Made by a program: the position numbers and the translations under genes. Source: Escherichia phage PSD2001. From it: a stretch of DNA of 64,000 nucleotides. The stretch's first letter is position 1. Each line of letters starts with the position of its first letter. The DNA lies in sequence record OK254198.1. One strand, given 5' to 3'. Positions 1-64,000 of this stretch are shown here, in pieces. The notes under the pieces are model-generated. The model saw only the letters and a program-made list of their open reading frames with translations. It searched no databases and was not told where the DNA came from.

Positions 1-225
1 AACATATTGGTAATCTGGTTCTTCAACCGAGATAAGTCCAGCAGACACTTTGATGATAACCGTCTGAATATCGCGAGTAGTCATACCATCGCGCAGATGC
101 GGTTTGATTGTTTCGTATAATTCATATGGGTCGATATTAGTTCCTTCACATGACCAGGAAAGAACTTTAATAATTTTCTGGCCATCAAAATCTTGGGATA
201 CACCACTACTTTTTTGTACTTGCAT
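1..225 (-). CDS. nrdA: ribonucleotide reductase large subunit NrdA, N-terminal 75 aa (gene runs off the window start)
   Basis: Minus-strand ATG at 223-225 preceded by a GAGG RBS; hand translation MQVQKSSGVSQDFDGQKIIKVLSW...EEPDYQYV matches the T4 NrdA N-terminus; lies downstream of td as in T4. Confidence 0.85.
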   Translation of the reverse strand, partial: MQVQKSSGVSQDFDGQKIIKVLSWSCEGTNIDPYELYETIKPHLRDGMTTRDIQTVIIKVSAGLISVEEPDYQYV

Positions 226-258
226 GTTTTCCTCTATAGTTCAAAAGGGTTGGGAACC

Positions 259-504
259 TTAAATTGTTTCTGGTAGTTCCGAAGTCATTTCATCATTATA
301 TTCTTCTTCTGACTGGACAGTGATGTCAAAATATGACTGGACGTCACCGGCTGAATCATGACAGTAGACACGTTCATGTCTTTTGGCCAGAAATTTGATT
401 CCGTCAATAGTGATATAAGAATTTGGGGCAGGTAAATCCTGTTCGGTAAATTGTGGCATTTCAAAAATGACTTCGCCTGACTGGCGTTTAAATCGTAAAT
501 TCAT
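259..504 (-). CDS. hypothetical protein (81 aa), nrdA-upstream small ORF
   Basis: Six-frame ORF on the same strand as flanking early genes, tightly packed. Confidence 0.5.
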   Translation of the reverse strand: MNLRFKRQSGEVIFEMPQFTEQDLPAPNSYITIDGIKFLAKRHERVYCHDSAGDVQSYFDITVQSEEEYNDEMTSELPETI

Positions 505-563
505 AATTTCCTCTCATTAAATTTTAAATAATTATATCACAGTGCCCTGAAGCGGAATCGTAT

Positions 564-863
564 TTATGTACCCAAATCCTCGAGCGAAAAGGTGTCTTTG
601 AAAAGTTTGTTAACGACTAGAGCGATAATATCACCATGACATGACTTCGGTTTGCATGTGCAGGCTAATCGCATTCCGCGGAGAGTTTCAAGGTGTTCTC
701 TTTTGATTTCACCCGATTTAATCTTTGCTATGAAATATTCTTTAAAGTTCTTTATGTTTTCTTCTCGGGTACCATCTTTATATGGATTTCCCCACATGGT
801 ACCCCGTTGAATATTCACATCAAAGTCGGATTGATATTTGTTAACAACCCGACAGGCTTTCAT
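564..863 (-). CDS. hypothetical protein (99 aa) with Cys/His motif (CTCKPKSCHGD), possibly DUF4326-like
   Basis: ORF track; GNPY...R...CxC...CHGD pattern; domain assignment is from memory only. Confidence 0.5.
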   Translation of the reverse strand: MKACRVVNKYQSDFDVNIQRGTMWGNPYKDGTREENIKNFKEYFIAKIKSGEIKREHLETLRGMRLACTCKPKSCHGDIIALVVNKLFKDTFSLEDLGT

Positions 864-924
864 AGTAGGAAGTTAAGCCCGACCATTACGGCCAGAAATA
901 AAATACCGACAATTTGAATTTTCA

Positions 925-2701
<1,777 letters not shown>

Positions 2702-2711
2702 TATATTTTCC

Positions 2712-2951
2712 TCACGCTTTCTTAGCGATTTTCCAGTCAGCTTTAAATTGGTCAACATCAGAGTGGTGAATCCAGAAACCAGATGAGCTACCATCTTCAT
2801 AAAGAGGACAACCATCACACTCATCTTTCCAACCCATTGCACACAAAGTTTCTTCAGCTTTTTCCAGAGCTTCTGGATTGTTACCCTGGATTGTAAAGTA
2901 CCATTTGCCTTTAACTTCTGAATCTTTGATGCTCTCACGTTGTAATTTCAT
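2712..2951 (-). CDS. hypothetical Cys-rich protein (79 aa)
   Basis: ORF with GGAG RBS; CAMGWKDECDGC motif; early promoter cassette directly upstream. Confidence 0.55.
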   Translation of the reverse strand: MKLQRESIKDSEVKGKWYFTIQGNNPEALEKAEETLCAMGWKDECDGCPLYEDGSSSGFWIHHSDVDQFKADWKIAKKA

Positions 2952-2991
2952 TTTATTCTCCAGGGTTTTAGTTGTTAACTCAGTATGGGAC

Positions 2992-3030
2992 CATTATGTC
3001 ATAGCCCCATTTGGTTGTACACTACTTTTT
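2992..3030 (-). promoter_or_regulatory. T4-type early promoter cassette (UP A-tract, -35 GTGTACA, -10 ATAATG, conserved leader)
   Basis: Plus-strand pattern cattat-N16-gttgtacactacttttt; member of a repeated family. Confidence 0.6.
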
Positions 3031-3295
3031 AAATTTTATCAAGCCATTTTCCAAGTTTAGTCATTTCCTTGGTGGCTTTTTCCATACTTCTGAACTTAAC
3101 TAATAAAGGATAGGTATCTACACCCATCACCAGATTGGTTGCAAGACTATGTTCACCCACAAGCCATAATGAGTATGTTTGAACATCCAGACCATAATTT
3201 CTGTCTTTATGTAAACGTACACCCATTACTTCAAACTGTTCACTCGCCCTTTCTACTGCGTCCAGGAAATCATCTTTAGTCATATTAGACCCCAA
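3029..3295 (-). CDS. hypothetical protein (84-88 aa)
   Basis: ORF track; start may be the internal Met at 3283. Confidence 0.45.
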   Translation of the reverse strand: MGSNMTKDDFLDAVERASEQFEVMGVRLHKDRNYGLDVQTYSLWLVGEHSLATNLVMGVDTYPLLVKFRSMEKATKEMTKLGKWLDKI

Positions 3296-3647
3296 AAGTT
3301 GCTTTAATCAATGCAATGACTTCCGCAGCATTTTTGTGATTGACTTGCACATGAATGGTTTGGGTATCAACATCAGGAGCATCGCCATCAACTTCCAGGA
3401 AGTGGCGGAATTCACTTTCAGAGAGTTCAAAATAATCATCAGCTCCATCGCTATTCAGGATGGTACCATCTTTCATTTCAACTTTTTCAACAAAATAATC
3501 ACCTTCAATATAACACATATCCAGGACTTTGAAGGAATTACCATGTTGTTCCATCAACTTGACCATACACGAATTAGATTTAGGATTTTCTTTAATGAAA
3601 CGTTTTTTGGCAGCAGGGTCTAATACGTAAAATTTACCAGTTTCCAT
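3285..3647 (-). CDS. hypothetical protein (120 aa), paralog of 3994..4356
   Basis: Start moved to internal Met with GAGGA RBS; shares the DDYFELSE.EF motif and C-terminal helix with 3994..4356. Confidence 0.6.
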   Translation of the reverse strand: METGKFYVLDPAAKKRFIKENPKSNSCMVKLMEQHGNSFKVLDMCYIEGDYFVEKVEMKDGTILNSDGADDYFELSESEFRHFLEVDGDAPDVDTQTIHVQVNHKNAAEVIALIKATFGV

Positions 3648-3704
3648 TTTAATTTCCTCATATTCAATTGGGAACATATTATCATGTTCCCGTTGGTTTG
3701 TATA

Positions 3705-3932
3705 CTAAGCTTCAATCAAATTCATATAAAATTCAGCGTCTTCCGGGTGCATCCCTTCGCAATACTCATCAGCCATAAAGCGGGTAAGGTCTTCAAGAGG
3801 ACCTTGGACTTCAATTTGCATACTACAGAATTGCTTATCTTTAATGTAAGTCATGCACAAAGAAGGATAACGATTGCGAATAACTTCGTAAGTGTATTCA
3901 AAATCAACGATATCAATATTAACCTTAGCCAT
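3705..3932 (-). CDS. hypothetical protein (75 aa)
   Basis: ORF track; early promoter cassette upstream. Confidence 0.5.
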
Positions 3933-3959
3933 TTTATTTTCCTCATGTAGTTGATAGGT

Positions 3960-3995
3960 CTATAGTATCTCAACCATAGACCCTTGTAAACTGCT
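3960..3995 (-). promoter_or_regulatory. early promoter (-35 GTTTACA)
   Basis: Plus-strand ttgtaaac with -10-like element ~16 nt away; upstream of 3705..3932. Confidence 0.5.
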
Positions 3996-4356
3996 ATTTG
4001 AAAGCTTTTTGTAGAAGTTCAATGATTTGGTCAACGTTATTAGCATCCACAACACAATTAATAGAAACCGCACCTGAAGGTGTTTTTGCATAACTAGAGT
4101 ATTCACGGAAGCAATAAAACTCTTCTTCACTAAGTTCAAAATAATCATCGCCCATACCATCATCATTATAGATTGCACCATTAGCACAAATGATTTCGGT
4201 TACATAATCATAGCCGTCTGCACTTGATATTGATTTAACTTCAAACCAACCGCCATTTTCTTGGATGATGTCGACCATACCAGCATTCGATGAACTAATA
4301 TCAATGAAAGATTTAATACGATGTGGATTGAACTCATATTTTTTGCCGATTTCCAT
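3994..4356 (-). CDS. hypothetical protein (120 aa), paralog of 3285..3647
   Basis: ORF track; shared motif with 3285..3647; early promoter cassette upstream. Confidence 0.6.
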   Translation of the reverse strand: MEIGKKYEFNPHRIKSFIDISSSNAGMVDIIQENGGWFEVKSISSADGYDYVTEIICANGAIYNDDGMGDDYFELSEEEFYCFREYSSYAKTPSGAVSINCVVDANNVDQIIELLQKAFK

Positions 4357-4393
4357 TTTAATTTCCTCAGTTGTTATCAGTAGTTGATGGAAT

Positions 4394-4433
4394 CATTATG
4401 CCTTAGCTCAAAGGACTTGTACACTACTTTTTG
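4394..4433 (-). promoter_or_regulatory. early promoter cassette
   Basis: cattat...cttgtacactactttttg directly after the gene 32 terminator. Confidence 0.6.
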
Positions 4434-4444
4434 AAAATAAAAAA

Positions 4445-4460
4445 GGGACCCGAAGGTCCC
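4445..4460 (-). terminator. rho-independent terminator after gene 32
   Basis: gggaccCGAAggtccc followed by a T-run on the minus strand. Confidence 0.75.
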
Positions 4461-4466
4461 CTTATA

Positions 4467-5378
4467 TTAAAGGCCAGCCAGAAGGTCGTCAAGACCATCA
4501 TCAGAAGGCTCTGGAGTGCTTGGAGCAGTCGCAGTGCGTTCAGACTTAGCAGGTTTGCTGGAAGTGAAGTCTTCCATATCTTTATCAAAATCGTCCAGGT
4601 CAGCACCCAGTTTATCGGCTTGCGCAGCAGCTTTAGAAGCAGCACCACCGAGAGCAGCTGTACCCATTACTTTAGAGAATTTCTTCTGATTCTCTTCAAG
4701 AGATTTAAATACCAGCAATTCATTCAGGTCAGACATTTCGTCCCAAAGTTTTTTCTGGAATGCTTCATCATTGATGCCAGCGATTTCAGACTGGTTCATG
4801 AATTTGGAATCATCGTAGTTTTTATAATTGGAAACCATTTTAGATTTCAGTACGAAGTTCGCACCTTCAAAAGGACAGGTTACATCAACAGCTGTTTCGC
4901 CCATGTCAACATCGACTTCAACCATCTGGTTGATTTTGTCCATGATTTTCTTACCAAAGCGATATTTGAATACTTGACCTTCGTTAGACGGAACTGCAGG
5001 GTCTTTAATGACCAGGATGTTAGCCCAGTAAGAAGTATTACGCTTCAGTTTACGATATTCGGATTCGTTTGTATTGTACAGGTCATTCTTATTCATGTAC
5101 GCACACACAGGGCAGTTTTCATAATCGCCGTGAGTAGAAGTACAGTTTTCAATATACCATTGACCAGCATTTTTAAAGCCGTGGTTAACGAGCTTGATGA
5201 ATGGAGATGGATTTTCTTCATTCTTAGAAGGCAGGAAACGAATAACCGCAGAGCCGACGCCATCAGTATCTTTCAGTTTCCATTCTTTTTTATCGTCAGA
5301 AGAGAAACCAGAACCACCTTTAAGAGCGTTAAGGGAAGCAGCCAGGTCAGCAGGGTTTTTACGTTTAAACATAGACAT
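4467..5378 (-). CDS. 32: single-stranded DNA-binding protein gp32
   Basis: 303 aa; [23 protein letters not shown]...; Zn-binding Cys/His cluster; acidic C-terminus; terminator hairpin immediately downstream. Confidence 0.95.
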
Positions 5379-5438
5379 ATGATTTTCCTTAGATTATTTG
5401 ATTTTTAGCAGTTGTTTTGATTACGTATTAATTATACT

Positions 5439-6107
5439 TCAAAGTGCTTGAAGCGTTATTTGACAGTTTTTAACGGTCTCGATGAACAATTTACGAGCTT
5501 CAAGAGAATCTATATTTAAGATTTTCTTATAGGCATTTAGTTTGGTTGAATACTTTTCCCAAACCAAGTCGTTAGTCTGTTCATCATGTTTATTTATAAT
5601 ACCTAAAAATGAATCAAGCAAACAAAACGTTTCAAATGAGATAACATTCGATTGGAGAAGTTTGAAAATATAACTTGTGTTTACTTTAGTATTATACTCG
5701 AAAATCTCTTGGAGCGATTTGACTTCGACTTTCTTACTGAAGTAATATATGTTCTTTATATCATCTTCGTATACTTGTCTAATTCTTTTAAGTCGGCCAA
5801 TGTATTCCCTATAAAATATTAGAGCATCGGCATCACTTATATCGCCTATCCATGCATCCTGGTTTGCAACCAGGTTTGACATGAATATTAACGTTAATTC
5901 TTTAAGAGTGTACTTATCGCTAAGCTTTTCGAAAAAATACTTATCGCGACGTTTTTGATAAGCACTATCGGAGATTCGCATGGTCCAGTTATATTTGATA
6001 ATATCATAACGACCCGAAAAATGCTGTTTGATGGATAAGTACAGTTGGTATACTGATTTACCATTTATATATCGGTTGTTATTTGGAGGCATGCGAATCG
6101 TAATCAT
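5439..6107 (-). CDS. 59: helicase loader gp59
   Basis: 222 aa; MITIRMPPNNNRYINGKSVYQLYL... matches T4 gp59 along its length. Confidence 0.92.
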   Translation of the reverse strand: MITIRMPPNNNRYINGKSVYQLYLSIKQHFSGRYDIIKYNWTMRISDSAYQKRRDKYFFEKLSDKYTLKELTLIFMSNLVANQDAWIGDISDADALIFYREYIGRLKRIRQVYEDDIKNIYYFSKKVEVKSLQEIFEYNTKVNTSYIFKLLQSNVISFETFCLLDSFLGIINKHDEQTNDLVWEKYSTKLNAYKKILNIDSLEARKLFIETVKNCQITLQAL

Positions 6108-6397
6108 AACAAAAAGTCCAGCGTATTAGTTTTCTGTGTACGAGACATACTCGGACGAAGCAAGTTATCATCATATGCTTCATTCATAATCTTATCGACG
6201 ATTCCCGCAGGGATATATCGCGCAAAATTGCCTTCAGGAATTCCACGTTCTTCCAACCAGGCAGTCGCAGCTTCCAGATAAGACATTTCAGTTGACTCGA
6301 CCATAGCTTCAATATCAAGCCCGTTTTGCTGCTTACTAATCGCCCCGGAAGGCGATTCAGTTTTCTGTGTATCAAAATTAACTAAAGAGGACATCAT
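6104..6397 (-). CDS. 33: late transcription accessory protein gp33
   Basis: C-terminal 97 aa of the track ORF (start at internal MM) match T4 gp33 (...YLEAATAWLEERGIPE...KTNTLDFLL); upstream part of the track ORF overlaps dsbA. Confidence 0.8.
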   Translation of the reverse strand: MMSSLVNFDTQKTESPSGAISKQQNGLDIEAMVESTEMSYLEAATAWLEERGIPEGNFARYIPAGIVDKIMNEAYDDNLLRPSMSRTQKTNTLDFLL

Positions 6398-6647
6398 AGA
6401 GCTCCACAGCTTCGGTTTTTTCATCTTCAAAACGCTCACGAGTGCCTTTATGATACAGGCCGAGCTGTGTATTGAACATCTTACCGTCAACACCTAATTC
6501 AGTTTTTGCCTTGTCTTTAAGGTCTTTAATTTCGTCTGCATATGCTTCCATTTTTAATTTGGTATCGGAAGCAGCTTTAATCAGCTTGGCCAGTTCAGCA
6601 CCATGAGTATCAGGACAAAATTCAACTTTCACTTTTTTCTCTTTCAT
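6378..6647 (-). CDS. dsbA: dsDNA-binding protein DsbA (late transcription)
   Basis: 89 aa, same size as T4 DsbA, between rnh and 33. Confidence 0.8.
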   Translation of the reverse strand: MKEKKVKVEFCPDTHGAELAKLIKAASDTKLKMEAYADEIKDLKDKAKTELGVDGKMFNTQLGLYHKGTRERFEDEKTEAVELYDVLFS

Positions 6648-6655
6648 AATATACC

Positions 6656-7600
6656 TTAATAAAATTCGGCAATGTTTGCAGTTAGTTTAGACAGACCAGA
6701 CTTAACAAAGTAAGGATAAACTTTACTTTTAGCCGGGATAACGTAGTTATTATATCGTTCTAAGATTGAAGCGGATATTTCCGTTGGGATAAAGTCCATA
6801 TCAATCAACAATTGATTTTCACAGAATCTATTATATTGTTCTTCTGTTAAAAGCGTTTTCAAAACATCGTGGTCGTAATAGTTGAGTGCAATTTGTTCAA
6901 GCTCAGCGGCGCGGGTCGGTGGAGTGCGTTCGCCTTCTTCGTGGGTGTAATAAAAATCACCACGAACCTTGATGCTTGACACGTTATCTTTTTTGTCACC
7001 TTTAACAACCTTTGTCACGCAATCCATAAGGGCATCGCCTGATTTAGTTTTGACATATTTTTTCTGCATCGGGGACCATTGTTTCACCCCAGGGAATTTA
7101 TGTAGCTGTGTAAAGTCACCATCCGAAGAAACAATCATAACCGGATGTCCTAGACCAGTGAGCAACTTCGTTAATACTGCAATATGGTCATCAGCCTCGA
7201 CTTTATCCATATTCATCACGATGTAAGGCATATGTTTTTCCATTTCATCGATGATGATATGCATGGCAGCATGTAGACCTTCCCAATCGAATTGAGACTC
7301 TTCACGAGCTTTCGCACGGTTTTTCTTATAGTAATAAGATTTAGTCCGGCGCCAATAACCGTTCTTCGAGTTATCAACACAAATAATCGGAATCGTATAA
7401 CCGAGCTTCTTGAACTGCACAATATTTTTTCGGATAGAGTTTAGAACCAGGTGTCTGGTCATTGCAGTTGTTACCTTCGGAAAGCCTGCGTCTTTGCCGA
7501 ATTCCTGGAAGGCTGCAGCCATGATGAGCTGACTAAAATCGAGTAACTGAAAACCATCTTTTTGACGGTCTTCTTCAGGGAGTAAAAAATCTAAATTCAT
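6656..7600 (-). CDS. rnh: RNase H / FEN-type 5'-3' exonuclease
   Basis: 314 aa; ...GYWRR...YYKKNRAKAREES..DWEG...SSDGDFTQLHK... matches T4 RNase H. Confidence 0.93.
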   Translation of the reverse strand: MNLDFLLPEEDRQKDGFQLLDFSQLIMAAAFQEFGKDAGFPKVTTAMTRHLVLNSIRKNIVQFKKLGYTIPIICVDNSKNGYWRRTKSYYYKKNRAKAREESQFDWEGLHAAMHIIIDEMEKHMPYIVMNMDKVEADDHIAVLTKLLTGLGHPVMIVSSDGDFTQLHKFPGVKQWSPMQKKYVKTKSGDALMDCVTKVVKGDKKDNVSSIKVRGDFYYTHEEGERTPPTRAAELEQIALNYYDHDVLKTLLTEEQYNRFCENQLLIDMDFIPTEISASILERYNNYVIPAKSKVYPYFVKSGLSKLTANIAEFY

Positions 7601-7628
7601 ATGAACCTCTGTTCAATTAGTTGACTCG

Positions 7629-7658
7629 ATTATATTAGCATAAAATTTTTAAAGCAAT
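7629..7658 (-). promoter_or_regulatory. MotA-dependent middle promoter for rnh (MotA box ATTGCTTTA plus -10 TATAAT)
   Basis: Reverse complement reads ATTGCTTTA-N12/15-TAATATAAT, ~25 nt upstream of the rnh ATG. Confidence 0.6.
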
Positions 7659-7665
7659 ATAAATA
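7657..7665 (+). promoter_or_regulatory. T4-type late promoter (TATAAATA) for gene 34
   Basis: TATAAATA ~35 nt upstream of the gene 34 ATG. Confidence 0.7.
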
Positions 7666-7696
7666 CACATATACCAAATCAATAAGGATAAAGCAC

Positions 7697-10600
7697 ATGG
7701 CCGATATTTTAAAACCAGCATTCAGAGCAACATCCGGTCTCGATGCTGCTGGTGAGAAAGTCATTAATGTCGCAAAAGCTGATTACTCAGTTTTATCAGA
7801 CGGCGTTAACGTAGATTTCTTTATAGAAGAAAACACAGTTCAACAATATGATGCAACACGCGGATACAAAAAGAACTTTGCAGTTATTAATGATAACCGT
7901 ATTTGGGTTGCTCAACGTGATATCGCGGCTCCTGCGGGAGCATTTACCCCTCAGTATTGGTTAGCAACTCGTACTGACCCGAAATGGGAAACTGTTGCAT
8001 CTCCAACTCGTCAGCTTAACTCGGGTGAATTTATCGCCGTCGACTCGGCTGCAAGCTTTACCACATTTACATTGCCTCCAAACCCGGTTGACGGTGATAC
8101 CATCGTTATTAAAGATATCGGTGGGAACGTTGGTTACAATGAAATTAAAATCCAGTCAAGCAACGTACCAGGGGCAGGTAACCAAAAGATTGTTCGCTTT
8201 GGTAATCAGTATCCGGAAATTTTAATTACCAAACCATTCTCTTATAACATGCTTATCTTTTCAAACCGCTTATGGCAATTTTGGGAAGCTGGCAACGAAG
8301 AACGTGGCATCAGAGTAGAACCATCAACGGGTCGTTTCCATGCACAAGCTGGCGACTTTATTATGCGTCGTTATACAACTGGTGCACCGATTACTTTCAT
8401 TCTTCCTAAGTATGCAAACCAGGGTGATATTGTCAAATCTGTTGATATCGATGGCATGGGACCAACGTTCCACCTGATGGTTGAAACTTTTGACACCAGT
8501 TCCAGTCTTGGAAAAGCTGGCCAGCATCAAATGGAATTCCGTACCACAGGTGATGGTTTCTTCGTTTATAATGCTGCCGAAAAACTCTGGTATGTTTGGG
8601 ACGGTGATAATAAAACTCGTCTGCGCGTTATTCGTGACAGTGTTAAACTTTTACCAAACGAAAGCATCATTGTATTTGGCGAAGATAACTCAACTCCGGC
8701 AACGATTAATATCGATTTACCAACTAATGTTTTACAAGGTGACATTGTTAAAATTGCGCTGAACTATCTCCGCAAATCACAGACCGTTAATATAAGAGCT
8801 GCTGTTGGTGATAAGATTGCATCTGACATTAAATTGCTACAATTCCCTAAACGTTCCGAGTATCCACCGGATACAACTTGGGTGCTGGTTGATTCATTAA
8901 CCTTTAATGGCAACATCAGTTATACTCCGGTTATTGAATTGTCATATGCAGAAGATACAGTGGCTGGAACAAGTTATTGGGTTGTCGCTCAGAACGTCCC
9001 GACTGTCGAACGAGTTGACTCATTAAATGATTCCACGCGCGCACGTCTTGGTGTTATTGCTCTGGCAAACCAGACTCAGGCAAACGTTGACCATGAAAAT
9101 AATCCAGAGAAAGAACTTGCAATTACCCCTCAGACTTTAGCCAACCGTGTTGCTAAAGAGAACCAACGAGGCATTGCCAGAATCGCAACGACTGCTCAAG
9201 TAAATCAGAACAGTGATTTTGCATTTGTTGATGATGTAATTATTTCTCCGAAAAAACTCAATGAACGTACGGCAACAGAAACGAGACGTGGGCTCGCAGA
9301 ACTCGCCACACAGCAAGAAACCGATGCAGGTGTAGATGATACCACAATTATCACTCCAAAGAAACTGCAAGCGCGTCAGGGCTCAGAATCGCTATCTGGT
9401 ATTGTAACTTACGTTTCAACGACTGGTACAACTCCTGCTGCTTCACGTGAATTAAATGGTACAAACGTTTATAATAAAAATACGGTTAATCTGGTTGTTT
9501 CCCCGAAAGCTCTTGACCAGTACAAAGCTACTTACACTCAGCAAGGCGCGGTTATTCTTGCGGTTGAAAGTGAAGTAATTGCTGGTACTTCTCAATCTGG
9601 ATGGGCAAACGCAGTCGTTACTCCAGAAATGTTACATCGCAAAACTGCTCTTGATTCCCGTATCGGTTTAATCGAGATTGCTACCCAGGTTGAAACAGAT
9701 GCAGGAACCGATTATACCAGAGCTGTGACTCCCAAAACGTTAAATGACCGTAAAGCATCAGAAACGTTAACCGGCATAGCCGAGATTGCTACGCAATCAG
9801 AATTTGATACTGGAACTGATGATACTCGTATCTCAACCCCATTAAAAATTAAAAATAGATTTAATAATACTGCTCGTACTTCTGTTAATGCATTAAGTGG
9901 TTTAGTAGAAACAGGGACGCTCTGGGACCATTATAGCCTGAATATTCTTGAAGCAAATGAGACTCAGCGTGGCACAGCAAGATTAGCAACTCAGGGCGAA
10001 GTCAATACTGGCACTGACGATAAAACAATCGTTACTCCGCTTAAATTGATGTCGAAAAAAGCTACTGAAAATGCCGAAGGTATTGTTCGCATCGCGACAA
10101 ACGCAGAAGCAACAGCAGGCACATCAAAAGTCTTGGCCATTAGTCCGTCTGCGCTGAAATATATTGCACAAACGGAAACAACCTGGGAAGCATCTGAAAC
10201 ACTGCGTGGATTTGTTCGTTTATCTTCTGGTGCAGCTACTTCGGCCGCAACTACAACGACTGGTGCAGGATTTACATATGCAAATGGTGTGTATACTCCG
10301 GACCCAAGTAAACTGGTTAGCTATGCAAAATCTGGATATGCAGTTTCGCCTTACGAATTAAACCGCGTATTGCAAAACTTCTTACCGATAAATGCAATGG
10401 CTGTTAATGCCGAAAAACTGGATAACCTCGATTCGACCCAGTTTATTCGTCGTGATATTGCTCAGACTGTTGAAGGTGCGTTAACTCTTACTAAACAGAC
10501 AAATATCTCTGCTCCGGTTGTATCGACGAGCACTGCAGTGTTTACTGATGTAACGGCTGGCACTTCGACGTTCGGAACTGTGAATGTTGTTAACGGAACT

Positions 10601-11653
10601 AACAAGTGGAAAATCACTGCTCCTTCCGCCGGAACGACAATGACTATTGGCGATACGACTAACGTATTGACATTAAACACCGCCTCGGGTAATGTTGCTG
10701 TATTGAACAACCTCAGCGCCGGTAACGATGTTCAAGCCAAAAATAATTACGTTCTAAATGGTCGTACTATTGCAACCACGACGGGTGAAGCTTCTGGCGC
10801 AACTCTGGCTCTGGGTGATAACTCGCAGAATTTAGTGCTTAAAACTCTTGATGCTGGTAATATCATAGCAAACGGTGGCGGTGCATTTAAAGTCCTGACC
10901 GAGAAAAACGCTGTTGAGATTGTAGATAGAAACTTTGTTAACCAAGCCGGTGATACAATGTCTGGTGTGCTCCGTGTGAATGCTCCAGTCCGCGTATTCG
11001 GTACGAAACCAAGTCTTATCGCACAAGCCCCGACCGCAGATACTGTTGGCTTCTGGTCTGTCGATATCAATGATGAACCGACTTACAGCCAGTTCCCTGG
11101 CTACTGGACAATGAAGTTAAAACGTCAGGTAAACATTGATACAGTTCAAACTAAACCTGCTGGGGTAACTGATGAAGTTTGGAATGCTTCTGGTTGGTTA
11201 ACTGAAAACGGAACTTTCGCCTCGCCTGCTATTCGTTATCGTAATGATGACGGCTCGCTCGGTGACGAAGTATTGAGTAGTTCTGGTCAGAAACTGCGCG
11301 GAACCTGGTTTGACTATTCAGTTCGTGATAAACAAATTAAATATCCTGGTACATTGACTCAGTTCGGTAATACGCTGGATTCGTGCTATCAAGATTGGGT
11401 TTGCTATCCAACTGGATTGAACGGTGGTACTATTCGTTATACCCGTACCTGGCAGAAAAATAAATCTGCATGGACGACTTTCGCAATGGTTTACACCGCG
11501 GATAACCCTCCATCTGCAGAGGATGTTGGTGCATTACCGGCTGACAACACAACGATGGGGAACTTAACCATTCTCGATTGGTTGCGTATCGGTAACGTGC
11601 GTATCATCCCAGACCCGACCACTAAATCCGTTAAGTTTGAATGGATTGAATAA
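7697..11653 (+). CDS. 34: long tail fibre proximal subunit gp34
   Basis: 1318 aa; N- and C-terminal similarity to T4 gp34 (C-terminus ...GNVRIIPDPTTKSVKFEWIE); late promoter upstream. Confidence 0.95.
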   Translation: MADILKPAFRATSGLDAAGEKVINVAKADYSVLSDGVNVDFFIEENTVQQYDATRGYKKNFAVINDNRIWVAQRDIAAPAGAFTPQYWLATRTDPKWETVASPTRQLNSGEFIAVDSAASFTTFTLPPNPVDGDTIVIKDIGGNVGYNEIKIQSSNVPGAGNQKIVRFGNQYPEILITKPFSYNMLIFSNRLWQFWEAGNEERGIRVEPSTGRFHAQAGDFIMRRYTTGAPITFILPKYANQGDIVKSVDIDGMGPTFHLMVETFDTSSSLGKAGQHQMEFRTTGDGFFVYNAAEKLWYVWDGDNKTRLRVIRDSVKLLPNESIIVFGEDNSTPATINIDLPTNVLQGDIVKIALNYLRKSQTVNIRAAVGDKIASDIKLLQFPKRSEYPPDTTWVLVDSLTFNGNISYTPVIELSYAEDTVAGTSYWVVAQNVPTVERVDSLNDSTRARLGVIALANQTQANVDHENNPEKELAITPQTLANRVAKENQRGIARIATTAQVNQNSDFAFVDDVIISPKKLNERTATETRRGLAELATQQETDAGVDDTTIITPKKLQARQGSESLSGIVTYVSTTGTTPAASRELNGTNVYNKNTVNLVVSPKALDQYKATYTQQGAVILAVESEVIAGTSQSGWANAVVTPEMLHRKTALDSRIGLIEIATQVETDAGTDYTRAVTPKTLNDRKASETLTGIAEIATQSEFDTGTDDTRISTPLKIKNRFNNTARTSVNALSGLVETGTLWDHYSLNILEANETQRGTARLATQGEVNTGTDDKTIVTPLKLMSKKATENAEGIVRIATNAEATAGTSKVLAISPSALKYIAQTETTWEASETLRGFVRLSSGAATSAATTTTGAGFTYANGVYTPDPSKLVSYAKSGYAVSPYELNRVLQNFLPINAMAVNAEKLDNLDSTQFIRRDIAQTVEGALTLTKQTNISAPVVSTSTAVFTDVTAGTSTFGTVNVVNGTNKWKITAPSAGTTMTIGDTTNVLTLNTASGNVAVLNNLSAGNDVQAKNNYVLNGRTIATTTGEASGATLALGDNSQNLVLKTLDAGNIIANGGGAFKVLTEKNAVEIVDRNFVNQAGDTMSGVLRVNAPVRVFGTKPSLIAQAPTADTVGFWSVDINDEPTYSQFPGYWTMKLKRQVNIDTVQTKPAGVTDEVWNASGWLTENGTFASPAIRYRNDDGSLGDEVLSSSGQKLRGTWFDYSVRDKQIKYPGTLTQFGNTLDSCYQDWVCYPTGLNGGTIRYTRTWQKNKSAWTTFAMVYTADNPPSAEDVGALPADNTTMGNLTILDWLRIGNVRIIPDPTTKSVKFEWIE

Positions 11654-11661
11654 GAGGTAAT

Positions 11662-12792
11662 ATGGAAAAATTTATGGCAGAGTTTGGACAAGGATACGTC
11701 CAAACGCCAGTTATATCAGAAAATAATGCCGTTAAATTTAAAATGAGTATAGCAGGGAGCTGTACTCTTTCCACGGTGAAATCGTATATCAAATTTCAGG
11801 ATGAACGAATTGGACCAACTACTTTTGGTAATGGTCTGACTCTATTGGAAATTGATACAACTACGAATAAAATTGTTAACACGAAAAACTATTCATTAAC
11901 TAGCACACATGATGCAATCAGTCAGGCATTAATCACCTTTGTGGAATCTGTTCCAGCCGGAAGATTGATTGCTTTTATTTCTTCAGGGAAACTAAACGCA
12001 TCACAGCCATTAATTGATTGGTTCCGTAAATGCGGTTCAAGGGCATTCCCAGATAAATGGCTGATTGATAAAGTTGATACATCATACTCGGCTTTTTACA
12101 TAACCGGCCGGAACGTAATTGTTTCGGAGCATGTTAAGTATAATGACGGGAAGTTAGTTGAGGATGTTTCGACTCCGCTTGAAGTCATTTATGATACCTT
12201 TAGTGATATAGGAGCAACAGGCTATCCTGTGCGCATAACGGAAGACGAGAGCACGTATTCATCAACAGGTGATGGAACATCAACCGCAATTAGAAGGTTC
12301 CCCACAGAGGACCTGGTGACTCCTATGAGCACCTATAACCTTTTACCTTTGGATGTGCTTTACCTGAAGTTTCAGATGTCATTTGACGCCGCACTGAAAG
12401 CTGCCGGGACTGTAAGGACTTCGGTTCGATTCTTTAAAAGTCCTAGCACTTCTCCGATATCAAATACAAACATCGATATTGCGGCAAACGTTCCAGCTGG
12501 TGCATGGGCAAGTTTCGAAAGATATGTCGAGATTCCAGCGGGAGCCGATGGCTTTACAGTAGTAACATCAAGGACTGTAGCTGTGGGAACTGGGTCAATA
12601 CGTAATATTGTTATTGGCGAGATAACCAGAGGCGATTCGGCATTCAAACCAGCTGAATTTGGTGTCAACGGCATAAGGATGTCATATGCAAACGATGCAA
12701 CAAATACAGGCAATACAATTGTAACATTACCAGATGCACAAGCTCCGAGAGCCGGCAAGATATATGCAGCCGAACTACGGGAAAAACAATAG
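11662..12792 (+). CDS. 35: long tail fibre hinge protein gp35
   Basis: 376 aa; N-terminus MEKFMAEFGQGYVQTP identical in pattern to T4 gp35; terminator hairpin downstream. Confidence 0.93.
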   Translation: MEKFMAEFGQGYVQTPVISENNAVKFKMSIAGSCTLSTVKSYIKFQDERIGPTTFGNGLTLLEIDTTTNKIVNTKNYSLTSTHDAISQALITFVESVPAGRLIAFISSGKLNASQPLIDWFRKCGSRAFPDKWLIDKVDTSYSAFYITGRNVIVSEHVKYNDGKLVEDVSTPLEVIYDTFSDIGATGYPVRITEDESTYSSTGDGTSTAIRRFPTEDLVTPMSTYNLLPLDVLYLKFQMSFDAALKAAGTVRTSVRFFKSPSTSPISNTNIDIAANVPAGAWASFERYVEIPAGADGFTVVTSRTVAVGTGSIRNIVIGEITRGDSAFKPAEFGVNGIRMSYANDATNTGNTIVTLPDAQAPRAGKIYAAELREKQ

Positions 12793-12814
12793 GACTCTTC
12801 GGAGTCCTTTTTTC
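12791..12814 (+). terminator. rho-independent terminator after gene 35
   Basis: aggactcTTCGgagtcct + TTTTTT. Confidence 0.8.
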
Positions 12815-12816
12815 GT

Positions 12817-12824
12817 TATAAATA
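12817..12824 (+). promoter_or_regulatory. late promoter (TATAAATA) for gene 36
   Basis: Exact TATAAATA right after the gp35 terminator. Confidence 0.7.
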
Positions 12825-12859
12825 CAAAATATCATATGCCGGTTGAAGAGGACTTATAA

Positions 12860-13507
12860 ATGGCAGATTTAAAACTAGGCTCAACAGCCGGAGGTTCGGT
12901 CCTCTGGCACCAGGGTAATTTCCCATTAACACCAGTCAGTAATGACTTATATTTCAAAACTTATAAAATTTATTCCGAATATAACAAGCCACAAGCCGTC
13001 GATAACGATTTCGTTTCTAAAGCTCTTGGCGGTAATTATAAAGCAAATGTATATTTCGAACAAGGCCTGACATTTAACGATTCAAATGGTTACGGGATTA
13101 AGTTGGGAGCGAGAACGGGCGGTGTACCATTTACCGCATCTTTCCGTATTAAGGGGCCGTTTGGATTTGAGACTGAAACGGGAACACCATTCGTTATTTT
13201 TGACCCTGACACTACAACAAGAGCAAAACGTCTTACTGTTATGGGTGATACGTTAGCTCGACAAATTTATGATGAAACAGGTCGTGTATTTTCTCCAGGG
13301 AATACTCCGTCAAAAGCTCAAGTTGGTCTTGGTAATGTAACTAACCAGCAACAGGTGGAACTAAATAATAGTACATTGCAAACAATGACAGGTAACTTGT
13401 CAGCACCTAATTTCTTCTCTAGGAACCCTGCATCAGACCCGGCCCATGTGCCTCGTTTTGACCAAATCGTTCTTAAAGACTCCGTACAAGATTTTGGATA
13501 TTATTAA
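12860..13507 (+). CDS. 36: long tail fibre distal connector gp36
   Basis: 215 aa; position and size; TATAAATA late promoter upstream. Confidence 0.88.
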   Translation: MADLKLGSTAGGSVLWHQGNFPLTPVSNDLYFKTYKIYSEYNKPQAVDNDFVSKALGGNYKANVYFEQGLTFNDSNGYGIKLGARTGGVPFTASFRIKGPFGFETETGTPFVIFDPDTTTRAKRLTVMGDTLARQIYDETGRVFSPGNTPSKAQVGLGNVTNQQQVELNNSTLQTMTGNLSAPNFFSRNPASDPAHVPRFDQIVLKDSVQDFGYY

Positions 13508-13515
13508 GAGGCATT

Positions 13516-16500
13516 ATGGCTACTTTAAAACAAATACAATTTAAAAGAAGTAAGGTTGCCGGCGTTCGCCCGGCGCCAACAGTTCTTGCTGAAGGTGAAC
13601 TGGCTATCAACCTGAAAGACCGCTTACTTTTTACTAAAGATGACACCGGCGCCATCATCGACCTTGGCTTTGCCAAAGGTGGTAATATCGACGGAAACGT
13701 TATTCATAACGGTAACTACAATCAAACCGGTGATTATACCCTAAATGGTACCTTTACCCAAACAGGTGATTTTAATTTAACCGGTATTGCTCGTGTAACT
13801 CGTGATATTATTGCTGCAGGTCAGATAATGACTGAAGGCGGAGAACTTATTTCTAAGAGTGCTTCAACTTCTCATTTGAGATTCTTTGATGGTGCATCAC
13901 GTGAACGTGGTATTATCTTTTCTCCTAATAATGCAGGTTTGACAACTCAGGTAGTTAATATCCGCGTTCAAGATTATGCCGCTGATAGCGAAAGCATTTA
14001 TGCGTTTTCAGGCAACGGTGTATTTTCTTCACCTGAAGTATCGGCACGGAAATCTATTTCATCCCCACAAATTCTGACCGATAAAGTTATTACAGATGGG
14101 AAGAAGACGGGCGATTATGATATATCTTCATTAGCAAATAATAATTCTGACACGGATAAAAACTATTTGCGCATTGTACGTACCGACCCAGCGTCTGCAA
14201 TACTTCATGAAATTTGCGAAAATAACGGCATAAGTTGGTATTCAGGTTCGACTCCAACTGAGTATATGTTGTCATTTTCTTATTCCGGTGGGGTGCAGGC
14301 AGGACATTCTATTGCAGTAGGTATGGAATCAGGCCCGATGGTTGGTTCTGCCTTAGGTAAAGGTTCAATTGCCCTCGGTGATAATGATACCGGATTTAAA
14401 TGGCATCAAGATGGGTATTTTTTTAGCGTTAATAACGGCACAAAAACTTTCCTTTCTGGCCCGGCGGAAACCACCAGTCTTAGAAAAATGGTTATGGGTT
14501 ATTCTGTAAACGGTACCGATTTAACCACTCCTCCGGTGGAAAATTATGCTTTGGCTACTGTTGTCACTTATCATGATAATAACGCGTTTGGAGATGGTCA
14601 GACTCTTTTGGGTTATTATCAAGGTGGTAATTATCACCACTATTTCCGCGGTAAGGGTACTACAAACGTTAACACTGCTGGCGGTTTGTTAGTTACTCCT
14701 GGCAATATTGATGTTGTTGGTGGTTCTGTTAATATTGATGGCCGAAATAACAACTCAGTTTTGCTTTTTAAAGGTTATACCACTGGTCAGAGCTCTGTTG
14801 ATAATATGTCTATTGCCGTATGGGGTAACACCTTTAATACAGTAGATGGCATCCGTAAAAACGTGATGGAAATTTCTGATGCAACTAGTTGGATGCATTA
14901 TATTCAACGAACAACTGCAGGTAAAGTCGAATCTGTTATAAATGGCACCCAGATTGTTAATGAAAACTTGACAGTAGTAAAAAATGCTACATTTGACGGT
15001 ACAATCAGCGCAGCCGGTGAAATCGCGACAAATGCTGTAAATGGTCTTCGTATTTGGAACAATGATTACGGTGCCATTTTTAGACGTTCAGAAGGAAGTC
15101 TTCATATTATTCCTACAGCATTTGGCGAAGGACAGAATGGTGATATCGGCCCACTTCGTCCATTTAGTATATCTTTAGATACAGGTAAGGTTGTTATTCC
15201 TGACTTGGATTTGAGTTATGCTTCTTTTGCAGCAAACGGCTATATTAAATTCGGTGGGCATGGCGCTGGTGCAGGCGGTTACGATATTCAATATGCACAA
15301 GCAGCTCCTGTTTTCCAAGAAATTGATGATGACGCGGTAAGTAAATATTATCCTATTGTTAAGCAGAAATTCTTACAAGGAAAAGCTGTTTGGTCTTTAG
15401 GTACTGAAATTAATTCCGGGACTTTTGTTTTGCATCATTACAAAGAAGACGGGACCCAAGGTCATACATCAAGATTTAATGCCGATGGTACAGTTAACTT
15501 CCCGGATAACGTCCAAGTTGGTGGTGGTGAAGCTACTATTGCTAAAAATGGCAATATTTTCTCTGATATTTGGAAAACATTTACTTCAGCTGGCGATGTA
15601 ACTAATATTCGAGACGCTATTGCCACCCGTGTTGCTAAAGAAGGCGATACAATGACCGGCAAATTAATCGTTAAAAGAGACTCCGACGCTATTAATATTG
15701 CTGCTGGTGATGAAACTGATTCTGGCTATTTACTTGGAACAGCAGGTGGAGTAAATTCTTGGTACGTTGGTAAAGGTGGAGCAGATGACAGTGTTTCATT
15801 TTATAATTTCAAAACTACCGCAGGAATTACTCTTAATAGTGTAGGTGATATTGATTTTAATGTTAAAAATCAAGCTACTGCAGCTTCATTAAATTTTTAT
15901 CGCTTATATTTAAATGGAAGACAGTGGGTTGCTACACAAGGTCACGGTTATGGAAACCAATGGCAAACAGAAGCTCCTTATTTCGTCGACTTCGGTGAAT
16001 CTGTTCCTAAAGATAGTTATATGCCAATTATCAAAGGAAAAAGCACTCTAATTACCGATGGATATTCTACTAAAGCAGACTTCGGTATTATTCGATTGGG
16101 TGGAGCTGCTACTTGGGGTTCTGCTGTTATTCGTGTGGGTTCTGCTGAAAGTGGCGATGCAAGTCACCCTAATGCTATATTCGTTTTTGGGGCCGACGGC
16201 ACCTTAACCGCTCCCAATGCTTTGAATGCCTCAGGTCGAATGGGCATTGGTACAGCATGTACATTACCAAATGCTTCTCTTGCCATAGGTGATAACGATA
16301 CAGGCTTTGCCACTAGAGGCGACGGAAGCCTAGGAGCCTATGCCAACGGTCAGAGTGTGTTCTTCTGGGAATTTAACGGTATTACGACCGAGCAAAATAA
16401 GTTTTTAAACGTTAATGCCGGTATGTATGTTCGTGATAATATTGACGTTAATGACGTTTATATTCGTTCTGATATCCGTTGTAAGTCAGAAATTAAGCTT

Positions 16501-16785
16501 ATTGATAACGCCCAAGAGAAATCCAAACTCTTAGGTGGTTACACTTATTTGCTTAAAAACTCCGTTACTGATGAAGTTAAACCCTCTGCTGGTTTGATTG
16601 CACAGGAAGTTCAAGAAGTATTGCCTGAACTTGTGACTGAAGATAAAGAGACTGGCTTACTTCGTTTGAATTATAACGGTATTATCGGTTTAAATACTGC
16701 TACTATCAACGAGCATACTGACGAAATCAAGGAATTGAAATCTGAAATTGCTGAATTGAAAGCATTAATTAAATCATTATTATAA
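13516..16785 (+). CDS. 37: long tail fibre distal subunit gp37, with C-terminal intramolecular-chaperone-like domain
   Basis: 1089 aa; Gly-rich repeats; C-terminal ~110 aa ([10 protein letters not shown]...[14 protein letters not shown]...[13 protein letters not shown]) resemble the autoproteolytic chaperone domains of phage fibres. Confidence 0.9.
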
Positions 16786-16789
16786 GAAA

Positions 16790-16803
16790 GGGCCTTCGGG
16801 CCC
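16790..16803 (+). terminator. stem-loop after gene 37 (no clear T-run; may be attenuating or structural)
   Basis: gggccTTCGggccc immediately before the gp38 RBS. Confidence 0.4.
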
Positions 16804-16814
16804 TGGAGGTTTTT

Positions 16815-17600
16815 ATGGCAGTAGTAGGAATACCTGGTTGGATTGGAACATCAGCAGTGGCCGAAACAGGTCAACGTTGGATGTCTGCAGCTTCTAGAGA
16901 ATTGCGTCTAGGGAACCCATCTTGGATGTCGCAATTTGCTGGTCGGTCAAGAGAAATTATTCACACAGTAAGTGAAAACCATAACTTTAACGGTCAATGG
17001 TTCCGCGACCGTTGCTTTGAAGCTGGCGCTGCCCCTATTGTGTTTAATATCGTCGGGAATATTGTATCTTATACTCGTGATGTTCCGTTGTTCTTTATGT
17101 ATGGCGATACACCTAATGAATACGTTACTTTGAATATCCACGGCGGTGTTCATATGTGGGGACGTGGTGGGAATGGCTGGGCAGCAGGGGCGATAAATGC
17201 CTCAAACGGCGGGGATGTTATACAAAATGATATTGGGGGTCGATTACGTATATGGAACTATGGTGTCATTGCTTCAGGTGGCGGCGGTGGCGGTGGATAT
17301 TCAATGGCCAACAACTGGGCTGGTAAGTATGTGGCCGGTGGTGGTGGTGGTCGTCCATATGGTTTAGGCGGTACTAATGGTGCCGCTTGGCCCGGTGGTA
17401 ATGCTTCTTATGAAAGTCCAGGAGCTGGTGGTAATACAGGGCAATATTGGGCCGGTGCAGGTGGCGATGCTGGTGCCCCTGGTCAGGCTGCAAATCCTGG
17501 TCATGGTTATTCTACCCCTCCTATGGCCGCCGGACGCGCGGTGTTCGGAAGTTCTCCTGCTTGGGGGGCAACGGGCACTATCTATGGCTCATGGTTATAG
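16815..17600 (+). CDS. 38: tail fibre adhesin gp38 (T2/T6-type, glycine-rich motifs)
   Basis: 261 aa; poly-Gly motifs ([21 protein letters not shown]) separated by variable segments; GGAGG RBS; directly after gp37. Confidence 0.88.
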
Positions 17601-17611
17601 TACATAAGCGC

Positions 17612-17619
17612 TATAAATA
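17612..17619 (+). promoter_or_regulatory. late promoter (TATAAATA) for holin t
   Basis: Exact TATAAATA 18 nt upstream of the t RBS. Confidence 0.7.
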
Positions 17620-17637
17620 TCTTTAAAGGAGAAAAGT

Positions 17638-18291
17638 ATGGAACCAAAAGTAGGAATATCAATACCCGACCTACTTTTTGGACTTCTTGATAGAATTTTT
17701 AAAGATAATGCGACCGGGAAAGTTGTTTTTTCCAGGGTACTAGTTATTGTTCTATTATTTTTAATGGCGGTAATCTGGTATAAAGGTGATGCACTTTTAG
17801 ATGCGTACAGGGATGCTTCATATGCCTCATACACTGAAATGATAAGGCAAGACCAGGATAACAGATTTAAAATTGCAGCTATCGAGCAAATCCAGATAGT
17901 CCACTCGTCAAGTGGGGCAGACTTTACAGCAATATATTCTTTTAGACCAACTAACCTTAACTACTTTGTGGATATGGTGGGATACGAGGGGATATTGCCT
18001 GATACAGTCGACGAAAAAAATTTAGGTGGGTTTCCAATAGATAAAACTTCGGCGGAATATTTGGCGGGGGTTAATGGTAATTATTTTGAATCCAGTACGG
18101 AATCTGTATTCTTACCAACAAAGAAAAAAAGCAGCTTCACATATATGTTCAGCTGCCCATTCTTTAATTTGGAAAACGTTTATGCAGGTACAGTCTCACT
18201 GTACTGGTATAAGCAAAAACCTAACCTTGGTTTTGATAGGCTTTCTGCTATGTGTGGACAAGCAGGTCGTACGCTCGGGCGTACACGTTAG
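17638..18291 (+). CDS. t: holin T
   Basis: 217 aa; ...LLFGLLDRIFKDNATGKV...single TM...; matches T4 holin; late promoter TATAAATA upstream. Confidence 0.93.
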   Translation: MEPKVGISIPDLLFGLLDRIFKDNATGKVVFSRVLVIVLLFLMAVIWYKGDALLDAYRDASYASYTEMIRQDQDNRFKIAAIEQIQIVHSSSGADFTAIYSFRPTNLNYFVDMVGYEGILPDTVDEKNLGGFPIDKTSAEYLAGVNGNYFESSTESVFLPTKKKSSFTYMFSCPFFNLENVYAGTVSLYWYKQKPNLGFDRLSAMCGQAGRTLGRTR

Positions 18292-18563
18292 AATCCGGAG
18301 GTATACATCATAAGATAACGGTGTATATCTTCGAATCCTTCGTTAAATTGTTCAATGATTTGTTCAATTTCATCTTCAGATAAACTTTTAAACAATTTGT
18401 TAAACGATACATTGTTTAACTCATTCCCATTCTCATTTCTCAATCCCAACTCATTCAAAAACGCGATAAACACATCACGCTTCATCGTAATATCTTCCCG
18501 GTCGGTTTTAATCAAAATTGAAGTTACAGTAACAATTTCAGAAACGATTTCAAATTTAGTCAT
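18288..18563 (-). CDS. asiA: anti-sigma70 factor AsiA
   Basis: 91 aa; ...VTVTSILIK...FIAFLNE...EQFNEGFEDIHRYL matches T4 AsiA. Confidence 0.9.
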   Translation of the reverse strand: MTKFEIVSEIVTVTSILIKTDREDITMKRDVFIAFLNELGLRNENGNELNNVSFNKLFKSLSEDEIEQIIEQFNEGFEDIHRYLMMYTSGF

Positions 18564-18621
18564 TTTAATTTACTCAAGTATTCAATAAGACATTCAATTA
18601 TTCAGTAAGGATATTGTACTA

Positions 18622-18786
18622 TTATTCCTCTGGGTTGTACACATGATTTTCCATCTGTACAACATATTCCTGATACATCTGTTCAACCGGTTCCTGGAAC
18701 TTAAAATCAGTCCCAAGGAATTCATCAAAGCAAGTCTGTTCGCGTGTGCGTTGCCCAGTGATGGTGTTCTCTAAGTTATGACTCAT
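18622..18786 (-). CDS. hypothetical small protein (54 aa); not in ORF track
   Basis: Hand-translated; GAGGAG RBS; fills the asiA-arn gap; coordinates approximate. Confidence 0.4.
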   Translation of the reverse strand: MSHNLENTITGQRTREQTCFDEFLGTDFKFQEPVEQMYQEYVVQMENHVYNPEE

Positions 18787-18796
18787 AGTTTACTCC

Positions 18797-19078
18797 TCAA
18801 TCAATATAATCTTCTAAACCAAAATCATCAATTTCTTCTTGAATTTCTCTTAATACTTGTTCTTCATCTAGACCAGGACCAAAAATCACTTTAGCGTAGC
18901 CAGGTCGTTCACTAGAGAATCGAATTGTATATTCCGGTTGAATATAGCCAAAGCTGCTATCCAAATCACAAAGAATTTCTGCATAGATTTCGGCTGGAAC
19001 TGAAGCATGGATTTTAAAAAGCTCATCAATAAGAATAACCAATTCAGTTGCTTGATATGTATGGAGTTTAGTAATCAT
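18797..19078 (-). CDS. acidic protein in the T4 arn position (candidate Arn-like anti-restriction DNA mimic)
   Basis: 93 aa, strongly acidic C-terminus (EEQVLREIQEEIDDFGLEDYID); position between asiA and motA. Confidence 0.45.
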   Translation of the reverse strand: MITKLHTYQATELVILIDELFKIHASVPAEIYAEILCDLDSSFGYIQPEYTIRFSSERPGYAKVIFGPGLDEEQVLREIQEEIDDFGLEDYID

Positions 19079-19187
19079 AGCCTTTACCCTTGTGCTTCTG
19101 CTTGCGTTTGGACTGCATTTCAGTTTTCTTCTTATCCTTATGGACAGACGCCTTATTGAAATCGTGTTTAGCTACCAGGTTGTTCAT
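19068..19187 (-). CDS. hypothetical very basic small protein (39 aa); not in ORF track
   Basis: Hand-translated MNNLVAKHDFNKASVHKDKKKTEMQSKRKQKHKGKGYDY; overlaps the arn-like start by 11 nt; coordinates approximate. Confidence 0.3.
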   Translation of the reverse strand: MNNLVAKHDFNKASVHKDKKKTEMQSKRKQKHKGKGYDY

Positions 19188-19446
19188 GTAATTTCCTTAA
19201 TTGGTATTCAAGAGAGCTAATAATTTCTTTATTAGTCGCAATATACATATCACGCAGGAAGGGCTTCAGGCCTTCCCTAACTCTATATGTGTTATCACTA
19301 ATATCCTTTATATATTCATGGTCTAAAGCATCCCAACCTGGCTGGTTAACATAAGTTCCCCAGTTGTCTTCCATCATAGTATTCAGATGTTTGATATGAT
19401 TAATATGGTTTTCAATCGCATCAATTTGGAGTTGTTTAAGGTTCAT
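19168..19446 (-). CDS. hypothetical protein (92 aa)
   Basis: ORF track; tightly packed with neighbours. Confidence 0.5.
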   Translation of the reverse strand: MNLKQLQIDAIENHINHIKHLNTMMEDNWGTYVNQPGWDALDHEYIKDISDNTYRVREGLKPFLRDMYIATNKEIISSLEYQLRKLHEQPGS

Positions 19447-19907
19447 TAGTAAAGGTCCTCTGAATAAAGTTCTTTCTCACTACCGCCACGTTCAATACGC
19501 ACCTGATTTGCATAAGTCGCAATAATCATTGCTTCTTCGCGGGTCCAGTAATTGCTGTATTGGTCAATAAACCCTTGGTTATCACCGCAAACATGGTCTG
19601 ACACAAGTTTATCACTTACCTGGTCAAGCACTTCTGCCATATCTTTTGAATAATGTCTGGCACCAGGAATAACCAGAGTCCCACCATCTTTTAACTTAAA
19701 GCGGTTGGCTGCGCACACAATCCTGCGCTGATATTTTTCATTGTTGTTCCAATGAGCAATCTGCCAACAGATTTCAGGAACTTCCTTTAGAATATCTTCT
19801 TCTGTGCATTTATAACCATGTGCTTTAAATTTTTCAGCAAGACTTTCTGGAGTCTCACGAGATAAAGGAACATTCAGCATTTTTAAACGATTAATAAATG
19901 GGTTCAT
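19446..19907 (-). CDS. hypothetical protein (153 aa)
   Basis: ORF track; 1-nt overlap with neighbours. Confidence 0.55.
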
Positions 19908-20236
19908 TTAAACCATCCTTTAACACGTTGCCACAGACTTTTCTGTTGAGCTTTATTAACACCAATTGAGCGAATAACTGGTTGTGATTCCAGGTATTCT
20001 TTATAGTCAGCTTTATAGACTTCATATGCTGCTGGAACAAAGGCACCAATCGCCGCCATGAAGTTCTTGCGAGCACCAAATGGAGCTACTGCATCATCCT
20101 GGCGATGGATAAGATACTGACCAGCTTTGACCTTGACAATAGTCCCAAGGTAAGCGCCATGATACCAAACATCCCAACCCTCTTGAGTAGGTTCTACGCA
20201 AGCACGCAATTCATTAACAATATTCAGCTTATTCAT
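19904..20236 (-). CDS. hypothetical protein (110 aa), motA.1-like position
   Basis: ORF track. Confidence 0.5.
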
Positions 20237-20243
20237 AATTTCC

Positions 20244-20852
20244 TCACTTTAAGATGTTAATAACATGTTGAATGTTTTCAGTTGACATATGATTGTCAAT
20301 GTAGGTATTCAATCCACCTACTTTAACGCTAAATCCCACGTCTGTAAACTGTTTTACTATCTTTTGTTCAGTATTATACGCATGCACGCGAATCTGACCA
20401 TCACGACGTACATCAATCTGTTTTAATGTCTTGACACGCTTGAACTTCACAATCAGATTGCTGCGGTCTTCTGAAATGCTCTTAAAGTCAATACCAATAG
20501 ACAACAATTGCTCTTTGATATATTCTGCAGTCGCTTCCATTTCATCAGTCACACCGCGTTTTGTTCTTGTCTTCTTCACTTCCAGAAGGTCAGGATTATT
20601 TTCATTCGCCCAAAGTTCAGCTGCATCCAGAATAAGGTCAACGCCTTTTTCTGTAACCATCAAACCATCACCAGAAGCTTCAACATAGTTGTTATTCAAC
20701 AATGTCTGCACACTATCAATTGATGTGTTCTGCTGGTCTAAAACAACCTCTGGACTCACGAAGTTGTTTTTGTATACAAACACCAGAGCATTGACATCAG
20801 TCTCATGCAGCGCGTTCTGGGAGCATTTAACGATATAATTTAACTTGTTCAC
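20244..20852 (-). CDS. motA: middle-transcription activator MotA
   Basis: 202 aa; SGDGL motif and overall resemblance to T4 MotA. Confidence 0.85.
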   Translation of the reverse strand: MNKLNYIVKCSQNALHETDVNALVFVYKNNFVSPEVVLDQQNTSIDSVQTLLNNNYVEASGDGLMVTEKGVDLILDAAELWANENNPDLLEVKKTRTKRGVTDEMEATAEYIKEQLLSIGIDFKSISEDRSNLIVKFKRVKTLKQIDVRRDGQIRVHAYNTEQKIVKQFTDVGFSVKVGGLNTYIDNHMSTENIQHVINILK

Positions 20853-20854
20853 AA

Positions 20855-21082
20855 TTATCCCTTAATAGATTTCATGTAATTTGATGCATATGATTGTACC
20901 ACAGTACGTTTCATATGGGAAGTAGAAACAATCACATCAATTGCTTGTTTACGTTCTTCTTTAGAGTTTGCCAGTTTGAACATGTCAAAGTAGTAGTAGC
21001 AAGCTTCTTTGTTAGATTTGAATTTGATGTTGATGTATTCTTGACCTTCATTCTGTTGTGCAGTAAACATTTTATTCTCCAA
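20855..21082 (-). CDS. hypothetical protein (75 aa)
   Basis: ORF track; early promoter cassette immediately upstream. Confidence 0.5.
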   Translation of the reverse strand: MENKMFTAQQNEGQEYINIKFKSNKEACYYYFDMFKLANSKEERKQAIDVIVSTSHMKRTVVQSYASNYMKSIKG

Positions 21083-21098
21083 AGTTTTTGTGATTCAG

Positions 21099-21151
21099 TG
21101 TGTAACTCAGTATGGAATCATTATGTCCTAAGACAAGGGGGTTGTACACTA
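21099..21151. repeat. 53-bp exact direct repeat, copy 1 (partner at ~47422-47474)
   Basis: tgtgtaactcagtatggaatcattatgtcctaagacaagggggttgtacacta read identically at both places. Confidence 0.85.
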
Positions 21152-21160
21152 CTTTTTTTA
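21119..21160 (-). promoter_or_regulatory. early promoter cassette (copy inside the 53-bp exact repeat)
   Basis: cattat...gttgtacactactttttttaaaa; upstream of 20855..21082. Confidence 0.65.
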
Positions 21161-21170
21161 AAATAAAAAA

Positions 21171-21186
21171 GGACCCCGAAGGGTCC
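21171..21186 (-). terminator. rho-independent terminator after the gene 52 unit
   Basis: ggaccccGAAgggtcc with a T-run on the minus strand. Confidence 0.7.
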
Positions 21187-21284
21187 TAGTCTTTATCTAT
21201 CTTATTACCAATAAACATACCAACAATCACACCTGCGATTGCCGCAAAAATACAAAGCAATGCAAACTCAACTCCAAAACTCAT
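21186..21284 (-). CDS. small hydrophobic peptide (32 aa), translationally coupled to the gene 52 stop; not in ORF track
   Basis: ATGA overlap with gene 52 stop; MSFGVEFALLCIFAAIAGVIVGMFIGNKIDKD; ends inside the terminator hairpin. Confidence 0.4.
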   Translation of the reverse strand: MSFGVEFALLCIFAAIAGVIVGMFIGNKIDKD

Positions 21285-22660
21285 AGAGCCTCCAAGTCAT
21301 TAAGGTATTCAGTTTTAACATCAGTTGTCTTCCAGTATTCATGCTCAGCTTTCTTAGCCTTTGCTTCGTCTGCAAGCTTCTTGGCTTCATCAGAGGTCAT
21401 ATGGTAGATGTTCATCGCCACTAACTTCTCTGCATAATCGCCATATATTTCACTTGCCTGGAGTTCCTCAATCAACTTCTTACGAGGTTTCCCCTGGATA
21501 ACAACCTTACCGTCAATCACTTCTTTAATAAAGAAGACTTTTGCCCGGGCCAGTTTAAATGCTGCTTCAGTTTCTTTAATCTTACTGTCAATTCGCACTT
21601 GAACATAAGTCTTACGGACATCAACGAAATCGCGAATCAGGTCAAGCGTGTTGGTGTATTCGGCCAGCTTACCTTTGTGATTAAGCACCGTTAAGTTCTG
21701 GGAGAGCTTCTCAATCAGACCGAAGTCTTTCATGATTTTCTCATGATTCTCTTCTTCAGTACCATCCAACTTGTATTCTTTGCGGAATTTAATCTTAAAC
21801 CCAAAACCATGCTCGCCGCAGTTATCTTTCCAGGTGATAAAACCTTTCTCTTCCAGCGGGTCCAGGATTTTACTTGTATACTTTTCCAGGTTCCATTGGA
21901 CCGGGATTTCAGTAATTTCCATTTGGGTCCTGGAGGTCATTTTGTATGTGCCATGAAGTTCATACTTACCAGGCTCTTCCAGCTCAACAACTTCACCGCG
22001 GAATTCTGGATATTTTACTTTCGGAGCAACCGGCTCACGACCTTCCACGATAGCTTTAACAGCTTCCTTGACGTCCTGGAACGAATGAGGAAGTATATCA
22101 GTAGCGAAGCCAACAGCAATCCCAGAAGTGGCGTTAAGTAATACAGTAGGAATAACAGGAAGATAAAAAGCAGGAGGCTTATGTTCTTCATCAGGATGGA
22201 CCGGAGCATATTCTGTATCCTTAAACAAGTTATAAAAGTTCTTTGAAACCCTTGCGAATACATAACGAGCTGATGATGCTTCTGGCACCATTCTGGAACC
22301 AAAGTTGCCTTGCCCATCAAACATGGGGTATTCATTTTTATATGTTGCGACCAGACCAGAAGTTGCTTCTTCCGCCGATGCTTCGCCATGGTGATAACCA
22401 TAATCAGCTACGCCGCCGGCGATAGATGCAACTTTATGGAATTTATTCTTATCACCACGAGCCAGGTCTAATGCTCTCGCCATAACAAATCTGTGAACTG
22501 GTTTAAAACCATCAATCATGTTTGGGATGGCACGACCTTCCACAGTGTAGATAGCATATGATAATGCTTCCACATCAATAATGTCTTTTAGACTGCGTGG
22601 GTTAAGGGTCCCCATGGAATCACTGAACTGTTTGGACATCATACTTAAAACGTCAGACAT
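21281..22660 (-). CDS. 52: DNA topoisomerase II medium subunit gp52
   Basis: 459 aa; GyrA/ParC-like N-terminus (...AIPNMIDGFKPVHRFV...) as in T4 gp52. Confidence 0.93.
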   Translation of the reverse strand: MSDVLSMMSKQFSDSMGTLNPRSLKDIIDVEALSYAIYTVEGRAIPNMIDGFKPVHRFVMARALDLARGDKNKFHKVASIAGGVADYGYHHGEASAEEATSGLVATYKNEYPMFDGQGNFGSRMVPEASSARYVFARVSKNFYNLFKDTEYAPVHPDEEHKPPAFYLPVIPTVLLNATSGIAVGFATDILPHSFQDVKEAVKAIVEGREPVAPKVKYPEFRGEVVELEEPGKYELHGTYKMTSRTQMEITEIPVQWNLEKYTSKILDPLEEKGFITWKDNCGEHGFGFKIKFRKEYKLDGTEEENHEKIMKDFGLIEKLSQNLTVLNHKGKLAEYTNTLDLIRDFVDVRKTYVQVRIDSKIKETEAAFKLARAKVFFIKEVIDGKVVIQGKPRKKLIEELQASEIYGDYAEKLVAMNIYHMTSDEAKKLADEAKAKKAEHEYWKTTDVKTEYLNDLEAL

Positions 22661-22668
22661 ATATCACC

Positions 22669-22809
22669 TTACCAGATTAACGAATGTACTGCCATTATAG
22701 CATCAGAAATAAAAAGCACAACCTGCACTAATGCAAACATAACTCCATAATACAACGCCACCAATAAGGTAGCAAGGGCTAACGAGTAGCCCAGGATTTT
22801 CTTAATCAT
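22669..22809 (-). CDS. small membrane protein (46 aa); not in ORF track
   Basis: ATGA overlap with the upstream gene stop; hydrophobic; ends 8 nt before the gene 52 ATG. Confidence 0.4.
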   Translation of the reverse strand: MIKKILGYSLALATLLVALYYGVMFALVQVVLFISDAIMAVHSLIW

Positions 22810-22991
22810 TTGTTAACCGCTGATTCCAGAAATTTGACTAAGGCATCCAGTACAAACCATGTGCAAATAAATCCTGCAAAAAGAGTACTTGGGACCCATA
22901 CACCTGTAGCAAAAAGAGTCACAGCAACGATAACAGCTACGAGCCAGATAAAAGTAAAAACTGTTTGCATATTTTCCTCAAGGGCGTCCAA
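22806..22991 (-). CDS. small membrane protein (61 aa), in the T4 ac/stp region
   Basis: ORF track; two predicted hydrophobic helices. Confidence 0.5.
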
Positions 22992-23059
22992 AGACGCCAG
23001 TTAATTTCAGATTATGACGATGCCATTGCATCACGTGCTCATTATGGAAATTACTCATA

Positions 23060-23509
23060 TTAATAGCTCTGCAGAATGAATTTAAAGTTATCAGCAAGCA
23101 TGCGATTCATTTCTGAAAGGGTCTGACAATCAGAACTATGTGAGCGTGTGAACGCCATCGCAATTTGACCTTTACCATAACCAGTTGTCAAAGGTTTCAT
23201 TTTAGAAACTGGAACAAACAGGACTTCATAGATAACACCATTGTTCGCCATTGTGCGCGACAGTTGTGAACGCTGTTTGCGGATGTGACTTAATACAGTG
23301 TCAAACCCTTGTTGTGAACGTTGGTTACCAACGTAAAAACGTGCAGCAACAATACGTGATTCGCCTTCACCTTTAACCACGAAATAAAAACCTGGTTGGG
23401 TGATAGCTTCTTTAGTTGGACGCCCTACAACATAATTGCCATTATGGATGTGAGCAACAGTGGTAGCGCCAGCATTCAGTACGTCACGACGGGTCATGTA
23501 AGTAGTCAT
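23060..23509 (-). CDS. ndd: nucleoid disruption protein Ndd
   Basis: 149 aa; ...PGFYF...[29 protein letters not shown]...[12 protein letters not shown]...AFTR...[15 protein letters not shown] matches T4 Ndd. Confidence 0.9.
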
Positions 23510-23552
23510 ATTAATTTCCTCAGTAAGTTAAAGTTTTGTGCTCCAGTGGGGT

Positions 23553-23592
23553 CATTATACTCTGACCCCAAGAGTTTGTACACTATTTTTGA
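23553..23592 (-). promoter_or_regulatory. early promoter cassette with stem-loop spanning the -10 region
   Basis: ggggtcattatactctgacccc ... tttgtacactattttt. Confidence 0.55.
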
Positions 23593-23927
23593 AGTTGTTC
23601 TAAAATAAATCCGCTGGTGTAAAAGGGAGCATTATAAACCTTGTTCAGTGGGTTCAAAGCCTGTCCGTAAGTATCACATAGTTCTTTGATAACATTTTCA
23701 TAGCTTACATAATAACCACTATGATAATACGGGTCCATACTCATACGAAATTTAATGAACCGATAAAAGCCTGTTTCTGGGTCTTGAACGAAAACGAAAT
23801 CAGCACTCGTCATAATTTTTGAATCTACGCCGGGAATCATACTTTGATTGAATGCCGCCGATGCATCCTGAAGGCTGAGTTGTTTAAAGAACATCACCTT
23901 AGCATTACCAAAAAAGATTTTAGACAT
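23583..23927 (-). CDS. hypothetical protein (114 aa)
   Basis: Start set at internal Met with AAGGA RBS. Confidence 0.5.
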   Translation of the reverse strand: MSKIFFGNAKVMFFKQLSLQDASAAFNQSMIPGVDSKIMTSADFVFVQDPETGFYRFIKFRMSMDPYYHSGYYVSYENVIKELCDTYGQALNPLNKVYNAPFYTSGFILEQLQK

Positions 23928-23937
23928 GATAATTTCC

Positions 23938-24150
23938 TTATTCAGCGTCAACAGAAATAGCCATCAGTTCATCAACAGTAAGACACTGTACACTAGGACC
24001 TACGCAAAAACGCTTAGTTGAATCATTGAGGTCTGTAGCATTAACAGGTTGTAATTCGGTCCCAACTTGCAAAGGAGAAATACGAATAAGTTGTTGGCCA
24101 TTATGCAATACAAAGCTCTCACCGACTACCACATCTTTAAAAAGTTTCAT
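23938..24150 (-). CDS. hypothetical protein (70 aa)
   Basis: ORF track; GAGG RBS. Confidence 0.5.
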   Translation of the reverse strand: MKLFKDVVVGESFVLHNGQQLIRISPLQVGTELQPVNATDLNDSTKRFCVGPSVQCLTVDELMAISVDAE

Positions 24151-24167
24151 AATATTTTCCTCAGTAA

Positions 24168-24314
24168 TTAAAGAATTTCTTCAATTTGAATGTATTTGCT
24201 ATAACCTTCCTCAATGAGGATATCACGAGCACAATCAGCACTGATATAAGCATTAAAGCTAAGGGTTTTAATCACTTTACCATGCAGCTTTACTTTATAA
24301 ATTCGATTACCCAT
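24168..24314 (-). CDS. hypothetical protein (48 aa)
   Basis: Internal Met with GAGG RBS; intergenic cassette near-identical to that of 23938..24150. Confidence 0.45.
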   Translation of the reverse strand: MGNRIYKVKLHGKVIKTLSFNAYISADCARDILIEEGYSKYIQIEEIL

Positions 24315-24324
24315 AATATTTTCC

Positions 24325-24435
24325 TCAGAAGTTAAAGAATACGCGTACATGGTCAATCATAAAAACAATTGGGAAAATGCTCAGGACAACAAACAGTACA
24401 AACATGTTCCAAATGGCTTTAAGTAACTTTTTCAT
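24325..24435 (-). CDS. small hydrophobic peptide (36 aa); not in ORF track
   Basis: GGAG RBS and early promoter cassette upstream; coordinates approximate. Confidence 0.35.
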   Translation of the reverse strand: MKKLLKAIWNMFVLFVVLSIFPIVFMIDHVRVFFNF

Positions 24436-24460
24436 AATCATCTCCAGTAGTTGATAGGTT

Positions 24461-24498
24461 CATTATACTACAACCACTGGAGATGTACACTCTTTTAT
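24461..24498 (-). promoter_or_regulatory. early promoter cassette
   Basis: cattatacta...gatgtacactctttt. Confidence 0.55.
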
Positions 24499-24580
24499 GC
24501 AAGTTTCAATAATAATAAACTAAAACAAACGCAAATTACTGGGATGCACAACATCCAGATAAAACACCAGGTTCTGCTGC

Positions 24581-24844
24581 TCACAATTCCACCTCAATGA
24601 TTTCAAGTTGATTTTCAACAATTGCATGCTGAATACATTTATACACATCAATGGACCAGGAATTATTATATTGCCCATCAATCAAACGTTGAAGGTCTTC
24701 GCGAGTTGACAGATATGGTTGGTCTGATTCCCATTTTGATAAAAACATTGTGGTGTATGTATCGCCTTCGCCGGTGACAAAGGTCGCGGATGCAACAAAT
24801 TCCCCAGTAACTTTATGCTTGACATAGTAAAATTTAAATTTCAT
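24581..24844 (-). CDS. hypothetical protein (87 aa)
   Basis: Internal Met with GGAG RBS; early promoter cassette upstream. Confidence 0.5.
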   Translation of the reverse strand: MKFKFYYVKHKVTGEFVASATFVTGEGDTYTTMFLSKWESDQPYLSTREDLQRLIDGQYNNSWSIDVYKCIQHAIVENQLEIIEVEL

Positions 24845-24872
24845 TTTGTTTCTCCAGTCTGTTTGGTAACTC

Positions 24873-24912
24873 AGTATGAAGCCATTATGCACTGACTCCA
24901 TACTGATGTACA
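24873..24912 (-). promoter_or_regulatory. early promoter cassette
   Basis: aactcagtatgaagccattat...gatgtacactatttt. Confidence 0.55.
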
Positions 24913-24917
24913 CTATT

Positions 24918-25193
24918 TTAATTGTGCATTTGTTCTTTAACTTCTTTATATGCGCCAACTGCATTCACGACCCCAGTAAAATCTGCAGTACCGCGATAGA
25001 GATATAAAGCAATTTCAGTCAGGTGGTAGACTTCAAATTCTGAAAGATAAACGATAACGTCATAATATGCAACTTGACCCTGGACTTCGTTGAATACCAC
25101 ATCAAAAATTTCATGAGTTGGAAAATTGATGTTGTTGTTTTTGAGTGCTTGGATAAGAATTTGTTTGATGTTGTGAGTAGTAACGTGTTCCAT
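24918..25193 (-). CDS. hypothetical protein (91 aa)
   Basis: Internal Met with GAGGA RBS; the track ORF's 5' extension overlaps the next gene. Confidence 0.5.
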   Translation of the reverse strand: MEHVTTHNIKQILIQALKNNNINFPTHEIFDVVFNEVQGQVAYYDVIVYLSEFEVYHLTEIALYLYRGTADFTGVVNAVGAYKEVKEQMHN

Positions 25194-25222
25194 GATAATG
25201 TCCTCATTTGTTGGTATGAGGA

Positions 25223-25256
25223 CATTATTACACAGTTGGTTCAGCTTGTAAACCGG
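25223..25256 (-). promoter_or_regulatory. early promoter (-35 GTTTACA)
   Basis: cattattacacag...cttgtaaacc; hairpin cctcat...atgagg adjacent. Confidence 0.5.
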
Positions 25257-25834
25257 TGATAGGGAAATTTTTCTTCTGAACAAGAACGGAGGTACCAGCC
25301 ATCCCCTTGTGACTTTTGCACAAGACCAGACTCAGGAACGAAAGCACCAGGTCCAGCAAGGAATTTTGGCTTAAAACGATAACCTTTGATAGTCTCTTTT
25401 ACATTAAACATAATCATAAGGTCAGCAAGCTTGTGTTGCATAAAAGGACCAAGATTGACCCCGTAACCATGCGGATAATCGCCCTGGTGACCAGTATGCA
25501 CGGATATCCATTTGGAACCGGACTGATGAGTCTTGACTTCAATTCTTACGCCTTCTTTCGAAACTACATCAAATGCAAAGGAATAAGGATTATCGTAATC
25601 TTCATCACCGCCGCATAAAAAGCCGGAGGTCCATTTGGCAATAGCTTGTTCTGCCATTGTAGCCACCATACATCTTTGCATGACTTGCTCACGGTCCTGG
25701 CCAGGGTCTTTACGTAATGAATACCTGGCAGTGTCTACAATCTTTTGCAGTGATTCTGGGGTTAAGTCTTCTTTTGTATAAAGAAAGGAAGGCATCTTTT
25801 TCAGATGCTCCCATGTTTTACTCTTCTGAATCAT
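25241..25834 (-). CDS. hypothetical protein (197 aa) in the T4 denB (endonuclease IV) position
   Basis: Size and position next to rIIB resemble T4 denB; sequence identity not confirmed from memory. Confidence 0.45.
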   Translation of the reverse strand: MIQKSKTWEHLKKMPSFLYTKEDLTPESLQKIVDTARYSLRKDPGQDREQVMQRCMVATMAEQAIAKWTSGFLCGGDEDYDNPYSFAFDVVSKEGVRIEVKTHQSGSKWISVHTGHQGDYPHGYGVNLGPFMQHKLADLMIMFNVKETIKGYRFKPKFLAGPGAFVPESGLVQKSQGDGWYLRSCSEEKFPYHRFTS

Positions 25835-26087
25835 CTTTTACCTCATCGATACCGACGATTCCCCGGATATGAAGCTCGCCATAGTACAAACGGTCATTAG
25901 CATCAAATGTATCAGAATCCGGGTCAGGAAATTCCCCAACAACTACTTCATCACATTCCAACCAGCCATAGTGAACATCACCTTCATGCTTGATAAGCTT
26001 ACCACAGTAAACTATTCCTGCATAATGATGACCCCGGAGATTTGAAACTTTGATGTCACGGTCTGACACATTGAAATGCTTAATCAT
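25818..26087 (-). CDS. hypothetical protein (89 aa)
   Basis: ORF track. Confidence 0.5.
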   Translation of the reverse strand: MIKHFNVSDRDIKVSNLRGHHYAGIVYCGKLIKHEGDVHYGWLECDEVVVGEFPDPDSDTFDANDRLYYGELHIRGIVGIDEVKDDSEE

Positions 26088-26090
26088 AAT

Positions 26091-26288
26091 TTATTCACCA
26101 AAATAAGAGATACGAGTTGCCAGTACATGAGCATATGCGCCCATCGCATCTAACTGGGCAATCAAAAGACCTTGTTGACGAGCATCGAGAGTTTCAAAAA
26201 CTCCACCCTTAATAAACTCTTCAAGAGCATTAATTTTCAAAACCAGCTGGTCATATTCTTCAACTACACGTGCTTGGAAACCTAACAT
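26091..26288 (-). CDS. hypothetical protein (65 aa)
   Basis: ORF track; directly downstream of rIIB. Confidence 0.5.
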   Translation of the reverse strand: MLGFQARVVEEYDQLVLKINALEEFIKGGVFETLDARQQGLLIAQLDAMGAYAHVLATRISYFGE

Positions 26289-26300
26289 AAAGCCTCATTA

Positions 26301-26314
26301 GGGGCCGAAGCCCC
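26301..26314 (-). terminator. stem-loop terminator after rIIB
   Basis: ggggcCGAAgcccc. Confidence 0.55.
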
Positions 26315-26321
26315 GATTAAT

Positions 26322-27296
26322 TTAGAATTGTTCAGTTACATCATCAAGGACCAGATAACCACATACCCTCATTTTGGAATCATTATAATCCACCGGGATG
26401 CTTACAACATCGCGCGGGTGAACTTTACAGGATACGATGCGCCCATCACCATGACCAAAGCCACTTCCGATATAACCTTTAGAACAAACGTGCAGCCCAG
26501 TTGAACAGGTCTGTTCGTCATTGTCATTCACACGAGAGCGCGGCATTTTAACATATTGGCCAGGGCTGTTGTCGAATGTGTTTGAGTGGCAATCTTTGTA
26601 GGTTGAACGAACCATTTTCCATGCGATGAAATGGCCGTCTTCGGTGATTTCGATATCGTTCGCAACCAGGAAGTCAAACAAACGCTGTACGGCTTTCTCA
26701 CTCGGGTTCTCAAGGAGATTCTCAAGGAACGGCAGATAAAATTCAAAGTCTTCGCCATTTTGCATTGAATCAATGATACGAGTAACCAGGCCAGAGCGCA
26801 GTTCAATTCCCTGATAGAACAGACTACCACCTTCAATACGCACATCGCCTTTTACATATTTTTGTACTGCAGCTTTGATTGAAATAAACTCGATAGCATC
26901 ATCAAAACGAGATTCAATCAATGCCTGAATAATATCATTAAAGTGTTTATGGTCTTTTGTTGCGTTCCAGACTGTACGACCTTCAGTGATGGAAACGAAT
27001 TTGCTTGATGCGTTCCATACGATTTCTGGACGGCTACCGCCGATTGTATCTTCAACAACCGGAACTTCAACCGTTACTGTCACTGGAGCATTAATCGCCA
27101 CACCAACAGCTGCTTTCAGTGATGCAGAAATGGTTTTAGATAATTTTGATTCTTTATCATTTTTCAAAACACGGCGAATGGTGTCAACCGATACACCGAA
27201 ATTATCTGCTAGTTCCTGTTGGGTATAATTACCAGTTTTATAAAGAGAAACTACCTGGTTTTGGTCAAATTTGGATAAAGCTTTAATATTAAACAT
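26322..27296 (-). CDS. rIIB: rIIB membrane-associated protein
   Basis: 324 aa; ...YTQQELAD.FGVSVDTIRRVLKN... matches T4 rIIB. Confidence 0.93.
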   Translation of the reverse strand: MFNIKALSKFDQNQVVSLYKTGNYTQQELADNFGVSVDTIRRVLKNDKESKLSKTISASLKAAVGVAINAPVTVTVEVPVVEDTIGGSRPEIVWNASSKFVSITEGRTVWNATKDHKHFNDIIQALIESRFDDAIEFISIKAAVQKYVKGDVRIEGGSLFYQGIELRSGLVTRIIDSMQNGEDFEFYLPFLENLLENPSEKAVQRLFDFLVANDIEITEDGHFIAWKMVRSTYKDCHSNTFDNSPGQYVKMPRSRVNDNDEQTCSTGLHVCSKGYIGSGFGHGDGRIVSCKVHPRDVVSIPVDYNDSKMRVCGYLVLDDVTEQF

Positions 27297-27297
27297 A

Positions 27298-29532
27298 TTA
27301 TTCCTTATTGGCCGCTTCCACGGCTTTCATGATTTGAGCAACGTTCTGTACTTGTTCAGTTGACATGGCGTTACGGTTATATAAAAAGTGTGAAACAATC
27401 GGGTGATTCTTTTCAAATTCAAAAACCATTTTATCGCTTGTTACCGAAGCGTTTTTGGTCAGGTCGTCATAAATCTTATTACAAAGGACCAGTGTTTCCT
27501 GCATGGTCTTATCAACCGTTCCACTGTTATATGCGTTATAAGCAAAGAACTTATTGAACTGCATTAGTTCGGCATAGTCAGTATTCACATCTTTCTGAAC
27601 ATCTTTTGCATAAAAATACTTGAACATAAAATTCAGTTCTGCATATTCAGACAGGATAGGAATATAATAACGCGAACGGCTTGAAGCGGCAATGTACTGG
27701 TCAGCATCAACCGCATCAATCAATTCCACATAACGATTGACTGCAGCTTCAATCAGACAATCACACTGCGCCAGCTTGGTAACCTTTTTCTGAAGCTGTG
27801 GACGAATAACACAGAATTCATTGATTTCCAACAGGTTTGCCAGTTTACACAATGTCTGGGTCCCGAAGGTCGTGGTGCCATATTCTTGATTCAACGGGGA
27901 AATGCTACTGCGGTTAATGAATACAGCATAACCATCGATTTCCTCTGCATCAGCTGCACATGTAAATTCTTCAACAGACTGCCATTTGCCATTAGTTTTA
28001 GTCCAACGAATCAATGATGGAGTCTTTGACTTAACGCGCGCTTTCGGGTCAGCAACCGGAATCCAGTCTTTTACAAGGGCGGTCAGTTCAGACGTACGAT
28101 AGATATTAACTGTATCGCCTTTAAATCGTTCTTGAAGTTGAACCATCAGACGTGTTTGAATTTCGCTGGTTGGGTCAACGAACAATAGACTACTACCTTG
28201 TACAGTCGGGACTTTACCAGATGCTTTGAGCTTTTTGGCTTTCGCGCTGGTGTCATATAGCATTGAACTGATACCACGAATCATCGCAATTCGCCCTTTA
28301 GCATCGTCAATAACAATGTTCAAGGTATTATTCTGAATACCAAACATGCTCGTCAGACTTGCAGTATTCGTGTTCGAGCTTGAGTTACGCAGACGTTTCA
28401 GACGGGTAGTGCTATAGATATCATAGACAACCCCGGCATTAATAAGGTCTTTGTCCAGCTCGAACATTTCATACATCTGGTTAAAGGTCAATTGCGATTT
28501 CGTAAATTTCGTTTCAGCATTACGAGCTTTCAGAAAATTACGAGCTTCATAACTCAGACTCTGTAATTCGCGATACGTGTGGCGGATACATTCTGATTCC
28601 TGCCATTTCTTACAATCATCTTCCATGACTTTCTTATCAAGGGATTCAATACGTTCAACGATATTTGCGACCGTACGTTTATCCAGTGATAATGCTTCGC
28701 GAGAAGGTGCAATATCCAACGAACCCATCGGGAACTTAATAAAGACAACATCATTTTTGGCAGTCATCCAGGTTTTCTTTGTATAACCGTCGGCAATTGG
28801 ATAAACAATTCCACCGTAAATTGCATAAAGACCATAACGTTCTGGGCTGCTATAATTAATACGCTCTGGAGCATAATAATCATCAAATTCCGGGAAATAA
28901 TTAATTTCGCCTACGCCTTGTACTTCAGCCAGTCCAGCAAATGGGCGCATGATATATGCAATCTCGTGGCGGAACTTACCAAAATCATTACTATCAACCG
29001 GGACAACAACTTCAATCCCTGTGCGGTCGCCAGGTTTCATTGGTTCGCTAAAGGTTGGCTTAATCTGTGGACCATCACCATCCATATAAGCGACATAACC
29101 ATTAACTTGACCATCATGATACGAAATCAGGCTAAACGTCTCTGTATAACTGAACGGAGATTTAGAACCCAGACCAAAGCCACCAATAAAATCATTGGAT
29201 TCAGCCTTGGATGATGCAAAGAAACTGTTATACAGACCTGGGGTATTTTCATCACCACGAATCTGGAAATCACTCATACCCGGACCAAAGTCACGACACA
29301 CAAAACGTGGGTCCAGTTCACCAGGAGCCTGGACAATGAATTTATCCTGACAACCATTGAGCATATGAGCATCAATCATATTGGTAATCAGCTCACGAAC
29401 AACCGCACGCACCTTGTTTGTATAAAGGTCGCTGGTCAGAATCTTAAACACCTTTGGAGATGCCTGGATTGTGAATGCTGATGCCTTGGCACCATTACCA
29501 AGGATTGTTTCCTTTTCAGTTTCTAAAATCAT
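27298..29532 (-). CDS. rIIA: rIIA protein
   Basis: 744 aa; N-terminus ...KETILGNG.K...SPKVFKIL.SDLYTNK.RAVVRELITNMIDAH... matches T4 rIIA. Confidence 0.95.
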   Translation of the reverse strand: MILETEKETILGNGAKASAFTIQASPKVFKILTSDLYTNKVRAVVRELITNMIDAHMLNGCQDKFIVQAPGELDPRFVCRDFGPGMSDFQIRGDENTPGLYNSFFASSKAESNDFIGGFGLGSKSPFSYTETFSLISYHDGQVNGYVAYMDGDGPQIKPTFSEPMKPGDRTGIEVVVPVDSNDFGKFRHEIAYIMRPFAGLAEVQGVGEINYFPEFDDYYAPERINYSSPERYGLYAIYGGIVYPIADGYTKKTWMTAKNDVVFIKFPMGSLDIAPSREALSLDKRTVANIVERIESLDKKVMEDDCKKWQESECIRHTYRELQSLSYEARNFLKARNAETKFTKSQLTFNQMYEMFELDKDLINAGVVYDIYSTTRLKRLRNSSSNTNTASLTSMFGIQNNTLNIVIDDAKGRIAMIRGISSMLYDTSAKAKKLKASGKVPTVQGSSLLFVDPTSEIQTRLMVQLQERFKGDTVNIYRTSELTALVKDWIPVADPKARVKSKTPSLIRWTKTNGKWQSVEEFTCAADAEEIDGYAVFINRSSISPLNQEYGTTTFGTQTLCKLANLLEINEFCVIRPQLQKKVTKLAQCDCLIEAAVNRYVELIDAVDADQYIAASSRSRYYIPILSEYAELNFMFKYFYAKDVQKDVNTDYAELMQFNKFFAYNAYNSGTVDKTMQETLVLCNKIYDDLTKNASVTSDKMVFEFEKNHPIVSHFLYNRNAMSTEQVQNVAQIMKAVEAANKE

Positions 29533-29539
29533 GTTTTTC

Positions 29540-29749
29540 TCACTTTATGTTACGTTTGATTAATTCTGCAACTTCAAGAAGTTCATCCTTTGTTGCGGTG
29601 TCTGAAGCTATTTTAATACGGATTTCTTTGAAGCGTTCTTTAAACTCTTCAGCTTCTCTTATATCAAAAAATCGTTGGATAACGCGGTATTCTTTATGGA
29701 CAGCCTTATCAAACAGTTCCATATTAACTTTGAAGTTCGTCATTTCCAA
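29540..29749 (-). CDS. hypothetical protein (60-69 aa), rIIA.1-like position
   Basis: ORF track; an alternative start at ~29722 sits 2 nt before the upstream stop. Confidence 0.45.
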   Translation of the reverse strand: MEMTNFKVNMELFDKAVHKEYRVIQRFFDIREAEEFKERFKEIRIKIASDTATKDELLEVAELIKRNIK

Positions 29750-30008
29750 TCTCCTGTAATATTTTTCTCATACTACGCATGGTAGCTTTATGTTCTTGGT
29801 CATGGTATATCAATGCAAGGAGTGCTTCAATTCGCTCCTCAGGAACCTTCTGACCAGCTTTAATGCTCATGGCTGTTGTTCTTACAGCCAACAAGTAACT
29901 TCGCTTCCTGTCGCTATCTGGGAGCTCCTGCACCTTCCTCAGGCCTGCTTCCATAATACAACGAGCAACATTCTGTAGATTAACTAAACTTCCGTCAGAC
30001 ATAATCAT
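29724..30008 (-). CDS. hypothetical protein (94 aa)
   Basis: ORF track. Confidence 0.5.
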   Translation of the reverse strand: MIMSDGSLVNLQNVARCIMEAGLRKVQELPDSDRKRSYLLAVRTTAMSIKAGQKVPEERIEALLALIYHDQEHKATMRSMRKILQEIGNDELQS

Positions 30009-30063
30009 ATTTTCACCTCAAGGACATCTTAACGCAATTTTTATGGCTTGTACATAATAAAAA

Positions 30064-30079
30064 AGGACCCGAAGGTCCT
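30064..30079 (-). terminator. rho-independent terminator downstream of the gene 39 unit
   Basis: aggaccCGAAggtcct + T-run on the minus strand. Confidence 0.7.
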
Positions 30080-30084
30080 TTTGG

Positions 30085-30237
30085 CTACTCAACTTTATAG
30101 ACTTGCCCATATGCGGTATAGTATTCACCATCCCAGGTCTCGCACATAATGGTGACAAAGGATGCAAACAGGGGTTTAGTATCGGCCCACAGATAACCGT
30201 ATTCGCCATTTGACAACGTAACCCACCACTTTTTCAT
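30085..30237 (-). CDS. hypothetical small protein (50 aa); not in ORF track
   Basis: Hand-translated MKKWWVTLSNGEYGYLWADTKPLF...; followed by a terminator hairpin. Confidence 0.4.
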   Translation of the reverse strand: MKKWWVTLSNGEYGYLWADTKPLFASFVTIMCETWDGEYYTAYGQVYKVE

Positions 30238-30279
30238 GGACTTCTCCTATAAGACGGGAGAATATTCTCCCACATCTAT

Positions 30280-32112
30280 TTATAGCGTCGCATTCATCCA
30301 GTCTTTACGCTGCTGGGAATCTTTACCGAATAGCATTTCGAACAGTTCTTTCCAGTTGTCGGGCAATTGAACAACTTCGAATACCGGTTCGAGCAATACA
30401 CGTTTATACTCGGAATCTTCCAGAGAACCAAGTCCCTTGATATATCGGATGGTGTGCTTCGGAAGTTTATCCTTAGCTTCTTCATAGTCAGGAAGAGAAT
30501 AGAACCATTCTTGTTTATCTTTGAGCTGTGCAATAATAACAGGAGTTTTCACAAAGCGAATTCGTCCTTCATGGAACAGCTCCGGCCAGTTACTGAAAAA
30601 CGCCAATAATGATGGATAGATACTACCGACACCATCCACATCCGCATCTGTCATGATAGCAATGTTTCGGTAATTCATATTCTCGGCCGGCTGACCAATC
30701 GTTAACCCAGTAATTGCACACACATCAAAGGCTTCGGCGTTCTTCATAACGTCAACGGCTTTCAGACCCCATGTGTTTTTAAACTTACCACGTAATGGAT
30801 AAGCACCTTGCAATTCACGGTCGCGAACCTTGATAAATGGACCAGTTGCAGAATCACCCTCGGTCAGGAACAGAGTCGTTTCCAGCTTATCATTGCCCCA
30901 TTCGTTGGCCTTGATATGCTTCTGTACCTTGGCCTTTGAAGCTTTCTTATTTGCCTTAGTCTCTGCTGCTTTCTCTGCAGCCAATTTACGGGCTAACGCA
31001 GCTTCAACAATCGGCATAATCAGCGGTTCATTTTTCAGAATAGCTTGCGCGATTTTCTTAGCATCAATCTTAATGTGATTTCGGATTTCACCAGCCGGAG
31101 AAGTCAATCGCTCCTTGGTCTGGGAATCAAATCGCATGTTGCTCATATCGCGGATGAACATAAGCATGGTGAGACATTCTTTAACTCGTGCCTTGGTCAC
31201 CTCGATGCCTTTATATTTGCGCTTAATCGCCGGCTGAAGGTGTTCACAGATATCATCCATAACACATTCAACGTGGTGTCCGCCATTCTTTGTATGAATG
31301 TTGTTGACATAAGTCAGCTGACGGAAACCGTCCGGGCTGGTCGTAAAGGCCATCGATACTGTATCAGTTTCCTGGATAACAACTTCAGTCCCGAATTGCT
31401 TGGAGAACTTCTTGAAATTACCATCAACCTTTTTACCATTAAAGGTGAACTGAATATCCGGATAAACAACCGCGAGAGTTTGCAGACGGTCCAATGTAAT
31501 ATCCAGATAAATCTGGGACAGACTATTTTCTTCAAAGTGACTAAAATCTGGAACAAATATAACAGTTGTACCTTTGCCCTTAGATTTCTTGGTGGACCAA
31601 CCTTTGTTTTCCATACCGTTGGAGCAGTTAACGGTGATTTCATTTGCACCATCAGCGGTAATCCCGGTGAACAATACAGAGAAAATATTGGTCAGAGAAG
31701 ACCCGACACCATTCATCCCGCCAGTTTTACGTTCAGCATCATCACCGAAGTTGCCACCGGCTTTTGGAATAGTCCATGCTGCAACAGGGCCAGGGATTTG
31801 TTCACCGTTTTGGTCTGTAACCATTGCTTGTGGAATACCACGGCCATTATCAGAAACCGAAATCTGATTATCTTTAATTTGGACATCAATTTTATTGGCA
31901 AATTTAAAACTGGTGCGAATTGCTTCATCAACAGAGTTATCGATAATTTCATCAATCAGTTTTACAATACCAGGAACATAGCTTACGGACTTATATTCAC
32001 CAAACAAGAATCGCTCATGCGCTTCATTTGAACTGGAACCAATATACATCCCGGAACGTTTTTTGATATGTTCGACGTCCGAGAGTACTTTAATTTCATT
32101 ATTAATCATCAT
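30280..32112 (-). CDS. 39: DNA topoisomerase II large (ATPase) subunit, uninterrupted 39+60 fusion form
   Basis: 610 aa single ORF; GyrB-like N-terminus; longer than the split T4 gp39 as recalled, consistent with a contiguous 39+60. Confidence 0.93.
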   Translation of the reverse strand: MMINNEIKVLSDVEHIKKRSGMYIGSSSNEAHERFLFGEYKSVSYVPGIVKLIDEIIDNSVDEAIRTSFKFANKIDVQIKDNQISVSDNGRGIPQAMVTDQNGEQIPGPVAAWTIPKAGGNFGDDAERKTGGMNGVGSSLTNIFSVLFTGITADGANEITVNCSNGMENKGWSTKKSKGKGTTVIFVPDFSHFEENSLSQIYLDITLDRLQTLAVVYPDIQFTFNGKKVDGNFKKFSKQFGTEVVIQETDTVSMAFTTSPDGFRQLTYVNNIHTKNGGHHVECVMDDICEHLQPAIKRKYKGIEVTKARVKECLTMLMFIRDMSNMRFDSQTKERLTSPAGEIRNHIKIDAKKIAQAILKNEPLIMPIVEAALARKLAAEKAAETKANKKASKAKVQKHIKANEWGNDKLETTLFLTEGDSATGPFIKVRDRELQGAYPLRGKFKNTWGLKAVDVMKNAEAFDVCAITGLTIGQPAENMNYRNIAIMTDADVDGVGSIYPSLLAFFSNWPELFHEGRIRFVKTPVIIAQLKDKQEWFYSLPDYEEAKDKLPKHTIRYIKGLGSLEDSEYKRVLLEPVFEVVQLPDNWKELFEMLFGKDSQQRKDWMNATL

Positions 32113-32162
32113 CTTTCCTCTTGTGTATGGAGGTATTATAAGTCACATATTTTAAAGCAAAA

Positions 32163-32176
32163 AGGCCCGAAGGCCT
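32163..32176 (-). terminator. rho-independent terminator after 32178..32582
   Basis: aggccCGAAggcct + T-run. Confidence 0.65.
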
Positions 32177-32177
32177 T

Positions 32178-32582
32178 TTATTTGAATCGAAGCTGCTCTA
32201 ACATTTTAATAGCTTGTAGGCGCCCGGCTTCAGTTTTAACCGTAATAATAACATCGCCGCCGGTAACAACGATATCCTCTTTTGATTCCTGTTCGGTTAT
32301 TTCAGAATCATATTCCTTTATCGGGGTTTCTTCAAAATATTTAAATTCATCACCAAAAATAAGACCGGTTCCATTACGGCTATGGAAAGAAAATTCAGTT
32401 CCATCGATAGTACTAAATTCCGTAACAACATTTGCTTCCATCTTAGTGACTGAAAACTCTTTGGTAGTAACCAAATCAATGATAGAGGTTCCTTGTTGGT
32501 TCAAAATGCTACCAGGCATACCGACATGTTTAAGGAAGCCATCTAAATCTTTAATGTGATAACTCTTTCCAATTTTAAACAT
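32178..32582 (-). CDS. hypothetical protein (134 aa)
   Basis: Internal Met with GAGGA RBS; upstream extension overlaps the lipoprotein gene; terminator hairpin directly downstream. Confidence 0.5.
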   Translation of the reverse strand: MFKIGKSYHIKDLDGFLKHVGMPGSILNQQGTSIIDLVTTKEFSVTKMEANVVTEFSTIDGTEFSFHSRNGTGLIFGDEFKYFEETPIKEYDSEITEQESKEDIVVTGGDVIITVKTEAGRLQAIKMLEQLRFK

Positions 32583-32589
32583 AATATCC

Positions 32590-32850
32590 TCATTCGAATC
32601 GGATGGTTGAATTCTTAAACAGCAATCCAGAACAAACAGTTCCTTTAACTTTCTTACCAGTTGGCCCGACGGCCGTAAAGCCTGTATGTTGGAAATCATC
32701 TTCAGAGCAACCCATCCAGTTATATCCGGTGATTTGGATTTGCTCATAGCCGTTTGCATCTAATACACGAATGGCATTATCTGCATCAGTACAACCAGCC
32801 AATGAAACCGCCAGTACCAGTGCTGCAATAGAACGATTAATGTATTTCAT
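32590..32850 (-). CDS. small lipoprotein (86 aa; signal peptide with LAGC lipobox)
   Basis: MKYINRSIAALVLAVSLAGCTD... lipoprotein signal peptide. Confidence 0.6.
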   Translation of the reverse strand: MKYINRSIAALVLAVSLAGCTDADNAIRVLDANGYEQIQITGYNWMGCSEDDFQHTGFTAVGPTGKKVKGTVCSGLLFKNSTIRFE

Positions 32851-32856
32851 AATTTC

Positions 32857-33033
32857 TCACTTAGTCAGCAGGTCGTAAAAACCGCCATTAACATGTTTAG
32901 GAGCCGAGACTAACCGAACAGCCAGCCGATGGCAATCAGGACAAACATCATTATCTCTTTCAGAGATTTTCTTGATTTTTTCGTATTCTTTCGCGCAGTC
33001 ATTGGATTGGCATTTGTAGTCATAAAGTGGCAT
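32857..33033 (-). CDS. zinc-ribbon protein (58 aa; FmdB-like CxxxxC...CPDC); not in ORF track
   Basis: Hand-translated MPLYDYKCQSNDCAKEYEKIKKISERDNDVCPDCHRLAVRLVSAPKHVNGG...; AAGGA RBS. Confidence 0.55.
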   Translation of the reverse strand: MPLYDYKCQSNDCAKEYEKIKKISERDNDVCPDCHRLAVRLVSAPKHVNGGFYDLLTK

Positions 33034-33034
33034 G

Positions 33035-33409
33035 TTATTCCTTAAAATGTGCTTTCAACATCTGGTAAACGGTCCAGGCTTCAGAGTTATTAGAAATAGT
33101 GATTTTAGTCAAAGGGAATTCGCTTGGTTCAAATGCTTCATCAGCGTCTTCACATTCATCTTCAGTATCGTCATCTTTTTCTTCTTCAAAGAAACGACGT
33201 TCATCTTCCTTTATGAATATTCTCTCTATTCCACCGGTCGAAAATTCTATCCGATATACATCACCACCTTCAATTCCGACTGGTCTAAATCCTTCACCAT
33301 TGATTATAGCATCAGCTATATTATCATTATCAGAGCATAACAAACGGAATCTGCTTTCAGCAACATTATCTTTAAAATAATACCATTTATCAGTTTCAAA
33401 TTTCAACAT
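33035..33409 (-). CDS. hypothetical acidic protein (124 aa)
   Basis: Internal Met with AGGAGA RBS; acidic tract EEEKDDDTEDECEDADEAFEPSEF. Confidence 0.5.
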   Translation of the reverse strand: MLKFETDKWYYFKDNVAESRFRLLCSDNDNIADAIINGEGFRPVGIEGGDVYRIEFSTGGIERIFIKEDERRFFEEEKDDDTEDECEDADEAFEPSEFPLTKITISNNSEAWTVYQMLKAHFKE

Positions 33410-33626
33410 GATAAGTCTCCTTCCAAAAATCTGTACCATCTTCTGATTCTTCGCGGAACAGCGCATAGCTGGGTAGTTCCGCACCTTCATACGCATACAC
33501 ATAAATGATGTCAGTGGTGCAAAGAAATTCATTGATATTTTTCTTAACAATCACTTTATCACTTTCAGCGGTTTCCCAGAACTCTTCAGCGGTCAGGGAA
33601 GTGGTCACGCAATCTTCATTAAACAT
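33396..33626 (-). CDS. hypothetical acidic protein (76 aa)
   Basis: ORF track; GAGGAG RBS. Confidence 0.5.
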   Translation of the reverse strand: MFNEDCVTTSLTAEEFWETAESDKVIVKKNINEFLCTTDIIYVYAYEGAELPSYALFREESEDGTDFWKETYHVEI

Positions 33627-33672
33627 AATATTCTCCTCAATGATAGGGCAAAAACCCTATCATTTTTATAAT

Positions 33673-34164
33673 TTAGGCAAAATGAATATCAGCATACTCA
33701 ACGATAAAGCTCTCAGGAACAACCTTAAAGGTTCCAAGGAATACGATATTATACAGTTTGACACCTTCTTCAACCCACTGGTCGGTGATGTAACCGGACA
33801 TACTAGTGGTTTCATAAGTCGGACCGTACTTGCAATTGTATTCAAACGGTTTAGGTGAAACGAAAAAGACACCTTTACCTAATTTCCATTTAAAATCAAC
33901 CCCAACATGAGACTGGTCGATGGTTTCAACTTCTTCAACCACAGGGGCGATATATCCAGTAAATTCAGTTGATTCCAGGAATTTAGGATGTACATAAGCC
34001 AATTGAGTTTCAGCATGACCATGTTTAGGAATAATACGCACTTTAACTTCTTTAATTCCACCCACTAAATTAGTGCGAAGACCTACAACCTCAACAAAAC
34101 GACCAGCAGCTTTAGAACGAGATTCTTTAGAAACACGTACAATATCACCAGCTTCAACTTTCAT
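33673..34164 (-). CDS. hypothetical protein (163 aa), paralog of 34244..34999 by C-terminal domain
   Basis: Shared C-terminal motif GY.TDQW.E.GV.L.N.V..G.F.VVP.S..VE; early promoter cassette upstream. Confidence 0.6.
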   Translation of the reverse strand: MKVEAGDIVRVSKESRSKAAGRFVEVVGLRTNLVGGIKEVKVRIIPKHGHAETQLAYVHPKFLESTEFTGYIAPVVEEVETIDQSHVGVDFKWKLGKGVFFVSPKPFEYNCKYGPTYETTSMSGYITDQWVEEGVKLYNIVFLGTFKVVPESFIVEYADIHFA

Positions 34165-34204
34165 AATTTTCTCTCTTGGTTAATAAGTTTATTCTCCAGT
34201 GGGA

Positions 34205-34240
34205 CCATTATACTCTGGCCCCAAGAGTTTGTACACTTTA
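34205..34240 (-). promoter_or_regulatory. early promoter cassette with stem-loop
   Basis: gggaccattatactctggcccc...tttgtacact; upstream of 33673..34164. Confidence 0.55.
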
Positions 34241-34243
34241 AAT

Positions 34244-34999
34244 TTAATTAAAAATTTCAACAACCATGGAACGTGGTACAACAGTAAATTCACCAGCATG
34301 GACAACGTTCAGGAGTTCAACACCATCCTCAATCCACTGGTCTGTTACCCAACCACAAATGGAACTGTTAAATGGGCGTTTGATTTGAACTGGTTTACAC
34401 AACAAGTCAATAGGGTCACCCAGTTCGCTAACTTCTTTCAGCAGCACAGATTCACGCGGATAAAGGATAGCTTCAAGATTGTCACCTGATTCATTGACTG
34501 CAGTAAATTCAAAGATGCTTTGGTGATTGTGGTACTTAACTGTTTTAACGGTAAATGGAGTAAATCCAAAAATACCTTTCAGTACGCGCCAACCAGCATG
34601 CATTGCAACAGTCTTTCCAAATTGACTATCATCTTCAATAAGCTGATAGGTTTTACCAACTTTGATAGGAGTTTCTTCAACTTCTTTGAAGAGTTCAATC
34701 TCAGCTTCATAAACCATAATTTTTTCTACTTCATTAGTATCAAGGCGACGTGCATGCAGAATATATGCTTTATCAAACCAGTTACTTTTTACAAAAGTTT
34801 CAACAATAAATTCGCCTTCACCTAAAGCATCAGTCAAAGTATTATATCCAGAAACCATAGCTGCGTTTTGAATAATAGGTTCAATCAGTTGATAAGTTTT
34901 GTTAATTTCAATAGTCATATTTTGTTTCTCAAGTTTTAATGGTTTAATTGGGCGAACATACATACTTACAACATCAAAGTCAATAAATTCTGGTTTCAT
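34244..34999 (-). CDS. hypothetical protein (251 aa) with internal repeat and C-terminal domain shared with 33673..34164
   Basis: Internal duplication (..NKTYQLIEP.. / ..GKTYQLIEDD..); shared C-terminal domain. Confidence 0.6.
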   Translation of the reverse strand: MKPEFIDFDVVSMYVRPIKPLKLEKQNMTIEINKTYQLIEPIIQNAAMVSGYNTLTDALGEGEFIVETFVKSNWFDKAYILHARRLDTNEVEKIMVYEAEIELFKEVEETPIKVGKTYQLIEDDSQFGKTVAMHAGWRVLKGIFGFTPFTVKTVKYHNHQSIFEFTAVNESGDNLEAILYPRESVLLKEVSELGDPIDLLCKPVQIKRPFNSSICGWVTDQWIEDGVELLNVVHAGEFTVVPRSMVVEIFN

Positions 35000-35256
35000 T
35001 ATGCAACCTTATTGAACATCGCCAGTTGATTAGGTTGTACAACCATAATTTCACGACGACCTTTTGCATTTGACACGTTCAGGTAGATGCCTTTGTTCAT
35101 GTCTGTTTCTTTATCATATACCGCAATTTTATTGACAGTAAAGATTTTACCACGAATATTTGTAAATGCACATTCAAACGCTTTAGTCAGACCTGCTTCA
35201 GCAGCTTGAAGAGCAGACATTTCATATTGTTGGCCAATTTCAAAAGAAGTAATCAT
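34999..35256 (-). CDS. hypothetical protein (85 aa)
   Basis: Internal Met with GAGGA RBS; the track ORF's 5' extension (STTDEDNK) is the translated conserved leader cassette. Confidence 0.5.
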   Translation of the reverse strand: MITSFEIGQQYEMSALQAAEAGLTKAFECAFTNIRGKIFTVNKIAVYDKETDMNKGIYLNVSNAKGRREIMVVQPNQLAMFNKVA

Positions 35257-35287
35257 TTTGTTATCCTCATCAGTAGTTGATGAGATG

Positions 35288-35325
35288 ATTATGTCTCTTT
35301 CCATTGGCCTTGTACACTACTTTTT
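35288..35325 (-). promoter_or_regulatory. early promoter cassette
   Basis: gattatg...cttgtacactactttttat; between dexA and 34999..35256. Confidence 0.5.
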
Positions 35326-36010
35326 ATCGTTTTTTCGGCAAAGATAATGGGTCTGCATCTTCTTCGGAAGGAACTTCATCTAAACCAAGAGCATAGCGCT
35401 GGGCATACTTCAACATCAAAATATCTTTCGCGCAGTCATGTACCGAATCGTGCGCCACAAATCCATCTAAAGTCCCTTTTGGTAATGGGGTTTCACACAT
35501 CTTACGGACGAGTGACAGGGCTTCGATTGCTGTCCTAATATCACGCTGGTTCCAGAATACAACCGGCTCCAGGTCATAGGTATTCAATTCACGCTCAGGA
35601 ATCCCCTCATTGCGCTGTAGGTCGCGGATAAGGTCAACAAACAACGGGAAGTCAAAAGACATTCCACGGCACCACATAAGGCTTTCGTATTTGTTAATTC
35701 CATTGCCATTCAGATAGTCAATCGCCTGTTGGATACCGGTCAGAGTATCAATATCATGCGCAGAAGGAGCCAGGTTAACACGAGCTTCTGGTGATTGTTT
35801 TTTCCACCAACCCATGGTTGTTGTGTCGAACAACCGCTTACCTTTTTGGTATTCGAGGCTGAACTTAATACGTTTGCCGCGATTAACCAGGGTTTCGAAT
35901 GATTCCACAATAGCAGGGTCAGATTCGAATGTAATCAGAGCCAGGTCAATAACGGCCCCCTTCGAGCCGTTTCCCAGAGTTTCAAAGTCAATAATAGCAT
36001 CAATCATCAC
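35324..36010 (-). CDS. dexA: exonuclease A (DexA)
   Basis: 228 aa; ...IDFETLG...AVIDLA...WCRGMSFDFP..VDLIRD...LPKGTLDGFVAHDS.HDCAKDI.M.KYA.RYA.GL... matches T4 DexA. Confidence 0.92.
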   Translation of the reverse strand: MMIDAIIDFETLGNGSKGAVIDLALITFESDPAIVESFETLVNRGKRIKFSLEYQKGKRLFDTTTMGWWKKQSPEARVNLAPSAHDIDTLTGIQQAIDYLNGNGINKYESLMWCRGMSFDFPLFVDLIRDLQRNEGIPERELNTYDLEPVVFWNQRDIRTAIEALSLVRKMCETPLPKGTLDGFVAHDSVHDCAKDILMLKYAQRYALGLDEVPSEEDADPLSLPKKR

Positions 36011-36239
36011 ACATCTCTTTTAATTTCTGAATTTCGCCAGCAACATAATCAGAGATAAAAATCCCTGGCTCTTCATTGTTAAAATATTCAATCGCGGCCA
36101 TACGTTTCCGAATAAGATTCAGTTCCAGTAAAACGTAATTACCCTGTTGGACGATAGTCGGATTATCTTCGAAAAATTCAACCGCGTCCTGAATACCATA
36201 GATAAGAGTATCTAAATCTTCTTTATGTACTTTATACAT
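36000..36239 (-). CDS. hypothetical protein (79 aa), dexA.1-like
   Basis: ORF track; short overlaps with dda and dexA. Confidence 0.45.
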   Translation of the reverse strand: MYKVHKEDLDTLIYGIQDAVEFFEDNPTIVQQGNYVLLELNLIRKRMAAIEYFNNEEPGIFISDYVAGEIQKLKEMCDD

Positions 36240-37560
36240 AATATGCGTCGTACCTCGCTCGTGTGATTCCTACATAAGCCAACTGGCTCGCTAATGAAGC
36301 TTCGGCCATATGGATGCATGGAGTATAGATGAATGCTTTGTCCACTGAAACGCCCTGGGCCTTGTGGATTGTACTGACCGGAAGAGCACGAACTTTCAAG
36401 AAGGTCCGGCGAGCTTTCCAGAAGTCTTTCCACTCTGGACGTTTACCAGCGGCTTTCATCTGTTTGTATGTGTCAGCAACTTTAGCCAGATATGCCTGGA
36501 ATTTCGGTTGCTGGTCTTCTGGTAAAACTTTGATGCGGTCAACCTGATATTCTTCATCTTCATCAATTGACTCAACTTCCAGGTCCCAGTAATTAATCAC
36601 TAACTGGTGCGATTCACCTTTACAACGGAGAATTGTGGAAGTGTATTTGCAATCCTTGATGCGAACCAACTGACCATTATTAAAAATGGTTTCGCTGAAT
36701 TTCTTACCTTCAAATTCCAGCTCTTTCATGTGTGGCTCTTGCATAACCAGGACTTCATACGGTAAAAATGCTTTATCCGTTTCATAGAGCTTACGGCGAA
36801 TGATATTGTTCAGTTTTTCAACTGATTTATTCGTGTAAGCATACATCCGGTTTTCCATCAACATATCAGCATCTTTTACAATACTGAAATAGTTTATCAT
36901 GAAATCCTTTAAAGCGGTTTGTGAGGTGAAACCTTGTACGCCATGACCTTCATACATACAATCACGGAACCAGCCACCATTACGAATTTCTGTCGCCACT
37001 TCAATGATAGGAGCATTGCTTCGCATGACCTCAGTCAGATGAATCTGTTTGAACTTAGGATGCGTAAAGAATGGGCTTATCTTTTGTTGTGTGCTTCCTG
37101 GGTCAACTGGTTGCAGCTGGTGCATATCACCAATCCCAAGAATAGTACACCATTCAGGAACAGAGTTAAGAATAATCTTAAACAGAGACCCGTCATACAT
37201 ACTTGCTTCATCACAAACCAGAACATTGCATTTTGACATGTCAGGCATTTCGCGCTGTTCAAAAACGTTTTGGTCTTCATATGTGGTCGGGTTAATCTTC
37301 AGAATACTATGGATTGTATTCGCCGTTTGACCAGACAATTTAGATAGAACCTTTTTTGCCTGGTGAGTTGGTGCAGCAAGCACAATTCCCATAACTCCAT
37401 TACGCACTAAGTGGTCAATGACAAATTTTGTCAGAGTAGTTTTACCTGTGCCAGCTGGGCCATTCAGAGTGATACATTCCCCTGAACGTCGCTGAATAGC
37501 TTCAGTGATATAATCAAAAGCTTCTTTTTGTCCTGTGTTCAAGTCTTCAAATTTAATCAT
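36232..37560 (-). CDS. dda: Dda DNA helicase (SF1)
   Basis: 442 aa; Walker A GPAGTGKTTLTKF; matches T4 Dda throughout. Confidence 0.95.
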   Translation of the reverse strand: MIKFEDLNTGQKEAFDYITEAIQRRSGECITLNGPAGTGKTTLTKFVIDHLVRNGVMGIVLAAPTHQAKKVLSKLSGQTANTIHSILKINPTTYEDQNVFEQREMPDMSKCNVLVCDEASMYDGSLFKIILNSVPEWCTILGIGDMHQLQPVDPGSTQQKISPFFTHPKFKQIHLTEVMRSNAPIIEVATEIRNGGWFRDCMYEGHGVQGFTSQTALKDFMINYFSIVKDADMLMENRMYAYTNKSVEKLNNIIRRKLYETDKAFLPYEVLVMQEPHMKELEFEGKKFSETIFNNGQLVRIKDCKYTSTILRCKGESHQLVINYWDLEVESIDEDEEYQVDRIKVLPEDQQPKFQAYLAKVADTYKQMKAAGKRPEWKDFWKARRTFLKVRALPVSTIHKAQGVSVDKAFIYTPCIHMAEASLASQLAYVGITRARYDAYYV

Positions 37561-37856
37561 GCCAATTTTACTCGCTTAACATATAAAGTATCTAAAACTA
37601 ATTTCAATTCTCGTGCGTGTTCTTCAGTAGGAAAAACTGTTTTTGTTTCGCGCTTATCAAACCACCATTTTCTGGGAATATACCGTGTTTCAATACGTCC
37701 CATGCGTAAATAGCGGTTTGTAGTATATGAATAGTTGGCAAGTTCATATTCTGCGCCCGCTTTTGTGGTGTATAAGGTAACCTTTCCATCATACTCCAAT
37801 GGGCGTTCAAAACCATCTTTATCTTTGTGAACCAGCACATATGCGTAGTACATCAC
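37557..37856 (-). CDS. hypothetical protein (99 aa), dda.1-like
   Basis: ORF track; 4-nt overlap with dda. Confidence 0.5.
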   Translation of the reverse strand: MMYYAYVLVHKDKDGFERPLEYDGKVTLYTTKAGAEYELANYSYTTNRYLRMGRIETRYIPRKWWFDKRETKTVFPTEEHARELKLVLDTLYVKRVKLA

Positions 37857-37857
37857 A

Positions 37858-38601
37858 TTAACCTCTAATCAGTTTAAAAATTGACGCGTTCAAAGGTAGA
37901 CCACGTTTCAGTTTAAGGCGGTCAATGAATGACAACTTATCTAAACGCTCCAGACCTTGAATAATTTTATCATACATATCGTAACGCGTTTCAGCGTCAG
38001 ATGATTTCATTTTCAGACGCCAGTCAGGACCACCCATAACCATTTTCAGCCCACGTTGACTAGTTCCGATGGAAGCCATTTGTCCATGGATACGAGCCTT
38101 GACTGCAATCACAGAAGGGGTGGTATCTTTAGCGCCACTTTTATAAAGCTCTTTTAAATGTTTTTGACGTTTCTTGATTCCACGTTCGGTATCTTTAATA
38201 TTTTTAACAATTTTGCGAATTTTATAATAGTCAGCAGGAGTTACTTTAAAACTATTGGGCATCTTAGAACCGCCATTAATACGCACCGCCAAACGAGTCT
38301 GCGCACGTTTAAGTTCATCAAGAGATAAATCAGCACGTAAACCGTTGTACTTAGTTTTGACAGGGATAACATTGCCTTCAATATAACCTATATCATTGTT
38401 AAAGCGTTCAAAGGAAACTTTATCTTGAGTTGAATTTTCATCAAAACGTTCACCAGAATACGCACAGAATTCTTGTTTCAAAAGATTGGCGATATACTTA
38501 CTAGACAGATTGAAATCCTTGTTACGACGTTTTGCAGACGTTTTGGTATGCTCGCGACGTTTGTAAACTTTTAATTCAAACTCTTCTTTTGACATATTCA
38601 T
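37858..38601 (-). CDS. hypothetical protein (247 aa) in the T4 srd position; contains a possible degenerate HNH/His-Me-finger-like segment
   Basis: Position and size; CAYSGERF...SFERFNNDIGYIEGNVIPV segment; assignment uncertain. Confidence 0.45.
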   Translation of the reverse strand: MNMSKEEFELKVYKRREHTKTSAKRRNKDFNLSSKYIANLLKQEFCAYSGERFDENSTQDKVSFERFNNDIGYIEGNVIPVKTKYNGLRADLSLDELKRAQTRLAVRINGGSKMPNSFKVTPADYYKIRKIVKNIKDTERGIKKRQKHLKELYKSGAKDTTPSVIAVKARIHGQMASIGTSQRGLKMVMGGPDWRLKMKSSDAETRYDMYDKIIQGLERLDKLSFIDRLKLKRGLPLNASIFKLIRG

Positions 38602-38646
38602 GATATTTTTCTCATCTTACGGACGATTGAAAACTCAGTATGGATT

Positions 38647-38685
38647 CATTATACACTATACATCTTTTATGTACACTACTTTTTA
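38647..38685 (-). promoter_or_regulatory. early promoter cassette
   Basis: aactcagtatggattcattat...tgtacactactttttag; upstream of the srd-slot gene. Confidence 0.55.
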
Positions 38686-38757
38686 GCCTTTAACGCTTTT
38701 ATTTTTACTGTGTATAATGGTTCTAAGGTCTTTGGCCTTTTGTTAACCCAGAATACT

Positions 38758-39372
38758 TCAGTAAGAAAGAACGGAAAGATTCCATAATTTATAGTCTTCC
38801 CATCTATAAATGCTCTCAATAGAGTCCACGCGTAGCGTAGTTCCCGCAGGGAACATCATCTCATCTTCATCATTTACTAATTGCAAGTTTGAAGAACGAG
38901 TTATTTCAGGATATAGTCCATTGAACTCTTCAGGAGGTGCCGCACAAATCATTTTAAAAATCGCTTCCTGATAATCAAATGCGAATGGTGCATCATTAAT
39001 ACAGAAAATATTTTTGGTTCCATAGAAGCTAAAGGAAGCAAAGTTACGCGCAACACTGAAATCTTTGGAGAAACTCATTACACGGTCAAACTCAATCGTA
39101 GCACCAACACATCCTACGGTTTCAAGATATGCCAAAGTTTTCTTAGAAATCCCGCGATATAACTTACCAGGCACAACAGAAGTCAAATTCTTACGAATAA
39201 TTTTGTTCAAAGTTTCCTGGATAGTGTCTGGCTTATTTTCCATGCACTGCCAGAGTGTACTCTGTTCCAACTCAGAGTAAATTTCATCAATTTCAATCTG
39301 GGTATTTTCACGAAAATATTCACATTTAACTGCATTGATGTACTCTGCTAATTGGTGACTTGCGTACAGCAT
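38758..39372 (-). CDS. modA: ADP-ribosyltransferase, ModA-like
   Basis: 204 aa from internal Met with GAGGA RBS; R (LYRGIS), S (SFS) and E-x-E-like (EDEMMF) motifs; paralog of the next gene; position after srd slot. Confidence 0.6.
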   Translation of the reverse strand: MLYASHQLAEYINAVKCEYFRENTQIEIDEIYSELEQSTLWQCMENKPDTIQETLNKIIRKNLTSVVPGKLYRGISKKTLAYLETVGCVGATIEFDRVMSFSKDFSVARNFASFSFYGTKNIFCINDAPFAFDYQEAIFKMICAAPPEEFNGLYPEITRSSNLQLVNDEDEMMFPAGTTLRVDSIESIYRWEDYKLWNLSVLSY

Positions 39373-39416
39373 TTTATTATCCTCATCAGTAGTTGATAGG
39401 AACATCTTAACGTGTC

Positions 39417-39977
39417 TTATTGCTCTTGTATACAGTCAAGAACATAATAATCACCAACAAATCCAGCATCAACTATCACGAATTTCTGGTCAACTGGAAC
39501 AAACCATTCAAGCTCAGAATCAATCATGTCCATGTATTCTTCACGTCTTAACGTTGCCGCCTGTTCGGAACCAGAAGCAGTATTGAAGAATTCCAGTGGA
39601 ACGTCAAGCGCGATTTTGCGCATCGCATCATGGTAACAAAAAGCTTTGGTCTGATTCAATCTGATGATAGTCCTTGACACATATTCCATTGCAGCAAAAT
39701 CCCTGGCAATACCATAGTCTTCTGTAAAGGAGGTTATCCTTCCAAATTCAAAAGGTTGCATTGATTCTTTTGCTTCATCTAACAAATCAATCTCTTGCTG
39801 GGTTACCCCACGATACAAGACTGTATCAGGTACAGATAACCTTGACTTGATGATTGAGTTAACGTTTGAATGCAAGGTCTTATCGACTTTTGATGTGCGG
39901 CATTCAAATAATGAAGCTATCTCCATTTCACTAAATTTTAACTGGTTGGGTTCGGTATCAGATTTGATGATGTTCAT
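39417..39977 (-). CDS. modB: ADP-ribosyltransferase, ModB-like
   Basis: 186 aa; R (VLYRGV), S-x-T (SFTEDYG), E-x-E (ELEWFVP) motifs. Confidence 0.6.
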   Translation of the reverse strand: MNIIKSDTEPNQLKFSEMEIASLFECRTSKVDKTLHSNVNSIIKSRLSVPDTVLYRGVTQQEIDLLDEAKESMQPFEFGRITSFTEDYGIARDFAAMEYVSRTIIRLNQTKAFCYHDAMRKIALDVPLEFFNTASGSEQAATLRREEYMDMIDSELEWFVPVDQKFVIVDAGFVGDYYVLDCIQEQ

Positions 39978-40033
39978 AATGGCCTCTCTGTTGTAAGAAA
40001 GACCATTATGTCATTAGGAGGGGAGTAAGTAAA

Positions 40034-40267
40034 CTACTTAAATACTCCAAGTGGGACGCCAAAGACTGCAATGTCTGCGGCCATGCCAATCGGAGATTGA
40101 TATGATGAGTAAGAACTTTTCGATTCTGTCGGGCGTTTGACTTTAATTGTCTCGGATTCAGTCTTAATCCTTTGTAAGCGATTAATTTTTTGTTGCTCAA
40201 TTTCCTTATGAGCGTGTTTACGGTCGATATCCAGCGCCGATGTGGGAATATTTGTTAACCAGTTCAT
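40034..40267 (-). CDS. hypothetical protein (77 aa) with C-terminal SSYSSY motif
   Basis: Start set at the Met that gives an ATGA overlap with the upstream ORF. Confidence 0.45.
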   Translation of the reverse strand: MNWLTNIPTSALDIDRKHAHKEIEQQKINRLQRIKTESETIKVKRPTESKSSYSSYQSPIGMAADIAVFGVPLGVFK

Positions 40268-40443
40268 CGTTTCACCCATGGTGCCCATGGAGGTGGGTCG
40301 TCGTAATATGAGGCCAGGTCGCGTAGAACTTCCATTGGGAGACTAAAACCATGCTTCTGTATAATCGCATCAAGTTCGTCAACTAGGTCCACACGGGCTT
40401 CCGTAGGAGCTTTAGGCTCTTCAAAAAGTTCAAATAAATCCAT
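40264..40443 (-). CDS. hypothetical acidic protein (59 aa); not in ORF track
   Basis: Hand-translated [28 protein letters not shown]...; start codon overlaps the upstream stop by 1 nt. Confidence 0.4.
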   Translation of the reverse strand: MDLFELFEEPKAPTEARVDLVDELDAIIQKHGFSLPMEVLRDLASYYDDPPPWAPWVKR

Positions 40444-40931
40444 TAGTAACCACCAATCGGACCGTAACCATACATACGAGCACGCATTTTAGTATCTTGA
40501 ATAGCTTCTTCTGTTAAAGTAAAGCGTAGACCAATATCAAAGTGCTTCCAAATCTGACGTTCAACTTCAGCAAGGTCGTCGGTAGTGGAAATCAGATATG
40601 TGCGACCTTTAAGGCGTTCTTCTGAAATTCTATCGGTATCTTTATAGAAGATATCCGCAGTACCTTCTGCATAAGGGTCCGGGTGACGATAGCCTTTAAT
40701 GTGTAGAGCTTCGGAAACAGTAAACGGACACCCTTCAGCCACATTAACGTTTTTGTTATGAAATACCTTCATCGTGATATTTTCTGGCATTGTCAGGTTC
40801 ATTAATTTTGTTTCCAACTCAGTAACCGAATCCATGCCATTATATGCAAAGATAAGACAGGCTGTTGCATCGTAAGGTCGTGTTTGCCCAGCAGAATCAC
40901 GGACATAGAATTCTAATTCATATACTTTCAT
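40443..40931 (-). CDS. hypothetical protein (162 aa), mrh/srh region
   Basis: ORF track. Confidence 0.55.
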
Positions 40932-41077
40932 AATGTTTTCCTCTTACCAACTAATGGACCATCAGGAACTTTATTTTCCTTGATGTACTTTTCATTTTCT
41001 TCCATCATTTTACTGCCAATTTTCAAAAGCAAATCCAGTGCTTCTTTTGCCTGACGTTCAGCTTCTTCTTGTGTCAT
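40928..41077 (-). CDS. hypothetical small protein (49 aa); not in ORF track
   Basis: Hand-translated; overlapping start/stop with both neighbours. Confidence 0.35.
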
Positions 41078-41268
41078 GATTTATCTCCGTAGATATCACG
41101 CATCAGTTTAAGCACAGCTCGTTCGGTCTTCTTTTCCTGCATATCTTTGACGCTTGCGGCGGCCCATTCTTCAGCTTCGCGCTGCATTTCTTCCTCGGCT
41201 CTGGCCACCCAGGAATCATCAATCCCCGGGGTAACCAACCAATCTTTAAGCCAACTTGTAATTCTCAT
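41074..41268 (-). CDS. hypothetical protein (64 aa)
   Basis: ORF track. Confidence 0.5.
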
Positions 41269-41628
41269 TTAATCACACGAGCTGGAAGATGAATCACAGC
41301 TTCCTGAATCATAGGAGGAATAAGACGAATCACCAGTCCACGAACTGACAGCGGCCGCAGTAACCACAATCGGAGTCATATCAATATGCGGTGTAGTATC
41401 GACATGGCTTGTAGAACGTCTTGAATCCAGATGCTCTTTTAACTTTTTCGAATTCAATGGCAATGCGCCTGGTCCGACATTACCGGCTTTTTCTGGGCGG
41501 CGACGAACTTCTTCCATCATACCATCGCCCATGTAAACATATTCTCTTAGTTTAACATCTGGCAGGCTAACAGGAACCACCCCTTCACCAGGTTTAGTCT
41601 TGAATAAATTCTTGAGCCAACTAATCAT
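41269..41628 (-). CDS. hypothetical protein (119 aa) with Ser/Cys-rich C-terminal tail
   Basis: ORF track; tail ...DSSYSSYDSGSCDSSSSSCD. Confidence 0.45.
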   Translation of the reverse strand: MISWLKNLFKTKPGEGVVPVSLPDVKLREYVYMGDGMMEEVRRRPEKAGNVGPGALPLNSKKLKEHLDSRRSTSHVDTTPHIDMTPIVVTAAAVSSWTGDSSYSSYDSGSCDSSSSSCD

Positions 41629-41822
41629 AGGAAACCTCGTTTAAATTCAACTTGACCATCATCATAACGGATTTCAATATTGAATTCTAAAGAATCATCA
41701 TCGTGCATCATGAATGAATGTACGATAACCTCATCAAACACACCCAGACCATACTTAAAATGCACATCATGGGCAATAACTTCATCTAAAGTTTTATTTG
41801 GTTTAATCCAACGGTTTAACAT
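41625..41822 (-). CDS. hypothetical protein (65 aa)
   Basis: ORF track. Confidence 0.5.
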   Translation of the reverse strand: MLNRWIKPNKTLDEVIAHDVHFKYGLGVFDEVIVHSFMMHDDDSLEFNIEIRYDDGQVEFKRGFL

Positions 41823-41877
41823 AGTATTCTCCTCTGTAGTTGAGATAATTATACCATCTCTATTAAAAGCAAAAAAG

Positions 41878-41895
41878 GGAACCCGAAGGTTCCCT
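41878..41895 (-). terminator. rho-independent terminator after soc
   Basis: gggaaccCGAAggttccc + T-run on the minus strand. Confidence 0.75.
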
Positions 41896-41899
41896 ATAA

Positions 41900-42133
41900 T
41901 TAAACTACTGGGGTAGGCGTAAACATCGCCGCGTTCTTAGTTCGCCAATCGGCTGCATCAGTCACTACAGTAGTATAGGCTGCAACGGCCGAAGGGAAAG
42001 TCTGATAATGAGCATTGGCAATACGGTGCTCGTTTGAATAGATTTCAAACGGAACAGATACTTCAACACCTTTAACTTCTTTACCTTCACCAGCTGGATG
42101 CGTAAAGGTTTTGATATTAACGAAACCACCCAT
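41900..42133 (-). CDS. soc: small outer capsid protein Soc
   Basis: 77 aa; ...VNIKTF...AHYQTFPS..AAY.TV... matches T4 Soc; minus-strand late promoter upstream and terminator downstream. Confidence 0.9.
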   Translation of the reverse strand: MGGFVNIKTFTHPAGEGKEVKGVEVSVPFEIYSNEHRIANAHYQTFPSAVAAYTTVVTDAADWRTKNAAMFTPTPVV

Positions 42134-42164
42134 AATAAACTCCTTTGTTGTTTAATTACAGGTG

Positions 42165-42172
42165 TATTTATA
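42165..42172 (-). promoter_or_regulatory. late promoter (TATAAATA) for soc
   Basis: Reverse complement TATAAATA ~30 nt upstream of the soc ATG. Confidence 0.65.
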
Positions 42173-42174
42173 AC

Positions 42175-42456
42175 TTACAATTTGGCGGCTTGGACTGCTT
42201 TATTGGCTTCAGTCATTTTAGCTAGATTTTCAGCAGTAGGATTGACAATGTATTCGGCTGTAGCTTGAGCAAAAACATTATGAGTTTCGATTACATTTTT
42301 AGCATTTTCAATATTCATATCAATTTCTTGTTTAGATAAATTTTTTAGTTGATTGGCTAAGAGTTCTACAAAGATTTCAACATTAGCGTTTTCAATTATA
42401 TCATTAATATGCTTCTTACGAGCTTTCTTAAGCTGACGTTTATTTAAACGAGGCAT
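42175..42456 (-). CDS. hypothetical protein (93 aa)
   Basis: ORF track; start overlaps the gene 56 stop. Confidence 0.5.
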   Translation of the reverse strand: MPRLNKRQLKKARKKHINDIIENANVEIFVELLANQLKNLSKQEIDMNIENAKNVIETHNVFAQATAEYIVNPTAENLAKMTEANKAVQAAKL

Positions 42457-42974
42457 TAATAACCTCGGTCCTGACGAGCAAAGTTCTCGGCATTTTTCAG
42501 GTAATACAGTTTAAAGATTTCTTCTGCAGTCAGTCCAAGACCATGGAACATATTTAGAACGAAATGTAGAATATCAATCATCTCGAATTTAATTTCTAGC
42601 TGGTCTTCAGGAGACAATTCATCAATACGACGATTACGGAATTCAGCATGTTGCGCTTTCCACGGCTTCCAGCAACTGGATGCGGCTTTCTCACCATTAG
42701 ACATGCCACCGAGCGAAGTCAGAAGTTCACGGAATTCGTCGTCAACATAATCTTTCTGGTTGCGAAGCCATGCAACAACATCGCCTGCGGTTGCCAATTC
42801 ATCTGGATGTGCGTTATATTCTGGTTTTTCTGTAGCCAGACGAACCTGCAAAGATTTCTGCATATCAAGCATAATCTGCAGAGGGTCATCATTGCCTTTT
42901 AGGACATCATTATACGCATCTTGCGCTTTATCAACACCAGCAATCAGTTGAGAACACTCGTTAAAATGAGCCAT
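42456..42974 (-). CDS. 56: dCTP pyrophosphatase (dCTPase/dUTPase, MazG-like) gp56
   Basis: 172 aa from Met with AAGGA RBS; size and position of T4 gp56; MazG-like helical pattern. Confidence 0.8.
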   Translation of the reverse strand: MAHFNECSQLIAGVDKAQDAYNDVLKGNDDPLQIMLDMQKSLQVRLATEKPEYNAHPDELATAGDVVAWLRNQKDYVDDEFRELLTSLGGMSNGEKAASSCWKPWKAQHAEFRNRRIDELSPEDQLEIKFEMIDILHFVLNMFHGLGLTAEEIFKLYYLKNAENFARQDRGY

Positions 42975-43058
42975 TATATTTTTCCTTATCAATTCATATT
43001 GTTTGTATGTTAATTATATCATATTGGTTTAAAGCATAAATACAAGAAAGGAGGATGT

Positions 43059-43256
43059 ATGCTCAAACTATCTAGTCTAATTCAAGCCATCAAAGGCAGT
43101 CGTAAGCGAACGATTCTGGTCCTTTCGATACTCTGTTTTGTTCTACTCTGGAATTTCATTGTTGCCCCTATTGCATTGACACATGGTGTTATATTACCAG
43201 TCGTCGCGCTCGAATCAGTTGTAGATGTTTCACTAGCATTAATCGGCCTTATATAG
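43059..43256 (+). CDS. small membrane protein (65 aa) on the opposite strand to its neighbours
   Basis: Strong AAGGAGG RBS; two hydrophobic helices; ATAAATA late-promoter-like motif ~30 nt upstream. Confidence 0.5.
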   Translation: MLKLSSLIQAIKGSRKRTILVLSILCFVLLWNFIVAPIALTHGVILPVVALESVVDVSLALIGLI

Positions 43257-43364
43257 GTGGAACTTACTGGTTGTGCCCATCGCTGCAACACAAGGGGTGC
43301 ACTTACCCCAGGTCACAATGGAACATATCCATTCCATCATCGGTTACTTTACCGGAATCCCTTC

Positions 43365-44393
43365 CTAAACTTTTGCGTACTTCGAAAGTCGCATTCTCGC
43401 CATCAATCCTTGAGCAACGTTATCGGCCATATATGATTCGATTTGTTCAGGGGTTGCCCCTTCTGATTTAACCATCTCATTTATGTCTTTTGTATGCCAT
43501 GGCGCATTGTCCCAGAACATAACAGCTTCGCCAGCTTCAACGAGCTTCTTCATACGTTTAATCGTATCCGGATGTCTTGGCTCGTTGTCCATCACCCACA
43601 CTCTGGTTTCTGGATAAGGAACAGCTTCTAATGCTAATGTTCCACCGGTTATCGCAATGCTGTTAGGGATAAACAAACTATCAATCGGACCTTCCATTAC
43701 CCATACACGTTTACGCTCATCAATCTTGTCTACGCCATAGACTTTGGAAGCTTCTGGGTGAGCTTTGATTGTGATATATTTTTGTGGTGCATCTTTGCGA
43801 AGAGCTCGTCCTTGGAAAGATTCGATTTCTTTTTTGCCGTTGAAGATAGGAATAACCAAGCGTGGTTCATTCGTTTCATTCTTATACGTCCCAGGATTAA
43901 CGGAGTTAACTAATGCAGGCCATTGGTTTGTAAACCATAGTCGGTTCCAAACATTGCTTGGAATACATCGACTTTTTACATACTTAACTATCGGATGTGC
44001 TTCTGGTAAAGTATCGAGTCTTTCACAAAAAGCAAGCTGCTCGATAACCGGAGTTTTTTCTGGTTCTTTCGGAGTTTCAATGACTTCATTGCGTTGTCGC
44101 CCGAAGGCGTTCTCCTTGTACTTCTCAACCATATATTCCCGGTGTAAATCAGGCTCAAACTCTTTTATGTATTTGCTTATATGCGTGGAGTAGTCACAGT
44201 TAAAACATTTCACATAAACCGCACCATCAGACGGATTGGTATACGCCCAGAATCGAGCCTTGTGTGAATCTTTCTGGGAGTCCCCGCAAACCTTACAACG
44301 ACAGTTTGCTTTAAATGTGCTCCCGGTGACTTCTCTATAACGTGGTTGATACGATAAAGCTCTGACTGCAAATTCTTTATCAATATATGACAT
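43365..44393 (-). CDS. 61: DNA primase gp61
   Basis: 342 aa; N-terminal zinc-ribbon CRCKVCGDS...CFNC; same length as T4 gp61. Confidence 0.93.
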   Translation of the reverse strand: MSYIDKEFAVRALSYQPRYREVTGSTFKANCRCKVCGDSQKDSHKARFWAYTNPSDGAVYVKCFNCDYSTHISKYIKEFEPDLHREYMVEKYKENAFGRQRNEVIETPKEPEKTPVIEQLAFCERLDTLPEAHPIVKYVKSRCIPSNVWNRLWFTNQWPALVNSVNPGTYKNETNEPRLVIPIFNGKKEIESFQGRALRKDAPQKYITIKAHPEASKVYGVDKIDERKRVWVMEGPIDSLFIPNSIAITGGTLALEAVPYPETRVWVMDNEPRHPDTIKRMKKLVEAGEAVMFWDNAPWHTKDINEMVKSEGATPEQIESYMADNVAQGLMARMRLSKYAKV

Positions 44394-44424
44394 AGTTTCC
44401 TCATTTCAATGGCCCCGAGGACCA

Positions 44425-44592
44425 TTATACTGTAGGTTTATCGTCTTTGTTCTTACGCTTTTTTGATGGGATTTGTTCAGGGCCTTTATTGACAACTGCC
44501 CCGGAAGTGGTACCTGTTGCGATATTAGTTGGGTTTCCACCTGCATCGCCAGCAACCATATCTTCGTTGATAAAATCTTTGAATGTTTTCAT
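44425..44592 (-). CDS. hypothetical small protein (55 aa); not in ORF track
   Basis: Hand-translated MKTFKDFINEDMVAGDAGGNPTNIATGTTSG...; G-rich RBS; coordinates approximate. Confidence 0.35.
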   Translation of the reverse strand: MKTFKDFINEDMVAGDAGGNPTNIATGTTSGAVVNKGPEQIPSKKRKNKDDKPTV

Positions 44593-44611
44593 AACACCCC
44601 CTTTCCGCTAT

Positions 44612-44803
44612 TTATACAACGAAGATAGCTTTATCACCATTTGCATCAGTCACTTCATAAGTGTCTTCATGATACAACGGAATAATCCAGGTAACACCAT
44701 CATCAGCGATAACATGGATTGCTTCTTGGTCTTGCGACACGATTTCATATTCTTCAAAAATCTGGAAGACCGAAATCTTAGAGCCCGTACACATTGCACT
44801 CAT
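44612..44803 (-). CDS. hypothetical protein (63 aa)
   Basis: ORF track. Confidence 0.4.
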   Translation of the reverse strand: MSAMCTGSKISVFQIFEEYEIVSQDQEAIHVIADDGVTWIIPLYHEDTYEVTDANGDKAIFVV

Positions 44804-44999
44804 ATTGTTCCCTTCTTTTAATTAGTTGACGATGCGCCTTTTTAAGTTTACGAATCTGGCGTTTAGTTGGTCGAGCAACGTAAGCTTGAGTAGTTACTCG
44901 TCCAAAAACTCCATACTTGGGAGACGGCGTATCAATAAAGACTTCCCATTGGCAAGAGTAACTATATATTGCTTTAGAGAATTGGGTCAAAACAAACAT
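44778..44999 (-). CDS. hypothetical basic protein (73 aa)
   Basis: ORF track; basic C-terminal region. Confidence 0.45.
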   Translation of the reverse strand: MFVLTQFSKAIYSYSCQWEVFIDTPSPKYGVFGRVTTQAYVARPTKRQIRKLKKAHRQLIKRREQYECNVYGL

Positions 45000-45000
45000 A

Positions 45001-45046
45001 TTAACCTCGCTTCATGAAGGCATTAAAAATCTGGTCGTCGACAGAC
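45001..45046. repeat. ~45-bp near-identical direct repeat at the 3' ends of two adjacent genes (partner at ~45356-45401)
   Basis: ttaacctcgcttcatgaaggcattaaaaatctggtcgtcgac vs ttaatctcgcttcatgaaagcattaaaaatctggtcgtcaac. Confidence 0.8.
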
Positions 45047-45354
45047 TGTTCTTGAGCTTTGACCCAAGCCCCTTCCAAAATGTCATTTGCTTCAGTAGAT
45101 AGCATGACCCCAATTTCAGGGTTTCCGGTTATCCATGCTGCACAATCACGTACATTCTTTTTATCAAATGGATAGCCGCGAGTATCTTCATAAGGTCCAT
45201 TCATTACCATAAATGAGCGAGCCTTTATGATAACACCATCTTTAACGATAATATAACCAATCGCCTGATTAAACCGAGGCTCACGAAATTCATAATGAGC
45301 ATTACCATCATTATTGCTCGTCAGTTCAAAATTCAGAAAATTATAATAACTCAT
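45001..45354 (-). CDS. hypothetical protein (117 aa) with C-terminal tail SVDDQIFNAFMKRG shared with the next gene
   Basis: ORF track; ~45-bp near-identical DNA repeat at the 3' ends of both genes. Confidence 0.55.
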   Translation of the reverse strand: MSYYNFLNFELTSNNDGNAHYEFREPRFNQAIGYIIVKDGVIIKARSFMVMNGPYEDTRGYPFDKKNVRDCAAWITGNPEIGVMLSTEANDILEGAWVKAQEQSVDDQIFNAFMKRG

Positions 45355-45355
45355 A

Positions 45356-45796
45356 TTAATCTCGCTTCATGAAAGCATTAAAAATCTGGTCGTCAACTGA
45401 ATAAACAGGGGTTTCCAGAAGTTTCAAAAGACTGTTTTTGATGTACTTACCAGGGATACCCATATTAACAATACTGTCATTCAATTCATTATCTGGGATG
45501 ATGTCTTTAAATTCAAACCCGTCAAACTCAACCTTGTCAGGAATACCGTCAGCGAAAAAATAAACCAATTGGTGCATTGTATTGCGCGAAAATAATTTAG
45601 ACTTGACCGCAATAAGTTCTTGCCAATGGTTTAATTCTTTGTTAAGAAGTTTATGAGCAAACGTAATTCTATTGTCACTATCGACAAGAAAATAACCCAG
45701 GTATTGAATGGGTTCGTCGCTCCAAAACATCCTGTATGCTTGTGCATTTTGATTTTTACAACGAAGTTTTTTGATAACTAAATTTCTGTTAATCAT
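45356..45796 (-). CDS. hypothetical protein (146 aa) with C-terminal tail SVDDQIFNAFMKRD
   Basis: Internal Met start lying 1 nt after the sp stop; shared C-terminal tail. Confidence 0.55.
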   Translation of the reverse strand: MINRNLVIKKLRCKNQNAQAYRMFWSDEPIQYLGYFLVDSDNRITFAHKLLNKELNHWQELIAVKSKLFSRNTMHQLVYFFADGIPDKVEFDGFEFKDIIPDNELNDSIVNMGIPGKYIKNSLLKLLETPVYSVDDQIFNAFMKRD

Positions 45797-45797
45797 T

Positions 45798-46091
45798 TTA
45801 TTCACCTGTAACCCATTGAACAATCTTGCTGTTGTCAAATGAAGCATCGCAATACAGAACATAGTTATACTGCATAACGTCACCAGAAGCCAGTTGGTCA
45901 GATACTTCTTTAACCATATCAGGGTGGTCACGTTTAGTAATGTTCATGATATCAGCATAAATCTGATGTTCAACATCGGTCTGGTCAGCAGTCATGGACC
46001 ACTCACAAAGGTCTTTATCAAGTCCAGCAGTAACTGGAGCTGTACCACATGATGCTACGGTAAGAATTGCTGCGATTAATAACTTTTTCAT
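45798..46091 (-). CDS. sp: Spackle periplasmic protein (superinfection exclusion / lysozyme inhibitor)
   Basis: 97 aa; signal peptide; ...DKDLCEWSMTADQT.VE.QI.ADIMNI.KRD.P.M...GDVMQYNYVLYCD... matches T4 Sp. Confidence 0.9.
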   Translation of the reverse strand: MKKLLIAAILTVASCGTAPVTAGLDKDLCEWSMTADQTDVEHQIYADIMNITKRDHPDMVKEVSDQLASGDVMQYNYVLYCDASFDNSKIVQWVTGE

Positions 46092-46109
46092 TTCAATCTC
46101 CTCAGTAGT

Positions 46110-46152
46110 TGATAGGGATAATATACTGCATTATCCCTTTGATGTACACTTA
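46110..46152 (-). promoter_or_regulatory. early promoter with stem-loop (gggataat...attatccc)
   Basis: gatgtacact plus a perfect 8-bp inverted repeat; upstream of sp. Confidence 0.45.
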
Positions 46153-46491
46153 TTTTTCACCTTCAACTGAAAAACCGGTCAATTTGTAATATTCGGCACG
46201 TGCAATATGAAGAGCTGCTTCAATATCAGTAAGGCAGATTTCTTCATTTAACAGTTGCGCTTCAACGGTCAAAATCAGATTACGCAATGCGGTACCCTTA
46301 CGCATGTCTACTTTATGAATTAGCTTGTCATCAACAAAAGCTTCAACCAGCGCATTATAGTTATCAGCAGTCTTCTGGACATACCAGTGAATACCTGCGG
46401 GGTGGAACATGCTAGAACGTTCAAAAGATGGTACACCAACAGCACTCACTTTGATTGTTACTTTTACGCGGTCTTCTGGATTAAAAGCCAT
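46150..46491 (-). CDS. hypothetical protein (113 aa), tandem paralog of 46492..46704
   Basis: Shared segment NYNALVEAFVDDKLIHKVD vs VNNALVKAFVNDNKVFECD. Confidence 0.5.
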   Translation of the reverse strand: MAFNPEDRVKVTIKVSAVGVPSFERSSMFHPAGIHWYVQKTADNYNALVEAFVDDKLIHKVDMRKGTALRNLILTVEAQLLNEEICLTDIEAALHIARAEYYKLTGFSVEGEK

Positions 46492-46704
46492 TTAGATTTC
46501 CTCAGATAAGTGGATACGATAATCACATTCAAAAACTTTATTGTCATTAACAAAGGCTTTCACCAGCGCATTATTCACTTCTGCATACTGCACTGTAACC
46601 CATTCAATCATATTTTGGTCACTAACATCCAGCGCAGTTTCTTTGGTAAACATATTACCATTTTCAAACCAACCAATAAACACTACGTTCTCTAATTTAT
46701 ACAT
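46492..46704 (-). CDS. hypothetical protein (70 aa), tandem paralog of 46150..46491
   Basis: ORF track; shared motif. Confidence 0.5.
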   Translation of the reverse strand: MYKLENVVFIGWFENGNMFTKETALDVSDQNMIEWVTVQYAEVNNALVKAFVNDNKVFECDYRIHLSEEI

Positions 46705-47022
46705 TTAGATTTCCTCACAAAACGCCCAGTCTGCATGATAAACTGTTGCGCCTTTAGTATCATTTAAACAAACCACGTCAACAGGTGCAATCACACGATA
46801 AAGACGGGGTTCTCCTCCATACGAGCGAGCTGCTCTTCCTGCATAGATACGCGCCAAACCAATATCTTCAGTAAAAAACACACGCCCTAAATTTTTCTTA
46901 CGCCCAACTTCTGACAGAACACCAGTTACATCAGGAGGACAAAGCATATTTTGGATTCCAGCATTAGAGCTTGACCCATGATAATAAACTTTGTATTCTG
47001 CCTTGCAATCAATGGTTTTCAT
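46705..47022 (-). CDS. hypothetical protein (105 aa)
   Basis: ORF track; early promoter cassette upstream. Confidence 0.5.
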   Translation of the reverse strand: MKTIDCKAEYKVYYHGSSSNAGIQNMLCPPDVTGVLSEVGRKKNLGRVFFTEDIGLARIYAGRAARSYGGEPRLYRVIAPVDVVCLNDTKGATVYHADWAFCEEI

Positions 47023-47065
47023 TTTATTCTCCAGTAGTTGATAGAGTCATTATAACATAAGAAAA

Positions 47066-47082
47066 AGGGGCTGTAAGCCCCT
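47066..47082 (-). terminator. rho-independent terminator after 47091..47393
   Basis: aggggcTGTAAgcccct + T-run. Confidence 0.65.
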
Positions 47083-47090
47083 TTATTCAC

Positions 47091-47393
47091 TTACGCCAAC
47101 TCATAGTTGTGCATAGTCAGACAACGAATTTTCCCAGTAGTTGGGTGCATAACAGTCACACTAATTGTGTAATCATCGCACACGTTAACAAAAGGTTCAG
47201 CGATAACATATACTTCACCGCCTGCAAGCAGATACTCACGAAGAGAGCTGCGAACAGATGAAGGTTGAACATCGCTTTTGAGCTTTATTAATTTACCAGT
47301 TTGAATGCCTGATGCGATAAGAGCAGCACAGTTTTCATCACGGCGAGCGAATTGTCCAAAATAGTAACGATTCATGTCGGTTTGATTAAACAT
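47091..47393 (-). CDS. hypothetical protein (100 aa)
   Basis: ORF track; terminator hairpin downstream. Confidence 0.5.
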   Translation of the reverse strand: MFNQTDMNRYYFGQFARRDENCAALIASGIQTGKLIKLKSDVQPSSVRSSLREYLLAGGEVYVIAEPFVNVCDDYTISVTVMHPTTGKIRCLTMHNYELA

Positions 47394-47421
47394 ATGGTTT
47401 TCCTTTTAACAGTTGGTTTAT

Positions 47422-47474
47422 TGTGTAACTCAGTATGGAATCATTATGTCCTAAGACAAGGGGGTTGTACACTA
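47422..47474. repeat. 53-bp exact direct repeat, copy 2
   Basis: Same 53-mer as at ~21099-21151. Confidence 0.85.
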
Positions 47475-47480
47475 TTTTAA
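47442..47480 (-). promoter_or_regulatory. early promoter cassette (second copy of the 53-bp exact repeat)
   Basis: Identical to the 21.1-kb copy. Confidence 0.65.
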
Positions 47481-47720
47481 TTCATTAATTAAATGAAAAT
47501 CTTGTGCATTGAAAGTAATGAAAAAATAATCATTCCCTTCAACTGAAGCATGACAAGCAACACTACACCAGCGCCTTGCTCTGTTCAATGAGCAATCCAA
47601 AATTTTAAAAGGCTTCAGACCAACAATGTCAGCTGTTCTTTTATTATGCTCACAAATATCAGCATACTTTTGGAGAGCTTCTTCAGATTTGAACTGGTAA
47701 TGCACATTAACTAATAACAT
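47472..47720 (-). CDS. hypothetical protein (82 aa) in the slot next to gene 41 where T4 carries dmd
   Basis: Position only; GAGGA RBS. Confidence 0.45.
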   Translation of the reverse strand: MLLVNVHYQFKSEEALQKYADICEHNKRTADIVGLKPFKILDCSLNRARRWCSVACHASVEGNDYFFITFNAQDFHLINELK

Positions 47721-47794
47721 TTTATTATCCTCATCAGTAGTTGATGGGATAATAGTACACTCTTTTTATGGTGATGTAAACCCCTAAATGAAAA

Positions 47795-47808
47795 AGACCC
47801 GAAGGTCT
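47795..47808 (-). terminator. rho-independent terminator after gene 41
   Basis: agaccCGAAggtct + T-run right after the stop codon. Confidence 0.65.
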
Positions 47809-49248
47809 TTAGAATTTCATTTGAGCAGCAAGGTCGTCCAGGTCGCTCCTGTTGACCCTGGTTTGTCTATTCATTTCAGCCTGGCGATTCATCTCACCGG
47901 TGGCTTCTTTAACCGTAGGGCCTTGTTTAGGAGCTGAATCATCATCAATCTCGTACCAGCGCTGATTGCCTTTCTTAACACCCATCTTGAATTTATTATA
48001 GTAGTTCTTATCGCCATAACGAGACTTAAGCTGTTTGATTAACTGTAGTCCCATTTGAGCGAATTCTTCGGTCTCAACAACACCCAACATAAAGTCGGCC
48101 GTGTGAGCAATACCAAAGGATTCTGCGATGTCAGCCATATCAATCTCAGCTGCAACGTTTGCGCCCCTTGTTGTCTGCGCTGCAGTCCACAGGACTACAT
48201 TTTTCTCGACCGCCAGACCACGAAGTTCTTCTGCAACCATCTTAATCAGACCGTAACTGTTTTCGGTAAACGTTTTCAGTCTTGAGCTTGCACAGATTGC
48301 CAGGTAGTCAACAATAATCACATCCGGCACAAACCCTTGCTTCAGTTTGTATTCATTCAATAATGCACGGAAGGTATCCGCATGAGCACCGCCAGTTGGA
48401 TATTGTTTTATCTTCAGAGTCCCAAGAGTCCCGGCTGCACGCCATTTTTCCATCTTAGCTTTATATTCCGCCCATGACACATGACCTTCATCAATATCAT
48501 CCAGAGATACATCCAGCAAGTTGGCATCAATACGTTTGGCACATACTTCTTCAGCCATTTCCATGCTTATATAAAGCACGTTATGACCAGTCTGAAGATA
48601 GTCGGCCGCTAACGAACAAAGTCCCAGAGATTTCCCGACGTTGGTCCCGGCCAGTAAAACGTTCTCTGTGCCGTACTCAACTCCACCCTTCGTGATTTTA
48701 TTCAGGATGTTAATGCGGAACGGAACCTTTTTCGATTTGTTCAGATAAGTCTGGAATCGAGCTTCGTAATCGTTTAACCAATCATGGCCCAGAGCAGAGT
48801 CAAAACAGATAGACAATGCATCGCGCATGATGTCGGGGATAGCACCAATATCCGGGATTCGTTTATCACGTTTATCTTTCGGAAGTTCGGCATTACTCTG
48901 GATTTCGATAATCCTGGATGTGGCATTGAACATCGCAGATTTCTGCACATACTTCTCGGTTTCTCTAACCAACCATTCTTGGTCTTCTGGAGTATCGGCC
49001 AGGACTCCTAAGAGTTTCTTTGTGCCTTCATATTCGACTTCAGAAAGGTCAGAACTGTCGAGCGCGATATCAAGTGCAGTCTTAGTTGGTACCGCTTGAT
49101 ATTCTTTTACGTGTTCGTTAATCGTATTAAAAAGGGTCTTCGCGGGACCCTTTTCAAAATATGTGTTATTCAGATACGGCCAGACTTTAACAAAATATTC
49201 CTTGTTAAAGAGTAGCTGGGATAAAATAGTTTCTACCACTTCCACCAC
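47809..49248 (-). CDS. 41: replicative DNA helicase gp41 (DnaB-like)
   Basis: 479 aa; Walker A ...GTNVGKSLGLCSLA...; close to the T4 gp41 length. Confidence 0.95.
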   Translation of the reverse strand: MVEVVETILSQLLFNKEYFVKVWPYLNNTYFEKGPAKTLFNTINEHVKEYQAVPTKTALDIALDSSDLSEVEYEGTKKLLGVLADTPEDQEWLVRETEKYVQKSAMFNATSRIIEIQSNAELPKDKRDKRIPDIGAIPDIMRDALSICFDSALGHDWLNDYEARFQTYLNKSKKVPFRINILNKITKGGVEYGTENVLLAGTNVGKSLGLCSLAADYLQTGHNVLYISMEMAEEVCAKRIDANLLDVSLDDIDEGHVSWAEYKAKMEKWRAAGTLGTLKIKQYPTGGAHADTFRALLNEYKLKQGFVPDVIIVDYLAICASSRLKTFTENSYGLIKMVAEELRGLAVEKNVVLWTAAQTTRGANVAAEIDMADIAESFGIAHTADFMLGVVETEEFAQMGLQLIKQLKSRYGDKNYYNKFKMGVKKGNQRWYEIDDDSAPKQGPTVKEATGEMNRQAEMNRQTRVNRSDLDDLAAQMKF

Positions 49249-49577
49249 CTCTTTTTCATTTTAATCTTATCAATTTCATCTTGTATTTGCATTGTAACAC
49301 ACTTTTCTACATGCACTGCAAGCTCCGCTTTGCGGTCTTCAGAAGGGGTGCCGAAATCAACTGAAACTTTTCCAGATGGTTCAATTTTAATTCCGGTTAC
49401 GTACACAATGTGACTGGACCCATCAGGGAGTGATAACAGAATTTCCTGCCGTACAGTTCCCATGGATTGCCGGATAATCTCCAAACTTTTTTCGTAGTAA
49501 GGTACAGAAGGAGCCTTAGCTCCCTCCGCATCTTTCTCGAAATTATCTAAATCAGATAAATCGATATCATTCATCAA
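49233..49577 (-). CDS. 40: head vertex assembly chaperone gp40
   Basis: 114 aa between 41 and uvsX; size and position match T4 gene 40. Confidence 0.6.
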   Translation of the reverse strand: MMNDIDLSDLDNFEKDAEGAKAPSVPYYEKSLEIIRQSMGTVRQEILLSLPDGSSHIVYVTGIKIEPSGKVSVDFGTPSEDRKAELAVHVEKCVTMQIQDEIDKIKMKKRWWKW

Positions 49578-50745
49578 GGTCTTCCATCATATCTAAATCG
49601 TTTTCGATATCTGCCGCAGATGGTTTTGCCTTACCTTCAGGAGCAGTGTATTTTTCAACCTTGGAGGCAATAAGCGCATCAACTTCGGCATCAACAACAG
49701 CATTGCTATCGATTGCACCCAGTTGGTAATGGCGTTTGATTGCATCACGGAAAGGTTCGTGTTTGAACAGTGGGCCCCAGAATTCGGTGCAGTTAGTATC
49801 TTTTGCGCGCCATGATTTTTCTTCGCGGACCATTTCACCGGTCTCAACATCAAGATATTCACGGTTATACCAACCAACTTTTGGTTTCACCACAAATCCG
49901 ATTTCCATTGCCATATCAAGCAGGCCAGAATACGGGTCAATACCGCCATCGAATTTTACATCAATGAAGAATTTACTTTTCTCTTTGACCATACGAGATT
50001 TTTCGGCGTTCAGAACAAATTGGAAGCCTTCAAGTTCTTTACCAGTTTCTTTAATCTGGCGTTTGCCGATAATGAATACGGTGTCCGCGGAATACATAAC
50101 ACCTGTACCGCCGGTCATAACGGTTTTGCTATACATCTCAATCGTCTCGATTGTATGGTTAACCGCGACACAAGGAATATCCTTGATGCTAAAATACGGG
50201 GTAACAATACGGAACAGAGATTTCAGGGATTTGGCACGAGTCATATCACCAACGACTTTTTCGTTCATTGCATCTTCTGTTTCTTTTTTCGACGCCATGT
50301 TACCGATTGAGTCAATAAAGATAATGACTTTTTCACCACGCTCAATTGCTTCAAGCTGATTAACCATATCAACTTTCAATTGTTCAACCGACTGGATTGG
50401 TGTATGGATAACACGTTCCGGGTCAACTTTCATTGCACGAAGATATGCTTCTGTGATACCAAATTCTGAATCATAGAACAAACAGATTGCATCGGGGTAT
50501 TTGTTCATATATGCAGAGACCATCGTTAAACCCATATTGGATTTAAAGTGTTTTGACGGACCAGCAAAAATAGTCAAACCTGACTGCATACCACCATCTA
50601 GTGCACCGCTGATTGCAATGTTCAGCATCGGGATTTTTGTACGAACTACATCTTTATCATTAAAGAACTTGGACTTGGTAAGAGTCGCGGTCATTTTGGA
50701 TGTAGAAGCTTTAATCAAACGGGATTTCAAATCTGCAATAGACAT
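49567..50745 (-). CDS. uvsX: UvsX recombinase (RecA-like)
   Basis: 392 aa; N-terminus MSIADLKSRLIKASTSKMTA...; RecA-fold ATPase motifs. Confidence 0.95.
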   Translation of the reverse strand: MSIADLKSRLIKASTSKMTATLTKSKFFNDKDVVRTKIPMLNIAISGALDGGMQSGLTIFAGPSKHFKSNMGLTMVSAYMNKYPDAICLFYDSEFGITEAYLRAMKVDPERVIHTPIQSVEQLKVDMVNQLEAIERGEKVIIFIDSIGNMASKKETEDAMNEKVVGDMTRAKSLKSLFRIVTPYFSIKDIPCVAVNHTIETIEMYSKTVMTGGTGVMYSADTVFIIGKRQIKETGKELEGFQFVLNAEKSRMVKEKSKFFIDVKFDGGIDPYSGLLDMAMEIGFVVKPKVGWYNREYLDVETGEMVREEKSWRAKDTNCTEFWGPLFKHEPFRDAIKRHYQLGAIDSNAVVDAEVDALIASKVEKYTAPEGKAKPSAADIENDLDMMEDLDE

Positions 50746-50830
50746 TCATTTTTTCCATAGGCACCATTATATTTTTCTCACAGGTTTAAGATAGGATAAT
50801 TATATCACTGTATTTTCAGAGCAATTAATG

Positions 50831-51334
50831 TTAGTTAATACCTTGGCGTGCTTTCTCTTTAGCTACACATTTATTAATATAGCTCAGACGGTTTTGAGCA
50901 GAACGCTGATACATATCGCGATACTCATTGGCTTTTGGAGAACCCGTCTCCGCTGCCTGATAAGCTTCAGCGCGCATGATGTTTATCTGCATATTGATAT
51001 ATGACATGCAGACCTGTGAAATCTGGTTAACAGTATCCAGGTCATTTTGTCGCTTGGTTTTTGCTTCCAGCTTGGCAATGATTTCGTCATGCTTCGCCGC
51101 TTGCTCGCGTTTGTACTCAATTTCACGTTGAGCATATTTCGCGCAGTTGTTTCCGCATTGATTGTTGTCGCGTTTGTAGATAAGTCCAGTACCACCTTTG
51201 AAATCAAAGGAACCATTATGCACCTGACGGTCCGCAGCAATTCGCGCTTTACCAATCTCGTTGGCATTAACAACATCACCCTGGTAAGCACAACCAGATA
51301 GCAGCATAACAGCTGCGATAGCTAACTTTTTCAT
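50831..51334 (-). CDS. lipoprotein (167 aa; signal peptide with LLSGC lipobox)
   Basis: MKKLAIAAVMLLSGCAYQG...; occupies the slot where T4 has beta-gt/42. Confidence 0.6.
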   Translation of the reverse strand: MKKLAIAAVMLLSGCAYQGDVVNANEIGKARIAADRQVHNGSFDFKGGTGLIYKRDNNQCGNNCAKYAQREIEYKREQAAKHDEIIAKLEAKTKRQNDLDTVNQISQVCMSYINMQINIMRAEAYQAAETGSPKANEYRDMYQRSAQNRLSYINKCVAKEKARQGIN

Positions 51335-51342
51335 TTTGCTTC

Positions 51343-51486
51343 CTAATTAAAACATTCATAGCGGGCTTGGAGCCCCAAAAATACCCAACCCAAAATTAAA
51401 GTTGGAATCATATGTGGAGTCATTATTGCCCAGTAGATTGACATACTAAAAAATGCAATCAGTACAATAATTGTAATTATCTTCAT
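51343..51486 (-). CDS. small membrane protein (47 aa); not in ORF track
   Basis: ATGA overlap with the imm stop; hydrophobic; AGGAAG RBS for the lipoprotein follows. Confidence 0.4.
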   Translation of the reverse strand: MKIITIIVLIAFFSMSIYWAIMTPHMIPTLILGWVFLGLQARYECFN

Positions 51487-51725
51487 TTTGCTTCCTTGAT
51501 GATAATTACTTGTGCGTTTGATTTACGTTCAGCAACGAGTGCCCAGATAAATGCAATAAACCATCCGACCATTGTCCAACCTAACAGGAGGTTAACAAAG
51601 AAGATTCCGCAATTACTTTTGGTTCCACGCAGTAGCGCGATAATCCACGGCAGAAAATATGCTAGTGCAGCCAGGAAGAAAGAACCTGCACCAAGAACAA
51701 CAGTACCCGCAATTAATGTTTCCAT
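51483..51725 (-). CDS. imm: superinfection immunity protein Imm-like (two TM helices)
   Basis: 80 aa; ...LPWIIALLRG...FFVNLLLGWTMVGWFIAFIWAL... resembles the Imm family; directly upstream of 43 as in T4. Confidence 0.65.
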   Translation of the reverse strand: METLIAGTVVLGAGSFFLAALAYFLPWIIALLRGTKSNCGIFFVNLLLGWTMVGWFIAFIWALVAERKSNAQVIIIKEAK

Positions 51726-51759
51726 TTTAATATCCTTAAGTTATTCATCAGTTGATGAG

Positions 51760-51795
51760 GTAATCATACGGCAATCCATTGCCGTTGTAAACACT
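51760..51795 (-). promoter_or_regulatory. early promoter (-35 GTTTACA) with 8-bp stem-loop in the spacer, upstream of imm
   Basis: acggcaatccattgccgt hairpin followed by ttgtaaacac. Confidence 0.45.
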
Positions 51796-54509
51796 TAAAA
51801 GTCAAACATGTCAAAAAGAGTTGCTTTCTTTTCGTAATCAACCTTTGCAGCTTCAGAGAAACCTGTTAATGGCTTAACAAAAGTCTTCTGGAACAGTGTG
51901 TTGTAGTCCATCCACTGCAGAACCTGGTCACGGATTTCAATCGGGAGTTCAATCCCAGATGGCCATGCAATCACGGTTTCACCAAACGGGTTACCAACTT
52001 TAAGAGGAAGTACATACACCTTTTCCCCTTCCATGATTTGCGGAACAGTCTTCAGACCTTTAGTTGCACGCATATATGCAAGCACACCTTTGATATGAGC
52101 AGGACACTTAAATCCAGGGAAACCGCCTTCATTATATTTCTGGATGTTGTTAACCGATGATACACCAGCGATGGTCATGTAGTTAAGCTCATTAAATTCC
52201 TTATTGAATTCCTTGAAGTATGTCTGCAGAGATTCTTCGCCTTCTTGCAGCATACGGCGGATACATTCTTTCAGAGCTTTCTGACATGCCTTTGGAGTAC
52301 TCGACTTTTGAGTTTCCAGACCCATGATTTTCAGTTTCGGAACAGCATATCGCGTGCCTTCCATATCGTACACGTTCAACGCATAACGCTTCTTCGCCGT
52401 CCAGAATCCACCCACACCTTTAGAACCCAGCGGAGGACATGCAATCGCCTCACGGTCCATAAACATAAGGTGCTGTTTGTTGTTCATGTATTCAGCCAGC
52501 TCACGGAAAGCTTTATCGATTGCCGGTTCCAGACGGTCTTTCGCAAACTTGTCCATGAAGTCAACCAGGTGGTTTGTATCACGGAATTTAGATTCGCCAC
52601 CAACCTTTTTAATCAGGTTATCGCATTGGATATAAATGGAGTCAGTATCGCCATAGAACACATAAGTTTCGCCGCTTGTCCCACAAACACTATCGAAGTA
52701 TTCGTTAACTTTACGCTCAATCCACTGCAATGCAAGTTGTCCGAAAGATGTAATCGCGGTTGCATTTCGCAGGTCAAAGTAACGGAACCAGATATTGCCC
52801 AGAGCGCCATAACAACTGTTGATAAGCAGTTTACGGTTAATCTGTGCGGTCATGCCTGCAACTTCTTCCATCTGTGCTTTGTACAACATACCATTCAGGA
52901 CTGTTTGATTCAGACCATGCAAGGTTGTTTTCATATTGTCATCAAAGTCATGACGATAATCAACTTCAGGCTCGGTTGTACCAGTTCCTGGATTACGCAG
53001 AGCTTCCTTAATCAGTTCACCATTACGTTGAGCCGCAAGCATATAGCCTTTGTGTTCTTTACGCTGATTAAACACCTTGGTGACTTCTGTCGGAATAATA
53101 CCCGCAACATCTTTAAAATACATCATACCATTTGGAGCACAACTAAATGTATCAGACGGACGGTCAGCAGTTCCTGCGATGTATTCATACATCTGGGCTG
53201 GTGCAAATGAACCGGCAATCGTTTCTGGACTGATGTTAATCTGTCGGATAATGCTTGGATACAGAGATGTTAAGTCACAGCTCATTACATATTTGTATGC
53301 GTTCGGAATCGGTTCCTTAACAAATGCACCAGGGAATGATTGACGAACATGTGATTTGGTTTCCGGAATGACTTTGTTTTGAGTCTTCAGGCTGTTAAAG
53401 ATAATCGCATCCCAAGTTTTGATTGGGCTGAATACAGACTGAATCTGCATTTTTGCATAATAACCCATTGACTGGCTCAGATTAATAAACTGTCGCTTAC
53501 GGTCAATCTGCACAACACGATAAACGTCGATGATGTTATAAGAAATATACCGCTGGTGATTTGATTCGCGCAGTTTAGAAATCGGGCCATCATACGGGAG
53601 TTTACCAACACCCAGTTCAGATTCCGCAACATAATCCAACGAATAAGACGGTTGGTTTGTGAAGCTGAACTTTTTATACAGGTCCAGATAATCCAGAACA
53701 GAGATACCCAGAATCTGAATGATTTCTTGTTCTTCACCAAAGCCATTGTTAATGACCTTAACTTTTGTACGACGATGTGGACTCAGACGTTTTGCCGTAG
53801 CTTCACCAAATACATTTTTAAGGCGGTTGTAGATATATGGAATATCAAATTTCTCGATGTTCCAACCAGTTAACATAACCGGAGTTTTCTCGTTCCAGAA
53901 TACCAAATACTGCTGGAGCATTTCTTCTTCTGAATCGAAAGCCATATAAACAATTTTTTCCAGGATTTCTTCAGGGACTTCATCGCCACCGTCTTCCTGC
54001 AGCTTAGCAGCAATATCAATAGACCATTGCTCCACAGTGGCGTATGGTGAGCTCAAAAGGTCAAAGACATAGAATTTATCGTCTACCGAATCATAGTGCG
54101 TCAGGGCATCAATAGGGTGACGTGCTTCAGACGGCTCAGGAAACCCATCGGGAGATGTCACCTCGATATCGAAGTTAGCAACACGGATTTTACTTGAATC
54201 ATATTTGATTTCGTGCGGGTAACGGTCGGACAAGTATGCGAGTTTAAAGTCGTCCATACCCATAGCTTCGAGACCCATGTCATTCATTCGCTTCATCCAC
54301 TGGGATGCATCACGCATGGAATCGAATTCTTTTTTCACACAACCTTTATTATAGATGTCTGTATACTTTGCAGCTTGGTCTTCACGGGCGTGCATAAACA
54401 AGCATGGAGCATAAGGGATTTCACGAACACGTTCATGACCATTCTTGTCAATATATCGTTCGTGTAGGTTGTCACCGATTTGTTCGATAGTTAAATAAAA
54501 TTCTTGCAT
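51795..54509 (-). CDS. 43: DNA polymerase gp43 (family B), single uninterrupted ORF
   Basis: 904 aa; N-terminus MQEFYLTIEQIGDN..ERYIDKNG.ER.RE..Y matches T4 gp43; exonuclease and polymerase motifs. Confidence 0.97.
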   Translation of the reverse strand: MQEFYLTIEQIGDNLHERYIDKNGHERVREIPYAPCLFMHAREDQAAKYTDIYNKGCVKKEFDSMRDASQWMKRMNDMGLEAMGMDDFKLAYLSDRYPHEIKYDSSKIRVANFDIEVTSPDGFPEPSEARHPIDALTHYDSVDDKFYVFDLLSSPYATVEQWSIDIAAKLQEDGGDEVPEEILEKIVYMAFDSEEEMLQQYLVFWNEKTPVMLTGWNIEKFDIPYIYNRLKNVFGEATAKRLSPHRRTKVKVINNGFGEEQEIIQILGISVLDYLDLYKKFSFTNQPSYSLDYVAESELGVGKLPYDGPISKLRESNHQRYISYNIIDVYRVVQIDRKRQFINLSQSMGYYAKMQIQSVFSPIKTWDAIIFNSLKTQNKVIPETKSHVRQSFPGAFVKEPIPNAYKYVMSCDLTSLYPSIIRQINISPETIAGSFAPAQMYEYIAGTADRPSDTFSCAPNGMMYFKDVAGIIPTEVTKVFNQRKEHKGYMLAAQRNGELIKEALRNPGTGTTEPEVDYRHDFDDNMKTTLHGLNQTVLNGMLYKAQMEEVAGMTAQINRKLLINSCYGALGNIWFRYFDLRNATAITSFGQLALQWIERKVNEYFDSVCGTSGETYVFYGDTDSIYIQCDNLIKKVGGESKFRDTNHLVDFMDKFAKDRLEPAIDKAFRELAEYMNNKQHLMFMDREAIACPPLGSKGVGGFWTAKKRYALNVYDMEGTRYAVPKLKIMGLETQKSSTPKACQKALKECIRRMLQEGEESLQTYFKEFNKEFNELNYMTIAGVSSVNNIQKYNEGGFPGFKCPAHIKGVLAYMRATKGLKTVPQIMEGEKVYVLPLKVGNPFGETVIAWPSGIELPIEIRDQVLQWMDYNTLFQKTFVKPLTGFSEAAKVDYEKKATLFDMFDF

Positions 54510-54573
54510 TTGGTTTCCTTTATAGTCGAGTGATTGACTTTTGTTTTATGACTTGACGCTATTATACTACAAA

Positions 54574-54589
54574 AGGGACCGAAGTCCCT
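54574..54589 (-). terminator. rho-independent terminator after regA
   Basis: agggacCGAAgtccct + T-rich tail. Confidence 0.7.
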
Positions 54590-54599
54590 TTGCTTTAAA

Positions 54600-54968
54600 T
54601 CAATTACCAATTGTATATTTGGCTACGAGCTTCCAGTCGTCTTTTTGTTTGAATGAAATAACACGGAAGTTATTTGTTACTGCGAACAATTCATTATGCT
54701 CTTCTTCTTTGATAGCAATTAAGCCCCAGTCTTCAAGCAGTTGGGCGATGGAATCACGGCGCTGATAGTCTTCGCCGTCAATATCAACCTGACGACCATC
54801 CATGCGCAGCATTTCTTTGAAGTGAACAATATAATAACGACCTTGCTTTTGGAGGATGTGGCAGCTCTGGTACAGTACACGGTCTTTATTATTTGCGATG
54901 CCCATACGGGTCAGAGTTTCTTTAACTTTCAGGAAGTCTTCAGGTTGCTTTAATGTAATTTCAATCAT
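54600..54968 (-). CDS. regA: translational repressor RegA
   Basis: 122 aa; near-identical in pattern to T4 RegA (MIEITLK.PEDFLKVKETLTRMGIANNKD.VLYQSCHILQK...). Confidence 0.95.
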   Translation of the reverse strand: MIEITLKQPEDFLKVKETLTRMGIANNKDRVLYQSCHILQKQGRYYIVHFKEMLRMDGRQVDIDGEDYQRRDSIAQLLEDWGLIAIKEEEHNELFAVTNNFRVISFKQKDDWKLVAKYTIGN

Positions 54969-54969
54969 T

Positions 54970-55548
54970 TTACCATTCCAATATTTGTTTTTTAATTTCT
55001 TTTTGTTCTTTCACATTACTGGTAACGGTCTTTAAGAATTCATCCGTTACCAGACCTTTTGTCTTTTTCAAAACATCTTTAAGACTACCTTTGACTTTCA
55101 ATGTTTCCATATACATCAAAGCATCATCTGCATTAATTGTATAATATTTCATCAAAAGCTTAAGCACAAGCTGGACGTTGACTACATCCGGTTCAGCCTT
55201 GGCCCATTTGCCATAACGCTTGCCTTGTGGAACTGCATGCAGCAAATAATTATAATGCTGCTGGTCTGTTAACCCGGAACCGATTAAGTTCATCACGTTC
55301 ACCTGCATGATGCAATCAACATGTTGACTCAATGCGTTATCCAGCCAGAATTTATTGTAGTTTTCCGATTGAATCAGGTTCCGTGGTTTTTTGCTAACGG
55401 TTATGTCGTTAAGAATCGCGAACAATTCATTTTCTGCTTTCTCTTTGTATGAATCGGACAATTCCTGAATTTTGTTAAAGTCGCGTGATTTCCACGCAAC
55501 TTCATGTTCGTTTAATTGAACGTCATCATCAAAGAGACTTACAGCCAT
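54970..55548 (-). CDS. 62: clamp loader small subunit gp62
   Basis: 192 aa; position between regA and 44. Confidence 0.85.
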   Translation of the reverse strand: MAVSLFDDDVQLNEHEVAWKSRDFNKIQELSDSYKEKAENELFAILNDITVSKKPRNLIQSENYNKFWLDNALSQHVDCIMQVNVMNLIGSGLTDQQHYNYLLHAVPQGKRYGKWAKAEPDVVNVQLVLKLLMKYYTINADDALMYMETLKVKGSLKDVLKKTKGLVTDEFLKTVTSNVKEQKEIKKQILEW

Positions 55549-56498
55549 TTCATTTCCCCAGCCAGTTGAGCAAACAGATAAGTCAAGTGAACTTCGGTAT
55601 TGGCCGCAATGCCATGATACTGATTATTCTCACCCACAATCTCATACATGCGGATGATACTTGCACCAGTCAGTTTGCCATACATTTCATCAGCCAGCTT
55701 TGCAATGAAGCTTGAATAATCATTTGCATGCTTAGGAGCCAGCCCACGGAGAACTTTAAAGTTACGGTCCTTAAGGGCATCAATCACATCATCAATTGGC
55801 GTGCGATTGTTTGTCACGATACTCAGAATACCAGAATCGATAACACCCTTTGCAGAGTAACGGTCAAGCTCGTTAATTGTCTTACGCAGGTCCGGGAAGT
55901 TATGCTTAACCAGAGCAGCAACAACTTTCAGGTCTTCGATTTCAACACCTTCATTTTTACATACCGCAACTGCACGATGAATCATCTCTTTCATCATGGT
56001 AGTCTGGTCAGCCGGAGTTGCTTCACCAAACTTAATTACGCGACAACGAGACTGCAACGGAGTAATGATGCCATCGATATTGTTTGCAGTCATAATGATT
56101 GAACAGTTGCTCGAATAAGCTTCCATAAAGCTACGGAGGTGACGTTGTGATTCAGCCAGCCCCGCGCGGTCGAACTCATCGATAACGATTACCTTGCGGC
56201 GACCTTCGATTGATTTAGATGATGCAAAGCGAGTCAATTCATTACGCACAAAGTCAATTCGGCAATCGGAGCCGTTAACAAACAGCATATCAGAATTCGT
56301 ATCTGCACACATAGCTTTTGCAACTGTTGTCTTACCAGTACCAGGGGAACTACTGACCAGAATCAAGTTAGGAATCAAACCTTTTTTAACAATCGCCTCT
56401 AATGTTTCTTTATCATGAGCCGGGAGAATACACTCTGATAATGTACCTGGGCGGTATTTTTGTTCCCACATGAATTCTTTGTCATTAACCGTTAACAT
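55539..56498 (-). CDS. 44: clamp loader large subunit gp44 (AAA+)
   Basis: 319 aa; Walker A SPGTGKTT; same length as T4 gp44. Confidence 0.95.
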   Translation of the reverse strand: MLTVNDKEFMWEQKYRPGTLSECILPAHDKETLEAIVKKGLIPNLILVSSSPGTGKTTVAKAMCADTNSDMLFVNGSDCRIDFVRNELTRFASSKSIEGRRKVIVIDEFDRAGLAESQRHLRSFMEAYSSNCSIIMTANNIDGIITPLQSRCRVIKFGEATPADQTTMMKEMIHRAVAVCKNEGVEIEDLKVVAALVKHNFPDLRKTINELDRYSAKGVIDSGILSIVTNNRTPIDDVIDALKDRNFKVLRGLAPKHANDYSSFIAKLADEMYGKLTGASIIRMYEIVGENNQYHGIAANTEVHLTYLFAQLAGEMKWL

Positions 56499-56532
56499 AT
56501 ATTTTCCTCATATTAGTTTCTACTTTGTACTC

Positions 56533-56550
56533 CATGGGGCCGGAGCCCCA
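56533..56550 (-). terminator. rho-independent terminator after gene 45
   Basis: atggggcCGGAgccccat + T-rich tail. Confidence 0.7.
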
Positions 56551-56554
56551 TTTA

Positions 56555-57250
56555 TTAATCTTGGAATTCGTGGCTAGAGCCTTGTTCCATTGCAATCACA
56601 TAGCTTGCTTGTGTACCTTCAAACTTCGTAGCAAATTTATCATCTTTCGCCCAAAGCATAACACGGTAATCAGCCGGAATCATTTTCATGTTCAGTTTGT
56701 TAATGATAAATTTGAACGCTGCATCGCCTTCGTAATCGCCACACACCAGGGAATACAATGGACGTGCTAATTCTTTATCTTCGAGCTGGTTATAACCATG
56801 GATAACAATCTTACCGTCTTTGTTGGTGATTGCAAAGGTGTCTAGAGACAAACCACCAGCCACACGCAGAAGCTGCTGCAGGTCACTGCCTTTCAGGTCG
56901 AAGATAACCTTAGCTACCGGGAAAGGAATCTTCTTAGCAGGAAACACGATAGTGCTCGGGTCTGCTGCAGGCCAGTGAATCGTTGAACGTTGGTCTTTGA
57001 TAATGATATTCGATGCATCTTCAGCCAGGGATACTTCAGCTTGGTCAGTTACCAGACCCAGGATACTTAAGAAGCCATTCAGGTCATAAATTGCAGCTTC
57101 AAAGTCGATTGTATCATTGATTTCAGATTCACCATATGACGCTCCAGTTACGGAACGAGTCAGGATGGTATTACCTGGCTTAAGCATAATGCCAGAGTAG
57201 ATAGAAGTGAAGTTTTTCAGAACTGCGATAGTGTCTTTAGAGAATTTCAT
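56555..57250 (-). CDS. 45: sliding clamp gp45
   Basis: 231 aa; matches T4 gp45 (...IYDLNGFL..L.LV.D.AE...WPAADPST.V.P...LQQLLRV...). Confidence 0.95.
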   Translation of the reverse strand: MKFSKDTIAVLKNFTSIYSGIMLKPGNTILTRSVTGASYGESEINDTIDFEAAIYDLNGFLSILGLVTDQAEVSLAEDASNIIIKDQRSTIHWPAADPSTIVFPAKKIPFPVAKVIFDLKGSDLQQLLRVAGGLSLDTFAITNKDGKIVIHGYNQLEDKELARPLYSLVCGDYEGDAAFKFIINKLNMKMIPADYRVMLWAKDDKFATKFEGTQASYVIAMEQGSSHEFQD

Positions 57251-57280
57251 TTAATTACCTTTTATTCAAATCAAAATTAA

Positions 57281-57712
57281 TTAAGCAACAACTGCCATTT
57301 GTTTGCGGATAGCTTCTGGAAGAGATTCAATATACTCTGGAAGTTGCGCAGCAATAATAGAACCAGCTTGCGCCAGATGGTCATCAGAGTTAACACAATA
57401 ATCATCTTCAAGACGTTCGGAACCGTCACGGTCGATAACCAGTTTAGCACCAGCAGCCAGTGAATCGTTGTAATGACGTTGCATCAGTTCAATCCACTTA
57501 TCAGATACATCAGTATCAATCACACCGTACAGCATGAATTTAACTTCTTGAGGAAGTGATTTCAAACGGGTGGCAGATACTTCATCACATGCCAGGACCC
57601 AGGATTTGCGGATGCGGTTTTGGTTATGTGGGTTAGCGTCGGTGCGGATGGTTTTAACTTGGATATCTTTAGCAGTTACGTTGTTCATAATATTCTCTCT
57701 ATTCATTATCAA
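57281..57712 (-). CDS. hypothetical protein (143 aa) in the T4 rpbA position (RNA polymerase binding protein A)
   Basis: Position between 45 and 46; sequence not verified from memory. Confidence 0.5.
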   Translation of the reverse strand: MIMNRENIMNNVTAKDIQVKTIRTDANPHNQNRIRKSWVLACDEVSATRLKSLPQEVKFMLYGVIDTDVSDKWIELMQRHYNDSLAAGAKLVIDRDGSERLEDDYCVNSDDHLAQAGSIIAAQLPEYIESLPEAIRKQMAVVA

Positions 57713-57931
57713 TTAATCAAAGTATTCATATGCAAACCAGGCATTGTGTCTGTTCGCGATTATTTTAACATATTCTTCACCGAAAGCGTTTTGTAAGTCA
57801 CGTTCAGTAACAAGGTGTTCATCTTTCGAAAAGGTATTAACTAACACATACCGTTTAATTTCAGGGACAGCCAGTAAATGCTGCCCGGTTAAAAAATTGC
57901 TCATAAATAATATTATCCGTTGCAGTATCAA
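57713..57931 (-). CDS. hypothetical protein (72 aa), 45.2-like position
   Basis: ORF track. Confidence 0.5.
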   Translation of the reverse strand: MILQRIILFMSNFLTGQHLLAVPEIKRYVLVNTFSKDEHLVTERDLQNAFGEEYVKIIANRHNAWFAYEYFD

Positions 57932-58666
57932 ACAAGGGTCTGATATGAATTATAACATCATTTACCAAAAGCTTATTAGCAGAGCATTGAATCGCAAATT
58001 AACCACATACTCTGAAAGTCATCACATTATACCCCGTTGTATGGGTGGGGCAGACGATGCTTCAAATCTTGTTGATTTAACTCCCGAGGAACATTTCGTT
58101 TGTCATCAACTGTTGGTCAAAATGCATCCAAATAATGCTTCTTTGGTCTATGCCGCGCGCATGATGACAGTTTCCTCACCAAACGCCGACAGAAGCAAAA
58201 ACAAATTATTTGGATGGCTTCGTCGTAAAAACTTGGAAGCTCAACAAAATAAAATTTTCTCCGATGAAACCAGAAAGAAAATGTCAGAATCCGCCAAATT
58301 AAAACCGAGAGTTGAATGTCCACACTGTGGAAAAACCGGTCTCGTTGGCAATATGAATCGTTGGCATTTTGATAACTGTTCCAAAGGTCCAAACAAGGTT
58401 GTTCATACTATTCCAGAAAAACAAAAGCAAAAAATTTCAGTAGGATTAAAACAAGCTAAACATGAAATTTTAACTTGTGAATTTTGTGGTCTTGAAGGTA
58501 AAAAGTGTGTTATATCCACTCACCAACAATTCTGCAAATCCAATCCAAACCGGAAGAAAAAGGTGGACCCCAAAATTCAGTGTCCACATTGTAATGTAGT
58601 CGGTACGCCAGCCAATATGAAACGTTGGCATTTTGATAACTGCAAAATGAAGCCTCAATAAGAGGC
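57932..58666 (+). mobile_element. putative homing endonuclease insertion between 45.2 and 46
   Basis: Single oppositely oriented HNH gene filling an intergenic slot in a conserved replication gene block; boundaries inferred. Confidence 0.5.
57945..58661 (+). CDS. free-standing HNH homing endonuclease (mob-like) with tandem zinc-binding repeats
   Basis: 238 aa from internal Met; HNH motif SHHIIPRCMGGADDASNLVDLTPEEHFVCH; repeats CPHCGKTGLVGNMNRWHFDNC / CPHCNVVGTPANMKRWHFDNC; opposite strand to all neighbours. Confidence 0.8.
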   Translation: MNYNIIYQKLISRALNRKLTTYSESHHIIPRCMGGADDASNLVDLTPEEHFVCHQLLVKMHPNNASLVYAARMMTVSSPNADRSKNKLFGWLRRKNLEAQQNKIFSDETRKKMSESAKLKPRVECPHCGKTGLVGNMNRWHFDNCSKGPNKVVHTIPEKQKQKISVGLKQAKHEILTCEFCGLEGKKCVISTHQQFCKSNPNRKKKVDPKIQCPHCNVVGTPANMKRWHFDNCKMKPQ

Positions 58667-60349
58667 TCATTCCAGAACAGTAAATCGACCGACTTTTTTC
58701 ATTTGAAGATGCTGCCCATATGCTTCTGGGTCGTGTTCACGATGGCTAATGATAAACACGTTTTGACCTTCCAATTTATTAATAATTGCCTGGATAGCTT
58801 TGATGCCTTCGGCGTCAGTGGCTGAATCCATGACCTCATCCAGAATCAACGTACTAATTTGCACACCAGATACTTTCGCAGCAATATCACGCCATGTAAA
58901 CAGCAATGCAATATCGATACGAGCTTTTTCGCCCTGGCTAAATGATGCATAGCTGAAGTCTTCACGTCCACGAGATTTAATCGTTTCGTTGAACTCTTCA
59001 TCTAACGTAAAACTATAATCAGCTTCCATAACTTTAAGGTAAGCGTTTATCTGCTTATTAAAGATAGGAATATATTTCTTAATAATCGCACCTTTGATAC
59101 CAGAATCTTTCAACATATCCGTTAGGATGCCACGTTGATATTTTTCCATCACAAGGTCAGATTTCTGTTTGACTATTTTATCAAGCTGGTCTTGAAGCAT
59201 TTTAATGTCTGCTGCATGGTCAATAAATTCTGACTTAGCTTGCTCGATTAATGCTTTAACCTTTTTAGCCTTTTCAACAGTCTGGACTAAGGTTTGTTTC
59301 TTAGTTTGAATGTCTTGGGCTATTGTACGCTGGTTTTGTCTTGCAGCAGAATACGTATCAAATTGCTCCTGAACAGCATTCTGACGAGCTTTATGCTTAT
59401 CAGCTGATGCATTACATTCTTCAATCTTTGACTCAATCCTGGCGACAATGGGGTCTCCTGGATGCAACTGACTGGCACAAGTCTGACAGCAACCACCTTT
59501 CTCGTACAGACCAACAACCTTTCGGTAATCGTCAATCTTCGATTTAATCAGGAATGATTCCTGCTTTAACTTCGTGAGTTCATGCTCAGGGTCTTCTCCC
59601 AAGATTATCTCGGTCAGTCTTGTCGTTGCTTCTTCGATAGTCGTTTTGATTCCACGTGCTTCCGTGGCAAGTTCATCATACATCGTTTGCAGCCGCAACA
59701 GATTATCACCTGATAATTTTCTTTGACGGTCTTCGTTGTCCTGATAGATTTTAATCTGTTGAACAATACCATCATGCTGCACATCCATCACCTGGATTTG
59801 ACTATTGACTTCGCGGATAAGAGATTTGTTCAGCTTATCCATATCGGCCAGTACAGAAACCTCTAAAAGGTCTTCGACAAGTTTTCTTCTTGCAGGAGTG
59901 GATAGGCCCATAAAAGGGGTATATCCAGCTGTGCCGAGTACGACAATCTGTTTGAAGCTTGCATAGGACATTCCGATAAGCTGTTCAAATTCTGCTTGGA
60001 AGTCTTTACTGCTGGCAGATTCATCAAGACGTTTACCGCCACAAGAGATTTCAAAAACATTGGGTTTTTGCCCGCGTTTGATATAGTATTCTTTTCCATC
60101 ATATTCCATCCACAATTCAACGAGCATATCTTTTTTGTTGCTCGAGTTAATCAACTGGCCTTTCTTTACATCACGGAAAGGCTTACCGAACATAGCAAAG
60201 GTAACCGCTTCAAGGAACGTAGATTTACCCGCACCATTCTTACCGGTGACCAGAGTTTTTTGGACTTTATCCAGTTCAACAGTAATCGGTTGAGCACCAA
60301 CCGACATAATATTTTTATAGATAACTTTCTTAAGCTTAAAAGTCTTCAC
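58667..60349 (-). CDS. 46: recombination endonuclease subunit gp46 (Rad50/SbcC-like ATPase)
   Basis: 560 aa; Walker A GKNGAGKSTFLEA; coiled-coil middle; same length as T4 gp46. Confidence 0.95.
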   Translation of the reverse strand: MKTFKLKKVIYKNIMSVGAQPITVELDKVQKTLVTGKNGAGKSTFLEAVTFAMFGKPFRDVKKGQLINSSNKKDMLVELWMEYDGKEYYIKRGQKPNVFEISCGGKRLDESASSKDFQAEFEQLIGMSYASFKQIVVLGTAGYTPFMGLSTPARRKLVEDLLEVSVLADMDKLNKSLIREVNSQIQVMDVQHDGIVQQIKIYQDNEDRQRKLSGDNLLRLQTMYDELATEARGIKTTIEEATTRLTEIILGEDPEHELTKLKQESFLIKSKIDDYRKVVGLYEKGGCCQTCASQLHPGDPIVARIESKIEECNASADKHKARQNAVQEQFDTYSAARQNQRTIAQDIQTKKQTLVQTVEKAKKVKALIEQAKSEFIDHAADIKMLQDQLDKIVKQKSDLVMEKYQRGILTDMLKDSGIKGAIIKKYIPIFNKQINAYLKVMEADYSFTLDEEFNETIKSRGREDFSYASFSQGEKARIDIALLFTWRDIAAKVSGVQISTLILDEVMDSATDAEGIKAIQAIINKLEGQNVFIISHREHDPEAYGQHLQMKKVGRFTVLE

Positions 60350-60564
60350 AAAAGATTCCTTTTAATGTATCTTTTAGACCATTCTATCATATCATCATAA
60401 TCTAAAAAGCATTCATCAAATTCAGCCATGCAAACCACTCCCTGCGCCGTTTTTGATGTGATATAAATTATTCCGACATATCTCGAATCTTCTTCGGTAT
60501 AATCAATATTTGCTACAAATTCATCATCAAGATTAAATTCAAAAGTCTTCATCATAATAAGCAT
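60346..60564 (-). CDS. hypothetical protein (72 aa), 46.1-like
   Basis: ORF track. Confidence 0.5.
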   Translation of the reverse strand: MLIMMKTFEFNLDDEFVANIDYTEEDSRYVGIIYITSKTAQGVVCMAEFDECFLDYDDMIEWSKRYIKRNLL

Positions 60565-60802
60565 CCTTGATGCATGATTCAGCCATATGAATTAATGTCT
60601 CTGGGGTATCATCTTCCATTACATTAAAGCTAAATTCTACGGCCCAATCGGTGACTACATAGACTTTGATAAGTTGACCGGTTTCCCGGTCAGTGATAGC
60701 TTCAAACCAATACTTAATAGTATTCGGTTGATTATCGTCGTCAACCACATCACATTCGCGGATATGTTCAAGACCCGCTTCATTAAAATCATAAAGTCTC
60801 AC
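60539..60802 (-). CDS. hypothetical protein (87 aa), 46.2-like
   Basis: ORF track. Confidence 0.5.
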   Translation of the reverse strand: MRLYDFNEAGLEHIRECDVVDDDNQPNTIKYWFEAITDRETGQLIKVYVVTDWAVEFSFNVMEDDTPETLIHMAESCIKDAYYDEDF

Positions 60803-61818
60803 GGTTGCACCTCAAGGTATAATTTGTTGGCCAATGCTTTGAGAGCTTTTGACTCTTTCTCATTGGCGTCAGGTAATGCATCGATATATTCTGCCATCAT
60901 ATCTGTTAAGCGTTTTATGTCTAACTCTTCATCAGAGTCTGATGTGTCAACACTGTTATCAACCTTATTGACAACACGCAATTCATGCACACGCTTTTCT
61001 AATTCAGATTCAAACTTGGTCAGGTCTTTATCGACTTTTTCTACAATAACACGGACTGATAAGTCTTTGAAGTCGTCGTAATTAATAGTTTCGTTTGGAT
61101 AGAAAATCTTCCGATGCCAGGTGGTTTCATTCGGAATAAATTTCATCTCTTCGGTTTCTGTATCAAATTCCCAGAATCCGCGCGGGTCATTCTCATCACC
61201 TGCTGTTAATGTCCATGGTGTCCCGATGTACTTAACGTTTGCAGCTTCTGAAATTGTGTGGAAGTGACCAGACCAAACTTGCTTGTACTTCTTAAGGAAA
61301 TCAGGCTCAAGTCCGTGAGATTTCAATCCTTTATAGAAATAAAACCCAGTTAATTCCCAGTGACCGATGCAATATTCAGCCCCAGAAGTTTTGATGTGTT
61401 GATGAATGTCAGTTGCGTTCTCGTCGCACATCCATGGAATCATATCAATCTGGCAACCGTCAAAATCAACAGTCGTTGGCTTATCATAGATTTTAACATG
61501 GTCATACTTATTCAGGAGTTCGGTGATAGCATTAGGATGAATCTTATTCTTCAGATTCATGTCATGATTCCCGACTATCGTGTGCATAGTAATTCCTGCT
61601 TCACGAAGGAGTTCCATAATCTCACGGCTGAATTCCATCGTCTTATGCGTTACGGCCTTACGGACGTCAAAAATATCCCCATATTGAATCCAGACTTTAA
61701 TCCCATTCGCTTTGGAATATGCAATCGCTTGTAAAATACCATCGCGTTGAATGTTTTGAGCCCATGGGTCGTCAGCTTTGACACCTAAGTGCCAATCACC
61801 TAAATTTAAAATTTTCAT
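60799..61818 (-). CDS. 47: recombination endonuclease subunit gp47 (Mre11/SbcD-like)
   Basis: 339 aa from internal Met MKILNLGDWHLG (phosphoesterase motif I); GNHD motif. Confidence 0.93.
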   Translation of the reverse strand: MKILNLGDWHLGVKADDPWAQNIQRDGILQAIAYSKANGIKVWIQYGDIFDVRKAVTHKTMEFSREIMELLREAGITMHTIVGNHDMNLKNKIHPNAITELLNKYDHVKIYDKPTTVDFDGCQIDMIPWMCDENATDIHQHIKTSGAEYCIGHWELTGFYFYKGLKSHGLEPDFLKKYKQVWSGHFHTISEAANVKYIGTPWTLTAGDENDPRGFWEFDTETEEMKFIPNETTWHRKIFYPNETINYDDFKDLSVRVIVEKVDKDLTKFESELEKRVHELRVVNKVDNSVDTSDSDEELDIKRLTDMMAEYIDALPDANEKESKALKALANKLYLEVQP

Positions 61819-61958
61819 AAGCCAAGCACCGTTATCGCAATGCAAAATAAAATTACTGAAATGAACCCGTCAGGAGTAGAAAAGAATCCTATCCAACAAG
61901 CTCTTGTGAATGTGTAGAATGCCATGAATAACACGACATATCCTAAAAATAATTCCAT
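61815..61958 (-). CDS. small membrane protein (47 aa), translationally coupled to gene 47; not in ORF track
   Basis: GAGGAG RBS; stop overlaps the gp47 ATG; hydrophobic. Confidence 0.4.
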   Translation of the reverse strand: MELFLGYVVLFMAFYTFTRACWIGFFSTPDGFISVILFCIAITVLGL

Positions 61959-62008
61959 ATACTCTCCTCAGTTGGTTCATTTTATCATCCCGAATATAAA
62001 GCAAAAAA

Positions 62009-62027
62009 GGAAGCGCTAGGCTTCCTT
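62009..62027 (-). terminator. stem-loop terminator in the 47-55 region
   Basis: aggaagcGCTAggcttcct + T-run. Confidence 0.5.
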
Positions 62028-62189
62028 TCCAATTAATACACCGTACAGAGGTTCGTGAGAAGACCTGAACTTGATAGGCTTATAGGTAATAGTACCTTCA
62101 TTTTCTGCTTTAATGCGAGCGGCTTCAAATTGAAGAATCATCTCGTTTTTGTCAGATTTAATCTTATCAAAATCCATCGAATTCATCAT
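62016..62189 (-). CDS. hypothetical small protein (57 aa); not in ORF track
   Basis: Hand-translated; AAGAGG RBS; coordinates approximate (+/-1). Confidence 0.3.
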   Translation of the reverse strand: MMNSMDFDKIKSDKNEMILQFEAARIKAENEGTITYKPIKFRSSHEPLYGVLIGKEA

Positions 62190-62247
62190 TCATATAACCT
62201 CTTAAACTTTTTCGTATTCGTCGTTCATTAGCCTGCTGTCCATGTTA

Positions 62248-62454
62248 TCATCGTTGCCACCATTTCTTAAGTTGATGTGAGTCTACCCAAACTTTGGATG
62301 TCGGCTCAATTTTAACAATACCTTTTGGAACACCATAAGGGCCAAGGAGCTTACATTCGGTTTCGGTCTGCTTGATACAGATATCACCATATGAGCGAAA
62401 TCTGAAAGCGGCCCCTACACGAAGCCGCTTAAACGGTTTATTTACTAATGCCAT
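62248..62454 (-). CDS. hypothetical protein (68 aa)
   Basis: ORF track. Confidence 0.45.
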   Translation of the reverse strand: MALVNKPFKRLRVGAAFRFRSYGDICIKQTETECKLLGPYGVPKGIVKIEPTSKVWVDSHQLKKWWQR

Positions 62455-62749
62455 TTACGATTTCCCAAATTTGTTTGCGAGTAGTTTCCCACATCAACTT
62501 AATCAGGTCTTCCGTAACTGGTTGGCGGTAAATTCCACGCAGTTTAACTAAAGCATATTTGTATGCTTCAAAATTGTTTTCCAGCACTGCCCCTTGAGCA
62601 TGCTTATTCAGTCGTGCAATTTCACGAGCATTCTTTTTCAGAATCTTTGCTGCTTGACTCTGTGCTTCGAGTGCGTTCGCTTCTTCGAGACGTTCCTGTG
62701 CTTCTTCAATCTGCTTATCGGTCAGTTGAGAAATATCTGGAGCTTGCAT
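62438..62749 (-). CDS. hypothetical protein (103 aa)
   Basis: ORF track. Confidence 0.5.
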   Translation of the reverse strand: MQAPDISQLTDKQIEEAQERLEEANALEAQSQAAKILKKNAREIARLNKHAQGAVLENNFEAYKYALVKLRGIYRQPVTEDLIKLMWETTRKQIWEIVNGISK

Positions 62750-62750
62750 A

Positions 62751-63002
62751 TTAATCCTTGGGAGTTAACTCAATTGTAAAATATAGATTAGCATTATCCA
62801 CATGATAACGGTAATCAACGTTATTATCCGGTGAAGTAAATTCCAGATTCCGGACGTTTAAAGGGTCGATATCAATTGGAAGACCTTTTATGTCTCGTAG
62901 ATAAAGTTTAATGAAATATGGGAGAGCCGTAAAGTCTTCCTCGATTTTATCTAAAAAATCGGTAATATCAAATTGATGTTCCATATAAAAAATCCAAATC
63001 AC
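62751..63002 (-). CDS. hypothetical protein (83 aa)
   Basis: ORF track. Confidence 0.45.
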
Positions 63003-63525
63003 CCTCTTTATCTTTGGCGCTCTTATCAGACCCTGGCGCTTTAACTAAAGAGGATTCGTACTGTGTCATTTTGTCATAGATGTCCTGGATAAATGTTTCA
63101 TCAGCCAGAGCCACCATATCGTCGTCACGTGAATCATATACGTTATGGACGAAGTAGCTATATTTCTTTGCCATTTCTTTACGTTCTTTTTTGATACGCT
63201 GAACGAAAGCATTGAAGCAAGCCATTGTTATGTAAGCATGTGGATTATCGTATTTTGTTTCGTCGAAGTTGTGAAGACCTTTTATTGCGGCCTCAATTCC
63301 GTCTGCTATCATTTCTTGCTTCCAGGATTGGGTATATCCGGAGAAGTTGAAACGTTTGCTAAGACCTTCGGCTATAAGCATAATCGCCAGACCGATAACA
63401 TCGTTCTGGCGAATAATTTTGTTCGGGTCGGTGTTCGCATTCAGCTTCTGTTTCCACTCCGAAATAGCTTTCAAAAGCTCTTTATTATTTACATAGTTAT
63501 TCTTGGTTAATTTAATTTCGTTCAT
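62968..63525 (-). CDS. 55: late sigma factor gp55
   Basis: 185 aa; ...[13 protein letters not shown].......[111 protein letters not shown] matches T4 gp55. Confidence 0.95.
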
Positions 63526-63573
63526 ATCGCCTCACTTAGTATATGAATATTATATCATCCTTAATACAAAGCA

Positions 63574-63840
63574 TTAGCGAAGTAAACAGTAAGCCTGGAA
63601 GACCTTCTCCATAATTGCCTTAAATTCATGGATGTCAATATAAGGGATAACCTCGGCATCACTAATGAATTCCATCAGACGGTCATGCTCGTTGCGGTAT
63701 TGTCCTTCATTCAACATACTGATATGGGACTCCCAAGAGCCATACCCTTCTGCGTGTGGGAAGAATGTTATTTTCATGAATTCATCCACCCAAAACGTTC
63801 CCAGGTCCTGGATGGATATCATTGTATGATTGATGTGCAT
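63574..63840 (-). CDS. hypothetical protein (88 aa), 55.1-like
   Basis: ORF track. Confidence 0.5.
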   Translation of the reverse strand: MHINHTMISIQDLGTFWVDEFMKITFFPHAEGYGSWESHISMLNEGQYRNEHDRLMEFISDAEVIPYIDIHEFKAIMEKVFQAYCLLR

Positions 63841-64000
63841 CAGTACACCATCTGGGCAGCTTCTAAAACATCGTCAAGCTTATCAAACTGGTCAACATAA
63901 TCAATCCCACCTACTTCATCTTTAGCATACAACCAATACTGGTGGAATTCATATTCAATAATAAAGTGGTCACCTTCAATCTGGAGAACCCCATCACCAT
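63840..64000 (-). CDS. C-terminal fragment of a hypothetical protein (gene starts beyond the window end)
   Basis: Open frame to the window edge ending ...DKLDDVLEAAQMVY; stop overlaps the next ATG by 1 nt. Confidence 0.4.
   Translation of the reverse strand, partial: GDGVLQIEGDHFIIEYEFHQYWLYAKDEVGGIDYVDQFDKLDDVLEAAQMVY

Follow-up and report, generated by a model that had tools for sequence, protein, structure and literature searches.

In T4, the gp56 dCTPase, the gp42 dCMP hydroxymethylase, the gp1 kinase and the alpha- and beta-glucosyltransferases form one system, and DenA, DenB and Alc act on cytosine-containing DNA. The T4 DenB nuclease is specific for such DNA. The arabinosyl-5-hydroxycytosine pathway of RB69 and JS98 (Dhakavirus) lies in the uvsX-imm slot and uses a thymidylate synthase (TS) homologue with Asp177 (E. 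coli numbering throughout) that acts on dCMP; in the Dhakaviruses JS98 and VR5 this slot encodes a 5-hydroxy-dCMP synthase and a sugar-activation module (PMC13326640). In Xanthomonas phage XP12, which has a deoxycytidylate methyltransferase, 5-methylcytosine replaces all cytosine and there are no sugars. Pseudomonas phage PaMx74 belongs to this type as well. The XP12 TS homologue and five of seven metagenomic homologues, predicted from residue 177 to make 5mdCMP, gave rise to 5-methyl-dC in E. coli DNA together with T4 gp1, but the other two did not (bioRxiv 10.1101/2024.12.05.627091).

Residue 177 of TS governs specificity for dUMP versus dCMP (PMC8670742, PMC13326640). As summarized in these two papers, a single N177D substitution in the otherwise canonical E. 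coli enzyme, or N229D in that of L. casei, makes TS a dCMP methylase (Hardy & Nalivaika 1992; Liu & Santi 1992). In addition, bulky residues at 143 are associated with methyl products, acidic ones with hydroxymethyl products, and D169N is a mark of 5-hydroxy-dCMP synthases (PMC13326640). The rule for residue 143 is correlational, and the XP12 enzyme aligns with Asn at this position.

The window analysed here is a stretch of 64,000 nucleotides from Escherichia phage PSD2001 (OK254198.1), a Gaprivervirus that is 98.3% identical to Shigella phage SP18 over positions 49000-55000. The complete SP18 genome (170,605 bp) was searched alongside it. The slot bordered by uvsX holds beta-gt and gene 42 in T4 and gp038-gp042 in JS98. 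In the window, there are only a lipoprotein-like ORF, a 47-aa peptide and imm between uvsX and gp43 (Table 1), and the modification module of the relatives is missing at the 85-bp junction, which corresponds to the place of the roughly 4.2 kb of JS98 gp038-gp042. The lipoprotein-like ORF has a lipoprotein-type N-terminus (LLSGC) and matches phrog_1754, whose function is unknown; Pfam and NCBIfam searches with it gave no match, and it is not a candidate modification enzyme. This gene-42-less layout is common to 32 phage records, which indicates a lineage trait rather than a defect of a single isolate.

Table 1. Features of the window that bear on cytosine modification, ordered by position.
Feature	Position	Strand	Evidence
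'td', thymidylate-synthase family, 286 aa	925-1785	-	PF00303, 303.7 bits; TIGR03284, 281.8 bits
frd, dihydrofolate reductase	1782-2363	-	PF00186, 76 bits
93-aa ORF at T4 arn position	18797-19078	-	phrog_3151, E 4.9e-6; phrog_8202, 138.7 bits
denB, endonuclease IV homologue	25241-25834	-	T4 DenB, 46% identity, E 2e-58; phrog_1360, 270 bits
gp56, dCTPase/dUTPase homologue, 172 aa	42456-42974	-	T4 gp56, 70% identity, E 7e-80; PF08761; phrog_173
uvsX (left border of slot)	49567-50745	-	PF21134 and PF00154; T4 and JS98 maps
uvsX/next-ORF junction	50746-50830		85-bp gap, from ORF coordinates
167-aa lipoprotein-like ORF	50831-51334	-	52% identity to JS98 gp043
47-aa hydrophobic membrane peptide	51343-51486	-	matches JS98 gp044; VR7 counterpart annotated gp42.1
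imm, superinfection immunity protein	51483-51725	-	PF14373, 64 bits
gp43 DNA polymerase (right border of slot)	51795-54509	-	PF03104 and PF00136
47-55 interval	61846-62967	-	four small ORFs in ORF list; SP18 annotation
Four ORFs of the 47-55 interval	62016-62189, 62248-62454, 62438-62749, 62751-63002	-	a-gt.2 to a-gt.5 of SP18

When gp42, alpha-gt, beta-gt and Dam of T4 served as tblastn queries, no match better than E about 1 appeared in the window or in the whole SP18 genome, and JS98 gp038-gp042 likewise gave nothing better. The JS98/RB69-type 5-hydroxy-dCMP/arabinosylation module was not found in either sequence, and the JS98 kinase-like gene, NTP-transferase/kinase gene and putative glycosyltransferase gp038 are absent from both. 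Similarly, tblastn with T4 a-gt found no alpha-glucosyltransferase in the 47-55 interval. When a TS-family HMM was applied to every six-frame ORF of 40 aa or more, it detected a single member each in the window, the full SP18 genome and the full genome of Acinetobacter phage 133, compared with two in JS98. The initial annotation was thus correct that gene 42 and beta-gt are absent from the uvsX-43 interval and that only four small ORFs occupy the alpha-gt position. Its reference to the canonical slot content is appropriate for T4, but not for JS98 and VR5, whose slot lacks the classical gene 42 and beta-gt. One of the three interpretations it offered was that gene 42 or the glucosyltransferases have moved elsewhere; for the complete SP18 genome, the tblastn and HMM searches refute this. 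The puzzle of gene-42-less phages was already described, unsolved, in papers from 2021 and 2025 (PMC8056088, PMC12115623).

The sole TS-family gene of the window is td, and its product carries Asp187 where E. coli TS has Asn177, as read within a 14-residue motif of the translation. In the alignment, this position is Asn in the T4 TS (1TIS) and other solved TSs. Among 18 active-site and catalytic positions tabulated, the window Td is identical to T4-type and JS98 Td at all but position 177, and the matching residues include Leu143, Cys146, His147, Asp169 and the C-terminal APMAV. Two further changes, Ala179Gly and Ala182Gly, accompany the Asp. Identity to JS98 Td is 69%, close to the median of about 70% for neighbouring genes, and the rate of divergence therefore gives no sign of a functional change. 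Together with the missing enzymes, the motif suggests that this lineage probably dropped a dedicated dCMP-modifying module and uses the Asn-to-Asp td as a dCMP C5-methyltransferase. The window Td is accordingly a predicted 5-methyl-dCMP synthase, and cytosine in the virion DNA is most likely replaced by 5-methylcytosine. A different cytosine modification was the third option of the initial annotation and is the best supported, although the probable enzyme, encoded at td in the same window, had been missed.

The comparison with XP12 supports likeness in some respects only. Both encode a TS-family enzyme with Asp at position 177, which is the sole annotated TS homologue in the XP12 record, and both are associated with DHFR and dCMP deaminase, which adjoin the TS homologue in XP12. 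However, the XP12 protein is distant (phmmer E 6e-29 to the window Td), with Pro147, Asn143 and no TS-type C-terminus, whereas the window gene is orthologous to T4 td and occupies the td locus, and among the tabulated positions its product departs from T4-type Td at 177 alone. Furthermore, XP12 is a siphovirus, and homologues of gp56, DenB and Alc are absent from its annotation. Unlike the N177D and N229D laboratory mutants, the window enzyme is natural, is fixed in the whole genus and has the two additional Gly residues.

The motif PFDIGSYG is present in the four nearest Td clusters (85-99% identity; SP18, CJ20, YenM_P8 and others), in VR7 and in all motif-covering members among those read from two Gaprivervirus clusters, such that every Gaprivervirus td examined carries Asp. 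In the 114 T-even Td clusters that follow, the motif reads PFNIASYA. The Asp is kept in P0050, a deeper relative at 67% identity with frd-td context, and is also found in Acinetobacter phages 133 and ZZ1, the other phages listed as having no modification enzyme yet keeping DenB, Alc and dCTPase (PMC8056088). Among the controls with Asn (T4, JS98, Acj9 and RB49), T4 and JS98 own a separate dCMP-modifying enzyme, and the genus of RB49 has none of denB, alc and the hmC gene (PMC12115623 Table 4). In a neighbour-joining tree, the Asp groups of enterobacterial and of Acinetobacter phages lie apart, and this convergence supports the assignment of Td as the modifying enzyme. It also bears on the possibility that another cytosine derivative is made by an enzyme so far unrecognised, encoded elsewhere in the genome, and that the Td change is secondary. 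There are many small ORFs of unknown function, and this explanation was left open previously (PMC8056088, PMC12115623). However, a comparison of all SP18 and window ORFs with JS98 yielded no enzyme candidate among the lineage-specific ones, which are nrdD, nrdG, homing endonucleases, internal head proteins, a gp38 of the T4 type, a 695-aa ORF among the baseplate genes and ORFs of at most 168 aa. Given that methylation by Td needs no extra gene, we regard such an enzyme as very unlikely.

As the initial annotation stated, gp56 and denB are retained. The gp56 protein is 83% identical to that of JS98. Its retention is weak evidence alone, because a gp56 homologue is also kept by Pseudotevenvirus and Krischvirus, from which denB, alc and an hmC gene are missing (PMC12115623 Table 4). 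The retention of denB is more telling, and this sign is reinforced by alc, a gene located outside the window; gp1, cd, denA and alc are all present in SP18. Ordinary cytosine would require that gp56 serves as a dUTPase only, that DenB and Alc are retargeted or regulated, and that Asp is tolerated in Td or makes it a sluggish thymidylate synthase. Those two genera offer a precedent, and a modification enzyme is annotated in no Gaprivervirus. Nevertheless, this option is disfavoured by VR7, a congener with the same locus layout and Td motif, whose DNA is reported in the text of PMC6326788 (Suppl. Fig. S4) to contain modified, non-glycosylated cytosines by restriction analysis and to resist methylation-sensitive enzymes. 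Since the Asp is also conserved over a clade diverged to 85% and 67% identity, and recurs precisely in those other phages that retain DenB and Alc without gene 42, while RB49 has Asn, ordinary cytosine appears highly improbable.

Another possibility is that the Asp-type Td uses dCMP as its substrate and hydrates the intermediate, thereby replacing gene 42 functionally and producing non-glycosylated 5-hydroxymethylcytosine. Asp177 is also found in T4 gp42, the correlational residue-143 rule is broken in the other direction by XP12, and the cytosines of VR7 are described in the text of PMC6326788 simply as 'modified'. In our alignment, however, T4 gp42 is D143/D177 and JS98 gp039 is E143/N169/D177, whereas the window Td lacks the diagnostic D169N and E143 and matches T4-type Td at Leu143, His147, Asp169, the C-terminal closing segment and all other tabulated positions. 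The engineered N177D and N229D enzymes are likewise described as methylases. Moreover, in an assay with T4 beta-glucosyltransferase, Gordeeva et al. call a T4 mutant 'hydroxymethylated' and VR7 only 'modified', classing them apart (text of PMC6326788). A hydroxymethyl product is thus unlikely, and a methyl product would be expected from the window Td.

If Td is a dCMP methyltransferase, the window would share with T4 the logic by which dCTP is destroyed and a 5-substituted dCTP is rebuilt, but there is neither gp42 nor a glucosyltransferase, the enzyme would derive from td, and a methyl rather than a glucosyl-hydroxymethyl product is predicted. First, gp56 would hydrolyse dCTP and dCDP to dCMP, which the Asp-type Td would convert with methylene-tetrahydrofolate to 5-methyl-dCMP and dihydrofolate. 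The end of frd and the start of td share 4 nt, an arrangement also seen in SP18 and VR7, and a translationally coupled Frd might recycle dihydrofolate to tetrahydrofolate. Phosphorylation by gp1, the dNMP kinase of the phage, and by host NDP kinase could then yield 5-methyl-dCTP for incorporation by gp43, giving sugar-free virion DNA with 5-methylcytosine replacing cytosine. Provided that gp56, DenB and Alc tolerate 5-methylcytosine, DenB would be free to attack unmodified host DNA, as would DenA and Alc, whose genes lie beyond the window.

A modifying enzyme derived from td implies a phage without a TS of its own, which counts against this assignment. Thymidylate might be supplied by the phage dCMP deaminase acting on 5-methyl-dC nucleotides (as in XP12), by the ThyA of the host or through salvage from host DNA; deamination of 5-methyl-dC nucleotides has been proposed for 5mdCMP-type phages (bioRxiv 10.1101/2024.12.05.627091). 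This difficulty would be removed if Td methylated both dUMP and dCMP, leaving cytosine partly methylated, and the T4-type residues at the tabulated positions other than 177 fit such an enzyme. However, N177D is described in accounts of the mutant as switching preference from dUMP to dCMP (PMC8670742, PMC13326640), the retained dCTPase argues for complete replacement, and XP12-type phages manage without a second TS (bioRxiv 10.1101/2024.12.05.627091). We therefore consider dual activity quite unlikely, and favour a switch of the window Td from dUMP to dCMP.

The 93-aa ORF at the arn position shares 36% identity with T4 Arn over 36 aa (E 5e-6), and positions 18789-19075 have no match in SP18. 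This similarity makes the ORF a weak candidate for an Arn-like McrBC inhibitor, which is possibly an accessory to non-glycosylated DNA with 5-substituted cytosine.

Over positions 49000 to 55000 the identity to Shigella phage SP18, a Gaprivervirus of the subfamily Tevenvirinae, is 98.3%, and 32 phage records cover this region almost in full. The window opens at the start of nrdA. Its genes then follow in the order td, frd, 32, tail fibre genes, motA, 52, denB, rIIB-rIIA, 39, dda, modA/B, soc, 56, 61, 41, 40, uvsX, imm, 43, 62, 44, 45, 46 and 47, and it closes just past gene 55. The T4 counterpart of the interval between uvsX and gene 43 contains segA, beta-gt and gene 42, and this slot is occupied here by imm and two small ORFs. 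The interval between genes 47 and 55 likewise holds four small ORFs, the counterparts of a-gt.2 to a-gt.5, and alpha-gt is absent. Searches by tblastn of the window and, beyond it, of the complete SP18 genome gave no match better than E ~1 for T4 gp42, alpha-gt, beta-gt or Dam, with glucosyltransferase values of 1.3 or worse. No gp42-like member of the thymidylate synthase (TS) family (about 246 aa, acidic residue 143, Asp177) was found in either by tblastn or by phmmer with T4 gp42 and JS98 gp039, and a TS-family HMM matched td only. There is no dam gene at its T4 site between gp56 and gene 61, nor a Dam homologue anywhere in SP18. The adenine methylase of T4 is thus missing from the phage along with the sugar transferases.

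These results bear out the initial annotation, which had reported that gene 42, beta-gt and alpha-gt are missing from their T4 positions while the gp56 dCTPase and an ORF at the denB position are retained. The gp56 gene is flanked by a soc-like ORF and gene 61, and the denB-position ORF is denB itself. The suggestion that the modification genes had merely moved is contradicted by the negative tblastn and HMM searches of the window and the complete SP18 genome.

Features of the window and of related phages (L003, L006, L013, L014 and L015 denote stretches of the genomes named)
Feature	Sequence	Position	Strand	Remarks
Insertion relative to SP18	window	235-858		about 620 bp, between nrdA and td
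Small ORF in insertion	window	259-504	minus	no JS98 counterpart
Small ORF in insertion	window	564-863	minus	
td	window	925-1785	minus	286 aa
Distal tail-fibre block	window	10108-17597		almost no nucleotide match to SP18
261-aa adhesin ORF	window	16815-17600		76% identical to JS98 gp244
Holin gene t	window	17638-18291	plus	protein 99.5% identical to JS98 t
93-aa ORF	window	18797-19078	minus	T4 arn position, between asiA and arn.2
Region without SP18 match	window	18789-19075		
93-aa ORF	window	42175-42456	minus	between soc and gp56
T4 site of dam	window	42992-43365		no dam gene
gp56, dCTPase/dUTPase homologue	window			soc-61 locus; 70% identical to T4 gp56, full length
denB	window			46% identical to T4 DenB, E 2e-58
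uvsX	window	49567-50745	minus	followed by an 85-bp gap
167-aa ORF	window	50831-51334	minus	lipoprotein-type N-terminus
47-aa hydrophobic peptide	window	51343-51486	minus	
imm	window	51483-51725	minus	
gp43	window	51795-54509	minus	
gp038-gp042	JS98 (L006)	22069-26243		
'Thymidylate synthase' with Asp	phage 133 (L014)	30517-31464		
'Thymidylate synthase' with Asp	ZZ1 (L015)	301-1233		
alc and second short ORF	SP18 (L003)	138071-138821		
alc and second short ORF	VR7 (L013)	136496-137243		

The absence of gene 42 is real, and it is already in print as an open question. Gaprivervirus was described in 2021 as having no known enzyme for a non-canonical base, yet encoding DenA, DenB, Alc and dCTPase, and a protein of unknown identity was suggested (PMC8056088). 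The same puzzle was restated in 2025 (PMC12115623), when therapy advice for the genus was withheld for that reason; both papers infer an unknown non-canonical base or enzyme. One reading of the missing genes, raised in the initial annotation, is that cytosine is unmodified. However, Gordeeva et al. (PMC6326788), who applied restriction enzymes with or without T4 beta-glucosyltransferase, reported VR5 and T4 DNA to be glycosylated and the T4 mutant DNA to be hydroxymethylated, and stated that "VR7 has modified cytosines" in unglycosylated DNA. VR7 belongs to Gaprivervirus and has the same locus layout as the window, and its complete block by BREX was reported as well. These results argue against unmodified cytosine, which we regard as extremely unlikely.

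Five genes, gp038 to gp042, lie between uvsX and imm in Dhakavirus, the sister genus that includes JS98 and VR5. JS98 gp039 is a distant relative of gp42 (24.5% identity, E 2e-8, PF00303) with residues E143, N169 and D177 in E. coli numbering, and gp042 is a fusion of NTP-transferase and kinase domains. The D169N change marks 5-hydroxy-dCMP synthases, and Dhakaviruses are among the carriers of a cytosine arabinosylation cluster (PMC13326640, 2026). The residues of gp039 match the 5-hydroxy-dCMP synthase signature, and the annotations of the five genes still read hypothetical protein, thymidylate kinase and phosphoheptose isomerase. All five lack homologues in both the window and SP18, where the flanking gp043 and gp044 do have them, and so the Gaprivervirus slot lacks the entire module of the sister genus.

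An enzyme encoded elsewhere, along the lines of the protein suggested in 2021, was sought by setting every SP18 and window ORF of 50 aa or longer against the complete JS98 genome. The ORFs that remained were nrdD, nrdG, homing endonucleases, internal head proteins, the T4-type gp38, a 695-aa ORF among the baseplate genes and ORFs no longer than 168 aa, and no candidate for a lineage-specific new enzyme was among them. The 167-aa ORF of the slot was also rejected, being a lipoprotein-like homologue of JS98 gp043 with no enzyme family match. Such an enzyme is very unlikely.

The likely answer is that td has been converted in place. The window Td is a member of the TS family (303.7 bits to PF00303; 281.8 bits to TIGR03284, cut-off 108; E 2.8e-127 to T4 TS, 1TIS), and it keeps the catalytic Cys146 and the phosphate-binding and general-acid residues R21, E58, Y94, R166, H207 and Y209. 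Residues are numbered as in E. coli ThyA, and the numbering was checked against 15 landmark residues. The protein carries the motif [14 protein letters not shown], at a place where PFNIASY is found in T4 TS and in further thymidylate synthases of solved structure. Asn177, which in ThyA (EC 2.1.1.45) selects dUMP and excludes dCMP, is therefore replaced by Asp187 of the window protein. The SP18 protein has the same Asp; JS98 Td has Asn. Of 18 active-site and catalytic positions that were tabulated, 177 alone sets the window protein apart from the T4-type and JS98 Td, and Leu143, Cys146, His147, Asp169 and the C-terminal APMAV are all retained. Pfam, NCBIfam and PHROGs name it thymidylate synthase and do not separate the Asp type; because of Asp187 we do not file it under that name.

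Several published rules bear on this residue. According to two papers (PMC8670742 and PMC13326640, citing Hardy & Nalivaika 1992, Liu & Santi 1992 and Graves et al. 1992), Asn177 dictates pyrimidine specificity, the substitutions N177D in E. coli and N229D in L. casei turn thymidylate synthase into a deoxycytidylate methylase, and Asp179 of T4 gp42 is the mirror case. A bulky residue 143 goes with a methyl product and an acidic one with hydroxymethyl, and D169N goes with 5-hydroxy (PMC13326640). The window Td has Asp177, a non-acidic residue 143 (Leu) and Asp169 (the methyl-product rule, a correlation only), as expected of the XP12 type. By these residue rules the protein is predicted to be a 5-methyl-dCMP synthase. 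It does not fit the 5-hydroxy-dCMP synthase type of RB69 gp48 and JS98 gp039, in that it keeps Asp169 and the window has no arabinosylation cluster. The product might be hydroxymethyl, with Asp177 shared by both types of enzyme, and here the non-acidic Leu143 favours methyl by a rule that is itself only a correlation (the XP12 enzyme aligns with Asn at 143); we consider a hydroxymethyl product unlikely.

Phage XP12, in whose DNA all cytosine is replaced by 5-methylcytosine, has a single annotated TS homologue, which carries Asp at 177 and adjoins genes for dCMP deaminase and DHFR. Co-expression of this homologue with T4 gp1, a promiscuous dNMP kinase, produced 5-methyl-dC in E. coli DNA, as did five of seven metagenomic TS homologues for which residue 177 predicted 5mdCMP as the product (bioRxiv 10.1101/2024.12.05.627091). 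The XP12 deoxycytidylate methyltransferase and the window Td are both TS-family proteins with Asp177, but differ at residue 143, which is Asn in the former and Leu in the latter. HMM searches of all six-frame ORFs found one TS-family member each in the window, SP18 and Acinetobacter phage 133, and two in JS98. A bifunctional Td could be envisaged for a protein that keeps the T4-type active site at every tabulated position except 177. However, thymidylate in phages such as XP12 is proposed to come from deamination of 5-methyl-dC nucleotides, which makes a second TS unneeded (bioRxiv 10.1101/2024.12.05.627091), and we find bifunctionality quite unlikely. No acceleration that would point to a changed function was seen in td or gp56 relative to JS98, where identities have a median of about 70%, with td ordinary at 69% and gp56 somewhat conserved at 83%.

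Of the 120 protein clusters most similar to the window Td, the top four, at 85-99% identity (SP18, CJ20, YenM_P8 and others), carry Asp together with two Ala-to-Gly changes, and the next 114, from other T-even phages at no more than 70% identity, have Asn. VR7, VR25, VR26, UPEC01, DK-13, P479 and MN01 all have Asp and are all annotated as thymidylate synthase. The Td of a metagenomic T4-like frd-td contig, a deeper relative at 67% identity, retains Asp as well and has many clade-specific residues in common with them. Apart from the window, eight sequences have Asp when the 150 nearest 50%-identity representatives are aligned; residues were read from alignments.

Acinetobacter phages 133 and ZZ1 have been noted to lack a modification enzyme but to encode DenB, Alc and dCTPase (PMC8056088), and their td motifs are GKPFDIASY and GMPFDIASY. 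In the complete 133 genome td is the sole TS-family gene, and 56, cd, alc, denB, frd and gene 1 are present. A 5-substituted cytosine made by td is probable in these two phages too. Asn is found in the controls T4 and JS98, each with a separate dCMP-modifying enzyme, in Acj9, and in RB49, whose genus lacks an hmC gene, denB and alc (PMC12115623). A rough neighbour-joining tree places the enterobacterial Asp clade beside enterobacterial Asn-type td and nests the Acinetobacter Asp groups within the Acinetobacter clade; the separation of these groups indicates that the switch arose more than once. The chance of Asp in all three lineages that lack gene 42 but keep the cytosine-directed genes is P ~1e-4 to 1e-3, a rough estimate based on Asp in ~6-8% of related sequences. 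Several unnamed metagenomic relatives from the Acinetobacter T4-like clade have Asp at the specificity position too.

Taking the observed gene content, residue pattern and distribution together, we infer every enzymatic step of the following scheme. The gp56 protein would degrade dCTP and dCDP to dCMP, which the Asp-type Td would methylate, with dihydrofolate recycled by Frd, the stop of whose gene lies in a 4-nt overlap with the start of td. Gp1 and host NDP kinase would then make 5-methyl-dCTP for incorporation by gp43, and unmethylated host DNA would be the target of DenB, as well as of DenA and Alc, both encoded outside the window. The dTMP could be supplied by host ThyA, by salvage or by the action of Cd on 5-methyl-dCMP.

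The third option of the initial annotation, a different cytosine modification, is thus the one we prefer, in the form of a likely new variant in which XP12-type chemistry operates within the T-even framework of cytosine replacement. We lean modestly towards the full reading, namely that a T4-type coliphage genus swapped sugar-decorated hydroxy(methyl)cytosine for plain 5-methylcytosine by turning its own thymidylate synthase into a dCMP methylase. The phage would have given up its thymidylate synthase and would obtain thymidylate from deamination of 5-methyl-dC nucleotides or from the host, 133 and ZZ1 would have taken the same step independently, and discrimination between cytosine and 5-methylcytosine would be required of the T4 host-exclusion proteins gp56, DenB and Alc. 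In a literature search that lay mostly outside subscription journals, no paper connected 5-methylcytosine or an Asp-type td with any of Gaprivervirus, SP18, the VR phages, 133 and ZZ1.

The one-residue reading of td offers a specific answer to the published gene 42 puzzle. If it is true, T4-like phages would count among the few viruses in which 5-methylcytosine replaces cytosine completely, and the name "thymidylate synthase" would be wrong for over 70 database entries. It would become possible to predict the defence profile, with many type II enzymes resisted and McrBC-type systems and BREX effective. The td family would provide a natural series on both sides of a substrate switch, and gp56, DenB and Alc would serve as probes of how proteins discriminate C from 5-methyl-C.

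Several other loci of the window deserve mention. The 93-aa ORF at the arn position has a weak match to an McrBC-inhibitor family (phrog_3151, E 4.9e-6), a strong match to the unnamed phrog_8202, and 36% identity to T4 Arn over 36 aa (E 5e-6). An anti-McrBC role for this ORF would suit DNA with non-glycosylated 5-substituted cytosines.

The proteins encoded beside holin gene t are about 70-80% identical to those of JS98, and the near identity of t itself suggests that Gaprivervirus and Dhakavirus exchanged the gene recently. The distal tail-fibre block is a host-range cassette swap inside the genus; JS98 gp244, the relative of its adhesin ORF, is annotated as T6-like, and the SP18 counterpart is a T4-type gp38 of 181 aa. 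The 93-aa ORF between soc and gp56 has a Soc-like N-terminal half (phrog_5782, virion structural protein), and the same place holds the homing endonuclease segF in VR7 and two annotated soc copies in SP18. Outside the window, the second short ORF after alc in SP18 and VR7 is annotated as resembling the N-terminal portion of Alc, and this partial alc duplication is conserved in both phages.

Follow-up and report, generated by a model that had tools for sequence, protein, structure and literature searches.

Spackle (gp61.3) of bacteriophage T4, an early envelope product directed against superinfecting phage, is a soluble periplasmic inhibitor of the gp5 tail lysozyme and is not a lipoprotein. 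Phage T5 (Llp) and phages phi80 and N15 (Cor) encode small lipoproteins that act at the envelope to protect the cell during infection or lysogeny. T4 carries beta-gt and gene 42 between uvsX and gene 43, as a first-pass annotation of the locus described here correctly stated, and the annotated T4 order is 43, imm.1, imm, 42, beta-gt, segA, uvsX. The mechanism of the T4 superinfection immunity protein Imm was reported only in 2026: according to a preprint, the helical-bundle domain of gp29, the tape-measure protein, is recovered together with Imm on purification, and Imm lowers T4 plating when expressed alone from a plasmid, and is weakened by the substitutions R33A and W50A (bioRxiv 10.64898/2026.03.06.709160). 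The same preprint names mechanistic analogues of Imm that resemble it in being inner-membrane proteins that block a pore-forming or tape-measure protein, but they have no sequence relation to it, and no accessory lipoprotein or peptide was found in its description of them.

The window analyzed here is a stretch of 64,000 nucleotides from Escherichia phage PSD2001 (OK254198.1), a Gaprivervirus (SP18/VR7-like) with 98% nucleotide identity to group members. The first-pass annotation had called three ORFs between uvsX and gene 43, and each was confirmed, on the minus strand, at the position it gave; they are listed below with the neighboring features.

51795..54509: gp43 (DNA polymerase), the flank upstream of the imm cassette
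51763..51791, minus strand: T4-early-type promoter-like site, with -35 (G)TTTACA at 51791..51786, a 17-nt spacer, and -10 TATGAT at 51768..51763
51768..51785, minus strand: hairpin ACGGCAA-TGGA-TTGCCGT, located in the promoter spacer immediately past the end of gene 43
51483..51725, minus strand: imm, superinfection immunity protein, predicted to be in the inner membrane, 80 aa (Pfam PF14373, PHROG 1039, similarity to T4 Imm)
51343..51486, minus strand: 47-aa membrane peptide, the "gp42.1" of the VR7 annotators (PHROG 3610, homologue of a T4 ORF)
50831..51334, minus strand: Imm.1-family lipoprotein, 167 aa, with lipobox LSGC, putative lipidated Cys15, and Ala at +2 (PHROG 1754)
50799..50825, minus strand: probable uvsX middle-promoter-like site, ATTGCTCTG (MotA-box-like), 12 nt, TATAAT, read by eye
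49567..50745: uvsX, the other flank, directly after the lipoprotein gene
45798..46091: spackle (sp) gene, approximately 5 kb from the imm cassette

The three genes are closely packed. An ATGA is shared by the imm stop and the peptide start, as had been claimed, the lipoprotein start follows the peptide stop after a gap of 8 bases, and a Shine-Dalgarno-like AGGA, read from the sequence, lies 6-8 nt 5' of each gene. The LLSGC lipobox described for the 167-aa protein is likewise present, and the protein begins MKKLAIAAVMLLSGC. All three ORFs are kept across genera under purifying selection, which is more than chance would produce. The interval is already known, with gene calls in SP18, VR7, JS98, and many other genomes, and public relatives annotate all three of the genes: the VR7 record names them imm, "gp42.1", and ORF049c, and the EAWsc9 record lists a superinfection immunity membrane protein, a hypothetical protein, and a lipoprotein. 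Over the 1.1-kb interval, nucleotide identity is 98% with Escherichia phages DK-13 and CJ20 and with Shigella phage SP18; for other Gaprivervirus members it is 93-97%.

The assignment of the first gene as imm held up in profile searches, with a Pfam PF14373 match (E = 1e-17) scoring 64.2 bits, where the gathering cut-off is 27.9, and a match to PHROG 1039 (E = 1.9e-30). The window protein is 52% identical to T4 Imm over its full length (83 columns, E = 2e-29), and the two proteins are of equal size and share two hydrophobic regions, which in the window protein span residues 3-33 and 39-66 (Kyte-Doolittle) and would fit a small inner-membrane protein. In a comparison of six Imm proteins, each from a different genus and the window protein among them, R33 and W50 did not vary, and on this basis the T4 mechanism can be transferred by analogy: the window Imm would insert in the inner membrane, bind gp29 of the superinfecting phage, and keep the DNA conduit shut. 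The imm gene has a dN/dS of 0.15-0.24 in comparisons of the window with VR7 and VR25. The window allele differs from T4 imm in belonging to a strongly differing set within Gaprivervirus, with 65-86% identity versus 98% for the flanking genes.

The first-pass annotation had regarded the peptide and the lipoprotein as two extra envelope proteins that made the module an expanded one, a view that is contradicted by T4 itself. T4 has imm.1, which falls in PHROG 1754 with the window lipoprotein (hhalign probability 98.3%), and a 49-aa ORF in PHROG 3610. The T4 imm.1 product is a lipoprotein (…GLAGC) assigned to Pfam DUF5481, a model that is narrow. The 49-codon ORF (26227..26376) is located after imm and before gene 42, with an ATG that overlaps the stop of imm, and is unannotated in RefSeq. 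Since all three window genes have T4 counterparts, neither the lipoprotein nor the peptide is an addition, and there is no expanded module. The two regions have in common PHROGs 1754, 1039, and 3610, the location downstream of gene 43 on the same strand, the early-promoter context, and the ATGA overlap between imm and the peptide ORF. They differ in gene order, which is lipoprotein-imm-peptide in T4 and imm-peptide-lipoprotein in the window, as in Dhakavirus. The window lipoprotein is also 42 aa longer than that of T4, with an inserted GTGLxYxR..NQCGxNC hairpin, and fails DUF5481. In T4 the peptide ORF is followed by gene 42, beta-gt, and segA, whereas in the window uvsX comes right after the cassette.

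The window and 28 related loci were annotated with HMMs (29 peptide-containing loci). In Dhakavirus the window gene order is followed by genes for a nucleotidyl-transferase/kinase, a phosphoheptose-isomerase-like protein, and a dTMP-kinase-like protein, then gene 42 and uvsX. In Gaprivervirus uvsX follows the lipoprotein gene directly, and no gp42 homologue was found within the 64-kb window. According to a published comparison, Gaprivervirus has none of the enzymes known to produce non-canonical bases (PMC8056088). The compactness of the slot is explained by the loss, in Gaprivervirus, of gene 42 and of the hydroxymethylcytosine and sugar-modification genes, which its relatives carry in the space from the peptide gene to uvsX. 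The idea that an envelope module occupies the place of beta-gt and gene 42 was thus right about the gene content of T4, but the apparent replacement is Gaprivervirus gene loss. What is present is the conserved imm region of T-even phages in a compact version, with three envelope genes in one early transcription unit, and it cleanly documents that in Gaprivervirus the cytosine-modification cluster is gone from this interval. Its value as a discovery is small, the genes being already called in public genomes and T4 having the same set. Its value is as a pointer to two conserved and apparently unstudied envelope proteins beside imm, one of which is unannotated in the T4 reference record.

The account of the locus that we favor, and hold to be reasonably probable, is that of an ordinary T-even imm region in which Imm would exclude superinfecting phage via gp29, the peptide would be independent, the lipoprotein would be an outer-membrane accessory, and the modification genes have been deleted.

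The 47-aa peptide matches PHROG 3610 over 47/47 positions (E = 7.6e-27) and is 57% identical to the unannotated T4 ORF over 30 aa. Across eight phages there are 13 invariant residues, including P24, MIPT, W34, Q40, C45, and N47, and the conserved motif IY..(5)P.MIPT..(4)W..(5)Q..(4)C.N is present in the window. Hydrophobic segments at residues 1-23 and 25-41 (Kyte-Doolittle) flank the conserved proline. The peptide had no significant match in Pfam, NCBIfam, or PADLOC, and a word-indexed protein search found one close relative. We envisage a small inner-membrane protein with two hydrophobic arms around a conserved Pro-x-Met-Ile-Pro-Thr turn.

The peptide gene is located downstream of gene 43 in Tequatro-, Dhaka-, Gapriver-, Mosig-, Teguna-, Winkler-, and Kanagawavirus, and in most of the 29 loci its start codon runs into the stop of the gene before it, with a few showing a 1-nt overlap or direct abutment. 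In Mosig-, Teguna-, Winkler-, and Kanagawavirus the overlapped gene is not imm but one encoding a SIS-domain arabinose-5-phosphate isomerase. The peptide is absent from the Jiaodavirus, Gelderlandvirus, and one Dhakavirus loci examined, each of which retains imm; Gelderland-type loci have imm overlapping gene 42 directly, and in the Jiaodavirus locus gene 42 comes after imm with a short gap between them. Gene junction overlaps are common, occurring at 7 of 22 junctions in the VR7 stretch. The ATGA overlap, from which functional coupling of peptide and Imm had been argued, is in view of the isomerase partner in four genera and the frequency of such overlaps weak evidence for it. Because the place of the peptide gene downstream of gene 43 is fixed whatever gene precedes it, the peptide is probably a separate small inner-membrane protein and not an Imm subunit.

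The same arrangement could be read as a sign that the 47-codon ORF is itself no membrane protein, but a mere translational-coupling or regulatory device, or a part of the DNA-modification cluster. The overlap or abutment that the ORF always keeps with the stop of the preceding gene would agree with this, as would its position directly before gene 42 or the nucleotidyl-transferase/kinase gene in most genera. However, it is the amino acid sequence that is strongly conserved: the peptide is under purifying selection, with pS of 0.5-1.0 versus pN of 0.13-0.32 and synonymous sites saturated. Gaprivervirus retained the ORF after losing all of its modification genes, and the two hydrophobic segments are clear, so that we consider a device of this kind highly improbable.

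Between the window and VR25, the gp43 and UvsX proteins are 98% identical, whereas Imm is 65%, the peptide 53%, and the lipoprotein 77% identical. Nucleotide identity is 63-82% over approximately 51800..50800 versus 93-100% on both flanks, and dS is 0.8-1.8 in the cassette versus 0.13-0.29 in the flanks, with dN/dS below 0.5 throughout. High dS in the cassette together with low dN/dS argues for the import of old alleles by recombination rather than for fast local evolution. The three genes are exchanged as one unit among phages that are 98% identical elsewhere. In VR7 the main difference from the window is in imm (86%), and the VR25 Imm is 88.5% identical to one Dhakavirus Imm.

Since Imm is reported to bind gp29, we examined whether imm alleles track those of gp29. 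The gp29 protein is 96-99% identical among SP18, VR7, and VR25 and has one variable patch at approximately aa 451-500. Across 26 Gaprivervirus records, which are not phylogenetically independent, imm identity and gp29-patch identity gave a Spearman coefficient of 0.69. VR20 and VR26 have a common imm allele and different gp29 patches. Given this mismatch and the relatedness among the records, the covariation of imm with gp29 is a lead and not a result.

The lipoprotein is the most diverged member of the cassette between genera. It matches PHROG 1754 (E = 1.2e-46), to which T4 imm.1 also belongs (E = 6e-43), and hhalign of 21 window-type against 4 imm.1-type sequences gave the 98.3% probability noted above with E = 2e-14 over 139 columns. 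By BLASTP the alignment of the window lipoprotein with T4 imm.1 is confined to the first 28 residues. Against Pfam DUF5481, which T4 imm.1 matches at E = 5e-72, the window protein had no match at E <= 1, and it had no significant match in Pfam, NCBIfam, or PADLOC as a whole. L12, G14, C15, C109, and C156, which comprise the lipobox and a C-terminal cysteine pair, are invariant in seven phages including T4. A word-indexed protein search returned 8 close relatives, and an exhaustive profile search of 1.84 billion representatives returned 18 lipoprotein-family clusters, 17 of them small lipoprotein-like proteins of approximately 90-190 aa and the weakest match being a 1,550-aa protein; no cellular homologue of known function was among the 18. 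Literature searches on imm.1, DUF5481, and gp42.1 found nothing relevant.

In its AF2 model the lipoprotein has a long helical hairpin preceded by a small beta-hairpin, in which the conserved GTGLxY..NQCGxNC motif is found; pLDDT is 77 overall and above 90 from about residue 80, and the N-terminal third is only moderately confident. Fold searches with the model returned only generic helical bundles or family members. By hydropathy the signal peptide is the only hydrophobic stretch. Under the Lol rule, Asp at +2 governs lipoprotein sorting, and lipoproteins without it go to the outer membrane. Having Ala rather than Asp at +2, the window protein, most likely lipidated at Cys15, would by this rule alone be assigned to the inner face of the outer membrane. 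There, with the modeled fold, a helical hairpin stapled by disulfides would face the periplasm.

An outer-membrane location raises the question of whether the lipoprotein resembles T5 Llp or Cor in blocking the receptor or adsorption, independently of Imm. The protein is predicted to be made early and to lie in the outer membrane, its divergence between genera exceeds that of Imm and the peptide (23-47% versus 51-66% identity), and its N terminus weakly matches the Cor family (PHROG 1119, E = 0.023). That match, however, spans only residues 1-17 and is thus at the level of the signal peptide, and profile and fold searches found no similarity of the window lipoprotein to Llp or Cor in sequence or fold. 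Nor was positive selection seen, dN/dS being 0.03-0.08 in the comparisons of the window with VR7 and VR25. We regard an Llp- or Cor-like blocker as improbable, and return to the lipoprotein as an accessory within the imm region.

The lipoprotein gene is at most one gene from imm in 24 of 24 T4-like imm loci in IMG/VR, and in the window. Among Imm-domain loci outside the T4-like phages in IMG/VR, 0 of 56 have the lipoprotein or the peptide. Gene order has changed in Dhakavirus and Gaprivervirus, with the adjacency of lipoprotein and imm kept. In Mosigvirus the lipoprotein-imm pair is found, at a distance of approximately 10 kb, flanked by dmd and spackle, whereas the peptide gene stays beside gene 43. 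The sp gene thus adjoins the pair there, although Spackle has no sequence relationship to the lipoprotein. In Winkler- and Kanagawavirus the lipoprotein gene is beside gene 43 with no adjacent imm, and no Imm was found in the 72 kb of Serratia phage X20 (Winklervirus) that was scanned (8-79.6 kb), the remaining approximately 100 kb (roughly 58%) being outside the scan. The lipoprotein is therefore not an obligate partner of Imm. Conserved adjacency in one virus subfamily may be mere inherited synteny.

According to the first-pass annotation, Imm, the peptide, and the lipoprotein would form an exclusion or envelope-remodelling module; taken at its fullest, this would be a three-part machine spanning the membranes and expanded relative to T4. 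The tight packing and predicted co-transcription of the genes, the predicted envelope targeting of all three products, and the joint replacement of the cassette by recombination could be cited for it. The distribution of the peptide is difficult to reconcile with such a machine, as it lies approximately 10 kb from imm in Mosigvirus and is missing from the imm-containing Jiaodavirus, Gelderlandvirus, and Dhakavirus loci mentioned above, and both peptide and lipoprotein persist where no imm was found. T4, moreover, has all three genes, leaving no expansion, and Imm alone is reported to exclude T4 (bioRxiv 10.64898/2026.03.06.709160). We judge a three-part machine very improbable.

A stronger competitor is pure synteny, in which unrelated early envelope genes were inherited together from the T-even ancestor and the lipoprotein has no connection with superinfection exclusion. 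Every occurrence of the arrangement is inside one subfamily, the lipoprotein occurs without adjacent imm in Winkler- and Kanagawavirus, Imm-domain loci elsewhere (0 of 56) have neither the lipoprotein nor the peptide, and Imm works alone in the reported plasmid experiment (bioRxiv 10.64898/2026.03.06.709160). Inheritance of a fixed gene order would not readily account for the joint shift of lipoprotein and imm to the neighborhood of spackle in Mosigvirus, with the peptide left behind, for the adjacency retained through the rearrangements in Dhakavirus and Gaprivervirus, or for the exchange of the cassette as a block between 98%-identical phages. On balance we think pure synteny unlikely, while granting it appreciable weight.

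Under the favored account of an ordinary imm region, the lipoprotein may be an accessory factor of the anti-superinfection or envelope-protection programme, dispensable for the core activity of Imm; it is taken as such because it travels with imm. Its constancy as a neighbor of imm (24 of 24) and the joint replacement of the cassette make an accessory envelope or exclusion role plausible. More tentatively, and with rather doubtful prospects, we suggest that the Imm.1-family lipoprotein could be a third T-even exclusion component beside Imm and Spackle: an outer-membrane-anchored periplasmic helical protein that would encounter the arriving tail tip (gp5, gp27, or the tape-measure protein once released) on its way to the inner membrane, and whose allele would be exchanged with imm, the 47-aa peptide being a separate, universal small membrane protein of the hydroxymethylcytosine-lineage T-evens. 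The constant linkage of imm and lipoprotein and the block swapping of the cassette open the way to a cheap genetic test in T4.

The early promoter proposed upstream of imm was recovered in a consensus scan as TTTACA-17-TATGAT, a predicted sigma-70/T4-early-type site scoring 10/12. An extended -35 of GTTTACA is typical of T4 early promoters, and this element is invariant in five phages of three genera (the window, VR7, JS98, VR25, and Proteus phage ABTNLPp2), with the -10 also conserved. A terminator-like site within the peptide ORF (51406..51384) is at chance level, with 1 found versus 1.3 expected.

A stem-loop had also been placed with the early promoter. It is part of the minimum-free-energy fold (-16.5 kcal/mol for the 81-nt region, z = -2.1), and its stem is preserved by compensatory changes, with different stem sequences in JS98 and ABTNLPp2. 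The structure is therefore real, but it lies in the promoter spacer and so outside the imm mRNA. Given this position, immediately behind gene 43, the hairpin must be a feature of the upstream transcript or of the DNA, and since it has no T-run it is not a canonical terminator. On the uvsX side, the site at 50825..50799 resembles, as read by eye, the T4 middle-promoter consensus and is presumably the uvsX promoter; this middle-promoter-like site would probably bound the cassette at that end.

The three-gene cassette forms a sharp island of divergence when window 50800..51800 is compared with the corresponding loci of phages VR25 (L019) and VR7 (L001). Nucleotide identity is 63-82% within the island versus 93-100% in the flanks, and dS inside it is 3-13 times that of the flanking sequence. 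In VR7 the replacement is limited to imm, and the imm gene of this phage looks mosaic.

The exact place that imm occupies in T4, Dhakavirus and Gaprivervirus is taken in four genera (Mosigvirus, Tegunavirus, Winklervirus and Kanagawavirus) by a gene for a SIS-domain arabinose-5-phosphate isomerase, found at the following positions in the loci retrieved from other phages:

L005 2908..3677, SIS-domain arabinose-5-phosphate isomerase gene
L006 2997..3766, SIS-domain arabinose-5-phosphate isomerase gene
L007 3489..4144, SIS-domain arabinose-5-phosphate isomerase gene
L010 1304..2079, SIS-domain arabinose-5-phosphate isomerase gene

The isomerase gene in these four genera runs into the peptide gene through the same ATGA overlap as imm does, as though one of the two genes had taken the other's place within a fixed frame. 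The peptide gene itself is missing from Escherichia phage vB_EcoM_005 (Dhakavirus), where imm is followed directly by the lipoprotein gene (L041 3938..4747); at least one phage can thus form plaques without the peptide. For the homologous peptide of phage MN01 (P0009), the protein database gives the precomputed Pfam family PF26865.1.

The gene for gp29, the tape-measure protein that T4 Imm is reported to bind, was located in three further loci:

L112 5967..7712, gp29 gene
L113 3716..5461, gp29 gene
L114 1646..3391, gp29 gene

Gaprivervirus gp29 occurs as two allele types that differ in a patch near residues 451-500, with 84% nucleotide identity between types. This patch falls in the region where T4 gp29 has the bundle domain that binds Imm, and the patch alleles show a suggestive correlation with those of imm, a pattern broken by VR20 and VR26.

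The T4 reference record treats two features of this region as follows:

NC_000866 26227..26376 (L003 6228..6377), minus strand, conserved ORF of 49 aa lying between imm and gene 42, not entered as a CDS in the reference record
L003 6637..7014, imm.1, DUF5481 lipoprotein, labeled 'iduronate sulfatase' in that record

Some records give homologs of the window lipoprotein the name 'capsid and scaffold protein' or 'DNA endonuclease IV'.

Whereas the 43-uvsX interval of Dhakavirus and Mosigvirus is filled with gene 42 and putative arabinose and nucleotide-sugar genes, these have been lost from the interval in Gaprivervirus (window 49567..54509; loci L004, L010, and L022-L026). According to a published survey, Gaprivervirus lacks all known base-modification enzymes but has retained denB, alc, and dCTPase (PMC8056088).

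Two noncoding elements were located near the cassette:

51768..51785, minus strand, hairpin immediately 3' of the gene 43 stop, within the imm early promoter spacer
50799..50825, minus strand, middle-promoter-like site upstream of uvsX, in which the MotA-box-like ATTGCTCTG is separated by a spacer of 12 nt from a perfect TATAAT

Compensatory base changes maintain the hairpin in JS98 and a Proteus phage. At this position T4 carries a distinct hairpin that is GC-rich and includes a T-run (L003 7184..7171). The uvsX-proximal site is similar to the classic uvsX middle promoter of T4.

Follow-up and report, generated by a model that had tools for sequence, protein, structure and literature searches.

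The window analyzed here is a 64,000-nt stretch of Escherichia phage PSD2001 (OK254198.1). On its minus strand gp45 (56555-57250) and rpbA (57281-57712), both recognized with Pfam, are followed by gene 45.2 (57713-57904; Pfam Gp45_2, 1.2e-23, and the annotation of phage P479), by gene 46, which encodes a Rad50/SbcC-like recombination nuclease subunit (58667-60349; PHROG 77, 1.9e-192; Pfam SMC_N), and by gp47 (60799-61845; Pfam and PHROG). Between gene 45.2 on the left and gene 46 on the right, an open reading frame on the plus strand runs from an ATG at 57945 to a TAA ending at 58661 and encodes 238 amino acids plus the stop. A first-pass annotation of this DNA had described it as a free-standing HNH homing endonuclease gene (HEG) inserted between 45.2 and 46 on the opposite strand, and this is borne out. 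The coordinates 57932-58666 given at the time do not delimit the coding sequence and hold only for the gap between the flanking reading frames. The gene had also been called the sole opposite-strand gene of its surroundings; judged by the annotation of the 98%-identical P479, about 21 kb indeed pass without another. Over the region of the HEG, the window is 96-98% identical to the Gaprivervirus phages P479, DK-13, MN01, Yersinia phage P8 and TH15 (Straboviridae, T4-like).

The HEG is intergenic, and the flanking genes 45.2 and 46 are both intact. An Rfam scan of positions 56500-60500 returned no match, group I introns included. With no group I intron present and both neighbors uninterrupted, an intron-encoded HNH enzyme of the I-HmuI or I-TevIII type is ruled out. 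Within the window the HEG has no paralogues, the only similarity being its own internal repeat.

The N-terminal part of the protein holds a ββα-metal HNH catalytic core at residues 21-57 (58005-58115, plus strand), delineated by alignment to the McrA and Cas8-HNH motifs and by the structural model, with H26, H27, N41, H50 and H54 as its key positions. The canonical HNH motif reported earlier is present as SHHIIPRCMGGADDASNLVDLTPEEHFVCH at residues 25-54, and H26/H27, N41 and H50 line up with the residues that carry out catalysis in McrA and Cas8-HNH. A check for loss of catalytic residues found none: the HNH-core residues are unchanged in an alignment of six homologues, and H26/H27, N41 and H50 are invariant in 69. 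The protein matches PHROG 655 ‘homing endonuclease’ with E = 8e-67, has 3985 database homologues and is 100% identical to proteins of P479 (‘homing endonuclease’) and DK-13 (‘putative homing endonuclease’). BLASTP aligns residues 2-118 with T4 MobB (P13329) at 44% identity (E = 3e-29). ORF054w of phage RB32, annotated ‘similar to mobB’ and situated at the same locus, is 60% identical over the whole protein; RB32 has been credited with two mob-like HNH genes (PMC2993671). The Pfam HNH model (PF01844) scores 16.8 bits on the full protein and 19.7 bits (E = 9.5e-4) on the isolated domain, both below the gathering threshold of 21.4, and NCBIfam yielded no family at threshold. In the PDB, a sequence search gave weak matches limited to the HNH motif (best E = 0.08), and I-HmuI was not significantly matched.

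We modeled the protein with AlphaFold2 on the 69-sequence alignment and obtained a pLDDT of 92. The model reads, from the N-terminus, as a ββα nuclease core (strands 24-27 and 42-45, helix 47-60), a helical region, two successive helix-finger units and a last finger. Foldseek against viral models (BFVD) retrieved T4 MobB at 1.1e-10 and MobC at 1.9e-8. Against the PDB nothing scored below 1e-3, the top weak matches being finger arrays of TRAF, Cep104 and CTCF together with HNH domains; in this modeled comparison such weak matches are suggestive of the fold only. By its likeness to MobB in sequence and predicted structure, the HEG product is a member of the Mob class. The gene is under purifying selection (dN/dS 0.05-0.21), and the 717-nt reading frame is intact in all nine orthologues examined. 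A chance, antisense or mis-called frame that yields no product has nothing in its favor beyond the many shadow reading frames of this AT-rich window. Against it stand the PHROG match, the thousands of homologues, the selection and the confident model, and the frame moreover occupies inserted DNA that is absent from relatives. A chance frame or pseudogene is practically inconceivable and was rejected on the homology and selection evidence.

The C-terminal part of the protein is predicted to be a DNA-binding arm of two helix-plus-finger units and a third C2HC finger. The first unit opens with a NUMOD3-like helix at residues 102-118 (58248-58298, plus strand; NKIFSDETRKKMSESAK; model helix 107-119), which Pfam NUMOD3 (PF07460) scores at 17.0 bits (E = 0.006; gathering threshold 20.4); the same Pfam entry is precomputed on many homologues of the protein. 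It is followed by zinc finger 1 (C125, C128, H141, C145; 58317-58379), assigned from the sequence and folded as ββα in the model, which is kept in orthologues at the gene-46 locus and missing from T4 MobB. The second unit begins with a linker helix at residues 156-172 (58410-58460; IPEKQKQKISVGLKQAK; model helix 158-170). A Pfam scan of this helix gave no match and the helix is deduced from the internal repeat, so that it is called NUMOD3-like by position only. Finger 2 (C178, C181, H193, C197; 58476-58535), with a CEFC..H..C pattern, is degenerate and was placed from sequence, orthologue conservation and the model. Finger 3 (C213, C216, H229, C233; 58581-58643; sequence and model) closes the protein. 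All four of its ligands are invariant in the 69-sequence alignment, and it scores 17 bits with the Pfam C2HC finger model, below the cut-off of 27. All these elements are encoded on the plus strand.

Two tandem Cys/His repeats and a third, degenerate one had been read from the sequence earlier. The near-identical CPHC..NMxRWHFDNC copies are there, at C125-C145 and C213-C233, as is the degenerate one, which however sits between the two good copies, so that these are not strictly tandem. Nor is the repeat-type arm unusual, as had been thought. A search with the C-terminal 134 residues retrieved 304 phage records, 177 of them with the full three-finger module, and single units recur in many other phage HNH endonucleases, which makes the module a common one. 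Among the matches listed, nearly all three-finger records adjoin gene 46; the carriers include Tequatrovirus, Mosigvirus, Dhakavirus and Gaprivervirus as well as T4-like phages of Cronobacter, Klebsiella and Enterobacter. Isolated units of one helix and one finger are found in ‘MobE-like’ endonucleases encoded by Felixounavirus-type phages of Salmonella and Escherichia, and also in Vibrio phages and numerous environmental viral contigs. The Mob class has already been described as an HNH domain with a C-terminal zinc finger (PMC10448857). Compared with T4 MobB, which lacks these three fingers, the triple array is a trait of the gene-46 group itself.

The HEG appears to have expression signals of its own. 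A T4 late-promoter-like box, CATAAATA, lies at 57902-57909 on the plus strand and matches TATAAATA at 7 of 8 positions; the box opens with three bases complementary to the 45.2 start codon. In FB, MX01, ST0 and RB32, a perfect TATAAATA is found at the equivalent position, 35-50 nt ahead of the ATG, and the box in the window is a putative promoter. A Shine-Dalgarno-like AAGGG (57934-57938, plus strand) precedes the ATG by 6 nt. At the other end, a hairpin (58646-58671) extends over the stop codons at which the HEG and gene 46 converge, with fold energies of -14.1 kcal/mol on the plus and -19.7 kcal/mol on the minus strand (z = -4.2 and -4.6; none of 200 shuffles folds as well). The hairpin is kept in P8, FB, MX01 and ST0 and probably serves as a terminator or RNA-stabilizer. 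A scan for sigma-70 promoters and terminators found nothing above chance. A hairpin over the ribosome-binding site, as in mobE or I-TevI, was also considered and rejected, the fold there being no better than shuffled sequence (z = 0.42). The free-standing T4 endonucleases generally have middle or late promoters (PMC2988022), and by analogy late HEG expression antisense to the early/middle cluster would fit what is known of them.

Close relatives without the gene reveal its sporadic distribution. Among about 27 distinct listed Gapriverviruses, the HEG is found in 5 and absent from 22; an empty 34-nt spacer was verified in SP18, P896, VR20, UPEC07 and VR26, and the other HEG-less calls are deduced from the same 79-80% query coverage. 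Comparison with the HEG-less relatives defines an inserted segment of 762 nt (57905-58666) in place of the 34-nt 45.2/46 spacer. Universal presence at this locus, named earlier as a finding that would speak against a mobile gene, was checked for in the 45.2/46 interval and does not hold. The same locus is occupied in the same orientation in several T4-like genera by orthologues of 42-77% identity. Of these, RB32 ORF054w and its counterparts in RB33, MX01, Bp7, IME281, FB, ST0, F2, Cronobacter phage GAP161 and others also share the length of 238 amino acids and, at 60-77% full-length identity, the arrangement of HNH domain, two helix-finger units and third finger. They have in common with the window gene, in addition, the upstream late-promoter box and an adjoining divergent gene-46 tract. 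No experimental characterization of these RB32-type 45.2/46 orthologues was found in the searchable literature. The window allele represents a lineage of its own: apart from the five Gapriverviruses, FB has the allele nearest to it (77% amino-acid identity), and the gene-46 tract linked to the window allele matches no sampled phage.

Delimited by alignments, this tract (58667-58862, minus strand) takes in the final 65 codons of gene 46, starting at Walker B and running past the H-loop to the stop codon. Over its 196 nt, the carriers differ from four HEG-less Gapriverviruses at 48-55 positions (~27%), including 14 amino-acid changes, and from one another at 4 positions at most (2% or less), with a background divergence of 2-4%. 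Its identity to every other allele sampled is 62-74%. Since this is the level found between genera, the tract must have arrived with the HEG from an unsampled lineage. In a search for the donor, an exact 29-mer had no match in IMG/VR, and a protein-guided IMG/VR scan found only known or distant relatives. On the other side of the gene, a short divergent stretch marks the 5' end of 45.2 (57891-57904, minus strand), where the aligned proteins read MSNFL in carriers and MADFL in HEG-less phages. The divergence of the flanks is thus asymmetric, with about 14 nt on the 45.2 side and 196-280 nt on the gene-46 side. Just past the tract, the window is nearest to the HEG-less SP18 and P896 and DK-13 is nearest to the HEG-less UPEC07; in the left flank, P8 is nearest to UPEC07 and TH15 to VR20. 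Because the carriers fail to group beyond the tract, the cassette must sit on different genomic backgrounds. Across these backgrounds the HEG is strictly linked to the foreign 196-nt gene-46 tract, in a presence/absence polymorphism with a clear gene-conversion footprint.

A like signature exists in Tequatrovirus and Dhakavirus. Between RB32 and T4, a HEG-adjacent tract of about 270 nt is 76-88% identical in a background of 99%; between MX01 or FB and JS10, a tract of about 280 nt is 59-82% identical in a background of about 95%. In Mosigvirus, the carrier ST0 and the HEG-less RB69 show no divergent tract, their gene-46 ends being 96-99% identical, which indicates that a diverged tract is not needed for coexistence.

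One tract boundary is common to all five Gaprivervirus carriers, which agrees with one import and ordinary recombination thereafter. The gene may accordingly be a stranded or domesticated former HEG, brought into Gaprivervirus once by an illegitimate or homeologous recombination event that also carried in the gene-46 end, and now inherited vertically and shuffled by ordinary homologous exchange. Such a gene may no longer home, or may serve the phage otherwise, for example as a weapon against co-infection or as a DNA-binding regulator. The five carriers, with exactly one boundary and nearly one cassette, agree with this; T4-like phages recombine heavily anyway, as seen in their mosaic identity profiles, ST0 and RB69 coexist while sharing a single gene-46 allele, and several T4 Mob genes were never shown to be active (Table 1, PMC2988022). 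The low dN/dS and the invariant catalytic residues nevertheless argue, at the level of sequence, for a working nuclease, and the HEG-adjacent tract is observed independently in three genera. Moreover, the locus is filled in at least four sequenced genera that were examined directly, and further orthologues adjoin gene 46 in phages of Cronobacter, Klebsiella and Enterobacter. Given that most relatives do without the gene, so wide an occupation would be hard to maintain without some drive, and we consider a stranded gene improbable.

The evidence favors the interpretation, to which we assign a probability of about 85%, that the reading frame is a free-standing HEG of the T4 Mob class, with an N-terminal HNH (His-Me finger) nuclease and a C-terminal modular DNA-binding arm, that homes as follows. 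The HEG would be transcribed late, starting at a late-type promoter of its own and running antisense to the early/middle replication genes. In a mixed infection, the enzyme would nick or cut the HEG-less allele, either within the terminal 200-280 bp of gene 46 or where 45.2 meets gene 46. Recombination-dependent phage repair would then copy the HEG from the carrier genome along with adjoining gene-46 sequence, and the carrier copy would be protected by the diverged gene-46 tract, by the insertion itself or by both. Enzymatic activity, late expression and present-day mobility are what we infer for the HEG. The searchable literature holds no reports of cleavage, nicking or biased inheritance for this protein or its orthologues. 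The precedent is MobE, which nicks nrdB of the HEG-less T2 with co-conversion of flanking sequence (PMC2790892). Points that weigh against this interpretation include the imperfect promoter box of the window, the Pfam HNH and NUMOD3 scores short of threshold, the ST0/RB69 pair and the boundary shared by all five carriers.

As to where the enzyme would act, the linked 196-nt tract gives indirect support, from sequence comparison, to the neighboring gene 46 as the probable target, and we favor its last 200-280 bp as the predicted site. This preference is based on the asymmetry of the flanks, on the unconserved spacer and on the fact that the characterized free-standing T4 endonucleases act inside a flanking gene (PMC2988022). 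The block of gene 46 that is conserved most strongly, TTTACATGGCGTGATATTGC, codes for LFTWRDIA, and in all three genera the tracts end right beside it. There are two possible reasons for this: either the break falls within or close to this stretch, as the case of MobE would suggest, or the block is simply where homology resumes for crossovers. MobE itself binds a conserved block and nicks adjacent polymorphic sequence (PMC2790892). Across four genera, no nucleotide of the gene-46 tract separates all carrier from all HEG-less alleles, and a precise cleavage site is therefore not predicted.

Alternatively, the target could be the 45.2/46 junction, a site split by the insertion, with the gene-46 tract merely passively co-converted donor sequence. 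The insertion point is identical in every genus examined, the only differences between ST0 and RB69 are at the junction and in the final codons of gene 46, and the tract stops where strong conservation first sets in, as crossovers dependent on homology would be expected to do. The spacer, however, varies between genera: it measures 34 nt in SP18 and about 55 nt in T4, and in JS10 the two genes overlap by 4 nt, which makes a conserved target at the junction unlikely. The characterized free-standing T4 endonucleases, MobE among them, cut or nick within the conserved gene beside them and at a distance from the insertion point (PMC2790892, PMC2988022), and the divergence of a mere 14 nt or so toward 45.2, set against 196-280 nt toward gene 46, also speaks against the junction. 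We regard a junction target as a serious but less likely alternative and retain the end of gene 46 as the favored site. A more specific proposal, offered as speculation, is that the group represents an uncharacterized Mob specificity class, in which the three C2HC fingers would read the conserved ATPase-motif stretch of gene 46 (signature motif to Walker B) and the C-terminal 65-90 codons (Walker B, D-loop, H-loop) of this essential recombination protein would be swapped for a foreign version at each crossing between genera. If so, the HEG would be a recurrent driver of modular gp46 allele exchange, and a compact HNH nickase programmable through its fingers might be derived from it.

Among known systems, T4 MobB is similar in having a homologous HNH domain of about 120 residues with the same catalytic residues, and in standing free between conserved genes. 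It differs in its locus (alpha-gt/alpha-gt.2), in lying on the same strand as its neighbors and in a C-terminal region without the three C2HC fingers; its activity and target are likewise unestablished (PMC2988022). T4 MobE, likened here by its description, is another Mob-class HNH enzyme whose gene stands free beside a conserved gene (PMC2790892). It serves as the model for the mechanism, with a site-specific nick in the HEG-less flanking gene, co-conversion of the flank and a carrier protected by polymorphisms beside a conserved block (PMC2790892). It differs from the window gene in that mobE lacks a separate promoter, shares the strand of its neighbors and is limited by an internal terminator, and in that its targets are nrdB and nrdA. 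I-HmuI and other NUMOD-bearing HNH homing endonucleases, which nick DNA, resemble the window protein in that the HNH domain is followed by an extended modular DNA-binding arm (PMC5714182), whereas I-HmuI is intron-encoded, belongs to a different His-Me group (HNH_3) and lacks a C2HC finger array.

The gene is already known, being annotated at 100% identity, and its orthologue group has been noted since the RB32 genome. Annotation is unaffected by our results: the nearest relatives already carry the correct label for the gene, and surveys of T4-like genomes have listed the class from 2006-2010 at the latest. The value of the locus is modest and lies in a clean natural case of intronless homing, with empty and filled sites, a sharp 196-nt foreign tract and one cassette on different backgrounds. 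It also provides a defined interval of 200-280 bp in which to seek the target of a Mob-type enzyme, and the probable target gene encodes part of a nuclease thought to process breaks during homing.

Finally, SegF beside gene 56 and SegG beside gene 32 are encoded, like the window HEG, by free-standing genes next to a conserved gene, and both show localized marker exclusion and co-conversion of part of the neighboring gene (PMC2988022). They are GIY-YIG enzymes, while the window HEG encodes an HNH enzyme. At gene 56 the window itself offers the mirror case, as it carries the HEG-less allele relative to P479.

The Dhakavirus JS10, which lacks the Mob-type HNH homing endonuclease gene (HEG), shows a 4-nt overlap of genes 46 and 45.2 (positions 5397-5400 of its locus), a layout characteristic of translationally coupled genes. 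Dhakaviruses that carry the HEG have a 0.7-kb antisense insert between 46 and 45.2, so the insertion must have altered the mode in which 45.2 is translated. The GAGG Shine-Dalgarno sequence of 45.2 in SP18, a HEG-less Gaprivervirus, is missing from 45.2 of the window. At the other end of the insert, the HEG and gene 46 converge, and a hairpin spans both stop codons (window 58646-58671). The structure is stable and conserved (z about -4.4), with one arm formed by the final codons of the HEG and the other by a 5-nt spacer plus the gene-46 stop. This hairpin may act as a cassette-borne bidirectional terminator or RNA-end stabiliser.

Comparison with P479, a Gaprivervirus 98% identical to the window, revealed the mirror image of the 45.2/46 site in the gene 56/dCTPase region (window 42172-43264): here the window has the HEG-less allele and P479 the HEG. 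The P479 gene adjoining gene 56, absent from the window, is a SegF-like GIY-YIG homing endonuclease. Next to it, the window and P479 are 82.7% identical over ~810 nt (42453-43264 of the window), compared with 97.6-97.7% in the flanks.

Some relatives carry an additional gene in the gap between genes 44 and 45. Both VR20_051 (positions 3422-4012 of the VR20 locus) and MX01_51 (1997-2563 of the MX01 locus) match PHROG 314, 'homing endonuclease', at 2e-17 and 9e-16, respectively, while the NUMOD3 match is sub-threshold. The PHROG 314-type gene is missing from the counterpart of this site in the window (~56499-56554). The replication block thus offers several alternative endonuclease insertion sites.

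A gene annotated as 'putative DNA endonuclease' lies between gp45 and rpbA in VR26 (VR26_053, positions 1246-1878 of its locus) and in TH15 (4749-5378). The two copies encode 210 aa and share 99% amino acid identity; searches of Pfam and PHROG gave no match. TH15 combines this gene and the Mob-type gene in one genome. The window is without the 210-aa gene, the equivalent site lying at ~57251-57280.

Between gp47 and a-gt.2, a divergent stretch of ~400 nt (window 62100-62500) shows 84-92% identity to six of the seven Gapriverviruses compared, against a background of ~97%; the exception is P896, with 94-97%. The stretch is a local mosaic patch. A further presence/absence polymorphism is found 1.7 kb from the HEG: the window shares gene 46.1, a small DUF5487-type ORF (window 60346-60564), with VR20, UPEC07, DK-13 and P8, and the gene is missing from SP18, P896 and TH15.
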